A DNA stretch of 64,000 bases, taken from assembly GCA_965235115.1 (NCBI GenBank), contig OZ249440.1, positions 7,316,001 through 7,380,000 of the forward strand. The letters run 5' to 3'. The notes beneath the pieces are model-generated. The model did no database searches and had not been told where the DNA came from. It worked only from the letters and a program-made list of their open reading frames with translations. The translations under genes and the position numbers were made by a program. Below, one piece after another: positions 1-64,000 of this stretch. The stretch is from Laetmonice hystrix (taxonomy: Eukaryota). Each line of letters opens with the position of its first letter. Within the stretch, counting starts at the first letter, position 1.

Positions 1-2352
1 ACTCATACCACAGAACTATAGCATAGTTCCATGCTCATACGTTGAATTCCAGTAGAGGACTATACAACGTTTCTCTCTCTCCGGACATTCTGAAAGTAGG
101 CCGAGAACTGGGTAACGCCTGATGCCAGTGCATCTACAAAATTCACCAACTCACTGATGTTGCCCACTTCTATCGGAATTACTAAAGTATTTTATGGTTG
201 AGCATTCAGTTACCTGATTGGAGCCACCGATATTCTGATTTCGACCTTGAATAATTTGACTTCACAGGCGTTCCTGAAGATTAAATCCAGAGCCATGCAC
301 GGACTGTAAAATCGGATTTACAAGACAATAGTTAAACCTAAACCTAACTTGGTCCATGTGTCTCAAACCCTGGCATGAAACACGCGTGCGTGTTCCCAAT
401 AAATCTGTATATCCCTTAAACTACTTAAACCAGTAGACGAGAATGCAAGAAGATAAAAGGACGTTGTCCGAAGTAAGCTACTTTGGCCGACACTCTCCAC
501 TGAACATTACACCAATGAACGATGGCGGTAAAGCTAGGATGTTAACTCCAACCTGACCGAGAGGACACTACCACCCGTCCATAACACGGTATTGTCAAAC
601 TCAAAAAATACAAACGATATGAGTGAAATGAAACGTGCAAGACTTCAGCGAGGTGAAGGAGGTTATGTCCTTGCCAACACCATCCCTCTAACCTCACTCT
701 CACTCACCCCGGGACATTGTCTGTTTGAACACCAAGATTGGGGGTAAAAAAAACTACTTGTGTCTCTTCAAAAATAGGAGCTTCATTGCTTGCAAATCAG
801 TCATCGGAGCAGTTTATGGTGCATTTATGGTGAATCACTCAACCTAAAGATAGAAGAATTACCAGACTCAACTGAATACAAATAAACCATTCATATTTTT
901 ATACCTCTGTCATTCAAATTACCAGTGTTACTTTTTCTAACGTGACCCAATGAGAAATCCGATTTCTTAAATTCGCCTAAATATTAAATTAACTTTGAGC
1001 TCGCTCATTATGGATCCAAGGTATTGGGTCAGGGAACCTTGACATATTTAGGCCGAATTATCTAGTTGGCTTAATGAAGTAAGTAGGGGTCCTTTTAGAT
1101 CCGAAACTTCAGCCGAAACCGTGATGAGTATCCAAATCTGTTCATTCCATATTCAGTTGTTTGGGAGCGGATATCTGAAAGACATTCCCGACAATCCTTG
1201 TCGCCATGGAGACGGGATTACACGGCCCAATGAAATGACGTCACTCAAGGAATGAGAGGTTTGGCGAATCTCTGTATACCGAACCAATGGTTGAGAGTGG
1301 TTACGGCGGGCCCCTGTATCAGTGGTGGTACACATGCAGAGCTCTCCCCCCCCCCCTCCCCTCCCTCACACACAGACGGTGACAAAGGTGTGTTATGATG
1401 TCTCACCTGGTGAGAACCAGGTATTCCAGCTACCTGGGCAGTAATCGTGTACACTTGGTTAGAGTCCCACTGTCTGTGAGCGAGTGACTGGAGGCAACCA
1501 ACCGTGTGACAGGACATGGCCTGAAGGGGGTACGCTGAGTTACGTCATCCATCTAATCCCAGATCTCAATAAAACACACGACTTGGCACTCATTCAAATA
1601 AACCATCAGAAATCCATGCCATTTTGATAGGATCTAACTCTAAGTTACTACCCCCCCCCCCCCGTGTCACATTTAGTATGACCCCCCCCCCCCCCTTCCC
1701 CCGTCAACTGGATCATTCGGCAATGGTCAGCTGTACCATGGTCTGATCAACTCTGTCGTTGGTCTGTCAATCAATAGGCCAACGGTTTTCTTCTTTCTTC
1801 TTTCCTTCTACACCCCCCCCCCCTAAATACAGTGTTATTTTGTTAAATTTTATTTTGGCGTATTCTCTGTACTGAATGAGAGGGTTCTTGATCTATTTAC
1901 CTGTTTGTCAGGTCCGCCTGTGTCTGAAGTACCTGTTAGAGGTATCCAGTTGGCTGCATATTAACAAACAGGTTGTCTATATCATGCCCCCCCCCCCCTC
2001 CTCCTCGGAGATCACCGGACCTACCCGACCAATTCCGAAGTCATCACACACCTTCGGACGCGGTCTGACTGAGTTAACAGGCACACACTGTCACCCGGTT
2101 ATAGCTTGAGTTACCACTGACCTCCACAACTTCCCCTCCGATTATCTCCGTTAAATCCCATGAGTTCACATATATTTTCTCTAAATCTTTCTTCATAATA
2201 TTACGCTGAATGTTAACACAGATTTATGTGGGATGAAAATAGAACAGGTATTTAGATCACATACCGGGGTATTTAGAAAGAGTTGATGGACTCAGCCTTC
2301 GGCTTTAGCCCCAAGGCTCTGCCACCTTTAATCAGGCTGAGTCGAAGGAATG

Positions 2353-2556
2353 AATTATATCTGACAATAAGTCTCTATAGATATAATTATATCTGACAAT
2401 AAGTCTCTATAGATATACATGTAATTATATCTGACAATAAGTCTCTATAGATATAATTATATCTGACAATAAGTCTCTATAGATATAATTATATCTGACA
2501 ATAAGTCTCTATATATATATTTATATCTGACAATAAGTCTCTATAGATATAATTAC
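2353..2556. repeat. AT-rich minisatellite, 32-bp unit, 6 copies
   Basis: Unit AATTATATCTGACAATAAGTCTCTATAGATAT. The core CTGACAAT recurs at 2361, 2393, 2431, 2463, 2495 and 2527; one unit carries a 6-nt insertion. Confidence 0.95.
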
Positions 2557-2775
2557 ATTCTTGCATGTCGTGACTTCTCCTTTTTAAAAATATTGCAGTA
2601 TTACTGTCCATGGACGAAAGTAGAGCGTTTCTAATACCTGAGCGCTAGGCGCATCCGAACTCACTGTAGACGGGACTGTGTCATGATATAGTGTGCCACA
2701 TCAAATAGTTTCTCTACACAGTACTCAATAACCCCACCTTCAAACACAGCAATCTCCATCAATCGGTTAGAACAG

Positions 2776-4526
2776 AGATCTCACTTAGAATACGGACTGA
2801 TCCTGACAGCACAGGATAACAGATCTCACTTAGAATACGGACTGATCCTGACAGCACAGGATAATAGATCTCACTTAGAATACGGACTGATCCTGACAGC
2901 ACAGGATAATAGATCTCACTTAGAATACGGACTGATCCTGACAGCACAGGATAATAGATCTCACTTAGAATACGGACTGATCCTGACAGCACAGGATAAT
3001 AGATCTCACTTAGAATACGGACTGATCCTGACAGCACAGGATAATAGATCTCACTTAGAATACGGCTGATCCTGACAGCACAGGATAATAGATCTCACTT
3101 AGAATACGGCTGATCCTGACAGCACAGGATAATAGATCTCACTTAGAATACGGACTGATCCTGACAGCACAGGATAATAGATCTCACTTAGAATACGGAC
3201 TGATCCTGACAGCACAGGATAATAGATCTCACTTAGAATACGGACTGATCCTGACAGCACAGGATAATAGATCTCACTTAGAATACGGACTGATCCTGAC
3301 AGCACAGGATAATAGATCTCACTTAGAATACGGACTGATCCTGACAGCACAGGATAATAGATCTCACTTAGAATACGGACTGATCCTGACAGCACAGGAT
3401 AATAGATCTCACTTAGAATACGGCTGATCCTGACAGCACAGGATAATAGATCTCACTTAGAATACGGACTGATCCTGACAGCACAGGATAATAGATCTCA
3501 CTTAGAATACGGACTGATCCTGACAGCACAGGATAATAGATCTCACTTAGAATACGGACTGATCCTGACAGCACAGGATAATAGATCTCACTTAGAATAC
3601 GGACTGATCCTGACAGCACAGGATAATAGATCTCACTTAGAATACGGACTGATCCTGACAGCACAGGATAATAGATCTCACTTAGAATACGGACTGATCC
3701 TGACAGCACAGGATAATAGATCTCACTTAGAATACGGACTGATCCTGACAGCACAGGATAATAGATCTCACTTAGAATACGGACTGATCCTGACAGCACA
3801 GGATAATAGATCTCACTTAGAATACGGACTGATCCTGACAGCACAGGATAATAGATCTCACTTAGAATACGGACTGATCCTGACAGCACAGGATAATAGA
3901 TCTCACTTAGAATACGGACTGATCCTGACAGCACAGGATAATAGATCTCACTTAGAATACGGACTGATCCTGACAGCACAGGATAATAGATCTCACTTAG
4001 AATACGGACTGATCCTGACAGCACAGGATAATAGATCTCACTTAGAATACGGACTGATCCTGACAGCACAGGATAATAGATCTCACTTAGAATACGGACT
4101 GATCCTGACAGCACAGGATAATAGATCTCACTTAGAATACGGACTGATCCTGACAGCACAGGATAATAGATCTCACTTAGAATACGGACTGATCCTGACA
4201 GCACAGGATAATAGATCTCACTTAGAATACGGCTGATCCTGACAGCACAGGATAATAGATCTCACTTAGAATACGGACTGATCCTGACAGCACAGGATAA
4301 TAGATCTCACTTAGAATACGGACTGATCCTGACAGCACAGGATAATAGATCTCACTTAGAATACGGACTGATCCTGACAGCACAGGATAATAGATCTCAC
4401 TTAGAATACGGACTGATCCTGACAGCACAGGATAATAGATCTCACTTAGAATACGGACTGATCCTGACAGCACAGGATAATAGATCTCACTTAGAATACG
4501 GACTGATCCTGACAGCACAGGATAAT
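2776..4526. repeat. Minisatellite, 45-bp unit, 39 copies, nearly homogeneous
   Basis: Unit AGATCTCACTTAGAATACGGACTGATCCTGACAGCACAGGATAAT. Units 7, 8, 15 and 33 lack the same A (39x45-4 = 1751 bp). The minus-strand LSGSVRILSEIYYPV ORFs are by-products of the repeat. Confidence 0.97.
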
Positions 4527-5863
4527 AAAGATCGGAAAGTTCGCCACCCATTACTCTCTGCCATCTGACACGCAAACCATCCACGCTCTTTTTTTTATAA
4601 CAAAAAAAAGTACAGACTCAAGCAAGCTCCAAAACATCCATTTGAAGGATTATCGCATTCCTTATATCAAAGCTCGCTCCGTTCAGGTGTAACTATATCT
4701 GAATCTCAGTTGAAAAGGACCAGAACAATTCAACATCAATTCAATACCCTTCAGACATATCTAATTACTATTTCTAAATTAGAAAAATATTTTTGAGGCA
4801 ACCCATTCTGAGCTGAGAGATAAGAGTGCGGATAGTTCCGGAAAAAATCCGCGCGGGGGTGGGGTGGGTGTGGGTGTGGGACTGAGACGGGGGTAAATAA
4901 ATTACCAGTTTCTTTATGTTGCTCACCGGGGTGTACAGCGATGATACCTGACCAATGGGGAGGGTTTTGGGTCGGAGCAAGGGGTGAGTAAGTGCACACT
5001 TTTTAGATACCTTCCTATTTCTACATTATATACTAATCCTAAATAATATTATTACTCAGCATTAAAGGTTTTGGGTGGGTTTTTTTTACAAAACTTCAGC
5101 AATTAAAAGGGCAAAACGGCGTTGCGCCTTTGATATCTTAGCGCGGATACTGATCGAGTGTTGGCTATTTTGCACTTACGCAATAGCAGAAACAACAGCA
5201 GCAAGAGCAGGTTGTGTCCATCCAGCAGTCGGTGTGAGCCTCAGTGAAGGCTCAGACAAGATTCTGTTCAGACCTCAGTTGGCTGTCACAATACCCCAAA
5301 CTGACGGCCACTGATGGGTGACAGGCGCTCAGTGTGAGTACAAGTGTCACGGAGAGTCATTCTTACAATGTAAATTTTCTATTTTATAGATCCTCTCATA
5401 GTATTTCCTGATGAAATTACCACTATCTCATTGACTATAACTTTATTTATCTGTATCTCCTTCAGTTCCTGCTGTGGCTGTACGATCACAACTTGGCCTC
5501 ACAACAACTGATCTCAGCAGGTCTACTACTGTGAGAAAACGTATCCAGAATACCATCTAGACTCTCCCTGCATGGCGCACATAACACCGTCATCTCATAT
5601 CTTAGAGCTTTTCTCAGTCGAGTTGTCAGGAATTTCAGGGTGTTTGAAGTTTCCGAGTCCCTGTGAGTTGACTTGATCACCCGCCCCACCCGGTGGTGTA
5701 ACAGTCTCCTGGGGAGGGTGGCTGAGATAACTGTCACAAGGCGGTTACCACCTATAGCTACCAACATCAATAATACAACACCCTTTGACATCTTTACCCA
5801 TACAAACGGGTAGGGTAAGGGACAATGTCTTGTCTTTAATAACAATAAATGAAATATGCATAT

Positions 5864-6193
5864 GAGTGAGTGAGTGAGTAGTTGGTGTTTAACGTCCAGT
5901 CAGCAGTATTTCAGCTATTTCAGGGCGAGAACAAGGTAACTAACTCAGTCGGTGAAATCCATTGGGTGATAATGAGATGATAGGAGGAAACCTGGCATCG
6001 ATGCGAACCCCTACTCTTATCGATAGGTGCCAAGGGATCTTTAACACATAGACGTATCGTGACACGGCCGGCCTTTGATAAAGCAGTCGGCAGCACTGCT
6101 TATGCAGGAAAGTCCGGCGCGGCCGCGGATCGAACCCAGGACCCTTGGATCAAAGGTCCCGTGCTCTAACCACTGCGCCACCCCGGTCCCCCT
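5864..6193 (-). mobile_element. Full-length tRNA-derived SINE, MetaSINE-like core, with 14-bp target-site duplication
   Basis: The minus strand starts with a tRNA-like head: Pol III A box TGGCGCAGTGG (6180-6170) and B box GGTTCGATCC (6136-6127). The core ATCAAAGGCC...TAAAGATCCCTTG...AAGAGTAG...GGTTTCCTC resembles the Meta domain as I remember it. The 3' end is GACGTTAAACACCAAC plus a (TCAC)n tail. TGAAATATGCATAT flanks both sides (5850-5863 and 6194-6207). Confidence 0.9.
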
Positions 6194-6253
6194 TGAAATA
6201 TGCATATAGATACGGGATTCTGCCTTATCGTTTTGTTTCACCTACTTAAGGTG

Positions 6254-6360
6254 AACGCTTCTGATTGGCTGGCCTGCTTAGACTAGCCAATCAAGATCAG
6301 CCAATCAGAAGCGTTAAGCTTAAGCTTAAGCAAGATCTGAAGTTTTTACGAACTGGGCCC
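6254..6360. mobile_element. Palindromic MITE-like remnant of the GGGCCCAGTTCGTAAAAAC-terminus family
   Basis: Perfect 18-bp inverted repeat AACGCTTCTGATTGGCTG (6254-6271) / CAGCCAATCAGAAGCGTT (6298-6315). The terminus AGTTTTTACGAACTGGGCCC (6341-6360) is shared with elements at 26290 and 47227. Confidence 0.6.
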
Positions 6361-6739
6361 TGGTCCCCAGGAAATTTGATGAGGAAAAGTAAAAATCTAT
6401 GATTCTTCCTAGCCCTGATCCTAAATCTAACTTTCACCCATTGTCACTCCTTGCTGAAGGCTGATGGTGGGAGGATGTCATCCCGGCACAGGTATACGTG
6501 TCATATTGACCAGACATCTGTTAGAGGTACCAGTCAGTGATGGAAGTCCCACGTGTCTATCCCCAACTATCATGAAGGTAATATATACCACCTCCGGTAA
6601 CCCCTCTCCCCGGTCGGTCCGCCAGCGTCCTAACCCAACCCTGTCAGGTGTACGGCACTGACGTTTGTATATGCCTTGTAACAACTACTGTGGCCGGCTC
6701 GGTGGGTGGGGTGTACTGGTGGTATGGTGGCGCCGTTCA

Positions 6740-7206
6740 TCATCAACGTTACAGGTGTATTAAGGTCTCAGCCTTAGCCCTGACTGACGCCACGTTACAG
6801 GTGTATGGGTTATTAAGGCCTCAGCCTCGGTCCTTACTGAGGCCGGTCATCATCAACGTTACAGGTGTATGGGCCATCACAGGTTATAAAGGCCTCAGCC
6901 TCGGCCCTGACTGAGGCCGGTCATTATCAACGTTACAGGTGTATGGGTCACCACAGGTTATAAGGCCCTCAGCCGGGTCAATACTGGGGCCGGTCATCGT
7001 CAACGTTACAGGTGTATGGGTCACCACAGGTTATAAAGGCCTCAGCCTCGGTCCTGACTGAGGCCGGTCATCATCAACGTTACAGGTGTATGGGTCACCA
7101 CAGGTTATAAGGGCCTCAGCCTCGGTCCTGACTGAGGCCGGTCATCAGCAACGTTACAGGTACATGGGTCACCACAGGTTATAAGGGCCTCAGCCCTTAC
7201 TGAGGC
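6740..7206. repeat. Minisatellite, about 74-bp unit with an internal hairpin; 5 long units preceded by 2 shorter ones
   Basis: (A)ACGTTACAGG anchors at 6745, 6792, 6855, 6929, 7002, 7076 and 7150. Long units contain GGCCTCAG-N12-CTGAGGCC or variants of it. Confidence 0.92.
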
Positions 7207-8721
7207 TTTATACTTCCGCTTGATAAAAGGTGGCATGGTTGGTGACGGCAGCTGGCCACAAAATATAGGGACATTCAGGAGGTTTCACCCAAGGTATAAG
7301 GAGTTCAGGCAGCAATGGCTGTCCGCTGGTGGGATATTATAAAGTAAAGAAACCCGTGGTGGGATGTCCATCGCCTTATGTTGTAATTCGAGCCATCCTG
7401 ATTGTTTATTGTGGGTGGATTTCATGGAATGAAAACCACGTGGTTTGTGGATAGAGAGAATATCATGTAACTTTTATCACTGTATGTTCTAAATCACAAA
7501 GTTCGGGTAGCATTCCTTATTGGAATCAGATCTCTCCTGGCCATACCAGTTCGGTAATATCTTTGATATAGGAAAATACCCATTCATGATAGAACTCTAT
7601 CTGACAACCATCTCTGCAGCAGACGCTTTCAAAACCTTTCTATATTTCAAAGCTTTGTACTGCAGTAATTTAAACGAAAGTAATCACAAGCATTTATGTG
7701 ATAAATCATAATATTATAATCATTTTCAAAATCACGGCAGTAAGTGGGTACCTCACCAACCGTACATTCCCCCATTCACAGATAAGGCTAAGGGGCACGT
7801 TACAGTGCATCACGAACCAAAAGGCGATTTATCTCTTTCTCGTTTCTCTCCCCAAAACCGAAAAAAAAATCGGAGAGGATGACATTTTCTATCCATCCTT
7901 CTGATAACTTGAGCGTGCCGTCGGCCTTTGGAAACAGTCGTCAAGAGTTGATGCGTCACGGTGAGTGTCAACCCTTGACGGGACATCGGCTGTGTACGTG
8001 AATACCGTGAGTAGTCCCCGGTCGGCGCCAGTCGCCCCCATCCTCCCAGGGTCGTCCACCTCCCACCGAGCACTGTCTTTATGGTCAGTAAGTCGGTGGT
8101 GGGTGTGAAACAGGATCCGAGGTGTGTAGATCCAAGGTGTAACTTTCTATAGGTAAGCGGTCACAGTTGGCTGAGTTAACATCCCCACTCGTGCTCCCAC
8201 GCCAGGCGGCGCCCCGGCCAATCTCATCTATGAATCTTAAAATACTTTTTTTTCTGAGGTAAAATAATGTTTAATTAAATTCTTTATTTCTTTTCATGGA
8301 AATAATGGAAATTGGTCACGCCTTTCCCCTGCCATCCACTAAAAACTGGCCATTATAGCTGGTTTACTGGTCTCAGTTCTGGCAGTAATGAGAACATTTA
8401 TGGCGATATACAAAATATATACGAGAAAAACTCTTTTTAGGAACCTGAGACGATATGTTGTCAGTCTAAATTAAGGTAGACCCACACGCCGAGGCAATCA
8501 AGCCTTTCCAACCGCTGTAGACCGAGCCGGATTTAACGTCCGACCAGCGGGGAGCCTGTAATACAAATACAAGCGGCTCTCAGTCCGAGAGTTCTCAGTC
8601 CGACATGTGGTTTAACTTTCTGCCGTGTTCTCTCACGATGTCTTTCGTCTGCCCTGAGCTCCAGATTCGTTTCTGAAAGGTGCATGGCACCAGGATGTCA
8701 GTCTGCACAACGAGTATAGAT

Positions 8722-8955
8722 GTTGGTCTGCATGGTCCTTACTGCGTATATACACGTCGGTCTGCATGGCCCTTAGTTTCTGACTACATATACAAGTCGT
8801 TCTGCATGGCCCTTAGTTCCTAATTGTTAGATCGGTCTGCATGGCCCTTAGTCCCTTGCTAGATACAAGTCGATCTGCATGACCCTTAACTCCCTTGCGC
8901 AATACCCGACGGTCTGCATGGCCCTTAGTCCCATCAATACAGGCCGGTCCGCATA
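8722..8955. repeat. Degenerate minisatellite with a conserved ~20-nt core and variable linkers, about 7 units
   Basis: Core GGTCTGCATGGCCCTTAGT or variants at 8725, 8759, 8799, 8834, 8872, 8911 and 8946; periods 34-40 bp. Confidence 0.85.
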
Positions 8956-11900
8956 TGCCATGACGCCTGTCCGGTTGAAACTCTACATTGTACCATCAAC
9001 GCCAGAGCTATCCACCAACATTCAACCCAACTCTCCGGTAAACTGACCTCAACTTAACATAATAGAAAACTCATCCCCAGAAGTAATGCCGATTATGATA
9101 GTATAATTGTGTTACCACAGACTATTTACCTCCTTGCTAGCAACTATGTGTATTCTGATGGTCACCCTAATTACAGGTGTTGCACTAAGTGACACCCTAT
9201 TTGGCCCTCCCCCTAGTATACATCAGGCGGCGTGGTCAAGCTGGACGGTCGTGGTCAACCGGTCACCTAATCGTACCTCCTGCCCGCCCAGAACACCGAG
9301 TGACCACTGATGTTCACTAATGGGGCCTGATAACAGCGCCTTATCGTTGGAGGTCCTGATTATGGTTCTTTGTCGGGACCGCTGATAGGGTTGATACAAA
9401 AACAGGGCACCAATCACATGTGGGACCTTCTCCTAATGAGCCCGCCCTCCAATGTTCGGGGTCAAATGTCGAAATGTAGCTGACGGTTTTCTGTTTTCAC
9501 GGCTGTTTCACTTTCTCTAATGATGCAGTATGAGCTCAACTACGCTGGGGTTTCCTAGAGAAAAGGTTTCCCATTGGTTGTACACCATCTGGCCATCCAA
9601 TCAGAAACCTTATCTGAGAAGTTCTCCGTAGTCTCATCAATTGATAGCAATTTTTCCATCCCCCAGGGTAATCAACATGCAGGGTTACCAACGTTTTGAG
9701 GAAGAGAAGTTGATTCTATACGTATAACCCTGTACATATTATTTTAGCAATATGATGAGCCCTCCTTCAGACAACTAATCAACGTGTGGACAAACACTAT
9801 ATTAACAGGTCACTTGTGTCCGGATTTCCCCACAATCCTGTAAGTTTACCTCTGACTAATCTGAGAAAGTGTTGGGAGATGCCGCTGTAGGTGATCTATC
9901 TAGACTCACTTCCTAGCCTTGGGGACATCACTCGCCACCGTGGGACAAAGTCAACTCTTACTAGACGTAGTTCCTCAGTCCATAAAGGAACCAATCAAAA
10001 CTTGCACAAAACCTTTCTGCTGTGTTTGCACCGGTAATCAGACCACATCCTGTGTGAGTCGTACGGTTGTAACCCAACACGTAAACGGCTGAACAGGAGA
10101 TTTCTCCAACCGGGGAAACTTATTCAGCCGCCCCTGTAAACTTAAATTCTAGTCCAAAAACAAATCCATTGAGTAGGAACCGTTCACTGACTTCAGGTAC
10201 ATTGTCTTACGACGCCACGGCCGTGTACCGCCATGAGTGGTGCCAGACTGAGTCAACGTATTCTGGTCGGGGGGGGGGGGGGTGTTAGTGACGTGTTGGG
10301 GGTAAATCCTGGTGCAATATGCACTCACCCCTCACCCGTCACCCTCAGCGTCCTTTACTTGGGGACGGTGTTAACAAGTCCCCGCAATGTCCCCGGATCG
10401 GAGATGTCGCCACCTGAGGGGGCATACAATCTTTATAAAACAAGTAGGCCCCTATAGATTTAGAGATTTACATTGGGGAAATCTAAGGGTTTAAGATTTT
10501 ATCCACTCTGCAAATTTTATTAAATAAAGTGAGTAAGAACAAATGTTTGGATAGTTTAAATCTCCAAATGTAACCGCCACCTACAGCCGGCAAGATAGAG
10601 TACTGGTACTTTACACGTCAGACGAGACGGGTTTATAACCATCCAGTCTCCCCATCTTGATACTTGATACTAATAATTTATGTAAAAACCTCTAAACACA
10701 GTCAACTTTATAACACCACACCACATGGCGAGGCAACAAGGAAGTCAAGCAACAACGTACCCTCACACTGCACGGGGTTTTATGTGGTTTTATGTGGTTT
10801 AAAAAAAGCTTTCCCACTACCCTCGAGACAATGTCATTTATCTAGAAGTCCCCCATCTGCCTGAGGCGACGCCCACCCCCACATACCCTCCTTATACGTC
10901 AGCAATTACACGATTTTAATGCCCCCGAGTCATGTTGGACCATGTCATTATGACCTTCCAAAGGGGTCAAGGTCATTTTCTAGTCCGGTTATCGAAGGAA
11001 GTGGTCACTGTTAAGATGGACAGGGGCAGGAAAGGGCATCAGAAAATAATGGCCCTGCTCTGTAAGTGGGGACAGGGTCCTTCCAGAGTCACAAGGTCAC
11101 AAACTTTGAGGTTAAGGGTTGAACGACTGTATCTGGGAGGCTTTGTTCTAAGTGTTAATATACTCAGACGACAACAACGAACATCTGGTTTATCTCTTTT
11201 AATTGGTCACCAAATTATCCCCACTCCCTGGTCCCAGTGTCTATATACAGCATAAACTATGTTTGATATATATCTGAGTACAATACCGTTTGTGTCTGAC
11301 ACTGACCGATTTACTGGTGAGACACAAGCTCTCAGTAACCGTTCTGTAAGGTCGGTAAGACAAGTAATCATTATCACGGAATCTTGTAGCGATGGATGGC
11401 TCTATATGCCCGTGCCTCTGGCAGCCAGAGATAGACCACCCAAACAATTTCACACGACCAATTTTCAAGATTAAAGAAGGCGAGCGAGGGTTAGCGGCCA
11501 ACATTTACTTTATCGATTTAAGAAATATGTCACCGTAACCTTTTTTTTTTTTTACATATAATGGAGCAAAAAGGGCAAAAATATTTATCTGTTTTGAAGC
11601 AAAGCCATACAAATGTGGCCATTTGACAAATGTGCTTTAGTTTGAACCTGTGACAACATGCTTGGAGAACTAGATTTTACGGGATTTCCCATTAGCTAGC
11701 TGCATGTATTATAAATATTGAGAGCAAATTTTGCTAGAGCAGAATGGTGAAACTATCCGGGAGCGAGCTTGTATCGGGGTTGACGTTGGGATTCCAGGTT
11801 TGTTACCTGACTCGCGTACATATTGGTCTGGTGGTTGTACCTTCAACTACCAACATTTGGTGTCGGGCGAGGGTTGACAGAGAGCCGTGCGAGCACACAA

Positions 11901-12631
11901 TACTGACGGAATGTTGACACAAGCCTGTAAACGTAGAGCATGTGAACCGCTCGCCCTCCCTGCACTACTACCACTGAATATACACGATCAATCTACTGAG
12001 GGGCAACTCACAGCAATCCTACCTGAAATAAAAATAATAATAGACACTGATATCAATATAATACTTGTGCACACGGTCCTTTTTCTAGGAAGATGGGTAG
12101 ATTACCCTCCTTCCGGGAAAAAGAGAATGGACAATTTACCATGTTTGTGTGATGGAAAATGTATGTGGTGGGTAGACGGGGCCGGTGTCTGTCCAATTTT
12201 GTGATGTTCTTTGTTACAACAAGGCGTATGTTTGTACTTCTATCTGTCTGTATATCTGGCAGTAATCAGTTTAATGCGGCATCTGTCTGTGATATTTACC
12301 GACAGATCTTCTATCGACCACGTGGGCGCCTCCATTCATGTACCAGTCAGGAGACCATATGGTTATATCAAATTCTTTCTGGATTCTATTTACCAGCAGT
12401 CGTTTTTAATACTCGTCGTTTTTCCCCGAACTTTTTCCTATCTTTCACACTGGTGCTGATAACACAGGGAGCTGGTGAAGGGAAGACAGCCCGGAGGGAA
12501 CTAGCACTGAAAAGTTATCACTGAACCTCTATATAGGTTCAAAAACTGCCCACGGAATGTGTCGCTGAGGGCAGGGTGGCCACCCTTTCACAGCCCCCCC
12601 CCCCCCCCCCTCCAATATCAACGGCCCTTGC

Positions 12632-12988
12632 GTCTACAGTCTGGGCCCGGTGGTTTACCTTAGTCTACAGTCTGGGCCCGGTGGTTCATACCTTAGTCTA
12701 CAGTCTGGGCCCGGTGGTTCATACCTTAGTCTACAGTCTGGGTCCGGTGGTTCATACCTTAGTCTACAGTCTGGGCCCGGTGGTTCATACCTTAGTCTAC
12801 AGTCTGGGCCCGGTGGTTCATACCTTAGTCTACAGTCTGGGCCCGGTGGTTCATACCTTAGTCTACAGTCTGGGCCCGGTGGTTCATACCTTAGTCTACA
12901 GTCTGGGCCCGGTGGTTCATACCTTAGTCTACAGTCTGGGCCCGGTGGTTCATACCTTAGTCTACAGTCTGGGCCCGGTGGTTCATAC
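12632..12988. repeat. Minisatellite, 33-bp unit, 11 copies
   Basis: Unit GTCTACAGTCTGGGCCCGGTGGTTCATACCTTA; the first unit is 31 bp. It lies about 2.3 kb upstream of the Tae4-like start codon. Confidence 0.96.
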
Positions 12989-15215
12989 CCCAAGTTCTTG
13001 CTTTTAAAAGATTAGATGGAAGTCAATCAGAAATGTTACGCTATACTCTTAAGGAAGAACCTAAGTTTTCAAAAACCGGGTCATGCTGGGCAGTTTGACC
13101 TTTTTAATGACCGCCATCATCATTTGGTTTGCAGCTTTACTTGACCATAGTTTTGAATACCCAAGTTATTTCTACAAGTATCCTTTAATACATGTGGAGG
13201 ACCAAGATGTGTCTCTATATCTCCAGTCTATAAGTTGGAGGCCTGGGCTCTGGCTTTTGTCCTCGAGGCTAGCTGAAGTTTGACCCCCACTAACACGTTG
13301 TATAAATGTCAGAATGAGACGTCTATGGTAATGTAAGCCTGCTGAATATGTCTCCCCACGTGTCACACAGGTACACATACAAAATGTATTCTCATGGACC
13401 TGCCGAGATCCTGACCGCTGTGGTCGATAGGGGCAATGACCTCCAGAGTATAAAATCTCAGGGCCACCTGGCAGCCTCATGAATATTAATGAGGTATCTG
13501 AACCCCTCTGCCGCCAGGTGGCCAGAGATCTCAGTATGATTAATGATCGCGGGTAGAAAGTTTATCAACATCACAAATGGTTATCGCAGATCCTATTCTC
13601 GTTTTTGCACTCTCCCCCGATTTCCTTGTGATTACTAAAGATATCCTGCTGATAGACCATGAACGTATCGCTGCGAGTGTCTCCACAATATTCACCACCA
13701 CAATCGTAACGTCCCGCTCAACACTGAACGTATTATGAAGAAAAGGCTCGGTGAAAAAAGGCAGACATTTTCCACAAAAAGTCTCGCATTTAAAATAGAT
13801 TGAGCAAATATTCATTTTTTATATCAGATAAAAACGTGGGGTATATATACCATTATACACAGCTTCAGTCTGTGAAGGTCACATACCACAGATTTGAGGT
13901 AATTTAATGGGGGTAACTTATACTATTATAAAACCTTGGAAGCTTACAATCAAAAGACAGTTTCAATGTCACACTGCAAGGATTCAATCCGTCTGTTTAG
14001 TTATAAATTTCTCAGATTCATGACCAGGAGCAACGACTCGTTGCCAGGAGTAACGGTTCACTACTGAGTGCAGAACTTCAGAAAAAAAGGAGAAAAATTC
14101 ACGGTTTCACATATACATACACTTTCAAATACTTTCGTCGCTTATTGATATATCCTAAATAATTTTCAAGTACACTTGTTTGGACAGAAAGATGGAGCAG
14201 TATTTTTTTTATACCGACATCAGTCATAGTACCAGTTTTTCATGGGTTGGAGGGTTACAGTATCCGTTTGTAAATTTATGACACGCTTCCCCCACATGCC
14301 GCCCCATTTAGGGAGCCCCAGGCAACCCCCACCACTCACCCGTTTCCCCATTGGCCGCCTCAGGTGTCAATCAAGAGTGAAGTGGGTGTGTTCAGGGCAG
14401 GTAAGCGTGACGGGACACCATCCACGCGGCCCCGAGGTCCTGGTCCCCACACCCGTCGACACACCACTCTGACTATGGACGTATCTCCTCTACTCTACCT
14501 GGGGAACGGGATGACCAGGTGACACCATTCACTCAGGTCTATATCAGCTCCACCGTATCTGATAAGGAGTGGTCATGATGTAAGGTGTAAGGAGTGGGAG
14601 ATAAGGAGTGGTCCTGGTACCCAGCCGATACGGCACACCGACTACACGGACTAGGAGAGGTTAGAGGTGCCGACCGGCAGGTGGTGCGGGCAGTGACCCG
14701 GCCCATAGAAAGCGGGCCCCCAGCACACCCCGACACTGTGAGCTTGGCCTGATCCCAGTCCGATTGGCCATACAGCCAGTACAACCGTTATCTCTCCCAC
14801 ACACACGGCACACTCTCCATACCTCCCGGCTGATCCGAACCTCTTCACGCCGCTGGACGGATTGTTCCGCCGCCGTCGAGAACAACACTCTTCCACTTCA
14901 ATAACACTCGGAGTTTCCTGACGACCCACAGCAATCCAACCACACTCAACCGCTCTCACTACTCCTGGTCAGAACTTGATTCTATACCTTACCAAAACCT
15001 GACTTGGAGGATTGTACCCACCGGGATTCTACTGTGACAGTTCCCTCGGATCCTCACCGCCTGTAGATTAATCCCCACTGTTGAGAGAAGCAACCGCTCA
15101 CCTAAAATAATTACAGGTAATCTAATCGCCTGGGGGCAGATTAGCTGGCCGAGCGGGTGGTAATCCCCCTGGATGATTTGCCGGCTGGTGGCAGTGTTGT
15201 GAGCCTCCTGAGGGA

Positions 15216-15308
15216 GAGGAGGAGGTACTGGATTATTACAGTGGAGGAGGAGGAGGTATTGGATTATTACAGTGGAGAAGGAGCAGGAGGTGTTGGATTA
15301 TTCCAGTG
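15216..15308. repeat. Three degenerate copies of a 31-34-bp purine-rich unit just upstream of the signal-peptide exon
   Basis: GAGGAGGAGGT-N2-TGGATTATT-N2-CAGTG, with GGATTATT at 15230, 15261 and 15295. Confidence 0.8.
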
Positions 15309-15338
15309 AATGGCTGGACGTCCGGCGGTGGCTGTAGG

Positions 15339-15410
15339 ATGGTGAAGTTATACACGATGGAGGCGGTGACGGTCACCCTCATGGTGGGCCTCCTGGCCGT
15401 CAGAGCGGCG
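15339..15410 (+). CDS. Coding exon 1 of the Tae4-like gene: signal peptide MVKLYTMEAVTVTLMVGLLAVRAA
   Basis: ATG in good context (AGGATGG), a hydrophobic core AVTVTLMVGLLAV, a V-R-A cleavage-type motif, and a GTAGGT donor at 15411 in phase 0 matching the next exon. The link to exon 2 across 11.4 kb is inferred. Confidence 0.72.
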
Positions 15411-18400
15411 GTAGGTATACTGTACTACTATACATCCAAGTCAGCATGTGCATGACAAAGATAGCAATCATTAAAGCCTAGACGTTGTGAATTTTCTTTC
15501 TCACATATTTGAATCAACTTTTTAAATTCATATATATTTTAAAGTTTTCACATTCAAATTCTGCTAACCTTGAAGAGAAAATCATCGTATCTACTCAATG
15601 TCATCGGTTACCTAATTAAAATAATCGGTGTTTGACACCCACTCATACGATTAAGATACCAGCACGATCCCTCATTTCACAAATCAAGTCGGCATGAATG
15701 AACATCATGGTTTGATTTCACATCTCTTAAATGCATCGTCCCTGAGTGACAACATATAAGGCAGTTGTCAATGACTATAGTCCCATCTTGTATATAGTCT
15801 GGGTGGCTGACTTCTACCTTACAACCACTCCTGACATTGTACAAACGACGATCGTGATCCTAAGGTTCACAGCTCTCATACTTTCTCATTAAAACTCACT
15901 TTCCGACCGCCGCACTGCTAGGCCTCATAAAAACGTCTTATTTCAACTGTCAAGGAAAATCAGAAAGACTTAGATCAGGAACATTTCTCTACATTAACAA
16001 GGTAACTTGGTATGTCCCTCCCGAACAGGCGGTCTCAGTTTCTGTCTGTCTGAATACTTCTCTTTCTTTCTCTGTCTCATTCTCTCCTCAATACCTCTCT
16101 CTCTCCCTTTGAGACCATATTTTAATCGCTGAACTGTAAACTCTCATTGACGGCACAGTGATACTATTTCATCTTGTTTGCGCAAACCAAGTTCCACAGC
16201 TCCCTGTCGGTCGTGCCTGACAGTGACTCTATCCCCTGTCGTCTCACAAACATAAAGAATCACTGCACAACACATGTAGTATCTCCCAACTAGATCGTCA
16301 CTCGTTGATCCGTTCCCCACAACCTGACCTGCTTTAAGTTGCTCACACTGTTTGCTGTTGGTATCTGTTTTTATCTAAACAGCGGCCTGCCGACCAGTGC
16401 CTTCCCACAGTTTGTCCCAGGTTGAAGGGCATGGCTTATCCTTGCCCGACATGACTGTCACGTTTCCCGTTACCAGACCCGACGCCAACACAAACTCTCA
16501 GATTCCTTACACAGTAATTGGAGGAGACAATTAACCGTTGTGTTCGGACCAGACACCGACACAATCAGTGATTGACAGCTCAACTGTTCACGGTGACTCT
16601 ACCCAAGACACAAACATTAATCTTAAATTTTTTTTTTCTAAAACCTTAAATCTCTCCTCTTCCACAATGTTTTATTTTTATAAAACATGTTGACATACAA
16701 AGCCCTGGCCCGTCGTAATTAATGACTCACCAGCACGGTAAACTACCGGCAAATTAAGACTAATTAATTTGCAGTCACCTACAAACACCCAGTAGCAGTA
16801 TAGTGTACATTGTATATCAAAGACCTGGGACCTGGGAAATGAAAGGTCTCCCGTTGGTCCATCACACTCTGGGCTATATGCACACTGTAAAGAAAGCAAC
16901 AGGAAGCGTAGCCGTTTTTTTGGACAAATAAAGAATCGCACACTAAAAACTTGAGGAATCTTAATTTATGTCTATCCGAAACAAAGAGTGAGAACGTTGG
17001 ATCTGAATGGTGCGGGAACGGAACGAACGAGGGCATTGATAGTGTCGTCTGACTGTCTGACGTCACAGTTCGAGTGGCCAGTCCTGCTGTGACGTCACAC
17101 TGCCTGTTGTGATGTCAAACTCGACAATAGGAAACCGCGGAAGGGGTGGTTGGGGTAAAATAACATCTTACTATAGGAATATGTTATGAGATAATTTCTG
17201 GATGGTATGAAAGACAGACACACTCACTGATTTCACGTCGTAACCGCACAACGTGCAATGTGCGAGTTGTGGTTTTCTAGGACAGTGTGTTTTGTGTGGA
17301 ATGGTCGGGCTGTCACTACTGTCGCCTTGTACACCACTTGCCCATGGTGACACTTGCCCAGTCTGACCCCCACCAGTAATAGAGCCGTGAGTATATTAAC
17401 GCCCCAGTTCCTCCCCTGATCACCCTATGGCAACTCTTCCACCTTGGTCTCAAGACACCCTCGGAGACCATCCTGACCAAATATCGCACTGATGCCAGAC
17501 CCAGACGGCCCTGATTCCAGGTAATAGCCGACCTCAGCGATCATTTTTCTGGTCGACTGACGTCTATATGTAGGGACAATATGCTGGCCAGGGGATAATA
17601 GCTTCACAATCGTGGCCGGTTGGCCCCAAGGATATACCAGAAAAAGGTAATCCTAATGCATTTGGCCGCCTGGAATGTGACGCGCTGACACAAGTATATG
17701 GTGTCATGCAATGGGCAACTGACCATATACGGCACGGCGGCGGTGGGCGGGAGAGAGAGGGGTGTGCACGCTCCGGCGGATGACAATCGCCCATTCCGTG
17801 TCAAGTCCCCCATTATATCTCATACAGACTCCTGGCCACTGGAGTGAGAACCTGGTCTATGGATCCTGGCGGTTGCACTCACAGAATGCGTCTGGCTGTT
17901 TGTGGGTAAACGTCTTGGACACGAGGCAGCTTTGTGAGGAGTGTGGGTCGGCCTCAGTCGCAGACCTCAGTCAGGCAGTCGTCCCTCCTCGTATTTGTGC
18001 AATCTTAGCGACGTCTCGGGCAGACTTGCCACACAAAAGAAGACGGTTGACTGTTTGTGAGACTGTCGGCCACTGGTGTTGTCAGGCAGTCCATCATCTG
18101 ACAGTCGTATTTTGTCCTCGCCATGTCAACTCTTTATTCAGGTCGAGTCAGAAACCTTGCATTAAAACACGCTGGGAAAAAAACAAGATGACGGAAATGA
18201 AAAGAGCTTTCCAAACAAAACTATTTGTCTTTTTTAGGGATCCAGGATGTGAGTTATCACAAATCCTATCTGTCAATATGTGGAGTAGAGTGTGTCTCTC
18301 ACTCCTAATTGTGTTTGGCGTGAGCCCCACGTGCCTAGCCTCAAGTCACCAACCGCTGCTAACCAGAGAATGCATACAGCACGCATGCGTGCTCACTGAT

Positions 18401-21400
18401 TACACCGATCACCATTGTGTCTCAGAACCTCTTAATAATAATGAAATTACTCCTTTTTAAATAATACAAATTTTCTCCTTTCAAAATATTCATATAATGA
18501 CAGGTCGAATTGGTGAAATGCACCATTCATCCATTCACATCAGATGGACTTGCCACCATCCACATATATTTCACGCACACAGAATCACACCACATTCACT
18601 GTCTCATCCAAGGCCAACAAGCCAGAGAAAGGGGATGTTATTTCAGCCCCATTCTTGATACGACAAGACAAATTCTGGCGGCCGTCTGGGCGGTCTGTCT
18701 ATCGTATTGTGAGCGGCACACCTGATCGTGTGCTCAGACTCGGAGACACTACGTACTTCCTAAAAACATACCTTTTTCACACAGCACCCAGTGTCCTCGT
18801 GCCGAGGTAAAGTTTATTCCAAGCACGTTAGACCAGACAATCGCCCTCCTTCACGGATCTCAGCAACAGCGTGTTCCGTATTTAATCTAAGAAATATACC
18901 CCTCCATTTTTTTGGTGTTGAGTCCCACGAGAATGTTAATACACAGGACTCATGTGCTGTTATTCCACTGCATGCAGAGATTTCAACAGCCCTGGTCCCC
19001 ACACCTGCTGGACAGGACGCAAATACCGAGCTAGAAACCGACTGCATCTTCTTTAAAAAGCCACATCCGCTCTTCTTTACCATCGAATAGAGCACAGATC
19101 CTAATACAAACCATCCAATCTGTGCCAATCTGTGAGAGTTGACTATACTAACGGTAGCAGTCGCTGAGTACAGATCATAAGACAATAACAGCTATATAAC
19201 TGCGTCAAAATATAACTCACTTTATGTGAACCATAAACATTGATCGAGATATACGTCTCTGGTACTATAGCTTTTCCTGAGGAAAGAAAGCTGAACCTTT
19301 TTCTACATCACCCATTTCCTACAACGTTGTTAAGCAAATACCTGGAGAAACTGCTATAAAAATGGACTCGCTGTTCAACCCAAGGTTTGACCTTATTCTG
19401 GCCACCTTCCATATCTCTCATCTAAAACACCAGTCACCCGCCAAGCCTGAACTATAGACAGCATCTGTCTTCTACACCTGCGTACATTTCAAGAGAATTA
19501 ACCTGTAAAAGTACAGATTACGGGGAGCCCCTGGCCTGATACATCACCGCCAAGTCTGCCAGTCTCTCTCACTCAGCTCATGACTTGTGTCGAACTCCCA
19601 CCAGGGGGCCACGTAAAGACCCTCAGCAGGCAGAGCCCGGATGTCGGCACCATGATCTCGTGCTGCCAAGGTTTCAATGGAGTAAAACTTCCTTTGCCAG
19701 TTCTCCCATCACCAATGATTACCAAGTGAAACGCGAGGAAAGACAAATCCTTCAGAGCATCCATCTCACTGACCTGCTCCTCAATATGTTACCATGGAAA
19801 CCAGACATTATCTATCGCCTCTTGGCATACCTTTATGCTAACCCTTTCCTCCAAACCCTTCAAAGCACCCGCTATCAGTTACAGATGGCTTTTCATTCCG
19901 CAATCAGCCATGGTGGAGATCGGACCTGTGGTTTTAATCATGCTGCTGTCTATGATCAACACCAGACCTGAGATAAACAACTCTCCCCGGGGTACAAATG
20001 AATGGAAAACAACATCCCATCACGCTTTCTCTATACTAATGGTTCTCCTTCATGCCCAGGTACGACCTATAGTTTTACCCTGCATACCTGGGCAAGCCAA
20101 GAATTCAGATCAATCCAGAAAGTCTAGCCCACGTCATCGGTGCATAGAGAGAACAATAGTTTTTGTATGAATAGGTTACAGTTTCAAAATATGAACATAT
20201 CACATTCGGACACGAAGCACTCTCACCAAATCTGTACATTTCCCCTGGTCCCTACCCCACAATCATTTAAATAAGTCAGGCCCACCCGTCGCGCTACTCC
20301 GACTGCCAGACAACAGTATATCTATGGCCACCGTCCTGTGTAATTTGTATTTACCAGCATTGAAAAAAACCTCATCTTTGTAGGTTGACTGATACCATTT
20401 TTTTTTCATTTGACTGAAGGCCAGTTTTATGCGGAGGCCTATTGATGGACAACCACGTCTGTTAGATTACAAAATGAGTTGTTTTTGATTACCGATAGGT
20501 GTCAGGATGGTCAGACGTTTAACATAATCAGGTTTGATTTGAAACTTATGGCTCACTGACTGACAACTTTCCTTCAAAGTTGTAGCATCACAGGTGTATC
20601 CCTCAGTGGCCGACCCGCTACAGTTGACCTCTCTGGGACTGTAGGGAGGCCGGCACATCCCGGATCTCTGAGGTAAACTGGCCACAGATGTATGTACTGC
20701 AGAGACCTGATCGGAAACGGCAGCGCGTTCTTTGTGGATTTCATCAGTAGACTTCAAAGACGATGTAATCAGAACCATTCGTATAGTAAACTGAACTAGT
20801 ACGGAGAGTAAAGCATGAAGTGTGGGTTTACGTATAGCAAGGTTCATTCATAGGTTAGACTGATAACCGGAGGACGAAAATCATGGCACTGGCAATAATT
20901 CAACATATCTTAAGAAATATATTAAACCAATGATGGTGAAAGATACAGATACACATTCAGTAACTTGTACAACTTTCTGAACGGTTTCTGACCTCCAACA
21001 GCTGCTTGAGTCGAGAAATACTCGCCTCGAGTCAGTGTATCCGCGTATGCACGACTATCGCCGCCAACAATAGAGATAGTTTTATCAGACCCCCACACCC
21101 ACCCAGCCCCAACCACTAGGTCCCGTTATAAGTGCAGGTGTTGCGGCCCAGTCCTTGACCTGCCGCCAAGACAGGTGCGAAGCTCGGAGTGCAGGGCGCG
21201 ATGCTCTTTTTATGAGCCATATCTCAATCAAACAACCTCTCCGCATGGTGTCCCCCAACGGGACACAACCCATTCATATTCAGTGATGGTTCCTGATGTC
21301 AGGATGTTTATCTGAAACCTCCAGGACCATCTCATATTGACATCTTAAGACGTATTTACTTATTGCGTCTTAAAAAATGAGTTGCCACCACATGATAAAT

Positions 21401-24400
21401 TCAGGACTCAGAATAACAAGCCCTCCCCTCTCTATCACAATGGAACTCTGCCATCAACTCGGTAGATTCCTAACTTCCTAGATTAACTTTACCAGCAGGA
21501 CAACTGTAAAATCCACCTCTGTGAAGCCGCCCACCACCATCCTAAATTCAATGCCGTAAGGGATGACTCACTCTCTGTCATACAGAAAAGATGATGAATT
21601 TCGAAAATCTTTATCAAATATAACAAGCAGCCGAAGTAATCTAGGGTGTATATCAGATGGTCTTTCTTTCTTAACTGGAGTCTGTTCAGCGTATAGAATA
21701 GTGATAAATGTTAGTGTCATGTTGATTTAAAACATGAAACTTCAGGAGTTTGTTGACATCACCTGTAAATCTTAGCTGTCTCCTTACACCTGGTCAGGTG
21801 ACCAGGTACTGGCCAGGTCCCTGGGCTCACTGGGAACAAACAAAACGAAGAACACAAAACCTCACCACCCACCCCCAGCCACACTTCACTGAGGGTCAGC
21901 CACATATAACAGAACCTCTGAGGGTGATGAAAGCAAGCACGAGTCTGTGTCTGAAGCCAATGTGAGAGCAATAAAACCACCCGGGCAAGACGAGTAAGCG
22001 GAACAGTAACATGGTGAAGGCTGAGGGCGATTTAGAACTGACAGGTGAGGGAGAAAGGATCGTTTTAAATCAGAGCCCTTCATAACAAACGTACCCTGGG
22101 AGGGTATAATGAACCACCCCCCTGGCGAGGTTGGTAGAAGGTCAGACGGTACAGACATCGTTTATAATATGCACTCACCATATATTGAAATGATGTATTA
22201 CAAGTAAGTCAATATTGTATACATTCGTACTCTTCTAACTCCAAGGGGTCGACTTTTTTTTATTAAATGACGACCGGTGTCAAGAACGCGCACCTAATCA
22301 ATCTAACAGGACGTGGTATGGAAAACCTTTTTCTTTTTGCTGTTAGTTCATGCTGTAAAGATAGGGTATCACAGGTGTATCGAGATTCAGTCAGAAAGTA
22401 TGCAGGAGTTTCGGAGTATCTAGAAGGCACAATGTCGCAATGGCTCCCTGATCCGCTAATGTAACCCATTCACCTAACCCCGTCGTCGCTGACAACCTAG
22501 GCGTTCATGGAGGGAATAGCTCGCCTGTAGAGTTCCCACGAGTGACCAGAGCTACCCCAGAGGTGGCCAGGCCGGCCTTGAGACCACACCAACCAGCCCC
22601 ACCACCTTTCACTCAGCCCCGAATCGGTCATTTATCCTAGGCCCAAATTAACCTAATGAGCCCCACCTCCGGAGACCCGCGTCCAGGCAGGAGGGGGCGG
22701 AGGAGGTGTTAGCAATGAGAGGACAGCGCCATCTATCGGCCATAATTAAAGGGCCGACTCAGACACACCTTCAAGATAGCGGTCGATAACGACAAATAGC
22801 CTGGGTCTATTCAATGAGATTCATGTGTAAACATAATCTGACTGCTGTGACAGATGTGGAGTGACTGAGAGTCGGCAGTAGAAAACATTGGGGTTCCCGC
22901 CTCTAATTTCACAGTATTTTATGTCTTAATTGCTAAACAACTCGTAACCAATAACAAAGATTCCCTGGTGACCAGTAGGGCATTGTACACTTCAAATGTA
23001 CCAGTCCCATGAAATGACCATTACCTGGACCCGAGGGAGGGGTTAGGAATAGTCCCACGGGGTCTGGAGGGTCACTAAATCGCCTTTAGCAGTGCCACTT
23101 ATACTGGTCAAGATGTTTGGTCAGTATCCAAATGAATGGTCAGCGAGGTAAGCAATTCGCCCAAGGCCTTGAGTGGCTATTTCAGTGACAAAGTATGCAT
23201 TGCCTGAAAACCTGGACACAAACTTTGGTAGGTTATATTGGGGAGAATGTACATCGGCTCTGTTCGCCTTTCTCGGGAACCTGTCCTCCCTACAGGAGGG
23301 CCCAAGTACCTTTGTCCCCGATTTGTACACAGCTATATCTCTTCCCCCTCGCTCCGTTAAGTGAGAGCCAGCCCTTTTGATGAGAGTGCTCTGGTATGCC
23401 GATTATCTAACGGTATTTCAGGAGGCTGGTGGGTTGTAAGGGGGGCAGGTCCCATCTCTTTCACCGGCCCAGTCTTCCCTTGAAGCTCACAGAGAGTGGC
23501 AGTAACAATACTAGCCACCCTGTGTGAGTCGGCCTTCCATCGCGCTGTCCCGTGTCGATCTGACCCTGACCAACCGACCGACCGTCTCAACAACACCCAG
23601 CGATTAGTCGATCGCTACTTTAGTCTCCAAACTCCCCCAAAATACCAAAAGAAACCATCAAAATTATATCAAAGCCACTCAAAAACAGCTTGTCAATTTC
23701 TTCCCAAATTATAATCTTGTTTCCCGCCACCATTCCTACCCCTCATTTTGTACAACTGGAGGTCAAGTTTCTATTGACGCCAACTCTCAGCAATCCTGCA
23801 ATTTGCCCGGGGGGCTTGGTAATTGAAGGAGAAAGAGGACTGTCGGAGTCGGAATTACTACTCATGTCACCTCAAGTCGTGTGGGCAAGCATCCAAAGAG
23901 CTCGGCTCGTCTTCAGGCGAGTCCGTTCATGTTCCGACTGATTGTAAAACCCACTTGTCGTTGGCTGTCGATATAAAACGGGAAGACGATCTAAAGCTGG
24001 GATGTTCCCTTCACCTGACACGAGCGGGAGCGTGGTGGTAGCAGGTGGGTCACACCTAACCACGACGTGTCCCATTCACCAAACGGGGCCGGCCTTGTAT
24101 GGCACAGTGTCAAGCTAACACCCCAACTCATTTTACTGGCGTCGACTCTACCATTACTGGCCGAGCCGGCAACAATTCCTTTCCCTTTCTTCTCATTTTT
24201 AACGATCCGTTGCGTCAGTCACATCCAGGAGGATAGTAGACCACATCCTGACAACCCATAATGCGCAGAGAACAACACGGGAGTGACTAGTTGCACAAGT
24301 ATGACACTCCTTCCACAGGGCGTTCGTGCCCGGGATGTGAGTTCTTTGTAATAGAACCTGCGCCCAAACTGGGCCCAAAGTCTATAAAAACCACAACCCT

Positions 24401-27400
24401 TCAATGTAGCAACCGGGCTTCCTCCCACTCACACTGGGGAGATACACAGGCGAGCCAGCACGGAGCAGGGCAATGCCTCTTCACAAAGGACATAGACTAC
24501 TTTATATCTGACCTCTGAACCCAGCATCTGTGACCCTTGAACCGGGGTCAGGGTGAAGAGACAGCCCCTAGTTTTAACAATCGCTCCCGGTCAGCCGACC
24601 CCGAATGGCAAGCCACGCCACTGGGTGACACATCCATTCCGAGTTCTGTTCACTTCCGACCTTGTGACACACCTCTGTGACCTTGACGGGACCTTGACAA
24701 ACAGAGGCCGCTGGCAACAGCGTTCCCCTCACTGTACACCCTCTATTCTGGTGGCATTGGTCTTGTGACATATAATTAACAGATTCAATAGGCCCCTATA
24801 TCCGACCTTCCAGTGACCTGTGCCCCTTGCGCACGGGACACTATTTAATTCAATTGCTTCATCCCAGAACATGACCACCCTACCACACATGGCGCACTTT
24901 GGGCCGCACACTCCCATCATAGACCCCGCCCTCTACCGGTCAGGTATGTCACTAACCCATTCAGGTCGGCAGTTCATTTCTGCATGGGTATCTTTCATCC
25001 TTGATAATGGTAATATGTCTTCAGATCGCTATCACAGGTTTGTCGGAGACACTGAATTTTGATGGAGTTTCTGTTCGCCTGAGCTTACAAAAGATTCATT
25101 GTAACCTTTCCCGAGTGTCGGCGTCAGAAACCCCATGCAGGTGGCGTCAGAGCCTGTTCAAGCCGCCTAAACAGTACCGACATGAAGAGAACCATCGTGA
25201 GAAACGCTAGCCCCCACAATACACCGCCACAGATCATAGAGACCTACACCTGAAACCCCCAACCAAACACCTCCACAACACAATAACCAAACACCTCCAC
25301 AACACAATAACCAAACACCTCCACAACACAATGCGCAAACACAACACCCCATGCTTAATTATCCCTGAAAGACTTTTTCTCCAAAATCACCGGCCATGGA
25401 GACCCTTTCTACGACACAAAGTCAATCAGAGTCGATTCCCCGGCCCCGAGTGCCTTCCACAGTCAAGGGGTGAGCTGAAGCGTGGGACAGCAACCCTGAC
25501 TTGGATAATGGTGGGTTTATCTAAAAGTGAACCCGGTATAACAATCTTAACTGAATACTGGGCCCCTGAGAGCCAAGCCTCAGCAAACACGGAGAACTTC
25601 GGTCAAGCCTGAACCATTTGTCAAGGCGTACAGTGGGTTGTCTCCGTACTCGTGCCCTGTTCGTCGGGCCACCGCGCCTCGGACCACCGATCTCAACAAG
25701 GTTCCCACAATGAGAGCTCTACACGCCCTGCACTGACAAAAACTCCAGACAGTATTCACAATCACAGAAAATATTTCACATGCCATGGTTTCTTTTGTTG
25801 GTTCTATAGCTTAGCATGGCAAGTTACCATGTCATGTATCATGTCAACCCCTTGTTTCATGGTGCACAGCTACTTAAAGGGGGGATCTCCCGACTGCAGA
25901 CACCCCCCCCCCCCTCTCACCCCTTTCTCCTTCCGCTGAACCCCTAGGTATGAGGGCAAGGAGTGATCGGGAAGAGCCCCCCCCTCCCTCCCTAAGTACA
26001 GTCCTCACTCACATGCTTCTCAACAACTCTACATTCAAATCACCCTGTCAACGTTTCCGAACTTGTTGACATACTGTCGGTGTATTCAACAGCCTCACTG
26101 AACTGAACCGCCAAAGGAGCACATAATGTCAATAAAAACACTGATCCTTGAAACTTTTCCACTGCAAGACATAAAAGACAGCTGAAAAGGTATGTCACCG
26201 CCCCCCTTACTGAGGTCTGTTTGTGATGGTTTGTGGCCCCAACCGAAGGCAGATCTAGACAGGCATGCAATTACACCTTCAACTTGATTCTGGGACTAGT
26301 TCGTAAAAACTGAAGATCTTGCTTTAGCTTAAATCGTACGTTTTTACGAACTGGGTCCAGGATACTTGTTTCAACACAGAGACACCGTCACACGTAAGGT
26401 CACCGCGATAAAATCTCACCCCCCCCCCCTGATAAAATCTCGCAACTTTCTTTCTTATAAAAAAAATGACTTCATAAACCTTTCTATTAGTCAGTCATTG
26501 ACTACTCTGACGCATGCACATTGAGTTTCCATTCCTTGAGGTACTGGTTTGGGCGTTGATGACGTATGCTCTGCGAAAGGGTACTGCAATAAGGGCAGGG
26601 TTCGGTTCCCTTGAGGTGCTGCCAATTTTCTGCTTTTTGAAATATTCCCAAAGTTAACAGGGGTAATGGCGATGCTCTTGTACAGTGGAGATAAAGTCCT
26701 CTGTATCCTGAGATAGCGTCTACACCCAGGGAGGTACATGACTTTCTCCGCCTGATATTTACATGTTTTCTCTCTTGATCTACTTGCAGATGGAACTGCC
26801 CAAGTTCAGTCAGATGGTACTACTCTACCCGGGGTATTACCTTCACGGAGGGCGGTATAGAGACAAAGATATCATCTCTATGATAGGTGGTCACTTCACG
26901 TCCCACATGCACAACACGGCCTCAATCCGCATGTCGTGGGCCCTCAATAAGTACGGCGGGCGGCACGCCCTCGGCACCCAACAGGTGAACCTCTCAAAAC
27001 ATGGCAAGGACAGCTACACGGGCAAGGACGGCCAACAGTACATCTTCAGAAACACCGCCTTCGGGCCTTTTCTGGCCGAGCGCTATGGGAATCCTTTAGT
27101 TGCCAAACCTAATCAGTTGGACCACACAAAAACAATGGATCCATTCACAGGCAAGCAAGGCATTGTGCGACTGGTCAGTTACCATAAGTCTCACGCCAGT
27201 GGTCACATGGGTCTATGGGACTGCACTAACTTTATACAGAGTCGTGATTGGACGACAGAAAGTCAAATTATCTCAGTGGAGTTCTGGGAAGCACCAGGTA
27301 AGACTAATCTCTGACTTTATCATGTTTATGTAATTCGAGAAACCAGCATGAGAACCGCATCTCGCTCTCTTAGAATCGAACTACAGTTCACTAACAACAT

Positions 27401-30400
27401 TTCATGATTACATGAACTGTTCACGTCGTGAGACCTATCGCTACCAACGCTTAATCAATATTGTTATAGCATAACTCCCATTGCATGCCAGTATCTTATA
27501 TATAACATTGTAAATGGGAATTAGTTTCGCTGAAATCGAGCCAAAAAAAACTAGCAGGTTTCAATGCATTCCCCCACACAAATATATCAAATACTACCAT
27601 CACAAAGTATAGCTCTAAAATAATACATAATCTGGATGAAAACTCTCCCAGACTTCGTGCAGAGATTTCCTCTGAGATGACAAGAGGTATAGCGTCTCCC
27701 GTGTTTGGTAACCGGTAAAACATCCGGGGTTCTCCAGTACAGGTAATACCTCCAGTGTTTAGAGGAGCATTCCTCCAGTACTTAGACAGTGCCTGCAGAC
27801 ACTGATGGTATCCTGGCAGTCGTCCATGGCCGGGAGAAGTGGCTCCAGGTGCACAGATCACGCTCTCACCACCTGGAGAACTTCACAAAACACTCCGCCA
27901 AAACCGTCCAACTTTATACTCCTCAAACTTTGTTAGCAGATTCTGGCATCACTGACATGAACCACACAGACGACGGCGTACGTCTATGTGTTCAACACAG
28001 ACATGAAACATCGCTTCTGGCTGTAGGTTTTACTTCTGGAGTTTATAATGATGGCATCCCCAACAAATTGGTAAAACCAGCGAATATATGAATGATAGGA
28101 GAGGCTACCGCTTTGTTTGCGGGCAATAACTTTGTGTGGCATTTATATGCTGCCGATGGGCAGCCAGATTGTAGTACATGTTGAGTTATCACCTACGTAA
28201 GCTGCGGCTGTTTGGGGGGTAGGGAGAGGTTTACCAGAAGTACTCGTGGATGGGCGTGTACTCCGCCGCCTACTCCGCAAAAATTCAAGGGAAGGGGCAC
28301 ATAAGTTTGACCTTACAATGTCAACTGATGTACTAAACTTTACGTCATCATCTCAAAACGTCTCAGTAGTATACTGTGGATAGGGTGTGAGGACGTGTGA
28401 CTTCTAGAAAAAATATCGCACCAGGATAAAAAAATATTTATATGCCATCTGGGCTGAATGTTGGATAAAGTCATAGAGCGACGCCGAGGTAGGCCAGTCG
28501 ATCGTCAGTCGATCCACCTGGTAAAGTAGCCGAAATAGAAAAAGAAAACATCAATAAAATTGCAAACGTTTCCGAGTCACGTATGTACATCCTCAAATCT
28601 GGCCTGACCCAATGTTCGGAACACGTCCTATCCCCGACACGGAGTCTCTATGGTTACCGATCAAACAGGATTAGTCCGGCTTTGGTTTTCTGCTGACCGC
28701 CATGTTTGTCACCCGACGGTGTCCTCTACACGGGGTCGGTGGTGTCCCCGCCGGCCGAGTCCACACGACTGTTGACCGGCCATAGTGAGAGCACGAGGTC
28801 GGTCTGACGGTAAATACAGCCAGACGGTCAACTTTACCGTCAGAGTGAGTCTCCCGCTCGGTACACACAGAATGAGGCGCTAGAATGGGTTCACACTCTG
28901 GGTCCACACAAACCGGGACAGATGGTAACTACCGGCAGAATAACTTGACGGGATTGGATTTCCGCTCACTGGGATCAATTTCTGATAGAGCCCAGTAAAT
29001 CTGGCTCTACTCGAACTTCTATCTGACTTGTGAGGTGGTTTTTTGTGGAGTGATGAATAGCCGGACTTTATAATGAGTCTAGAAGTCTTCAAGTCTAGAA
29101 GGTACCCTGGAATCCCTTGTCAGTTTAAGTTTCGTTTTTCAAGATCAACAACTGAGCTGTTATATTTCAACACCCTCGCCGTATAGCTGACTCCAATTTG
29201 TATAGCTCAGGGAGAAACACACTCCTTGGAACACTTAAACCAGTTTTTGTGAAATATGTCAGTGGGCGTTGGATGGAAATCACCCCACAAGTATACACAT
29301 CAACTTCAACTTGCCACTCCTCTTTGGTTTTTCATTCGGGAGGTCAAAACCAATTTTCTTACAAGGATAGATACAACTATTTGAAAGTAATCTCAAAGTA
29401 GTTTTTACTGTTTATCACGCACCGCTAAAGCCTGTAATCATATATCATTGCACAACTTATCCAGCCTGTATACGTGTTAGAGAGGTAAAGGTGGGCTCCC
29501 TTGGGTTACAACCCCCCTCTCAGCAGCATCCAGTGATAATAAGTGGTTACGCCGTACCCTTGTTGTATGGGGCCAGATGGGCGCTCCCCTTCCAAACCCA
29601 GGCCCCAACCCCCGCCAACAACCCTAACTATACCTTGATGTAACCCTTACTCATACCCCACCCCACCTCTCAAATCACCAGGTAGCTCAGCCCCCCCCCC
29701 CCCCCAACCCCGGACTGCACTCCCTGCGGCTACCCTCTCCGAGCCCCGGGGGTATCTTACGTCACCGAGGTGATGCTCGGCACATTACCACACCGGAAGA
29801 CAGACAAATTAGACCGGATTTTCACGCTGACCCCGCTGTGTGTAAAGGGCTCAATGTATTCCCCTCCAGGCCACTCTACCCCCCACCCCCACCCCACAGG
29901 GCTGGGACATCAGCTGCTCTAAGTGCTAATGTGAAACGGGACTCTGACACAGTGTGAAGATGTGTATTTCGTGTTATGCAACCTGCATTTATTCACTGTT
30001 ACTTACATATACACCGGCAAGGTTTGTTTGACCAGACTTCTGAGGCAGATAAAAATCTGGAGCCAAGGTCATGTTACAGGTGAACATGAAAGACTCAAGG
30101 ACATCAAAGAAGTCAAAAGACCCGCCACGCGTCCCACTGACAGGTCCACAGGAATAATTAATACCGTCCGTGTATAAACAATATACTTACCTGTCAAAAA
30201 CTGCCTCAGGTCCCAAACACGTTGCTTACTTCTCGGCCTGAATCTGTCATACTAAATCATTTTCATGAATTGTTGCTGTAATAGCTTATAATTGAGCCAG
30301 CCGGTTCGGCCGATCAGAGCCAGATCCTCTATGACCGGCCTGTATTTTGTCCGGATATAGGGTCGACGATTCGGAAAGGACCTGTGGACAATCTATAGAA

Positions 30401-33400
30401 GTACCGGTGGAGCCCACCCTGAACACCCAACTTTGGGGTTTTTACGCTGCAGGAATTTCGCCTGTAGTGAAGTGACTGGTTCCAACAGTAGAACGTCACA
30501 CGCTTGCCCTCTCAACCCCTCTCAATAAGTGATTACATATGATTACAGGGCATTACATCACCCTTTGTCTGCTATCCACCCACAATCTATACCCTATAAC
30601 AGATGCTGGGGCTTGCGAGACGATGGGTTTACTTACAATCCGATCAGATTATTCCATTTTGGTGGTAATTACCATGAAATAACCGGTAAATGGCAGCATA
30701 ATGAATAGAGTACCAGCATATCCAAGTGAGCCACTGCCTTATGTTAATGATAGGTCCGTTAATTAACGTCAAACATTAACATACAGCTGTTGATTGACAA
30801 AGTCGTGACCTGTGTTCACGCTGACCCTGAGGCTAGTACCACAATCAGCCGATGACATAATGGAAAGAAACAGGCACAGAGAACCAAAACACCTGGACCC
30901 GGTTTTTTCTTAGACATTTGTAGTCAGTCTCAAACAAAGTTTGCATTTGTGTACTGGACAGACAATGGATATGTCGGTCTGTTGTTACCGGTAACTGTCA
31001 CACTGACCAAACAGAGCCAAGGCTCACAGAGCCAGGAGCTAATAGAATCTAGTAGGACAGATACTCCATTCCACGCCTGGTCTAATATACCAGCTGCTTT
31101 CTGTGTCAAGTATTTCCAAGGCGCTGTATACGGTGATCATATGACACTACTGTATTCTAGTCGTCAATGACTGGCTCGGGTCTCGCTCAGTAACTGACCT
31201 CTAGCGGGCCTTTATTTACTCCTAATTGGCGTGGCATTATTTACATTTTAACGAGCCCATTACTTGCCATAGAAGGGTATTGATTATGGGAGACCGAAAA
31301 GATCATAAGGCATTAGTTTACTAATGGTGGGCGCCGAGTGGGGGGAGCATGAAATGTGCTCCAGTTAGTAAACCATAAGTAGGTAGGAACTCGGACGTCA
31401 CTCAGCCTACATGGGGCACACCCTTCTTAACTCTCACCTGTGCCTTTTCTAGGAGTTTCTGTTAAAAATCAGAATTCAGATACAAGGGGTAAAATCGTTT
31501 CATTCACTTTGTCAGCATGTACCCATTACACTAGAATAAAAATACATGTATAGTCATTATGGAGCTGAATCTGTTGCTGCAGCCTGCCGTATCTCAACAG
31601 CTGTATCATCATTACAAGCCCAGGTGAACGGGGTTATCTTACCTGTAAACAAACCACTGATCTAATCATTGTGTGCCATAATTTATAACTTCATCATGCA
31701 CCTGGACATGGTGGAGTTCTACGGTGTGACATCATATCAGGAAAACATTGTTTCCCACGAGTAACCACCCACCCCCCTCTCTCAATGTGATATACTCAAT
31801 GTAAACATCCTGTCTTGATATACCAATTGTTCCGATTGTTAGCGGGGCAGGGGGGGGGCAGGGGGGCAGGGGGGCAGGGGGGCAGGGGCCGGGTCAGGGC
31901 CGGGGCCGGGGTGGGGCGGGACCACCACAGGGTGGGACCGTCCGGTGGGACCGTCCGGTCCCGTCGCACCAGCTGTAGGGCGGTACGATATAACAGAACC
32001 ATATACCACACCATCACAATCTGCGGGAAGCAATACATTTTAATGGAAAGTCAGAAGGGCTCCTATGTCCGGTTCCATTGCGATACTTTATATAAGCTTT
32101 ACAAATTCAAAATAGGGGATGTCCCATTTTACGACCAGCTGTGGCTGGAGTCGCCAGGCCTCCATCCAATACTACTTATCATTACACATACCCCATTCTA
32201 CTGAAACCTGGCGCCGCCGGCTGAAGATACTGTACTGTTTGTATTCATAGAAAATAGCTGTTTATTTGAGGTCGATCTAAACCAATAGTGGCTACATGGC
32301 CGTTTGTTTGTAGTGTCAGCAGATAAAGGTCCCGAGCCGCACCCAGATATAGATACTGGCCGTGTCATGACGTGAAGCAGGTTTGGCTTCACGTTGATGG
32401 TCGTAGTGATATATTATATATTTGGGATGAGAACCCTGAGGGGGACTCCGAGGATCTAAAGATTTTCCGGCTGACCACATCCTCCGGTATAGAACACGAT
32501 CACACGTTCAATCCTATAAGATCAAGTTTATAATACATGTATATACATGAATGTGGTCACAATGTGGGTCTACTTCATGTAGGGGTTATCTGGTAACTAT
32601 GGAGAACCCGAGTAACGTTTGAAGTTTTTGTTTTCTATATAGGCTGGGCGGTGGGGGTGGGTTACCACTATTGATGGGTCTACTGGCAAACTTATGATAC
32701 GGTATTTGTGGAGGGTATCTCTCGGTGCCATTTTATATAGAGACACTTATATATCAACAACCATTAGACTTTCCGCTACAAAACTCGGGTCCGGGGCCCT
32801 CACATAGCCTCGAGCGTCAGCTGTGGGCCTGCACAAACATATCAGTCGATTCTAAGGAAAATGGTCTACAAATTTTCAGTTTACATACTGTTTGCTACAA
32901 AAGATAGAATGTGATTGCTGGAGCATGACTATATACCTTGACTTGGATAGCATCAATAACACTTGTTATTATCGTAACTTACTTAGAGAATGAATCTCGG
33001 CCAGATATAGCTTTTTACGAGAAGCGAACATAAAAGAAACAATCATGTAAATTTCGAGGGGTCTAGCATACGGTACTCCGGGGCAACACCTTGATGTAGG
33101 AGATGTTTATTTATTGTCAGAAACTCAAATAAACAACCTTTTTATTCTGGCCTCAAGTCAGTTACCGTAGAGGCGCACCCTCCTTCGTTAGACCCTGGAG
33201 GTAACAATTTCTCGCCTTGAGGAAATGCCCGAGTCGTGACTGAATGGGGTAAGGGGGTGGGGGTGGGGATCTCCTTGAATGACTCAACACTTCATCAGAT
33301 AGGTATATCCCATACACCTTGGATCAACCAAACGACCCAGTCATTAAGTGTTACCTCCCTCTTGCTTGGCCTTGCATGCATGCCAGAAAGAAAACCTCGC

Positions 33401-36400
33401 TTGACACTGTAAAACTCGTCAAGTACCCAGCCCTCCCCTTTCTCCGCCAAGCGCACCCTGCTCCGCCCCACTGCATGCCCCCTCACCTCTCTGCGTGCTC
33501 CTCCCGACCACTGCATGCGGCCATTATCAGTGCAGAGACACACGGACCCCAGCCCCGGGACAACCCATCTCCCATCTGCTCTCTCCCCAACCAGCAGGAC
33601 CAGCTGCCCACCGCCCGGCTAAAAAAGGCCATCTCTACCCTGGGGTATCTCTGTGACTGCATCTGTCACAGCATCATGTCCCCCCATCATGTTATCATGT
33701 CACTGGGGCTCTTACATCGTCATATCACATCACAGGCAGCTGCTGGGAGACAAGTTGATATCTCTGGAGGTTCGCAACAATCACTCCCGCCTTTAACTGG
33801 CTCACAGAGGCATGCAAACTCACATCAACCCCCTCCCCTAGGCCATTACTGTTTGGTAAAATTTGTCATTCTTCACCAAACTGCCACTTCTCAATGAATA
33901 GCGAACTTCTAGCCTCTTCAGTGTTCGGTATTCTCTAAATACGTCTTCTCAGTTCTGTTTTCTTGTATTTGGGTCGTCATGTAAATAAGAATCCAATGAC
34001 AGGCTTTTAGTCGCCATCTGATAAGGCTTCACTAAAATATTTATACATGAGAATTAATAGCTTGTGACAAGGCATACAAAAAGTTTTATTCTCTGAGGTC
34101 AATTATGAATAGATTGCCGCCCCAATGTTCTTCAACCAGGAGCTTTGAAAAACAATTACACGAACATCTGTTGGAGTATGTTTTGTATTTGCCTGGAAGA
34201 GGCCAATTGATTATAGTTGGATGACTCCATTTTCAATTATATAATGTGAGCTATTTCGGGAACCCCCACTCACCTAGGTAAATAATGATATCAGGTGATG
34301 CAGTTCGACTTCTCTTATAGATGTCAAAAGTTGGATTATATGAGACCAACCATATTCACTGGCTGTGTATCCGAGTCGTTCACTTTGTCCTAGAGATATT
34401 CTTTGATCACTGAGGACATACCTGCGACGTGCCGAGCGCCTGCCGCCACAGCTAACCGCCTAATCTGACTGCTGCATGCCTCCAGAAACAAACGTCGTGT
34501 TCCTTTTGTCAAAGTAACACATAAATTTTCGTCGGATTGGACCAGTGGAGATACCAGAGGCAATGTACAGTGATCTTATCCCTTCTCGTCTGCCAACAGT
34601 GAGGCCAATTACCCCGATTTAATTCAGGCTTACTGAGCCCTGCCTCAACCAGTAGCAGGACACTGTACTAAAGCCAAAGATATATTTTGTACCTGCAGGC
34701 TTTGTAACGGGTGCACGGCCAGACACTCAAATTACAAAATCTTTAAATTGTGAAGCCAGCTTATCTCTCATGCTGATTTCTATGACTTTAGTTAAGTTCA
34801 TGTTATGGGCGCAGATGCCTTTCTCCGCGATGAAAGATGGAATATTAGTAAAGGATTTCAGAACACTTTTGTAACTATTGACTGGCCTTGCGGGGCCTAC
34901 CACAATCGGCCTGCTCCACATGACAAGCGTTTCAAACATTCGGTTATCATGAGAGCCACCTAATATGGAGATCAAAATAGCACTTATTTTCCTGTGCCTA
35001 AATTTAGCCAATTTGTCCAACCAAGAGTGACGCTGCTTTTCAATGTTCGATTACAATGTAATGTCCATGCCATGCGAGACATCTACCACTACTGGTAATT
35101 ATTGTTCAACAGATGATATGAAGTGGCTAATTTCAGCTGTTGATGGAATACATAGTCAGAATAACTGGCTGGCTATATTGACTACTTGTCAGTTCCTTTG
35201 TATATCCACCAGCAGCTGAGGAGCTTCCAAATTTTAGGGCAAAACATCAGTGCTTTTGTACACCACGTACTTGAAGAAGGTTAAAACATGCACCCTCCCA
35301 TTCCCTTATAGGGTCCATGCCTGCCTCTTCTTAATTGTATGTGTTGAATAATACACTGTGTTCTGTTGTCAGGATAATAGTCAGCAATCAATAAAACCCA
35401 ATGAGGGGGTCACTCTTCCATGCCACTACAAACAACATGCAATGTTTCCTTGTTAAATGGCACCCCGACTCGCTCAGGTCTGATCGCCCGGTGGTCGACC
35501 CCGGTCAACGGCTGTCAAACATTGAGTAACGCTATCACATGGCCGGTCTTCAAAGCTGTCACGGGGCCGGACACACATCAAAGGACGGTCGGGTAATGGG
35601 ATTTTATTCCTACCTGGCCACATCCCTTGAGGGGAAGGGGTTGGGGGTTGTATAACATAATAGGTAGGGCATCTCGGGACGTGAAGAGAATGGTATAATA
35701 GGGAAGCAGGACTGTGGACCAAACGTGAGGAAACGGGCCCGTATAGATGTTAATGGTGGTCAGGATAAGATCAGGTATGGCCTTGGGCTATGTTAAAACA
35801 CGGCCCCACACCGACTCCGACTCCCCACACCCCCGGCCACCGACACGTACCCGTCCCCCGACCTCAGGCGTCAGGGAGCGGGCAAACCTTACACAGCCAT
35901 GGACGCCAAACTCCTGACAGAAAACTGGCATCAATCTGGAGTGAAACCTCTCCCGGGTAATAATCTGTATATCTTCACATGCTCCCAGGTGTCTACACCA
36001 TTAACCCTCCGTGTATGATGGAACCACGCAGTGAGGCATACTCCGACACGCCCGTCCGGGATGGGCGTTAATGGGTTAAGGGTTTACCTTTAATGAGGTT
36101 TAGGGGAAGGTAAGGGAATCCCATGGGAAAATACCTGTGAAGTATTCAGGTGGGTTCGGTAAACGACCATGGTACAGCTGTTGCTTGGGTAGTTACGTGT
36201 TTACTGGCTGAACACTACCCTTTTGAAGGAAACAATTCAAACTCACTTTGACTTTGAAAACTTTCACTATGAAAACCATAAAACCATAATAGGTTCTCCA
36301 CCATCGATTTAAAAAGTATCCTTGACTTCGGTCATGATATATTTAAACTGCACTTGCCAGTTTAAAAAGTCCCGTGGGACAAATATCATGACAAGTATTC

Positions 36401-37650
36401 CACAAATTGCGACACGAGATCATGCCTGTGAGTGTGAGACTTTCACTACCTGATGTCAAACAGATTCATCATGAACTCATACAAACTGACACTGAGGTTT
36501 TAGATGCTGAGACTTTACCTGGGGAGTCCTAACAGATGGGAACCCTTTAATTACCCCACCTCCCCAAGTCCACCCTCGACACCCCTGACAAGGGTTGAGA
36601 TTACACACAGAAAGAGGCGCTCTTAACCAGCATTAGCCGTGCCCGATATGGCCTGTCCGATAATGGTCAGACTGTGTGGTCAGGATGAATAGCCTGATCC
36701 CGGTGATCATCAAAGGACCGGTCATCCAGGTGGACAGGTCTGTAGTGACCATCAGGCTGGACAATGACTCCTCACTGAGGGATGAGACTGAGTGTCCACG
36801 GCCGGACGATTCCCGTGATGGATGACACTGGACACTACTTTGTCTGCTCACCGTGGTGTCTCTCAACCCCCCTCCTTCCCGTCACAGACTGACCATTGTC
36901 CAGTCGGCGTCCACTCCCTGCCATACCTGACATATAGCACCAGTATCCAGTCATATATCATCCTGGCGAGGGAAGATGCTTTCAGAGGTATCATCAGGGG
37001 TTGATTTAAATCTTAGTTTTCAGTCCAGATAAGGGCCACCAAGGTAGAGTTTGAAAACGACCAGACTACTTCTATATCAGCGGTGACTTCTCATGTCAGG
37101 TTGGATTTACTGCTCCTGTATACAGACCAGTAGAACCCGCAGGTGATCACTGTCCTGTCCAGTAGATAGGGAACGCCAGGCAATATTTTTCAGAAATTAC
37201 AGTCTGCTCCGACAGCCTCAACACCTGCCATTGGTGTACTGGTCATTAAACCCTAATATACAAACTTGTAATTTAACCGCGATCTTGATATGCCGCATAA
37301 CTTAGAAAATAACGCAAAAAGAACAAAATATGGCTTTAAAAGTTCCCTAGAAGAAAAACCCAATTGTTGTAGACCTATTCTCAGTTTACTGACGTGTATC
37401 TCTTGATTTTCTGTCACCAGATTCCTACTGTCCCCCGCCAAGTAACTCCACGGTCCCGGTGCCTCACCTGGAGAAGGCCACCTTCAGCCCGGAGAACATG
37501 GCTGGTCTCCTTCACAGTCAGCAAGTCCTGCACCAGGAACAACGTCACCACTACCGTCGTCGTCATCACGACATGAGCCGTCACCATGGCAACCCCAGTC
37601 TATCACGTCATCGAGACAGGAGGACGGAGGACCACTGGCCTGGCCGGTAG
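15339..37650 (+). CDS. Secreted Tae4-family (T6SS amidase effector 4) domain protein, dae4-like, catalytic Cys replaced by Ala; 3 coding exons, 269 aa
   Basis: join(15339..15410, 26790..27297, 37421..37650) = 72+508+230 = 810 nt. One open frame, GT-AG boundaries and matching phases (0, then 1). In-frame upstream stop at 15174-15176. The middle exon carries the Tae4 motifs NTASIRMSWALN, TGKDGQQYIFR, FTGKQGIV, SGHMGLWD and the terminal EFW. Confidence 0.8.
25261..25332. repeat. 24-bp tandem repeat, 3 copies
   Basis: AACCAAACACCTCCACAACACAAT at 25261, 25285 and 25309. Confidence 0.9.
26290..26360. mobile_element. Very short MITE (71 bp) with both terminal inverted repeats
   Basis: The left end CTGGGACTAGTTCGTAAAAAC and the reverse complement of the right end CTGGACCCAGTTCGTAAAAAC match at 18/21. 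26299-26332 matches the reverse complement of 6320-6353 at 31/34. Confidence 0.7.
26790..27297 (+). CDS. Coding exon 2: complete Tae4-family (NlpC/P60-like fold) amidase domain, 169 codons plus 1 nt
   Basis: Acceptor TTTTCTCTCTTGATCTACTTGCAG (AG 26788-26789) and donor GTAAGA at 27298. Motifs are colinear with enterobacterial Tae4 as I recall it (NACPIRMSYVLN, TGSDKKRYMFR, FAGKQGII, TGHVTLWN, C-terminal FW). Confidence 0.93.
31844..31920 (+). other. G-rich tract with strong G-quadruplex potential, in intron 2 of the Tae4-like gene
   Basis: (GGGGGGCA)n-type repeats followed by GGGGCCGGGTCAGGGCCGGGGCCGGGGTGGGGCGGG; more than ten G3+ runs with 1-3 nt loops. Confidence 0.75.
34105..34400 (+). mobile_element. 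Decayed LINE (L2/CR1-like) apurinic endonuclease fragment
   Basis: Reads NRLPPQCSSTRSFEKQLHEHLLEYVLYLPGRGQLIIVG*LHFQ, resembling the YRPP...LIIVGDFNFH segment of L2/CR1 APE domains. A downstream PTIFTG resembles PTHxxG. Contains stops. Confidence 0.45.
37421..37650 (+). CDS. Coding exon 3 of the Tae4-like gene: Cys/Pro linker and His/Arg-rich C-terminal tail
   Basis: Strong acceptor TCTTGATTTTCTGTCACCAG. Phase 1 completes GAT (Asp), then it reads SYCPPPSNSTVPVPHLEKATFSPENMAGLLHSQQVLHQEQRHHYRRRHHDMSRHHGNPSLSRHRDRRTEDHWPGR and TAG. GC-rich and codon-like against AT-rich flanks. Confidence 0.72.
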
Positions 37651-40600
37651 TCTTACCTGCTTCACACGTACACTAAACTTCTACTTTATCTTTAATATAG
37701 TCCCTGAAAGCAAGAGTGTGATTTATTGGTGCGGCCAACAACGATTTGAAGGTCTCTGTAGAAAATGATGTGTTAATTGGCAGTTTTTCGGGATATGTCT
37801 TGATCTGACCCTGTACTGTGATTAACCCATCGCCATACATACACCAGCCGAGGACTAAAGGGTCTTCAGTACTTTAAACATCTCTTCCTGCACCCCGACC
37901 ATCGCCTGATGAACCATGTGCGTCGGTTCAGGCCAGTGACAGTCGACAGCGTGCACCACATACAACATACAAGACTTCAATGGATCCCAAGGTCACCTCT
38001 CCTCCGTCCTCTCAAGGTCAGCGGCCATCAAAGTTCGTCTGAGTAGAGAAGGATTCGTGAGGTGGGACAGAGGAAAGTTGATTCCTGATCGTGTGGTAAC
38101 AAAATGTTTGGACTTTGAATGGATCCTCGGCGGCTGACAGCATCGATGGCGGCTGATAACTTTGATAGTCCATGTCCACGAGCACTGCACCGACAACTCG
38201 GGATGTTTTTTTTAATTTTGTTAGCACACATTTTTAGCATATAAAAAGGATTGTCAAGACGTTAGCCAAGAACATCAGTTCTGTGACTCCATGCCCGAGG
38301 TGATCGATTTTTAGACTCATCCTATTGGTGACTGATGACATTTGTTGAAATTTATTTGAAATGTATTTTTGTTATGGAAGAGGGCAGCACTGTTGCGTAG
38401 TGGCTTACAGACTGTGTAAACATGTCAAGAAATCTGGTGAATTGTTTGTGATGACGATTAAGTGATGTCAGTATTATTTCTTTAAAGATATTAAAATTAT
38501 GCGCAATCAATGCTAGCATTTGAGTAGTGGAAAACTCACTTAGAACACAGGCAGCATCGTAACTTGCACCATGTGAAACGCCACTTGATGGTTCTACATG
38601 GACGAATGATCAGTTATTCCAAACGTACGGAAACATTTCATGTCCTCACTATACCAATCGAGGCAAAGATAAGCGAAAAGTACTCTTTTACCCAGTAATT
38701 CCTTTTTTCTAGTCATGTTAATGATGGACCTAGCGCTAGGCTTATATTTACCCATAACACCCACTTTATGTCAGCCTTACATTTCTCTCTGACAATGATC
38801 CATAAGTTTGGCCCTGGTGATTGGTAGACTAACATGAACTTGCTCTTATTCCAAAAAAATTGCATGGGTGAAAAAAGCCGTCATCTGTCAGTTCGGCTGA
38901 AGATGCCCTCATTGAAGGTCATTAAGTTATTTTTCCTCAAGTGTCGGTTGAGCCAACTGCGTGGTAAATACTAGACAATATGTCTACTCCAGCCCAGAAC
39001 CAGACAGCCGACTGACCAACTCGTGTCTACACAGGGAGAAGCTGGTCCAACCCAGCGCCACCAACAAAAAATAAATGGCAGTTGAGAGAGAGTTATCAGT
39101 GTAGACCGCCAAATTAATGAGAACTCTGGGGTACCGGCCGTATGGTCTGCGGCTGCTGAAGTTGGTACACTAGCCATTCTCCACCAAACTATCTGGGTTA
39201 TAGTATTACCCATACTGGCAGCATACACGTATAACTTGTCCAGATTTGCGTGAAAAAAATTGTAGTAGTTCTCTAGTATAGCGCCATTAGCAGACCACTA
39301 TACTGGGGTGTAAATTACGAAAATAATGTTATAAAGTGAAAATTATAAATTTGTGGGTATAAAAATGTTGACCTATCAATACATCTGTGCAGTACGTTCG
39401 TCCATTACCAAAGTATTTTATGATCTGTAAATTCTAGCCCCATTTATACAGGACCACAATAGATCTACTGAACACACATCAGGATGTAAACTGGCCATTT
39501 TTCGTCCAATCTCCCACACACCAAAGGGACTCTCGTGTAAACAGTTCCAACCGTTAATGGGTTGATACCGTACGATACAAAAAAACAACGTATCTACTCC
39601 GTTCTGTCTGTGGGACCACTTGTCCTCACTGGAGCAAATAATCCAATGGTGAAACCATAGCAACTGAAGAGACCATGGTAAATAATGGTCCGGACGGCAA
39701 AAGCAAAGCAGGAGCCAGAAATCTGCAACAAAAGCTTCCTTTAGAGGAGAAAATCAGGAAGAAAAGGGGTCCACTTAAGCAGACAAAGGTTATTGTAGAG
39801 TTTTTACAAACAATGTTGACCATGAATGACCTGACCCATGGTTGCCAAGGTCAAACAAAGGTCGAAATGACCAGGAGAAAAAAGCCGGTTTCAACTGCTC
39901 GGCAGGTGACGGAGGACCGCTTTGTGTTAAAGGTTAAAACATCGATCAACACGAGTAGGTAACCAATCACACAGAAAACTTTCTCTCGATACACAGTACT
40001 CACACCCGACTGTAACATTTCTCGACTACACTTGAGGCATCCCGGATCTATCACCGAATAACTACCACCTTTATTTCTTTATAATCAAGCCTGTAATTAT
40101 CATTGTCTTGAAAGAATCGTAACAATGGAATCCTCCTATCAAATTAGCTTTCCTCAAACGAGCTTTGACCCAATTACTGCTGAAACGGGCTCTATATCAC
40201 CGGCCAACCCCCCCCCCCCCCCCCCCCGTGTTACGCGTGACTTTCAGTCATTACACGTGGTACATGGTGTATATCGTTTACCGAGAACCCACTCACCACC
40301 GGGAACGAGTTCGCTTTACGTGTAACTATACTGTAAGGAACACCTCACCGTTCATGGGTTGAGAGCTCGTTAATGACTACAATTATAACGAATTCCTGTA
40401 TTCCTGGGATGATTATAACAAATAGTCTACTCCAAGGTCAGACACCTGTAGTCCTGTGCCAACCCAATACCGACTCCATGGCCTGCCACCTGGAAGGTCA
40501 TCATCCCCGGTTATGGGTGCTGCTTCCATTCAACCCCTTTCCTAGAAGACCCCCACACCTTCCAGGCTTTCTAACATACCTAACGAGCAGGTGGCCTGAC

Positions 40601-43600
40601 AGGCTGTTGTACTCCACAAAAGGTTGAGAATAAATCCAAGATGAGAGGCGTGATGTTCAGAATTGATTCGGGTCGGGCACATGAGAGGGAGAGGTGGCGA
40701 TACATCATGGCGGCCTCACGTCATTAAAGGAATGGCACCTAGGGGGCAGCACGGTCTGCTGACACCAGCATGACCTCGCGAGACAGGGGCAGAAATCCTG
40801 TGATATCAGAAGGAAATCTCGATTATATTCAGGTTTAGAAAATTCTGTATTCTTCACGATAAACGTAACAGGTCTCTTACATATTCAAATGAAACATTAT
40901 CCCCACAAAGATTCGGCAGGACACCTTTGAGAATAGGCAAAATGTGCCTGTGGTAAATCCTGAGCGACAGCTGGTTTTAGGGCGTACTGTCTCAACTAAA
41001 AATGAAAAGGCTACTTGCATATGTCGTTATCTCAAGAACTGTGGTTCAAAGGCAATTAAATAAGGCTTTAATATATACGAACCAATAATGGCTGAATAAT
41101 TATCTTATTTTGTCGAAATTCAAGTTAATTATTCCAAGGTGCGCAGCCCCAATCATCATAACCCGCTATGAGTACAGTAATCCCCTACTTTACAAAGAGT
41201 TTCTTTTGAAGGACATCAAGGCACCTGAGTCAACGTGACATGCATTTAAATGAACGTATAGTACGTTCAAAAGATGGCTTGACTGTTCTCTGTTCATAAT
41301 GCACAGACTGCGCATTAGATTGTTAGATGTATATTTATATTTGATACCTAGATAGTGACTGTACATAATGTAGCATTTGGCTGTTTGAAGTATGTTTTGT
41401 CTTTTTGAATCCGGTGCCTTTAATGACTATAAGACCGGTCCTGATTACCCGCCCGCCAATGAACAACCTGAATAGAAAGATATACTTATTTGTTTACTGA
41501 TTGTTTTGCGCTTTAGAAGGTGATAATTAGATTACAAAGCCAGTGATTCGCCTTAATTATTACTGGTTGATAGATACAACATAGCAGCATATAATGTTTG
41601 AAACTTGTACTTGGCTTAAAAAGGCTAGTGCGGAATAAAAATAGCTAAATTCTATAAAGTACACTGGCTTAAACATACGAATGTTCATCTGCAGCGTTTT
41701 TAGATAAAAACATCAAAATATATTTAGTCCTAGATCTAAGTCAGTACATTCCTCCTGTTCTTGACCTGTCCCATCCACAGAGCTGTTGTCAAATTATGTA
41801 CATAAGTTGTGCCCCACCCATTACAAATGTTGTTCATTGGTTGCTGCTAAGTAGGTGCGATATAGTGTGATGAGAGTATCCTCTGTAAAACATAACCTAT
41901 TTTTTCTAATTATTTATGGTCTCAATCGTGTAACACTGTGTGGATTGCAGAGAGTGCCAAACGCGTAGACTATTGTACAGCAGTGTATACAGGTTTAATT
42001 CAATATGAAATAAAAGATGTTCATTCAACAAAACCAAACATATTTTTAATCAATTTGTCGTTTTCTACTTCTTTAAAGGGATGGAAAACACACACGGCAA
42101 ATAAGGTTTCGTAGACCAAATGAAACACCAGCATTTACCCCAGGGCAATAAATGCCACAATTACGTTGTCTGAATGAAGCGATTAACGTGTAACAACTGC
42201 CCGTTGTGTGACGCCGCTGGTTCTAACCTTGCTCTGCTTATGTGTTCATCACCTCGGACGTGTACAAACGTTGGAACTCCAAACATCGTGTAGACAAGGT
42301 CTGTGAGCGGAGTAACACGTAATGTACGCAATATGCCGTGGTGTGCAGCATTCGGCTCTGATGAACACACAAGCAGGTCAAGGTCAGAACCAGCGGCGTC
42401 ACACATCGGCCAGTAACACGTTAATTATTTCATTCAGGCAACGTAATTGTGGCATTTATTGCCCTGAGGTAAATGCTGGTGTTCCATTTGGTCTACGAAA
42501 CCTTATTTGCCGTCTGTGTTTACCCTCCCTTTAAGAACCAAGAAAAGAGCGATTTCGTCTTGACGTACTGTGCACCCACTTAAGGATGGGGAGAGCATTT
42601 TCTTTAGTTCATAAAAAATCCTTTTCTACGACCGCCTTAATTACCCTCACCTCCAACACAGACCCAACTTGCGACCAAACCAGCTTGTGTTCCATCTAAA
42701 CTAACCTGCTGGGGCAGATTCCGCAATATCGTCAAAATTACAGGGTTGTGGCATAAAACGATGAATCATCTGGGATATTCATGAGAATCCGCCCTCCGGT
42801 AAGGAGAAATGTACGTATTGGGGTAATTACCCATGCCCCTTCCCTCTCTTTGGACAACTCTGGTTTCCAAGTCTTTGTATGGTAGACATCAACCACGAAT
42901 CAAAAGACTTTTTGCGCTAAATTCCATGCCATTCCCTAATTACTTTCTTTATCATATAAATTTTGTAAATCTATAAACTTGAAATGAACCCAGATACTTT
43001 TCATTTTAGGCACAGCTCAAGTTAGTAGCCACATCTCACCGGGTAATAAAGCAGGGAATGACCGGGAAGTACACAAGACATTTAGGAACCTGAACCGTTT
43101 TCCGGCTCTATTCAATCGCCTGTGCATAGCGGGACCTTCACACACACGTACATGTATATGCATATGTTTGCATATGTTAAGTATGATAAAATTCACAGCC
43201 GTGCTTCACCTCAAACGTTACTGTCCCTCTCACAACCAACCAATTAAACATGTCACTCTCGGTCGTTATGTTCTAGCAGCTATTGTAAAACAGCATGTAT
43301 AGTCTTTCAGCTAACACCTGCATGCCCACCCCCACAGACAATGGGCCCGGTAAAAACCCCACACTTCCAGGCCACAGGACAATCATCTGACTTTCTGTGG
43401 GAGAATGCATGCCATGAGGCAGCGCCTCATGAGGATACAGCCTCACTGGATATTTCTCTCTCTCTCGCTACCTGTTACCAACCGGTGACATGCTCAATGA
43501 ACTGAGGCAGGATTTGGTTCTGCATGTCTGACAGGAAAGGCACGTAATAAGTATCAGTATCATGTTCGTTCATGTTGAAAAGCTTCAACGCCTGATCACA

Positions 43601-46600
43601 TCCTTTCAAAAATCATGTCATTTCTTTAGAGCAAAAAAATAATAAAAAATTAAAAGAGTGAGGAAATTTCGCCAAGGCACTAGAGCATGATAAACACTTC
43701 CATGACGACAACTGAGCAGTAGTAGACGAAAATACGACATGAAATAATCACAACAACATCGAAAAACCGCGACCGGGACAACAGTAAGAGACATGTGCCA
43801 GTACGAGAACATCTGACATTGTCATGTTCTAGAACTGTACAGACTGGAAACCTATCCCCCAAAAAACCATCGCCTACTAGAAAATAGTTCTTCATCCTCC
43901 TCCTCCTGGTCGTTCTGCACTAGATATACGACATCATTCCTCGTGACGATTACAGAGTCGACAGTCCTTTTATGTTTTTCCTGTCCTTAAAAGGCACAGA
44001 TATTTCATGGAGATAAAGAAAATTATACCTCGCTTAACTAACCATTGAAGGAAAGTTCTGACAATTACTTACATCACCTCTTGATACTTTTTTTTAGTCG
44101 GCACTGATTCCAACTGGAAGACATGGCGGCGAACATTCTAAAAATAACTAACAGCGGCATTTTATTTCTGAAAACTTCTATGCATGACTTGAGAATCACC
44201 AAAAGGCCTCCTCTGTAAAATCTTGCCATAGGTAATATTTCTGAAGAGAATGGCGACTAGATCCCGACAGCAGGCTGAAGTATTGTAGTGAGGGTTTACT
44301 CCGACCTGAGCTAGCCGACGAGACCGGACCGACTTTTGTGTCCATGGTACTCCGTGTCCGCCTGACGTCCATGGTTACCTGTTTGGTAACATGACCGCCA
44401 ATCCCCGGCCATTAACGACAAAGGCCAACAACAAAGGTTAGAGAGGCGAGCATTACGGATTTGTGGCCGCCTGCGGGAAGCCGAACCGATACACGACGCA
44501 CAAAGCCGAGTGGTCATCGAGTGGCGGCGGATGAGCAGAGGGTTCCTGCGGGCGCGGCCAGGTGGCGCTGCGACCCTTGGTCCTCGGCTCAGCTCGGGAA
44601 CGGTTGGAGGTCAGGGCCCTTCGTGCTCCCGGCGTGACCACGGTACGTCTGGACACTCGACATGCAACGTCCTTTTGTGGGCCGCCCTTTGTGGACGTCC
44701 TCTGTGGGATGTCAGTGTTTGTGACATCTCCCGGCTGTTCGTGTCACCCTGGCCGGGGGTGGGGTGAAGTGGCCATCATATGCTGGGGAGGAGAAAGGGG
44801 TGCGGTCTGACACCCTTGCACAGTTGGCCGCAAGGGTTGGAGCTCCAAGGTAACACCTTGTCCAGCTGCAGGTCCCAGGGGACACAACAGTCCATGTTAT
44901 GACCCAGGGGACACATTACCCCACTGTATGTCCCTGGGGATTCATTGCCGTAGCATATGTTATTGGAATCTCAGCGCTTGCTATTTCAACCGTTCACAGA
45001 TTTCTCCATGCAGAAACAAAACACTTTTTTTTATGGAGCATCATAGCCCTCCAAATGCCGGATCCAGATATATTGAATCCCATCCCGATTTGGTTGGCCC
45101 CAGGGCCCGTTTTTAACAAATATTTGTTCTTTTTTTTTGTTCATTTTTTACTTTTCCACCCTGAGCAAGGGTGAGCCGAGCTGAAACAAGGTGAGGTGCT
45201 GAGGATGAGCAAGAGCCTTTCAGTCAGTAAGAAAAACCTGTCAGTACATCTCAGTTCAGCTCAAGGTAAGCGGTGAACAAGAAAACCGGGCCCAGGAATC
45301 AGCTGTCTGACAATACAGCACTCAGCAACCATGAGGGTAGATTCAAACCCTTCCATCCTTATGTGACCTCTCCCCTACCCCCTCAGGTGATGACATCTGT
45401 CCAACTGACGGCTGTCCACTCCCCGAACTCTGTCCACCCGGATAAACAAACCGTAACTTTCCCACGGTAAGTTACAGATCGAAGTATGTGGTTCCATGGA
45501 CACATTTTAGCGTCATACCTTTATAGGGTTCCTGTAAACGCTATAGATGTTTCAATCCTACATGGTAATCTCTGTTTAAAAGAAGAATCGTCAGATCCTA
45601 GAATTGATAAATATTCCACTTCGTTTTGTAAAGGGTTGTGTTTGGTCTGCCTGGGTCTGGGTAATCAATTAAAGCAGGCGGCGAGGGACGTGAAAGCGAA
45701 TCCTATCATTATAACGTCAAACCCTGATGATAAGTTAGACGTGACGTACTACAACAGTGGGCGTGGATCCCGGGTGTCGCCAATGACAACCCGACACGTC
45801 AACGCCTTCTCCTGACGTCACGAATCCCCTGACACTGGCGACCCTCCCTGTGGGCAGATATATACAATATGATATATTGATACCACCACGTGACGGGTTC
45901 CCACCCTACCCAACCACTGCTGTCCCCAACACCACCCCATCATCAGGCGAACCCCTGTGACGACTAATTCTACCCCACGACTGGTCAAAAGTTATGATGA
46001 CCGCGGGAACGACTCATTCAACTGGTCAAAAGTTATGATGACCCCTGAAACAGGTCGATGACCGCAGGAGCAGGTGGTAGGTTCCCAGGGTCGGCCTACA
46101 CTGAACGGTAGTACCCCAGCCAGGGCTAGTCGGATCAACCTTTTTTTAGGGGAGGGGAGTGCTTTATTACGATTCATTCAGGCTTACGAATATCTACTGG
46201 AAGTGGCACTCGAGAAGATCTATGAGAAGATCTTTTTAGAAACGTTTTTTGCTGAGTGTTTCCCTGGATGACGTGGCGTGCCATGACTACACCAATACCA
46301 GTAAACTCCTTCGGTGTTGCACCATGGTGCACACGACAACGGTCACAGTCGGCCTCATGCAAACTTTGGTCTATCAACAACAACAGCATTCCTACTTTTT
46401 GTTGTTTTCAGTAAAAACCTGTTGTCGCTTTCAGTCCTGAGACTCTGTGGGGGAAGAAGGTCGTCTAGTACACGGCTTCCGATATAATCAAACCTGTCTC
46501 TATAGTCTGATTTACGTCTACTTTATATCTTCGTCTCTGAAAGCCGATAATACACACGTCTGGCTGTAATAAAACATTCGGTTCAATCTTATCTGACGGA

Positions 46601-47226
46601 GTGTATCTCCTACTGGTGTGAGAACACTGGGAGGACAACAAATTGATATTTCTGAACGTCTTAATAATCAATCAGGCACAGAATGATCAAGTTAGGTCAA
46701 GACAGAAACCATACGGCGTGTGACATAGCCTCACCTTGTTCTGACCCAATGTGTTTGTCTCGGTTTGAACTGTGTTCTGGTGTGTTTTAAAGAAATTATC
46801 CCATTGTCAAAATTGAGAATATGGCGAGGAAAACCAGCAGGAGGTCTTGTCATAGCCATACCTTTACTCCGGGGGTCAGACATAAGTGTTTAGGAGGGTG
46901 GGTCGGTTGATTGTGTCGAGTGGGCAGGCGGCCTCACTGGGGCAGTGGGCGGTGGTCACCTATTGTTGTCCGTCAAGTGGTCACCCCTTGTGACTGCAGA
47001 CAGTGACCGGCTCAGGTTTCCCAGGCCCGAGTTTGTGTCACCCTAGGACGACACGACACGACAGCCCGTTTTTTTTTATTATAACCGAGGTGGTGTTTTC
47101 CCCCTCGTCGTCCCAACCTCAGACAGGGTGAAGGTGATTAACTTTTACCCCCCTAGCAGGAGGGTTGATGATTGTAGGGTTGGTAGTATCCTGCCCCTGT
47201 TTACAGCGCCTCCCCTTGCAATGGTC

Positions 47227-47291
47227 CAGGGACCAGTGCGTTAAAACTTTTAACGCTTTTAAGATCTTAAGTTTTTACGAACGGGGCCCAG
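47227..47291. mobile_element. Third, more decayed short copy of the GGGCCCAGTTCGTAAAAAC MITE family
   Basis: Right end AGATCTTAAGTTTTTACGAACGGGGCCCAG; degenerate left end CAGGGACCAGTGCGTTAAAACT. Confidence 0.6.
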
Positions 47292-47448
47292 AGCAAGGGG
47301 CTGATCACTATGGCAGAGTTCCAGCTACCGATCACCATTGTTGCCAATTTAGAAAAGAAATATTGAATTGGCAACTAGGGCCTTGCAGTTGGCGAAAGGT
47401 TTGGCGCCCAGTTTTAATTTGTTCATCATCTAATCTCATTTTCACACG

Positions 47449-47927
47449 GAGGTAGCTACTACTGTCCTGTAGCCCACAGATGTGTCTATCTATGCACTGA
47501 GGTAGCTACTATTGTCCTGTAGCCCACAGATGTGTCTATCTATGCACTGAGGTAGCTACTACTGTCCTGTAGCCCACATGTGTCTATCTATGCACTGAGG
47601 TAGCTACTACTGTCCTGTAGCCCACAGATGTGTCTATCTATGCACTGAGGTAGCTACTATTGTCCTGTAGCCCACAGATCTGTCTATCTATGCACTGAGG
47701 TAGCTACTATTGTCCTGTAGCCCACAGATGTGTCTATCTATGCACTGAGGTAGCTACTACTGTCCTGTAGCCCACAGATGTGTCTATCTATGCACTGAGG
47801 TAGCTACTATTGTCCTGTAGCCCACAGATGTGTCTATCTATGCACTGAGGTAGCTACTACTGTCCTGTAGCCCACAGATGTGTCTATCTATGCACTGAGG
47901 TAGCTAATATTGTCCTGTAGCCCACAC
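47449..47927. repeat. Minisatellite, 50-bp unit, about 9.6 copies
   Basis: Unit GAGGTAGCTACTA(C/T)TGTCCTGTAGCCCACAGATGTGTCTATCTATGCACT; the third unit has a 2-nt deletion. Confidence 0.96.
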
Positions 47928-49903
47928 ATACCTGCCTATCCTCGATATCCAGGAAGAAGTTACTAGAATTAATACAGATATTGACAGAAGATACGAAAGT
48001 GTGTGACTGCATTTAAATAGAAAATAAACCTTCATATTTCATGGCTACATTCTTTTCAATTTGGCTCGGGGGGGGGGGGGGGTGGCATTTGGCGACAAAT
48101 ATGGCTCAAAAAAAGCCCCAAACCAACCCTAACCTCTGACCTCGAGCCCCAGACCTTCCTCCAGAGAGTACCCCACCCCAACCCCTGCCCCTAACACTAC
48201 CCCCCTACCCATATCTCGAGGGAGTGCTACCATAACGGAATCTCTGAACGTGGGGCGCTGGCATGCCCGGGTTCCGCAGGTACCAGGGAACATGACAGAA
48301 TAGGGTAAGGTATGCAGAACTCAGGTGGAAAGCTTCCAGCCTCTCACTACTGAATGGTAGACAGTGCTTTATAGCTTTTCTCACGGGTGGTACACTGCTG
48401 ATAAAATACAAGTACCTATTCCCCCACGTTACAAATAGACCATCTTCCAGTCAGTGAACGGACCGTGAGTGTAGAGTACCTGTCAGACTTCTCACTATGC
48501 TGTATTCTCCCCCCACCTGCGGTCACACGCCAGGATTCATGAATGAATCACAGTTTTTGACGGGTAAGTGCGGGGAAAACTACCACACATACTTCAGGTA
48601 CCCAGAGCCTATACAGCTACGGAATCCACTGGTCTTCTGATACGCAGCTGTGTGGGTGGGGTTGGGGAGGTGTGCCTATACGTAAGTCCTCGGTTCACCG
48701 GAGATATAATCATTTCCACTACTCTGGTCCATAACCGGGATACGCTAGGGCCAATGGTGAAAGTAAAGACTTAGACGAATCCTGGTTCACTCTCTCTTCA
48801 ACCACTGATGTTCTACACAGACATACCTATCTAAGTTATATAATGCTAATCTCACACTCGTCTATCACACAGGCGTCACACTCGTCAATAACACAGATAT
48901 TACATACTATCATATCATAACGACAGAACTAAGTTCAGATTTGAGCGTCAGGAGGTCAGACTTTCCTGCAGAATTTCACCGGGGGAGTGGGGGGGGGGGG
49001 GGGGGGACTGGAGTGGAAGCACTTTTGGCGCAATGCCTACGGGTAGGCTTTTTCGACAAAATAAAGACACAAAACGGGGGAATTAACTGATTTTTTGCTC
49101 CCCCCCCCCCCCGGCCACAAAAAAAGAAATAGAAAGGACCCTTCGGAATTGCTTTGGTTTTCCATGATCAAGCGAGTCGAGCTGGTGTTGGCCGTTCAAG
49201 GCGGACTTTACTATGATAACTCCCGTCCAGCCGGCACCACGCCACCTTGTCTGCCCTCATATTGTACATACACGCCCCCTGGTGCCAAGTTCCTTCATTC
49301 CGTTCATCATCGTCAGTAAAAACTCAGGTACTCGGGGCTCATCTGTGGGCCTCAATCAGCCGGCCCATACCTTGGGTAAGATTAACGAGAAAACAGCTAC
49401 GTCTCTGGGTTCTACCGTGAACACCTTTATCATAAATATTACAGGTGAGATAAGGTAAGCCGGCTGGCTGTCCGTTTTCTCCGTGAACTCAAGCGATGAT
49501 GGATAATAAGGTACTGTGGAGCGGTTTTAGCCAGTCAGGGTATGCCCTCTGTAGTGTACGTAGTTGTGGAGTGGATACGTAGTAAACGCTAGATTTAAGA
49601 GCCTCTGGCAGGGCCCGCCACAACTTTTCCGATGTGTAAAGGGCTCAGTGGTACACTGAGGAAGGATATTTCACCGTTCAAAAGTTGTTTCTATTCCAAT
49701 AAAATCTTATCTTTTAGAATGAGTCAAAGCATCACCAGAAATTACCCTCCCGGAAACTGCACACATCATGCAATGTTTCCCTCTGGTACAGGCCTGACTT
49801 ATTACCTCGTCCAGTCATAAAGTCCAATAACCCGGTTAGGTTCGTGTAAATGACCTCGACATGCTCCGGTCCATTTCCCACTTTGGTCATTCTGGACTCC
49901 GTT

Positions 49904-51808
49904 CAGAACATCATGGCTGCATACAGCTCAAACAATGATTGCCAGAACATCATGGCTGCATACAGCTCAAACACTGACTGCCAGAACATCATGGCTGCAT
50001 ACAGCTCAAATACTGACTGCCAGGACATCATGGCTGCATACAGCTCAAACAATGATTGCCAGAACATCATGGCTGCATACAGCTCAAACAATGACTGCCA
50101 GAACATCATGGCTGCATACAGCTCAAACAATGACTTCCAGAACATCATGGCTGCATACAGCTCAAACACTGACTGCCAGAACATCATGGCTGCATACAGC
50201 TCAAACACTGACTGCCAGAACATCATGGCTGCATACAGCTCAAACAATGACTGCCAGAACATCATGGCTGCATACAGCTCAAACAATGACTGCCAGAACA
50301 TCATGGCTGCATACAGCTCAAACAATGACTGCCAGAACATCATGGCTGCATACAGCTCAAACAATGACTGCCAGAACATTATAGCTGCATACAGCTCAAA
50401 CAATGACTGCCAGAACATCATGGCTGCATACAGCTCAAACAATGACTGCCAGAACATCATGGCTGCATACAGCTCAAACAATGACTGCCAGAACATTATA
50501 GCTGCATACAGCTCAAACAATGACTGCCAGAACATCATGGCTGCATACAGCTCAAACAATGACTGCCAGAACATCATGGCTGCATCCAGCCCAAACAATG
50601 ACTGCCAGAACATCATGGCTGCATACAGCTCAAACAATGATTGCCAGAACATTATAGCTGCATCCAGCTCAAACAATGACTGCCAGAACATCATGGCTGC
50701 ATACAGCTCAAACAATGATTGCCAGAACATCATGGCTGCATACAGCTCAAACAATGATTGCCAGAACATCATGGCTGCATACAGCTCAAGAAATGACTGC
50801 CAGAACATCATGGCTGCATACAGCTCAAACACTGACTGCCTGGACATCATGGCTGCATACAGCTCAAACACTGACTGCCAGGACATCATGGCTGCATACA
50901 GCTCAAACACTGACTGCCTGGACATCATGGCTGCATACAGCTCAAACAATGACTTCTAGAACATCATGGCTGCATACAGCTCAAACAATGACTGCCAGAA
51001 CATCATGGCTGCCTACAGCTCAAACAATGACTTCCAGAACATCATGGCTGCATACAGCTCAAACAATGATTGCCAGAACATCATGGCTGCATACAGCTCA
51101 AACAATGACTGCCAGAACATCATGGCTGCATACAGCTCAAACAATGACTGCCAGAACATCATGGCTGCATACAGCTCAAACACTGACTGCCTGGACATCA
51201 TGGCTGCAAACAGCTCAAACAATGATTGCCAGAACATCATGGCTGCATACAGCTCAAACAATGACTGCCAGAACATCATGGCTGCATACAGCTCAAACAC
51301 TGACTGCCTGGACATCATGGCTGCAAACAGCTCAAACAATGATTGCCAGAACATCATGGCTGCATACAGCTCAAACAATGACTGCCAGAACATCATGGCT
51401 GCATACAGCTCAAACAATGACTGCCAGAACATCATGGCTGCATACAGCTCAAACACTGACTGCCTGGACATCATGGCTGCAAACAGCTCAAACAATGATT
51501 GCCAGAACATCATGGCTGCATACAGCTCAAACAATGACTTCCAGAACATCATGGCTGCATACAGCTCAAACAATGACTTCCAGAACATCATGGCTGCATA
51601 CAGCTCAAACAATGACTGCCAGAACATCATGGCTGCAAACAGCTCAAACAATGACTGCCAGAACATCATGGCTGCATACAGCTCAAACAATGACTGCCAG
51701 AACATCATGGCTGCATACAGCTCAAAAAATGACTGCCAGAACATCATGGCTGCATACAGCTCAAACAATGACTGCCAGAACATCATGGTTGCATACAGCA
51801 ATGACTGC
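49904..51808. repeat. Minisatellite, 39-bp unit, 49 copies
   Basis: Unit CAGAACATCATGGCTGCATACAGCTCAAACAATGACTGC. No indels in 48 units (unit 49 starts at 51776 and lacks 6 nt). Unit 28 starts with TAG, breaking the QNIMAAYSSNNDC frame. Confidence 0.97.
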
Positions 51809-53864
51809 CAAAGTCCCTTTACGTCTAGATACGTTTGTTGATCAAATTAGTCTGTATGGCCTATATGACGGTACTTATTGACCGAGCCGTATACGATACA
51901 GAATATCGTTATGACTTGCGTTGTATGACATCGGTCAAAAGAAAGTGAAACACCCTGGTGAAAGTATGCAATAAAATAAAAACATAATACTCCAAGCTAA
52001 TAATATAGAACTTCCTGGCTACGTTCACCATCTAGAATATATGTCCTGGAGCTTTGAGTAACCAGAGAAAGAACAAAACAGACCTGATATAATCGAAGGC
52101 CCTCTGACAATAATCTGTTTCTGTGATAAGATCTGGCGTCTCTGCCATTGCTAACCGGGGTATCTATATCCATCACTGCAAGCGAGTCACAATCGGAATT
52201 AGTTCCTGAGAACAACTTTTTTCGGTTTACAGTTACTGACAAGAAACGTATGTCAATAGGCCATTTCCACAAGTACCTTGACACGAATACGGTAACAAAA
52301 AGTCGGACGATACGGTTACCCTGGATTGAAATACAATGTCACTACAGATCAACCAGCCAACAGAAATATCGTCTCCATACAGACATTCACACCCTGACGT
52401 TATGCTTTACCAAAGATTTCCCAGACGGAAGATATTTTTTCATATCACTGATTCAGGTTTAGTCAAGATAAATACCATCATCACAACTTGATCACCCCTT
52501 CTAGTAACGGTTTGGCCATAATGATTGATAAAGATAACTACCTTGGCGGAACAAATTACCATTCAAAGTGTAAACTTATCTGGAAAACACATTTTAAATA
52601 GTCTAGTCACATAAATCTTATAACAAGGGGATCAATCGAAGATGTCCGGCTGTGTCATTAGGATGTTTGCATCACTGAACAGAAACTTTTTTACATTTCT
52701 TTGGCTGAATTCTTAACCGGAAACAGCAGTTATTGTAGCTCTCTTCATAAAGAGGGCTGAACATTTTTGTGCATGTATATCACAAGAAAATCAATTTTCA
52801 CAGCTTGCGTTACGCAACCTTTGAGTTAGCAGAATGAAGTACAATATATCACCTACACCCCCGGGACTGTACTTTGAATTTGATCTATAATACTTTCCAT
52901 GACAGTACTTTAGAAGTGAACCCCTGGTCCGGTCCAACAAAGTTTTGAGCTCTTAAATAAATGAAAATATATCCATTTCCACCCACAAAGGATTCGTATT
53001 TTGCGATGATATCAGTCCACACCGTCAGACGAAGCCGAAAGTAACATGGGGTTGAACGGCTTCGGTTAAGGAGGGTACGTGTCTGAGAGGTCGGGTAGAT
53101 ATGGCGGGGTTTAGTCCCACACCCTTCAGGCCGGTATCTCTGAATCTCTGGTGGCGAACAGTGAATTTGTCGGGTCGAATGAGGAGTGGGTTCACCTCCT
53201 CCCCCACCCTGCAGGTATGCAACTAGGCAACGCCTTAATGACTTTAACGTTCCGTCTTCCGATGGGTACACTGGACCGAACGACCAACCGTCTCGTTTCT
53301 CGCCAACTGTCACCCGTCTCAATTTTGCCGGCATTTAGAAATCGCAGTAGAAAAAGCGCCATCCCTCAAGCAGTTTAAAATAAAAACAAATGATGGAGGG
53401 GCGACTTTTTGTTCTTCTACTTATCATTACTCATCTTCACTCAGTGGGAGGAGTATATTATTTCAAACAGACCATGACAGAGCCGCACGTGTTGTAAAGT
53501 TACCCGGCGGGTCCCACATCTCGGTACCCAACAACATCCACCCCCCCTCCCCCTCCCCCCCCCCCATACCGCCTCCAACCCTCAACCCGCCCGGTCCTGA
53601 ATGCCTGATCACAGTGGAGAATTCACCCCGCTAATATCTCAAACAAATCGTCTCCAGGGCAACCCTTTTAAAACCTAACGTAGTGATTATACCCAGGTGA
53701 GTGTCACTGTTGGAATCATTGATCAGTGCCCCAACAGGTAGGCGGGCTGGCTGGTGCTGGAACCCTCACCACGGCCTGGCACTGGGTAAACAGATCATCA
53801 GTCGTACAGGTACCGGTACCCTGGGCCTGACGACATGAACAAACACCTCACCCATCACTGAGCT

Positions 53865-54005
53865 AATGTAAAATAACATCAGAAAAAATAACTCAATGTA
53901 AAATAACATCAGAAAAAATAACTCAATGTAAAATAACATCAGAAAAAATAACTCAATGTAAAATAACATCAGAAAAAATAACTCAATGTAAAATAACATC
54001 AGAAA
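53865..54005. repeat. A-rich minisatellite, 30-bp unit, about 4.7 copies
   Basis: Unit AATGTAAAATAACATCAGAAAAAATAACTC at 53865, 53895, 53925, 53955 and a partial copy at 53985. Confidence 0.93.
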
Positions 54006-54253
54006 TCAGCCCCGCCAGCTGCTTTCACTGTTTCAGGATACTGACACAATACTGAAAAAAAGTTTTAATTTGAATGTCATCAGAATCCCGGCCTGATTAA
54101 CATTATACACGACCAGGAGTCCATGAACAATCAAAAATAAAAATATTCTGAACTAAAGCTGATATAAACCTTCAGGTAAACCTTGCCCGTCCCGTTCCTA
54201 ATAACCAACATGATCTCACCCACACCTTGCTAAAATTGATGGCTTTATCATAG

Positions 54254-54557
54254 CACTGGGGGATCCGGGGGGGCAAGGCCCCCCCCCCCCCCTTAAATTT
54301 TCCTTTCCCCAACCTTTTTTTTAAGAAGATGCATTATTCGGACCCTGGAACCAGGATTCGAACAAAATTCATTGAAAAAGCCTCCTATTGTATGTGATAG
54401 TAACATCGGGCCCAAAATTTGGGCCTCCTAAGTCATCCAGGAGCAACATAGGCCTAACTCTGGGCCATGCAGCATTGAAATAGACATGCCGAGCGTAGCG
54501 AGGCAAATTTTTTTTTTTAGGTGGGCCCCCCTTATCAAAATCCTGGATCCCCCACTG
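54254..54557. mobile_element. Non-autonomous DNA element (MITE) with imperfect TIRs and a 5-bp target-site duplication
   Basis: The left end CACTGGGGGATCCGGG and the reverse complement of the right end CAGTGGGGGATCCAGG match at 14/16. CATAG lies directly on both sides (54249-54253 and 54558-54562). Confidence 0.7.
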
Positions 54558-54801
54558 CATAGGCATTACGAGTGCTAATCAACCTAGTTCTTTTTCCCCT
54601 CTGTAATCTGAGACTCAACACGTCCGATGGTGAGTCAATTCAATCTCGAGTCATGAAGTCCACAACACACTGAGGATCAAAATCAAGCCATTTGAAAACC
54701 TGTTTGTCCATTTCTGGTGAAGCCGATGAAGCTTTCACCTCAGCGAGCCTTTATGTGTTAGATATGAGAAACAGTTGGTGAAGGTGAGAGAGCAGCTTTA
54801 C

Positions 54802-57800
54802 CTGTTGGAGGTCGTAGGATCATTAGCCTGTAGGTCACTGGATCCCATCTCGCCAAACTCCAGGGCAACCACCTCCAGTGTCCTACAACACAGGAGTAAC
54901 AATTGTATCTTTAATAAACAACTGACACCAAAACTTGAACTAGATTAATAACATCCAACTTCTGGCACCGTCCTAATAAATTCTGCCTTGCTGGTATCAA
55001 ATGCATGCGGTCATACAGAATATAAGGTACCAAAAGGTGCTTCCTACTCATCACTAAATGGAAGGTAGAAGTTTCACTACGTAATTCAAACATGGCACCT
55101 AGGAAGCTTGTGATTACCTGACCTACAAGTTATCTAAATGTGGTATTTTATACATTGGCTGATGGCAAGCCACCACAATAAACCTTAGATATCATTCTCT
55201 TCAATACATTCAGATATCATATTATCATTTAATATCTAGCATCACATAAGGGCAGTCTAACGTGAATTCGGGTAAGCACCCTATCCACCCAGGCTCATGC
55301 ATCACCCATATTTGCCAGTGTCCCCCTCTTGCGGCCAAATATTGGTGTGGGCATCCCATTTGTTGACACTGTCACCAAGACATGCGGGCTGCAGGTAACC
55401 CAGCCAGCTCCATCCATTCCCAGCCCCAGCACTACTGTTTGCAACCACCAATTAGTAATTGTTCCCCTCTGAATGAAGCCTTTTCTTCATATATTGAAAA
55501 AAAATCATGTAACCTAGATACAGTGTAAGTGGGTCAACGCGGATGTGTCGGGAACAAAGTATTCATTGTATGATTTTCTGCTCCCTCATTGTCTGGTTTG
55601 CGTCATCTACATTAATGTTGACATGTTTGAGTTGAGCGGACTGTCATAGCACCGAATCATCACAGCCACCAGGCAGCCTGGGTGGAGCAGCTGGGCCATT
55701 GTAAGCCCCGGGTCCAGGAAACTAACCCTTCTATTCAACACCTTATAACATAAAACACGACGCATTGTCCCGATATGGATGGATGGTTCCTTTTTCTGGA
55801 ACTTATCAGATATTATTATTGTTCAAAACATTTTTAAATCAAACATAAGCTAAATTACCATCTGCAGTCTGGACGTGTCAATCAAGACGGTCTCTCACTT
55901 ATTCATATAATCTTTTATACATGTATACTTCAGTATATGTCATCCTGACATACACTAATAATGACATACCTCTTTCTGTTTCGTATGATATTACACAAAG
56001 AGAAATATGAGCAGAACTCTAATATCTTAACAGATTGAGTGGCGCCTGTTAGAGAACCTGGTTGATTGGTTCCAACACAGCCCACACAGTAACAGCTGTC
56101 AACTTATTGTGCCTTCTCTGATGGTTTTCTTTGGTCCATAAATTGGGGAAAAAAGGGAAAAATATCTACCTCTTCCATGGTATTATTCTGGAAGCAGTAA
56201 TCTGGTCGACCGCTGATTTTAAAATATCCAAACGTTGCTCTCCCACTTTGCTGAACCTAGCAATGCATTATCTGATTCTCACCTAACACGGTGAACTATT
56301 TAACGAGGGCGACTACAACGCCGTACTCCTTGTCTTTTCAACTGTCTTAGTTACAGCCCCTTAGTTACTTTTACTTTTTTCGATTATACTTCTCTGAAAG
56401 TTACATCAACTACGATTTTGCGTGTCCACGGCAGTAAAAGACTGTGGCGCCATCTGCATGTCAACACTTGAAACACGCGTCGCATGACAAACTGGCGTTG
56501 CGTGAGACACCCCAGAGGTGAGGTTGTCTGAGAGCAATCTGTTGAACTTTGACCTCAGTGCTCATTTTATACAAAATATTCCAACGAATGCCAAGGGGTT
56601 TTTCCTCTTTTTTTCCACAGTAGGTTATAGCTTTGTATTCCACTTATTTTTCAAAATACTGCAATTTATTTACTGCACAGTGCATGTCTCACAACTTCAG
56701 TGACCTTAGGTTTTAAATGTCATATCATCGTTTCCATTATAGTTTCACTAACAACGGCGTCCTTTGTTTTGACGCTTAAAAGTCTTTGAATACCTACAAT
56801 AAAATTACACGTTTATGACATTATTTTATGTCTACTTTCAAATAACAATCATTCCAATGACCATTATACACATCGTCTTGTCTGTAAACGCAGTTTGAAA
56901 TGAACCAACGTCCTAAATTATTGAAGTCAAGCCGTCATTAAAGGTGAAGTTTAAATAGTTCCAGGCTCTTTTGTGTTTGTATTTACTTGATTGCTTTCAA
57001 ACGAATATTTTTTAAATCAGTGGATCTTGAAAAAGACTTTTCTTCCGGAGATTTCCCTTTCTGTCCTATCTTGTCCTATCTTGATGTAAACATATATTCT
57101 TTAAATATCTCTGTAATAAAAAATGGCTACAAAAAAATCTTCATTAGGAACTAGCGGGGTAAGAAGCTCATGGGGGAGGCTGTAGTGGAGTGTAAAGTTC
57201 ATCTTTCGTAAAAAGTCACCAACTCAAATCCACATTTTCTTCCATATCAAACAATTTGACATATCATCGAATAGGGAAGGAGGGACACTCAAGGACATGC
57301 ATGAAAGGGCAGGTGGTTGAGTATATCCCCACCTCCCGACCACTGTCCAGGCCTAGAGCCCATTCACACGTGTGAAGACCGCCTTCCCTGCCCCCTGTGG
57401 TCTCCAGCTGGTAGCGGCCGTTTGACCTCAGACAGCAAGGGTCACTCAGGTACTGACCGTTGTCCAGTGGTGGTCTGCCTGAGGACGTAGCAGCGTTGGC
57501 ATGGCAGCGGCTCGGTGGTGAACACAGAATAGAGGTAGGTCGTCTCACCGATTGTCTTACTGAACCTGAGTAAATAAAGTACATGTGGTCTAGTGCTAAC
57601 AAACTAAACAGGCCATTGAAAACTGGGGGCTAGATGGCATTCAAGTCATTCAGTATCATGAGTTACATGATTCAACATTATAAATAATGTAACGATCAAT
57701 TTCTTTAATAAATTCCTGAAAAAATAACTATAATTTCATGTCATGTACTACTGACGAAAACCTCCGCACCGAGTAGTGACTGGGGAAGAAATCGCTCTTT

Positions 57801-60800
57801 GTATCACCAGATGGCGCTCTGAACACTTCTAACATCTTACACTCTGATTGGCATATCTTTGCCACTAGGTGGCGCCACCTAAGACCCACAGCTAACTTGC
57901 ATAGATCTACAATCTTTGTTACAACTCTAGCTTGTTTCATTCAGGGCCAGAGACTTCTAAGAATAAATAGGCATATAACTTACTGTGAGATTCGTAACTT
58001 GTAACCTTCACTTTGGTCTCTGAAAACACCAGTTACATTGCATTTAGCACCAAAAGACCAGTAAGGCTTCAAGCAAGTCTTATCCTTCAAAACGTTTGCT
58101 TTCAATCAGATCAATGCTACAAAATGAAACAATCATAGCAATTTTTTTTTAAACTAGGTATTTGAATCTACAAATGGACATGACCCAACAGGCATGAACA
58201 ATAAACACGTAAAGACACATCCTCTGAGTAGATGTTAACTTATTAAAACAAAATGTGTGGTGGATTTCTGATCAAATATCGTATTCAGGAATTAAGAGAT
58301 ACCTTACCTGAGTGGAAAGACACATGCTGTTGAAACACACTGCAAGGACTGGCCAATGACAGACTGAAATAGTGACAAACAAATCTGGCATGAAATAAAT
58401 TCATTTTCTAATTTAATATTAAATCTGTGGCTTCAAAGATTAACCAGGATATAGTAGTGAAGATTGCACATTTAGTCTGATGTTACTTACGGCACATTTG
58501 TTGAGAGCAGCATTGATACTCCTCTGGAGTTGCTTGTGACTCTGGATGAGGGACTCATTTGGCTTGGCTTCATACAACTTGCCCCCATCTGACAAATCAT
58601 GAGAAAAGATTTTAAAATTCATGACTTTAACTGGGAAGCTGAGGCATACTACTGTGTCATTTCCTACCTTTTGTACGAACTGTAATTTTGTACAATGTAA
58701 ATCACATGTGGTCAGTAAACAATATCATCTTGTTCAATGATCACCTGTCATGTCGTTTATACAAATATGTAGTCTAATACAGAGAATATTTTACAAGCGT
58801 GTCTACACACATGACTAGTTACTTACCTCTGAGTGAAGGGTTTTGTTCAAGGAATCGTACCCAGGGATTTGCACTATTGTCAGGGGGATCAGTCAGATCT
58901 TCATCCTTCAGGTACTGTGAAAAATATTGTGTGAAAAAAACAGTTTTCTGGGCATCCTCTGAACATATAAATTCCCTGCCTTAAAATAAGTAATTCCTTA
59001 CGAAGGAAACTTCTGTAAATATTTTACATGTACCTGGCCAACCTTCTCCAACTTAAACCCAGATGACTCCATCTCTTTTGTGAAGTTTTCCTTAAGAAAT
59101 TGCGCCACAAAACACAGATCTTGCTGGGTCATCTGAAATAAAAATACAAATTTTGTTACGACATCCACACAAAAAGTATAAATTGAACATGCCTGCACAA
59201 AGCAAATATATGATTTCTCTTGTTCTCAGTGAGAACGATGGCATTACCTTGCTGAGTTCAGGAGGCACTGGTTCTTCAGACAACCCACGAATCACTGTCA
59301 ACAAAAAACTTGGTCCCTTCAACTGGCTCTTCATACACGATCTCATGATCATTTAAAATGTACCAACACAGTGGAGGTTAAAGGTCAAATCAAAATACTC
59401 ACTGTATCTATCTGTAACAAAATTTAGTCTCTTTTACGTCTATGTTTCAGCAGGGTATCATCAAAGAATCTCCCGATTGTTTCACTTACCCACATATAGC
59501 CATCGGAAGAAAGCTTTGAAGTTTTTCATACTTCTATCAATGACTCTGAAACAGAAGCGTACATAGAAATGTAAATATCAAGATGAAGATTTTTCTGCAG
59601 TGATTCCCCTTATCAAATAGAAACCTTTCTTGGAATGCCAATTATTTCTGAATATGTGACTTACTGCTGTAATTCGCTGGCCTTTAACATGAAAGTACCA
59701 CCTGCCATGATGGCCTCCTGAACTGGTACAGCCGAGAGGCCAAGGACTCCAAACTTATCATACCACAGGGCCATGCCTCGGATGTCCGTCAACTGGTAGA
59801 CGATACACTGACCAACACTATCAATGATACACACGTTATGATAAAATAAGACTGAAAAGGTAGGTTATACCAACAAATTCTTATACACAGTGAATCAGAC
59901 ATTTCTGAATATTACTTCGTATATAAAAGTACAAAGAAAAATTAGAGCTAATATAGTACCATACCTCTGTAGATGTTTCAGCACCAGTTTTTGAATATTG
60001 GAATATGACGTCTCTATTGAGTGTCCCAGTTTTTTCAGCCCCTAAACAAAATGCAAACAAAAATAGCAAAGGACGGTTCAAAGGAGTTTGAACGACTTTG
60101 TCATGATAGATTAATGTAAAACACTATTATTGCTAAAGACTAGATCAAAGCCAATTGTGGCTGTACACACCTTGTCAGTGAGTTCATGAATTAGGAATGT
60201 TTGAAGTTCATCACTAGGTGTTCCCATCATCAGCAAGCGCAGGAAGTCATTACTGACACAGCCTCCTCCTGCCTTCTGTAGTCACATAAACAACTCTCAT
60301 GCCTTCTCTCAGTAAAGATTACTTTTTCATGAACATGATTTAATGGCGAAAAACTTATGGATTAATTTTTAAAAACATATAATACATACAAAACTTGAAA
60401 GACCATGTAGGATCCTATTATTAAGCAGTAGCCTAAAACAAATAAAACTGATCAGGTTCATGCCTTGGTTGCCTTATGAATCTGTGGCGACATATCTGTC
60501 TTACTTCATAGAATGCAAAACAAGCGTAATCAACTTGGTTTGGCTTGTGTCTGATCTATGCACATTTTGTGACTGCTTTCTCAATCTTACTTGTTTCTCT
60601 TCTGCAAACTTGTGGAGTTTAGAGTCCATTTCTAGTAGAATATCTTCCCATGCCTCACACATTTGCTGAATGGTTGAGTCCACATACTGAAAGATCAAAC
60701 ACATCGAGTAGTGACAATCATGGCGGCAGTGTGGACATGCCGGTTAAAAATATTAAAGACTACCTAAACAGGGGGAGGGGCACTTGCTTATTCTCTTACG

Positions 60801-63516
60801 TTCATCTTTACCTTCTTGTGTTACTTTTCCTTAACCTTCCCCCTCACAAGGAAAAGTCAGTCATCAACCAATTAGACTGTTATACTATACCGTCATCAGT
60901 GTGAGAACCTGGCCAAACTTTAAGGCCAACATCCGCAACTCTCGATCTCGAGAAGCTAGAAGTGTGGTGTCAAACTATTCAAGGAAGGTAGAAGATACAA
61001 ATTAGAGTAATCTGTTTGGAACAATCAATATATCTACTAGAATATAGAGACACTATTTGGTAAATCATACATATGATTCAGATATGTTCAGTATCCAGCC
61101 AACATGGATGACATATATTACTTGTATTTATCAATAAATTAATATTGGCATGCATATAGATTAGACTTTCCTACAGACTGATAATACTGGCAAACAATAA
61201 CTTATACTGACACAGATAAGAAAAGTATCTTTCTGATCACTATCATCCTGAGTAACCGCAACCATGAGTGACAGGAGGCAGAGGTCAGCAGACAGGTGAC
61301 CAGACACAACGACCCCACTCTGAAAGATAACCATTCTCAGTCAGTAGGTTTTCTTGGATAACTACTCCAAAACTTCCTTTACAAATTAAAACTGTATTGA
61401 CTGGCTTGAGATGTTTAAAAACAATGAACCCCTTTCCAACAAAATTCTGCCATAAAACTTCAGAATTCAGAGAACATACCGTATATGTCCTATTTGCCGC
61501 CCACCTCCTATTTGCCGCGCACCCCAGCATTTTTTAAAACCCAATGTGTTTGTCAGGGGTGGAAATTTGGGAAAACTCATATTGGGGACTCATATTGGGG
61601 ACCTATTTGGAAAGAAAATGCCCCCTTAACGTTAAAATAATTCATTTGCCGCGCACCCCCCTTCTGCACACGCGCATGCGTGGCAAATAGGACATATACG
61701 GTATTAGAGAATTTGGAACAAGAAAGAATATAGTGTACCTTGCCCATGCCATGCTGGTTGAGGTCCAGGGTACCAACTGGGAAAACGCCATATGCATACG
61801 TCTCTAGGGTACCATTCTCAGTACCAATTACCAGAACATTCAACCTGCAGTCATAGTTAGGATTACAGATCAAATCTTTCATAGCAACAGAAAACTTTAT
61901 ATTCTTAAATTTTTCCAAAGGCTTTAAAATGCATTTGAGAATTACATGTTAAAGTTTTCTAGTTACAAATGTACATGTCATGGAGTCATGCGAAGACTCA
62001 GGTTTTTGTCATATTTAGTTTGAAAGATCCTCTGGGCTTATTTTTATCAGCAACAAGAGAACTTACTCTGTTTGACCTTTCAGCCGCTTGGCATCCCATA
62101 CATTATCCTCACTATGAGAAAACAAACACAGTAGCGTTACAAACATATTAAATATCCAGTACCTGTTCCTTAAAGTACATTACTATTGATAAGATATACT
62201 TTTTGATCCTTTTAATATTACAGAATAGGTGACAATGCAAAATTGCTGGAATCCAGGTGGTGTGCTGGAACTATGTACGTACCTCTGTCCCTTTGATATG
62301 GCTGTGTAGCTAAAACACAAACAGAATATATTCCTTCATATAAGTAACACATGCACAGGTCATACTAATTATCTAACAAATTGATGAACAAAACTTACAA
62401 AGTATTTTCACTCAGGTGACCTTATTGCAGACAAAAGAAGAAGGCAAATGTTACTTATCTCTTAACATAAGTCAATAAGTCAGTGAGTCAGTAACTATCA
62501 GAGAATCACTAGTACCTTTTAGGAAAATGTGGCAGGCGGGGCAGAAACTGAGCAGATGTATCTTGATAACAGTCTGTCTCTGTGGGCTCTTCTGACTTAG
62601 CCTCTGGCTTGACCTCTGACACCCAGGTCATTGAGGTCAGACCAGCTTCCAGCTGGAGGTCATGAAGATGGGAAGCATTTTCCACATCACAAATGATGAC
62701 TTTCCCACTATTGTAGCCTACAGCAAGAACTGTCAAAACAAAACCATTGATTCATGTGAGACAGTCACAATAGACATCAATTTCTTTTATAATTTATTTT
62801 GGATACAATACTGCCCAACATCAGGAGTGACGATGGAGATACCGAAGAGGAATAATAAATCCTTACACACTTTCACTGCAACAAATCGGAAACTTTCACC
62901 ATGCATTAGTAACCTCAATCTACTCCTGACTTGCTATTAGGTTGAACCTAGTTTACTCCTACAAACCTTTCCCATCTGGCCTCCATGCTAAAGTGGTTAC
63001 TTTCACTTCCTCACTAGGTGGCGCCAGCGTCCAGACTTTCTGCCATGAGAGTCTGTGGAGCACCACCTGCAATTGGAATGATTATAAATCAAAAATACAA
63101 TATTTTCATGTCCTGGAAGATATTGACTGCCAAGTAATATCAATAATATGTCATTGAAATGTTGCTTTCACCTGATCATGAAAAAACATCCAATCGTGTG
63201 TGAGTATGGAACAAACTTTGATTTTGTTATGGAAATTTTCTAAAAGAAAATCCTTTTGGGGTAGATGCTGTTAAATATATATGATATTGTGTGGCAAGTC
63301 GATCTCTACACAATGAGGATATATCTACATGTGTATTTTGAACATACAATTGTTGCCACACACAGTAACTGAGAGTATAACCTGGCAGCAGTGACCTACC
63401 TCCCCCTGGACATTAGCCACAGCTAGGAGATCCATCTTTGGTGACCACACCATGAGTTCCACCTCTGCTGACACATGTTTCTCTTCATGCTGTCGAAAGG
63501 CACACAATTCGGCCAT
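54802..63516 (-). CDS. ANAPC4: Anaphase-promoting complex subunit 4; 21 coding exons traced (633 codons), 3' end not located
   Basis: Minus-strand exons, all AG/GT-bounded with continuous phase: 63516-63400, 63066-62967, 62729-62516, 62309-62283, 62111-62067, 61844-61739, 61319-61212, 60974-60891, 60686-60591, 60275-60171, 60041-59965, 59817-59665, 59545-59490, 59294-59248, 59132-59034, 58914-58827, 58588-58491, 58363-58308, 58019-57984, 57565-57458, 54882-54802. Diagnostic APC4 peptides: VWSPKMDLLAVAN, LAWRPDGK, MCEAWEDILLEMDSKL, GLKKLGHSIETSYSNIQKLV, SMKNFKAFFRWLY, MTQQDLCFVAQFL, LEKVGQYLKDE. The last three exons rest more on phase and splice sites than on similarity. An acceptor at 63542-63541 implies an upstream non-coding exon. 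Confidence 0.93.
57805..57877 (+). promoter_or_regulatory. Two tandem CTCF-like motifs in an ANAPC4 intron
   Basis: CACCAGATGGCGCT (57805-57818) and GCCACTAGGTGGCGCCA (57861-57877), same orientation, both close to the CCAC(C/T)AG(G/A)(T/G)GGCGC consensus. Motif match only. Confidence 0.4.
61479..61701. mobile_element. Tc1/mariner-type MITE (223 bp) with perfect TIRs and a TA target-site duplication, in an ANAPC4 intron
   Basis: TA|CCGTATATGTCCTATTTGCC ... GGCAAATAGGACATATACGG|TA: a perfect 20-bp TIR flanked by TA. The subterminal ATTTGCCGCGCACCCC is repeated internally. Confidence 0.85.
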
Positions 63517-63611
63517 GATTTCCAGGCCTCCCCACAGTCACTATAAAGAACAAGGCAGTACCATTATAATATCTGAGGAAAAATAACTCTACTCCATAGG
63601 TGCTGCTTCCT

Positions 63612-63933
63612 GGGGTGTCCAAACGACCCCCCCCCCCCCCCATTTAATCCAGTTGCCTAGACCGAAATTCTGGCTGTCCCGGGCGCTCGGTCCCTCGATT
63701 TGGTGGACCCTGTTAAGTATATCATTTTAATTTTATGTTTTAAAAAAGCAGTAGAGCTTCTTACAAGGTGACACATCTGCATATTGATTCCTTTGGTCAA
63801 AACTACCATTGTCATCCATTTTTTCAGGGGAATATGGGGTCATCCCTGATTAAGTAGTGGTCAGTCTGCAGGCCCGTAGCCAGGGGGGGGGTCGGGGGGG
63901 TCGGACGACCCCCCCCCCCCCCCCAGTTGCCTA
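63612..63933. repeat. Two related short poly-G/poly-C repeat-element fragments
   Basis: ACGA-poly(C)...CCAGTTGCCTA occurs at about 63623-63659 and 63905-63933; the second copy is preceded by GGGGGTCGG, forming a hairpin. Confidence 0.4.
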
Positions 63934-64000
63934 TCCCTAAGATTTTGTTCCACCCTTTAGTGCTGGATAGGCTCTGGAAAACCTTGGATTTATTTCCCAG

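Follow-up and report, generated by a model that had tools for sequence, protein, structure and literature searches.

That Tae genes have passed to eukaryotes is known, and such transfers have so far been interpreted as the acquisition of an antibacterial enzyme, as for Dae2 and nvDae4; tick Dae2 is an immune effector. Dae4 reportedly stands, in Chou et al. 2015 (Nature 518:98), for domesticated amidase effector 4 of eukaryotes. In the bacterial enzyme StTae4, the C44A mutation abolished toxicity (PMC3695027), and Asp137 is the third residue, hydrogen-bonded to the histidine. In Nematostella, nvDae4 (Margolis et al. 2021) keeps C63, cleaves peptidoglycan and kills Bacillus subtilis, and both peptidoglycan cleavage and killing were abolished in its C63A mutant (PMC8713801). 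A second homologue in Nematostella lacks the catalytic cysteine (PMC8713801).

The window analysed here is a stretch of 64,000 nucleotides from Laetmonice hystrix (GenBank assembly GCA_965235115.1, contig OZ249440.1, positions 7,316,001 to 7,380,000), in which an initial annotation had described a Tae4-like domain built into a secreted animal gene by modular exon addition. On the plus strand, the locus consists of three exons with GT-AG borders, whose joined ORF encodes 269 aa (72+508+230 = 810 nt, equal to 269 codons and a stop). Exon 1 has an ATG start and a gt directly behind it, exon 2 is flanked by ag and gt, and exon 3 follows ag and ends with the stop TAG. The exon coordinates, ORF and intron lengths of the initial annotation proved exact, with splice borders and translation in agreement, but its description of the exons as "in-phase" does not hold, the two introns being of phase 0 and phase 1 and not of one common phase. 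The features of the locus are as follows; "clade" refers to the group of close homologues described below.

14724..15338, + strand: 5' UTR, inferred and probably continuous with exon 1; 14724 is the end of the contig only
15339..15410, + strand: coding part of exon 1, encoding the 24-aa signal peptide MVKLYTMEAVTVTLMVGLLAVRAA; GT donor at 15411; junction present in the spliced contig
15411..26789, + strand: intron 1, 11,379 bp, phase 0, gt..ag
26790..27297, + strand: exon 2, encoding the whole Tae4-like domain (precursor residues 25-193), from Pfam, PDB, AlphaFold2 and Foldseek
26919..26921, + strand: codon GCC of Ala68 (Ala44 of exon 2), in the column of the nucleophile Cys44 of StTae4
27204..27206, + strand: codon CAC of His163 (His139 of exon 2), in the column of the catalytic His126 of StTae4; kept
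27222..27224, + strand: codon TGC of Cys169 (Cys145 of exon 2), invariant in the clade; mostly Gly in canonical Tae4 ('LWDG')
27298..37420, + strand: intron 2, 10,123 bp, phase 1, gt..ag, with a dispersed repeat of ~80 bp near 31842-31923
37421..37650, + strand: exon 3, encoding 'DSYC' (Cys197 at 37429-37431), an NST sequon, a linker and the His/Arg-rich tail, followed by TAG
37651..37787, + strand: 3' UTR of at least 137 nt, ending with the contig

Splicing was examined in run X2 (58 Mb of contigs), which shares its sample with three DNA runs. One 1,563-nt contig of this run joins exon 1 to exon 2 and exon 2 to exon 3 exactly at the predicted junctions, and thus contains both of the junctions proposed in advance, 15410>26790 and 27297>37421. 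With the contig aligned on 26789-27297, its upstream loose end is window 15380-15409, the terminus of exon 1, and its downstream loose end is 37421-37450 with one synonymous A>G; it extends 687 nt upstream and 367 nt downstream of exon 2. Within 24500-29500, coverage by run X2 is restricted to exon 2, and from such behaviour we infer that the run, which is not recorded as such, is RNA. It also contains 0.90 of the sampled words from 14724-15410, equal to the DNA runs. The 5' UTR holds two short uORFs (starts at 15173 and 15310), with an upstream in-frame stop at 15174, and a motif search of the 3' flank up to 38200 returned neither AATAAA nor ATTAAA. A profile search found a single Tae4-like locus in the 627-Mb genome, on a chromosome-scale contig (53.1 bits); as there is only one genomic locus, a retrocopy was ruled out. 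The introns had been said to carry host-type repeats, which was borne out in part: the ~80-bp dispersed element of intron 2 was found at least 16 times on other chromosomes, and a small tandem repeat occupies 25261-25332 in intron 1, but a 3.2-kb sample of intron 1 was unique. We regard the gene model and the expression of the Tae4-like gene as virtually certain.

Exon 2 alone matched the Pfam Tae4 family (PF14113) with 52.8 bits (cut-off 27; E 5.2e-14) from position 2 to 125 of the 125-position profile, so that the domain is covered over the whole profile without an internal intron, as had been predicted. A PDB Tae4 was also matched by sequence (E 5e-5). The AlphaFold2 model of the domain reached a pLDDT of 90.9, and a Foldseek search gave 11 matches with E <= 0.001, all of them Tae4-family effector structures (from Salmonella, Enterobacter, Agrobacterium and Serratia; E 2.5e-9 to 2.3e-6, TM 0.66-0.76), the next match having an E of only 0.14. 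The N-terminal segment of the domain, 'ELPKFSQ..LLYPGY', is clade-specific. The signal peptide was assessed by inspection and by comparison with homologues: the leader has a 12-residue hydrophobic core followed by V-R-A|A, with cleavage likely after Ala23, and the spliced homologues have the same hydrophobic leader, which ends in x-Q/H/R-A right before [WFA]x-ELPKF. The Tae4-like protein is presumably secreted. The locus is a tae4 homologue in a eukaryotic genome, with introns, expression and, by inspection, an N-terminal eukaryotic secretion signal, and the gene belongs to the Dae4 family, the Tae4-derived genes of eukaryotes. The core of the initial annotation, that an expressed animal gene of secreted type, with introns, carries a Tae4-family domain, is borne out by Pfam, the fold and the spliced contig.

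Phylogenetic analysis placed the 60 sufficiently complete clade sequences on one branch (SH-aLRT 92). The named members come from five lophotrochozoan phyla, comprising annelids, molluscs, a brachiopod, a nemertean and a bryozoan; molluscs, named earlier among the recipients of such genes, are represented by Dreissena and a cuttlefish. Identity is 94% to the nearest relative and 60-72% to other close homologues, with the named annelids at 59-70%. Both intron positions are conserved: at intron 1, homologous ORFs called on genomic DNA have '..Q' (cag) immediately ahead of [MV]ELPKF, and at intron 2 those of about fifty homologues run '..P-G..' into the donor at the same point. The segment 'PDSxC' is present in 17/17 spliced-type sequences and a basic tail in all spliced homologues. 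Since the clade shares the signal peptide, the intronless domain, 'PDSxC', the basic tail and the positions of both introns, the architecture, which the initial annotation had called possibly new, is not peculiar to this locus, and from these sequence comparisons the modular exon addition looks like one ancient event. A literature search found no paper on lophotrochozoan orthologues of this gene, and the clade architecture may be undescribed in print.

At the nucleophile, the phmmer alignment set 'QNACPIRMS' of StTae4 against 'HNTASIRMS' here, and at the catalytic histidine 'ARGHVTLW' against 'ASGHMGLW'. We took a column census of 195 family members, namely 78 close homologues (the clade) and 117 distant, mostly bacterial representatives. 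The nucleophile column of the 78 clade members contains no Cys at all (A 46, S 23, others 4, gaps 5), whereas 96 of the 117 distant representatives have it. The catalytic His is retained in 67/76 clade members, and a conserved Asp177 ('SRDW', 67 members) sits 14 residues after it, compared with 11 for Asp137 in StTae4. The Cys169 column is occupied by Cys in 76/76 clade members and by Gly in 83/117 distant representatives. An active amidase is unlikely because the nucleophilic Cys is absent here and in all 78 close homologues, and the antibacterial role envisaged in the initial annotation is, as that of an amidase, rendered improbable by the natural Ala at a position where equivalent mutants are dead. 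Judged from these alignments, the protein is very probably not a thiol amidase.

The precursor has exactly two cysteines, Cys169 and Cys197, both conserved. In the model of homologue P0010, the 'PDSVC' segment has a pLDDT of 84 and the tail one below 50. Conservation and model confidence point to a Cys169-Cys197 disulfide, which would fasten the beginning of the extension to the domain. One module per exon, as first described, is thus true of the signal peptide and the intronless domain, but exon 3 is not solely a cationic tail, since DSYC is conserved; these first residues are probably part of the fold. The last 40 residues contain 9 His and 10 Arg (pI 11.6), and this His/Arg-rich tail may have affinity for polyanionic surfaces or may be processed.

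A bacterial-type domain within a single ORF raises the suspicion of an artefact, whether bacterial contamination, a decaying pseudogene or a chance ORF, and nothing was found in favour of it. Contigs from three DNA runs continue out of the exon into both introns, one of them (26517-27631) across both exon 2 borders, so the gene is not a bacterial contaminant. The spliced transcript and the orthologues with the same introns in many animals also speak against an artefact, as do the intact frame and the coding-exon differences within the sample, all of which are synonymous (one in the 508 nt of exon 2 and a sole one in exon 3, with ~5 and ~9 in the flanking 273 and 334 nt of intron); we give this explanation practically no credence. 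The protein might instead still be an active peptidoglycan amidase with another nucleophile, Ser69, activated by His163 and Asp177. Cys and Ser nucleophiles interchange in some protease clans, and a Ser-His-Asp hydrolase is chemically possible because His and Asp177 are mostly kept, Ser69 is adjacent and 23 members have Ser at the nucleophile column (26 at the next one); the active-site helix motif N-T-x-x-x-R-M-S is strongly conserved as well. No nucleophile position is shared clade-wide, however, many members reading Ala-Ala, Ala-Pro or Gly-Ala-Ala-Ala there, and a subclade of about nine has lost the His too but retains the remainder of the protein. In the model, Cys169 is placed six residues further along the His strand, too distant to take over as nucleophile, and the Cys-to-Ala mutants of StTae4 and nvDae4 are dead (PMC3695027, PMC8713801). 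We consider such an activity quite improbable.

Two further explanations concern what the protein does. The working part could be the tail, in which case a cationic His/Arg-rich peptide with an antimicrobial or signalling function would be released from the precursor at the basic sites RRR, RHR and RR, with the Tae4-like domain as carrier, targeting module or pro-domain. The His and Arg content of the tail, its predicted disorder in the P0010 model, the convertase-like sites and terminal Gly-Arg pointed out in the tail of this protein, and the basic tails of all spliced homologues, in which 'H-x-LRH'-type runs recur and a Trp sits close to the C-terminus, would suit a released peptide, but the tail sequence is poorly conserved compared with the domain, on which the strongest constraint falls, and the terminal Gly-Arg is not common to the homologues (which end ..WTMQ, ..VVKS, ..LLNG, ..IWLQ). 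A peptide precursor is compatible with the best explanation given below, but we think it unlikely that the tail is the working part. An equally unlikely reading denies any immune role and has the dead domain serving a new purpose outside the cell, as a ligand or as a component of the matrix, in development or tissue biology. It draws on the neighbouring tree group, whose member P0095 has the domain in the place of the Hedgehog signalling domain before Hint, and on the conservation of a single copy across phyla without the family expansion common among immune effectors. Against it, the only tested eukaryotic relatives are immune effectors, e.g. nvDae4, and the Cys-less second Nematostella homologue is induced by 2'3'-cGAMP through NF-kB (PMC8713801).

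On balance, we think it probable that the gene encodes a secreted, non-catalytic, binding-type Dae4-family protein. Such a protein would act through binding and not through cleavage. The Tae4 cleft, in which the helix motif and His are kept, would most likely accommodate peptidoglycan or its stem peptide, and the protein would serve as a secreted microbe-binding or microbe-sensing factor. The kept cleft motifs and the purifying selection on the protein are indirect evidence for such binding. Of the antibacterial and microbe-sensing options named at the outset, only sensing (binding) remains as a candidate because the nucleophile is absent. Peptidoglycan or microbe binding as the function is a tentative proposal from sequence and analogy, to which we would give somewhat less than an even chance. 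A still bolder scenario, rather unlikely to hold in full, is that a T6SS toxin domain was captured before the lophotrochozoan divergence, more than half a billion years ago by usual dating, lost its nucleophile once and was kept as a single-copy, secreted, disulfide-stapled ligand for peptidoglycan recognition or signalling. If true, this would be a previously unrecognised class of pattern-recognition protein or ligand in annelids, molluscs, brachiopods, nemerteans and bryozoans. On this scenario, the fusion of the neighbouring group to a Hedgehog-type Hint module means that release of the same domain as a lipid-modified ligand is conceivable too. If peptidoglycan is bound, the toxin would have been domesticated as a sensor or opsonin and not as a weapon, and lophotrochozoan immunology, a field with few tested pattern-recognition proteins, would gain a concrete candidate encoded by a single-copy gene. 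For annotation, ORF-type gene calls of this family omit the signal peptide, the second cysteine and the tail.

Compared with bacterial Tae4 (PF14113; 4hff, 4jur, 4hfl, 6ijf, 4bi3), the protein belongs to the same HMM family, has the same papain-like NlpC/P60 fold and keeps the helix motif and the 'GH..LW' His strand, but its nucleophilic Cys is replaced by Ala and the Gly after 'LWD' by the invariant Cys. It is encoded by a eukaryotic, intron-flanked gene, a signal peptide replaces T6SS delivery, a 'PDSxC' segment and basic tail are added, and neither T6SS genes nor a Tai4 partner would be expected in an animal genome. The Cys135/Cys139 pair described in bacterial Tae4 (PMC3695027) is without an exact counterpart here. 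Different from the reported antibacterial gains, the whole clade has preserved the fold together with the cleft motifs, a new pair of cysteines and a basic tail, and never the nucleophile. Both this gene and nvDae4 are Tae4-derived animal genes with a eukaryotic secretion signal, but the Ala is natural here, and the gene falls into a distinct lophotrochozoan clade with an invariant Cys and a C-terminal extension of its own. The Tae4-like and Hint ('Hog') fusions P0095 (Hint E 3e-44) and AFDB A0A2B4STS4, which we presume to be cnidarian from the accession, adjoin this clade in the tree; the latter carries the name 'Indian hedgehog protein'. Their catalytic pair is likewise broken, with Cys kept and His lost ('ICSVLLW'), and they have a C-terminal Hint autoprocessing module in place of 'PDSxC' and the basic tail. 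Non-catalytic PGRPs, such as insect PGRP-SA and PGRP-LC, derive from amidase_2 enzymes, and the same logic is proposed here, in which an amidase fold without its catalytic residue would be kept as a secreted binder or sensor; fold and origin are unrelated, PGRP being a zinc amidase of the T7-lysozyme type, so the likeness is one of analogy only.

The Tae4-like gene encodes a secreted-type, expressed and conserved Tae4-fold protein that lacks a thiol nucleophile. Its three coding exons lie where the initial annotation had placed them, with gt/ag borders and an intact frame of 810 nt (72+508+230) encoding a precursor of 269 residues:

15339-15410, + strand: coding part of exon 1, opening with the start ATG (context GTAGGATGG), gt right behind
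Between 15410 and 26790, + strand: intron 1, 11,379 bp, phase 0
26790-27297, + strand: exon 2, ag before and gt after
Between 27297 and 37421, + strand: intron 2, 10,123 bp, phase 1
37421-37650, + strand: exon 3, ag before, TAG at the end

Upstream, the reading frame is first closed by a stop at 15174, with no further ATG in frame between this stop and 15339. No Pfam match was found in ORFs within the two introns. Intron 2 carries at 31842-31923 a dispersed element of ~80 bp, possibly a piece of a SINE or MITE; at least 16 copies, 78-98% identical, are spread over many other chromosomes of this genome.

Four sequencing runs of one sample contain exon 2. Three of them act like genomic DNA, fully covering 24500-29500 with contigs that span both exon-intron borders. 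In the fourth run, X2 (58 Mb of contigs in all), exon 2 alone is covered within this interval, and from this behaviour we infer that X2 is RNA. A single 1,563-nt X2 contig aligns to 26789-27297, and the junctions were taken from its loose ends: the end before exon 2 equals 15380-15409 and the end behind it 37421-37450, with one A>G difference (CCA to CCG, synonymous). Both joins proposed earlier, 15410>26790 and 27297>37421, are exact in this contig. A protein search and a Pfam HMM search each found the Tae4-like locus only once in the 627-Mb assembly, which rules out a retrocopy as the source of the spliced contig; neither search found a second, Cys-bearing paralogue in the genome. An artefact is refuted, contamination and a pseudogene having been rejected on the single locus, the DNA contigs over the exon-intron borders and the spliced contig.

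The X2 contig extends 687 nt before exon 2. Of the words sampled from 14724-15410, X2 contains 0.90, the same share as in the DNA runs; exon 1 thus probably comprises ~615 nt of 5' UTR, in which two short uORFs were found. A GGAGGAGG-rich tandem repeat (unit ~31-34 bp, about 3 copies) occupies 15212-15309 of this presumed UTR, 30 bp 5' of the start codon, and an 11-codon uORF (15310-15345) that overlaps the main ATG begins immediately after it. A role of the repeat or this uORF in translational control is possible. Constraint was judged from within-sample differences: exon 2 varies at one site only (26870 T>C, GAT to GAC, synonymous), whereas 273 and 334 nt of adjoining intron contain about 5 and 9 differences, respectively, which fits purifying selection.

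Exon 2 alone matched the Pfam Tae4 family (PF14113) with an E-value of 5.2e-14 and a score of 52.8 bits (cut-off 27), over profile positions 2-125 of 125, and the domain is uninterrupted by introns, both as the initial annotation had expected. The AlphaFold2 model of exon 2 has a pLDDT of 90.9. At E <= 0.001, Foldseek matched 11 PDB entries, every one the structure of a Tae4-family effector (E 2.5e-9 to 2.3e-6, TM 0.66-0.76); the source bacteria are Salmonella, Enterobacter, Agrobacterium and Serratia. The next match had an E-value of 0.14, and a search of the ESM Atlas returned bacterial Tae4 clusters only. In the alignment to the reference enzyme StTae4, 'HNTASIRMS' falls on 'QNACPIRMS' and 'ASGHMGLW' on 'ARGHVTLW'; the nucleophile Cys44 therefore corresponds to Ala68 of the precursor, and His126 to His163, which is retained. 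The proposed identity as a Tae4 amidase effector thus holds for family and fold, by Pfam and Foldseek, but not for the nucleophile, in which Ala68 replaces Cys. Benz et al. reported that C44A, H126A and D137A each abolish Tae4 toxicity (PMC3695027). According to Margolis et al., the Nematostella Dae4 protein nvDae4 is able both to cleave peptidoglycan and to kill Bacillus subtilis, the two activities are lost in the C63A variant, and a second Nematostella homologue is already without the Cys (PMC8713801). Judged by sequence and predicted fold, the window's protein is a member of the Tae4/Dae4 family, probably outside the class of active amidases. Cys169 was considered as a relocated nucleophile and rejected, as the exon 2 model places it where the His strand ends, six residues away from the His itself.

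A word-indexed search yielded 53 close homologues, and a profile search across 1.84 billion representatives returned 252 matches with a sharp gap after about 33. The relative P0001 is 94% identical. Close sequences and distant representatives, the latter mostly bacterial, were all aligned to one HMM, in which the key columns were counted.

Residues in key columns of 78 close sequences and 117 distant representatives
Nucleophile column: close (78), Ala 46, Ser 23, other 4, gap 5, Cys 0; distant (117), Cys 96
Catalytic His column: close, present in 67/76; distant (117), His 98
Column after 'LWD': close, Cys in 76/76; distant (117), Gly 83

Sixty of the close sequences were complete enough for a maximum-likelihood tree, and they group there on one branch (SH-aLRT 92). 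Named members of this clade include the annelids Capitella teleta, Paralvinella palmiformis and Lamellibrachia satsuma, which are the named relatives closest to the window's protein, as well as the molluscs Dreissena polymorpha and Acanthosepion pharaonis, the brachiopod Lingula anatina, the nemertean Tubulanus polymorphus and the bryozoan Watersipora subatra. All are labelled in databases as uncharacterised or hypothetical proteins, and no papers on these orthologues were found. A well-supported subclade of 14 representatives (P0030-P0051), known only from metagenomes or transcriptomes, has an unusual composition, a 'GGAAAVRLS' motif and, within the loop ahead of the 'GRQGIV' strand, an inserted Arg-rich stretch (e.g. 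'RRRPRRRRRPSW').

The homologues are of two kinds, namely 17 transcript-type sequences, the window's counted in, and roughly fifty prokaryote-style ORF calls on genomic contigs. Most transcript-type sequences with a complete N-terminus carry a hydrophobic leader, assigned as a signal peptide by inspection, that ends in V/I/T-x-A just ahead of [WFA]x-ELPKF, and all 17 show 'EFWExP' followed by 'DSxC', a linker and a basic tail. The genomic ORF calls lose homology at two common points, upstream at '..Q' (cag acceptor) and downstream at '..PG..' (gt donor). From the two kinds of sequence together, the clade is judged to share the three modules as well as the positions of both introns, and the exons were probably added once, before the annelid, mollusc, brachiopod, nemertean and bryozoan lineages diverged. 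The architecture, for which novelty had been suggested, is therefore not peculiar to the window's gene.

The precursor has exactly two cysteines: Cys169, invariant in the clade, and Cys197, found in every spliced homologue. The full-length homologue P0010 was modelled in place of the 269-aa protein; its 'TPDSVCPPST' segment has a mean pLDDT of 84, whereas beyond residue 203 all values stay under 50. From the conservation of both cysteines and from these model confidences, we infer an intramolecular disulfide, Cys169-Cys197, that would tie the start of exon 3 to the domain, with a disordered tail beyond. Of the final 40 residues in the window's protein, 9 are His and 10 are Arg (pI 11.6). Homologue tails are also basic, commonly with a Trp close to the C-terminus and loose runs of the 'H-x-LRH' type; the terminal Gly-Arg of the window's protein is absent from those compared.

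The group adjoining this clade in the tree includes P0095, a homologue of 407 aa related to AFDB entry A0A2B4STS4. Its Tae4-like domain (54-165), in which the Cys is kept and the His lost, precedes a Hedgehog-type Hint autoprocessing module (178-349, E 3e-44), and a toxin-derived domain thus stands in place of the Hedgehog signalling domain. It may correspond to what Buerglin 2008 (PMC2362128) called a 'new upstream motif' in cnidarian Hog proteins.

Besides the Tae4-like gene, no protein-coding gene was recognised in the window, which is rich in minisatellites. Two are very regular, at 2776-4527 (45 bp x 39 copies, 99% matches) and 49904-51799 (39 bp x 48.6 copies, 94% matches), and further tandem arrays lie at 6808-7195 (74 or 147 bp x 5), 12632-12989 (33 bp x 10.9) and 47445-47926 (50 bp x 9.7). 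The large ORFs 3413-4584 and 49850-51881 were rejected as genes, being minisatellite read-throughs with spurious long ORFs on both strands; a weak Annexin match of one such ORF is probably due to chance.

That animals have acquired tae4 by transfer, and that secretion signals were added to it, is already known, according to Chou et al. 2015 as cited in PMC8713801, as is one Cys-less cnidarian homologue (PMC8713801). In the literature we found no description of Cys loss across the whole lophotrochozoan clade, of its own invariant Cys pair, or of its 'PDSxC' extension, basic tail and conserved introns.

The sequence features suggest that the window's protein binds and does not cleave. That it acts instead as a Ser-His-Asp hydrolase is weakened by the clade lacking any conserved nucleophile and by one subclade having lost the His too. 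The protein could also be a precursor of tail peptides, a role compatible with binding, although the tail is its least conserved part. The fusion of the neighbouring group to a Hint module hints at a non-immune ligand or matrix role.

For the binding reading, conservation of the active-site helix and of the His points to continued use of the original substrate cleft, which would make peptidoglycan or its stem peptide the first candidate ligand. Bacterial surfaces, being polyanionic, would be favoured by the cationic tail. As a putative binder, the window's protein may be likened to the non-catalytic PGRPs, which we offer as an analogy.

Follow-up and report, generated by a model that had tools for sequence, protein, structure and literature searches.

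The 64,000-nucleotide stretch of the Laetmonice hystrix genome analyzed here (hereafter, the window) carries a gene for a Tae4-domain protein in which the catalytic Cys is replaced by Ala. The protein belongs to the Tae4 domain family but does not fall among the active Tae4/Dae4 amidases, since the defining Cys is absent. The substitution itself is ordinary within its clade, which is uncharacterized and very likely represents, judging from conservation across its members, an ancient pseudo-amidase branch of Dae4 in lophotrochozoans.

The predicted product has 269 amino acids encoded by three exons and contains only two Cys residues, at positions 169 and 197. The features are listed below by position in the window.

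15339-15410, + strand: predicted exon 1 (hydropathy and donor scan), with ATG, 24 codons, a hydrophobic signal-peptide-like segment, and a phase-0 donor
26790-27297, + strand: exon 2 (PF14113, model, and related loci), which encodes the entire Tae4/Dae4 domain in 169 codons and 1 further base, bounded by a phase-0 acceptor on the 5' side and a phase-1 donor on the 3' side
26919-26921, + strand: Ala68 (GCC), at the catalytic Cys nucleophile position (alignment to Tae4, spliced model)
27204-27206, + strand: His163 (CAC), the kept His at the catalytic position (alignment to Tae4, spliced model)
27210-27212, + strand: Gly165 at His+2, the position of the Serratia Ssp1 triad Asp (offset counted)
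27222-27224, + strand: Cys169 (W-D-C), a clade-specific invariant Cys (99% of the 168 clade rows)
27237-27239, + strand: Gln174 at His+11, the position of the Salmonella Tae4 triad residue Asp137 (offset counted, not superposed)
37421-37650, + strand: predicted exon 3 (motif scan), with the D-S-Y-C link, a His/Arg-rich tail, and the stop codon
37429-37431, + strand: Cys197, within D-S-Y-C of exon 3 (motif scan)

The scan for exon 1 covered window positions 1-26790 and gave 4 candidate loci. The locus at 15339-15410 was chosen because it stops where the leaders of relatives stop, immediately ahead of E-L-P-K-F. The candidates near 6200, 19952, and 22267 from the same scan, and one near 18278 from a motif scan, fitted those leaders less well. 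Crude hydropathy analysis identified a hydrophobic N-terminus in 61/65 full-length relatives, and the hydropathy of the relatives and of the candidate exon predicts that the protein is secreted. Exon 3 begins with D-S-Y-C, like the full-length relatives, and D-S/T-x-C was present in all 72 of the 72 relatives that extend into this region. Lys, Arg, and His together account for 32% of the tail in the window protein and for a median of 26% in relatives. The tail is probably disordered, and a putative Cys169-Cys197 disulfide may tether its basic, His/Arg-rich beginning. Such an arrangement is consistent with the model of the full Capitella protein, in which confidence stays high up to roughly the second Cys and pLDDT falls to 45-64 beyond it. 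The column of Cys169 is occupied by Gly in 82% of the 45 rows that have the catalytic Cys (hereafter, Cys-bearing rows).

The animal assembly that holds the window (627 Mb, 35 contigs) was queried with the window protein, the Pfam profile, a Cys-bearing homologue, and a distant Cys-less homologue. Each query returned only this locus, and none of the four found a Cys-bearing paralogue; these searches were exon-wise and the counts are lower bounds. In the window itself, 52 further ORFs of the 96 listed had no other Pfam match at E 0.001, and 9 other ORFs had nothing above the Pfam cut-off outside tandem repeats.

Family membership was supported by both profile and structure comparisons. The domain matched Pfam PF14113 (Tae4) with an E value of 6.3e-14 and 52.6 bits (cut-off 27), over profile positions 2-125 of 125. 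An AlphaFold2 model of the domain, built from a 51-row alignment, had a pLDDT of 92.1. Foldseek with this predicted model gave 11 matches under E 0.001, all of them Tae4-family structures, and the VIA fold search placed 4jur first (Z 18.4, rmsd 2.2 A over 149 residues) and 4bi3 close behind (Z 18.0), with the first non-Tae4 match at Z 7.7. On the predicted model, the domain is thus the Tae4 variant of the NlpC/P60 papain-like fold; a sequence-only reading of the window had called for a comparison with Tae4 structures. The window protein shares this fold with the T6SS amidase effectors Tae4, Ssp1, and Ssp2 (PF14113; 4jur, 4hff, 4hfk, 4bi3, and 6ijf), together with the R-x-S-x-x-x-N helix, the G-I strand, and G-H-x-x-L-W. 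It differs from them in lacking the catalytic Cys and an Asp at His+2 or His+11, in its changed cleft Arg-Val pair, and in its additional predicted signal peptide, introns, extra Cys pair, and basic tail. An immunity gene and a secretion apparatus are not expected for the window gene.

Window positions 26913-26948 translate to NTASIRMSWALN. In the alignment to Salmonella Tae4 (4hff), the window Ala lies opposite the Cys of NACPIRMS and the window His lies opposite the His of GHVTLW. These are Cys44 and His126 in the numbering scheme of PMC3695027, obtained from the 4hff positions by subtracting a 14-residue offset counted from the alignment. Each of the two is reported to be essential for the toxicity of Salmonella Tae4 (PMC3695027, available text). 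Both the Ala-for-Cys replacement (GCC, 26919-26921) and the retained His (CAC, 27204-27206) proposed in the sequence-only reading therefore fall at catalytic positions. That reading was also correct in describing an intact frame, which is free of stops throughout exon 2, and its Ala68/Ser69 numbering was recovered when the 24 codons of exon 1 were added to exon 2. It had considered a sequencing error unlikely. A base-call error is excluded, because a separate record with 94% identity also reads NTAS and no close relative has Cys.

Relatives were pooled from 53 matches, 28 new best-scoring matches (E values down to 1.6e-9), and 98 further new proteins, giving 179 proteins plus the window. Nine of the 179 did not cover the nucleophile site, leaving 170 for counting; the rows are cluster representatives, and molluscs are over-represented among them. 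Cys was found at the nucleophile site in 0/170 relatives, with Ser in 110, Ala in 46, Thr in 11, and Asp, Lys, and Gly in 1 each. With the window included, Ser, Ala, or Thr occupied the site in 168/171 rows, and Ala in 47/171. His was retained in 158/168 covering rows (window included) and was replaced by Arg in 7 rows, among them Watersipora (bryozoan) and Tubulanus (nemertean). Cys was kept in 45 of 53 more distant matches (P0112-P0164). The loss of Cys is accordingly not private to one genome. The sequence-only reading had asked whether Ala is fixed in a clade: what is fixed clade-wide is the loss of Cys, and the replacing residue is mostly Ser, with Ala in 46 relatives.

Members of the clade include annelids (Capitella and Paralvinella), molluscs (Lottia, Patella, Haliotis, Biomphalaria, Crassostrea, Mytilus, Pecten, Solemya, Octopus, and the chiton Liolophura), a brachiopod (Lingula), a ribbon worm (Tubulanus), and a bryozoan (Watersipora). 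Among the named relatives the annelids stood closest: identity to the window protein was 64% for Capitella and 60% for Paralvinella, against 42-48% for the six molluscs compared. The window protein had no entry of its own in the Atlas; the Capitella homologue falls in a 57-member Atlas cluster that is entirely eukaryotic and mostly mollusc, and the closest Atlas clusters beyond it are bacterial. When GTDB genomes were scanned with narrow patterns typical of the clade, there were 10 pattern matches, none of them a relative. The clade has invariant residues of its own (exon-2 numbering), namely YPGY..GG, H59, D74-S75, G92-P93, R127, and E164.

Two trees, both built with the motif columns excluded, grouped the Cys-less proteins. 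A quick tree of 123 rows (12 of 135 were dropped for coverage) grouped 73 Cys-less rows with an SH-aLRT of 93. A more careful tree of 62 hand-picked rows grouped 35 Cys-less rows at 93/84 (unstarred, with the bootstrap unsettled), its root being imposed with Cys-bearing Tae4-like proteins as the outgroup. P0113/P0118/P0139 formed the sister group of the Cys-less clade. Ser, Ala, and Thr swap several times across both trees, and both Ser codon families as well as Thr were seen at the nucleophile site in related loci. The simplest reading of these trees is a single loss of Cys that predates the divergence of annelids, molluscs, brachiopods, nemerteans, and bryozoans. These phyla separated over 500 million years ago.

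We retrieved 32 related loci, analyzed the 28 that had a complete match, and read their junctions by eye. All 28 had open frames. A GT donor was present at the same phase-1 position in 27/28, and the remaining one was a spliced form that continues into D-S-N-C. Spliced full-length relatives are also present in sequence collections. As expected of a Dae gene, the shared phase-1 donor (27/28 loci) identifies a spliceosomal-intron gene in an animal genome. The second expectation for a Dae gene, purifying selection, was assessed on exon 2 by the Nei-Gojobori method for 26 distinct sequences (325 pairs), keeping the 97 pairs with dS of 0.05-1.5. The median dN/dS was 0.27 and the maximum 0.51 in these 97/325 pairs, which are non-independent and mostly from one subclade, with 1/97 involving the window. 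The window compared with the 25 other sequences was near saturation (pS 0.64-0.91, pN 0.19-0.40). Exon 2 is thus, on these substitution estimates, under purifying selection, and the values lie well below the dN/dS near 1 that the sequence-only reading had named as a sign of decay.

The loss of the nucleophile is accompanied by changes at both positions known to supply the triad acid. The acid is Asp137, at His+11, in Salmonella Tae4, where it is reported to be needed for toxicity (PMC3695027, available text), and Asp135, at His+2, in Serratia Ssp1 (PMC3852654, available text). We examined these offsets in the 160 of 179 clade proteins with a locatable His motif, counting residues rather than superposing structures. 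Asp was present at His+2 in 0/160 clade rows, which have Ala, Gly, or Val instead, versus 27/40 Cys-bearing rows. At His+11, the 160 clade rows had Gln in 115, Glu in 32, and Asp in 0. Published Cys-to-Ala changes are reported to abolish the activity of Salmonella Tae4 (PMC3695027) and that of Ssp1/Ssp2, in the latter case with the fold unchanged (PMC3852654). The window protein is very probably unable to hydrolyze peptidoglycan, as predicted from these residues. The description of the protein as a pseudo-amidase in the sequence-only reading is well supported by a Cys loss fixed across the clade under purifying selection and by the absence of Asp at both counted triad-acid positions. Residual catalysis is possible in the Ser-bearing members (110/170, mostly with His).

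We tentatively favor a role for the window protein as a secreted, non-catalytic extracellular binder of the bacterial cell wall, acting in recognition, trapping, or clumping and not as a toxin; our confidence in this proposal is a little short of even. A small residue at the old nucleophile site, together with the mostly kept His, would keep the cleft open enough for a peptide stem, and the cationic tail could promote adhesion to anionic bacterial surfaces or mucus. The small residues in 168/171 rows and the His in 158/168 are consistent with such an open cleft. The closest functional parallel is RipD (Rv1566c) of Mycobacterium tuberculosis, a non-catalytic NlpC/P60 protein that has Ala at the Cys site and is reported to bind peptidoglycan (PMC12067865, available text). 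It indicates that peptidoglycan can be bound and left uncut by an NlpC/P60 domain carrying this Ala. From what is available of that report, RipD resembles the window protein in its superfamily, its Ala, and its low-complexity C-terminal tail, and differs in being bacterial, in belonging to a different NlpC/P60 family, and in having also lost the His. It was not among the fold-search matches listed for the predicted model. By this analogy, the window protein would most likely work like RipD, and we regard peptidoglycan binding by the window protein as an even call. Non-catalytic PGRPs, which the sequence-only reading had invoked, resemble it by analogy only, as amidases turned binders, with no link in sequence or structure. 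PGRPs have a zinc-amidase fold that is unrelated to the Tae4 fold.

A second parallel comes from the sea anemone Nematostella vectensis, whose nvDae4 is, like the window protein, an animal protein derived from Tae4 and secreted (for the window protein, by prediction). nvDae4 keeps its Cys, cuts peptidoglycan, and kills Bacillus, and its C63A variant does neither (Margolis 2021, PMC8713801, available text). Only one of the two Nematostella tae4 homologues is reported to have the catalytic Cys; cGAMP induces both, via NF-kB, and the Cys-less one is uncharacterized in the available text (Margolis 2021, 10.1101/2021.05.13.443009). This Cys-less paralogue indicates that a dead Dae4 can belong to an immune programme. 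A Dae4-like gene (LOC5507684) has a log2FC of 8.3 in the supplement of PMC8713801, where its accession lies next to the nvDae4 one. Inspected by eye, the Dae4-like probe reads G-H-V-D-L-Y-D-G, as in Cys-bearing Tae4s, without the W-D-C of the clade. The Cys loss in Nematostella was probably separate and convergent, because the probe has the Cys-bearing Tae4 pattern, lacks W-D-C, and has an accession adjoining that of nvDae4. We also consider it possible, with somewhat less assurance than for wall binding alone, that a bacterial weapon acquired by an early animal was disarmed before the five-phylum split and kept as a so far unrecognized, lophotrochozoan-wide peptidoglycan pattern-recognition protein.

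Several observations count against an immune, wall-binding role. The strong, apparently low-copy conservation over such a time is unlike that of fast-evolving immune receptors. The His has been lost in some lineages, which counts against wall binding. Cys-bearing rows line the Tae4 cleft with an Arg-Val pair (Arg in 91% and Val in 87% of 45), for which the clade has His/Arg-Pro/Asn. Val80 of Salmonella Tae4, matched to this pair by counting on the alignment, is reported to contact the inhibitor Tai4 (PMC3695027, available text). This change and the invariant residues particular to the clade suggest a remodelled surface, possibly with a different ligand. The dead amidase could thus have been co-opted for a non-immune extracellular job, in which a peptide, glycan, or matrix protein of the host would bind in the cleft and the His/Arg-rich tail would act in a mucus, tube, shell, or cuticle matrix. 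The altered cleft, the clade-specific invariant set, the single locus found in the animal's own genome (a lower bound), the steady conservation over five phyla, and the basic low-complexity tail all fit such a role, whereas the RipD and Nematostella parallels favor wall binding and immunity. In the literature searched, mostly papers readable without subscription, we found no expression or proteomic evidence for six clade accessions. A search of sequencing runs listed 4 matches from one study, with no RNA run among those listed. We consider the non-immune alternative somewhat unlikely.

The proteins might instead still be enzymes, perhaps with a new substrate, either as Ser-His hydrolases in the Ser-bearing members or by using His, water, or another nucleophile. 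Ser at the nucleophile site is combined with His in 93/171 rows, Gln or Glu occupies His+11, and the near-invariant Asp at His+14 (154/160 clade rows) may still orient the His. However, the site is Ala in 47/171 rows, including that of the window gene, and 7 Ser rows have Arg in place of His. The interchange of Ser, Ala, and Thr on the tree is what a packing site, rather than a nucleophile, would be expected to show. Use of the adjacent Ser69, a less likely option already in the sequence-only reading, is refuted by conservation, as this column is Ser in only 26/171 rows and both flanking positions lack Ser and Thr in 11/47 Ala rows. Retained enzymatic activity is therefore improbable.

A role as a decoy or regulator, either binding bacterial Tai4-type inhibitors or modulating active Dae4, appears very unlikely. 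It would account for a His kept without the Cys, since Tai4 is reported to contact the catalytic His (PMC3695027, available text) and Cys-to-Ala Ssp proteins are reported still to bind their immunity proteins (PMC3852654, available text). Tai4 proteins are periplasmic and hard to reach, however, and the four exon-wise queries of the animal's own genome (lower bounds) gave no Cys-bearing paralogue that could be modulated. A decaying pseudogene, private allele, or assembly error has a negligible chance of explaining the gene, and decay and error are refuted at the family level by the clade-wide fixation, the 28/28 open frames, the dN/dS well below 1, and the spliced full-length relatives.

In the literature searched, again mostly papers readable without subscription, we found no description of the lophotrochozoan Cys-less Dae4 clade. 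Chou et al. 2015 reportedly dealt with dae genes from molluscs and annelids, and the absence of the Cys may already be visible there. Margolis 2021 cites Chou et al. 2015 on the missing catalytic Cys (10.1101/2021.05.13.443009, available text), and its Cys-less Nematostella tae4 homologue means that a Cys-less Dae4 has already been mentioned in print, whereas the sequence-only reading knew of no catalytically dead one. What is new is the breadth and age of the Cys-less clade.

Dae genes are usually cited as the example of bacterial toxins that animals keep for bacterial killing, and a tick Dae2 preprint describes Dae enzymes as keeping their activity (10.1101/2020.04.10.036376, available text). 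Here, a large animal Dae4 clade found in oysters, mussels, snails, octopus, and annelids is conserved over five phyla without the nucleophile. The long persistence of a transferred effector is therefore no proof that it still acts as a toxin, and annotations of the clade's genes as antibacterial amidases from Pfam matches are probably mistaken. If members of the clade bind peptidoglycan, they would form a new class of invertebrate pattern-recognition protein; if they do not, a horizontally acquired fold would have taken on a wholly new conserved role. Should an early weapon indeed have become a recognition protein, then, with the Nematostella Cys loss as a separate case, conversion from toxin to sensor would be a repeated fate of domesticated T6SS effectors.

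Two long, near-perfect tandem arrays give rise to the window's longest ORFs, which lie on both strands and have only weak, repeat-driven Pfam matches. Three smaller arrays and a short purine-rich repeat are also present:

2776-4527, long near-perfect tandem array, 45-bp unit, 39 copies, 99% matches
6808-7195, smaller tandem array
12632-12989, smaller tandem array
15212-15309, purine-rich 31- to 34-bp unit in three copies, 5' of predicted exon 1
47445-47926, smaller tandem array
49904-51799, long near-perfect tandem array, 39-bp unit, 48.6 copies, 94% matches

The purine-rich repeat stops ~30 bases upstream of the start codon predicted in exon 1.

Among the homologous proteins retrieved by searches (P-numbers), the Tae4 proteins P0156, P0157, and P0159 carry the Cys. 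The sequences of P0157 and P0159 were read and have signal-peptide-like starts and Cys-rich repeats at the N-terminal end. All three are probably active eukaryotic Dae4s. P0145, which the quick tree places within the Cys-bearing group, has Ser at the Cys site, and this replacement is apparently an independent loss.

Within a subclade that holds named bryozoan and nemertean proteins (P0047, P0052, P0053, P0095, P0096, P0099, and P0105), both catalytic residues are replaced, His by Arg and Cys by Ser. Another subclade, derived from metagenome records, comprises the genomic loci L007-L018, L020-L022, L030, and L031 and part of P0030-P0051. Its members have also lost the Asn preceding the Cys site (G-A-A-A motif), and its loci supply most of the unsaturated pairs in the dN/dS comparison.

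Several bivalves have at least two members of the Cys-less clade at neighboring gene numbers (LOC127871095/96 in Dreissena, LOC123546857/59 in Mercenaria, and ACJMK2_006273/77 in Sinanodonta), which suggests local duplication of the clade genes in bivalves.

In both trees, the Cys-less clade is adjoined by a second Tae4-like group (P0113, P0118, P0139, P0281-P0285, and P0115). Asp occupies the Cys site of P0113, P0118, and P0139, and Ser their His site; P0115 retains the Cys and carries Asp in place of the His. Since a YPG...GG N-terminal motif is common to the group and its sequences seemingly end where exon 2 of the window gene ends, these proteins may be animal paralogs in which catalysis was lost further or separately.
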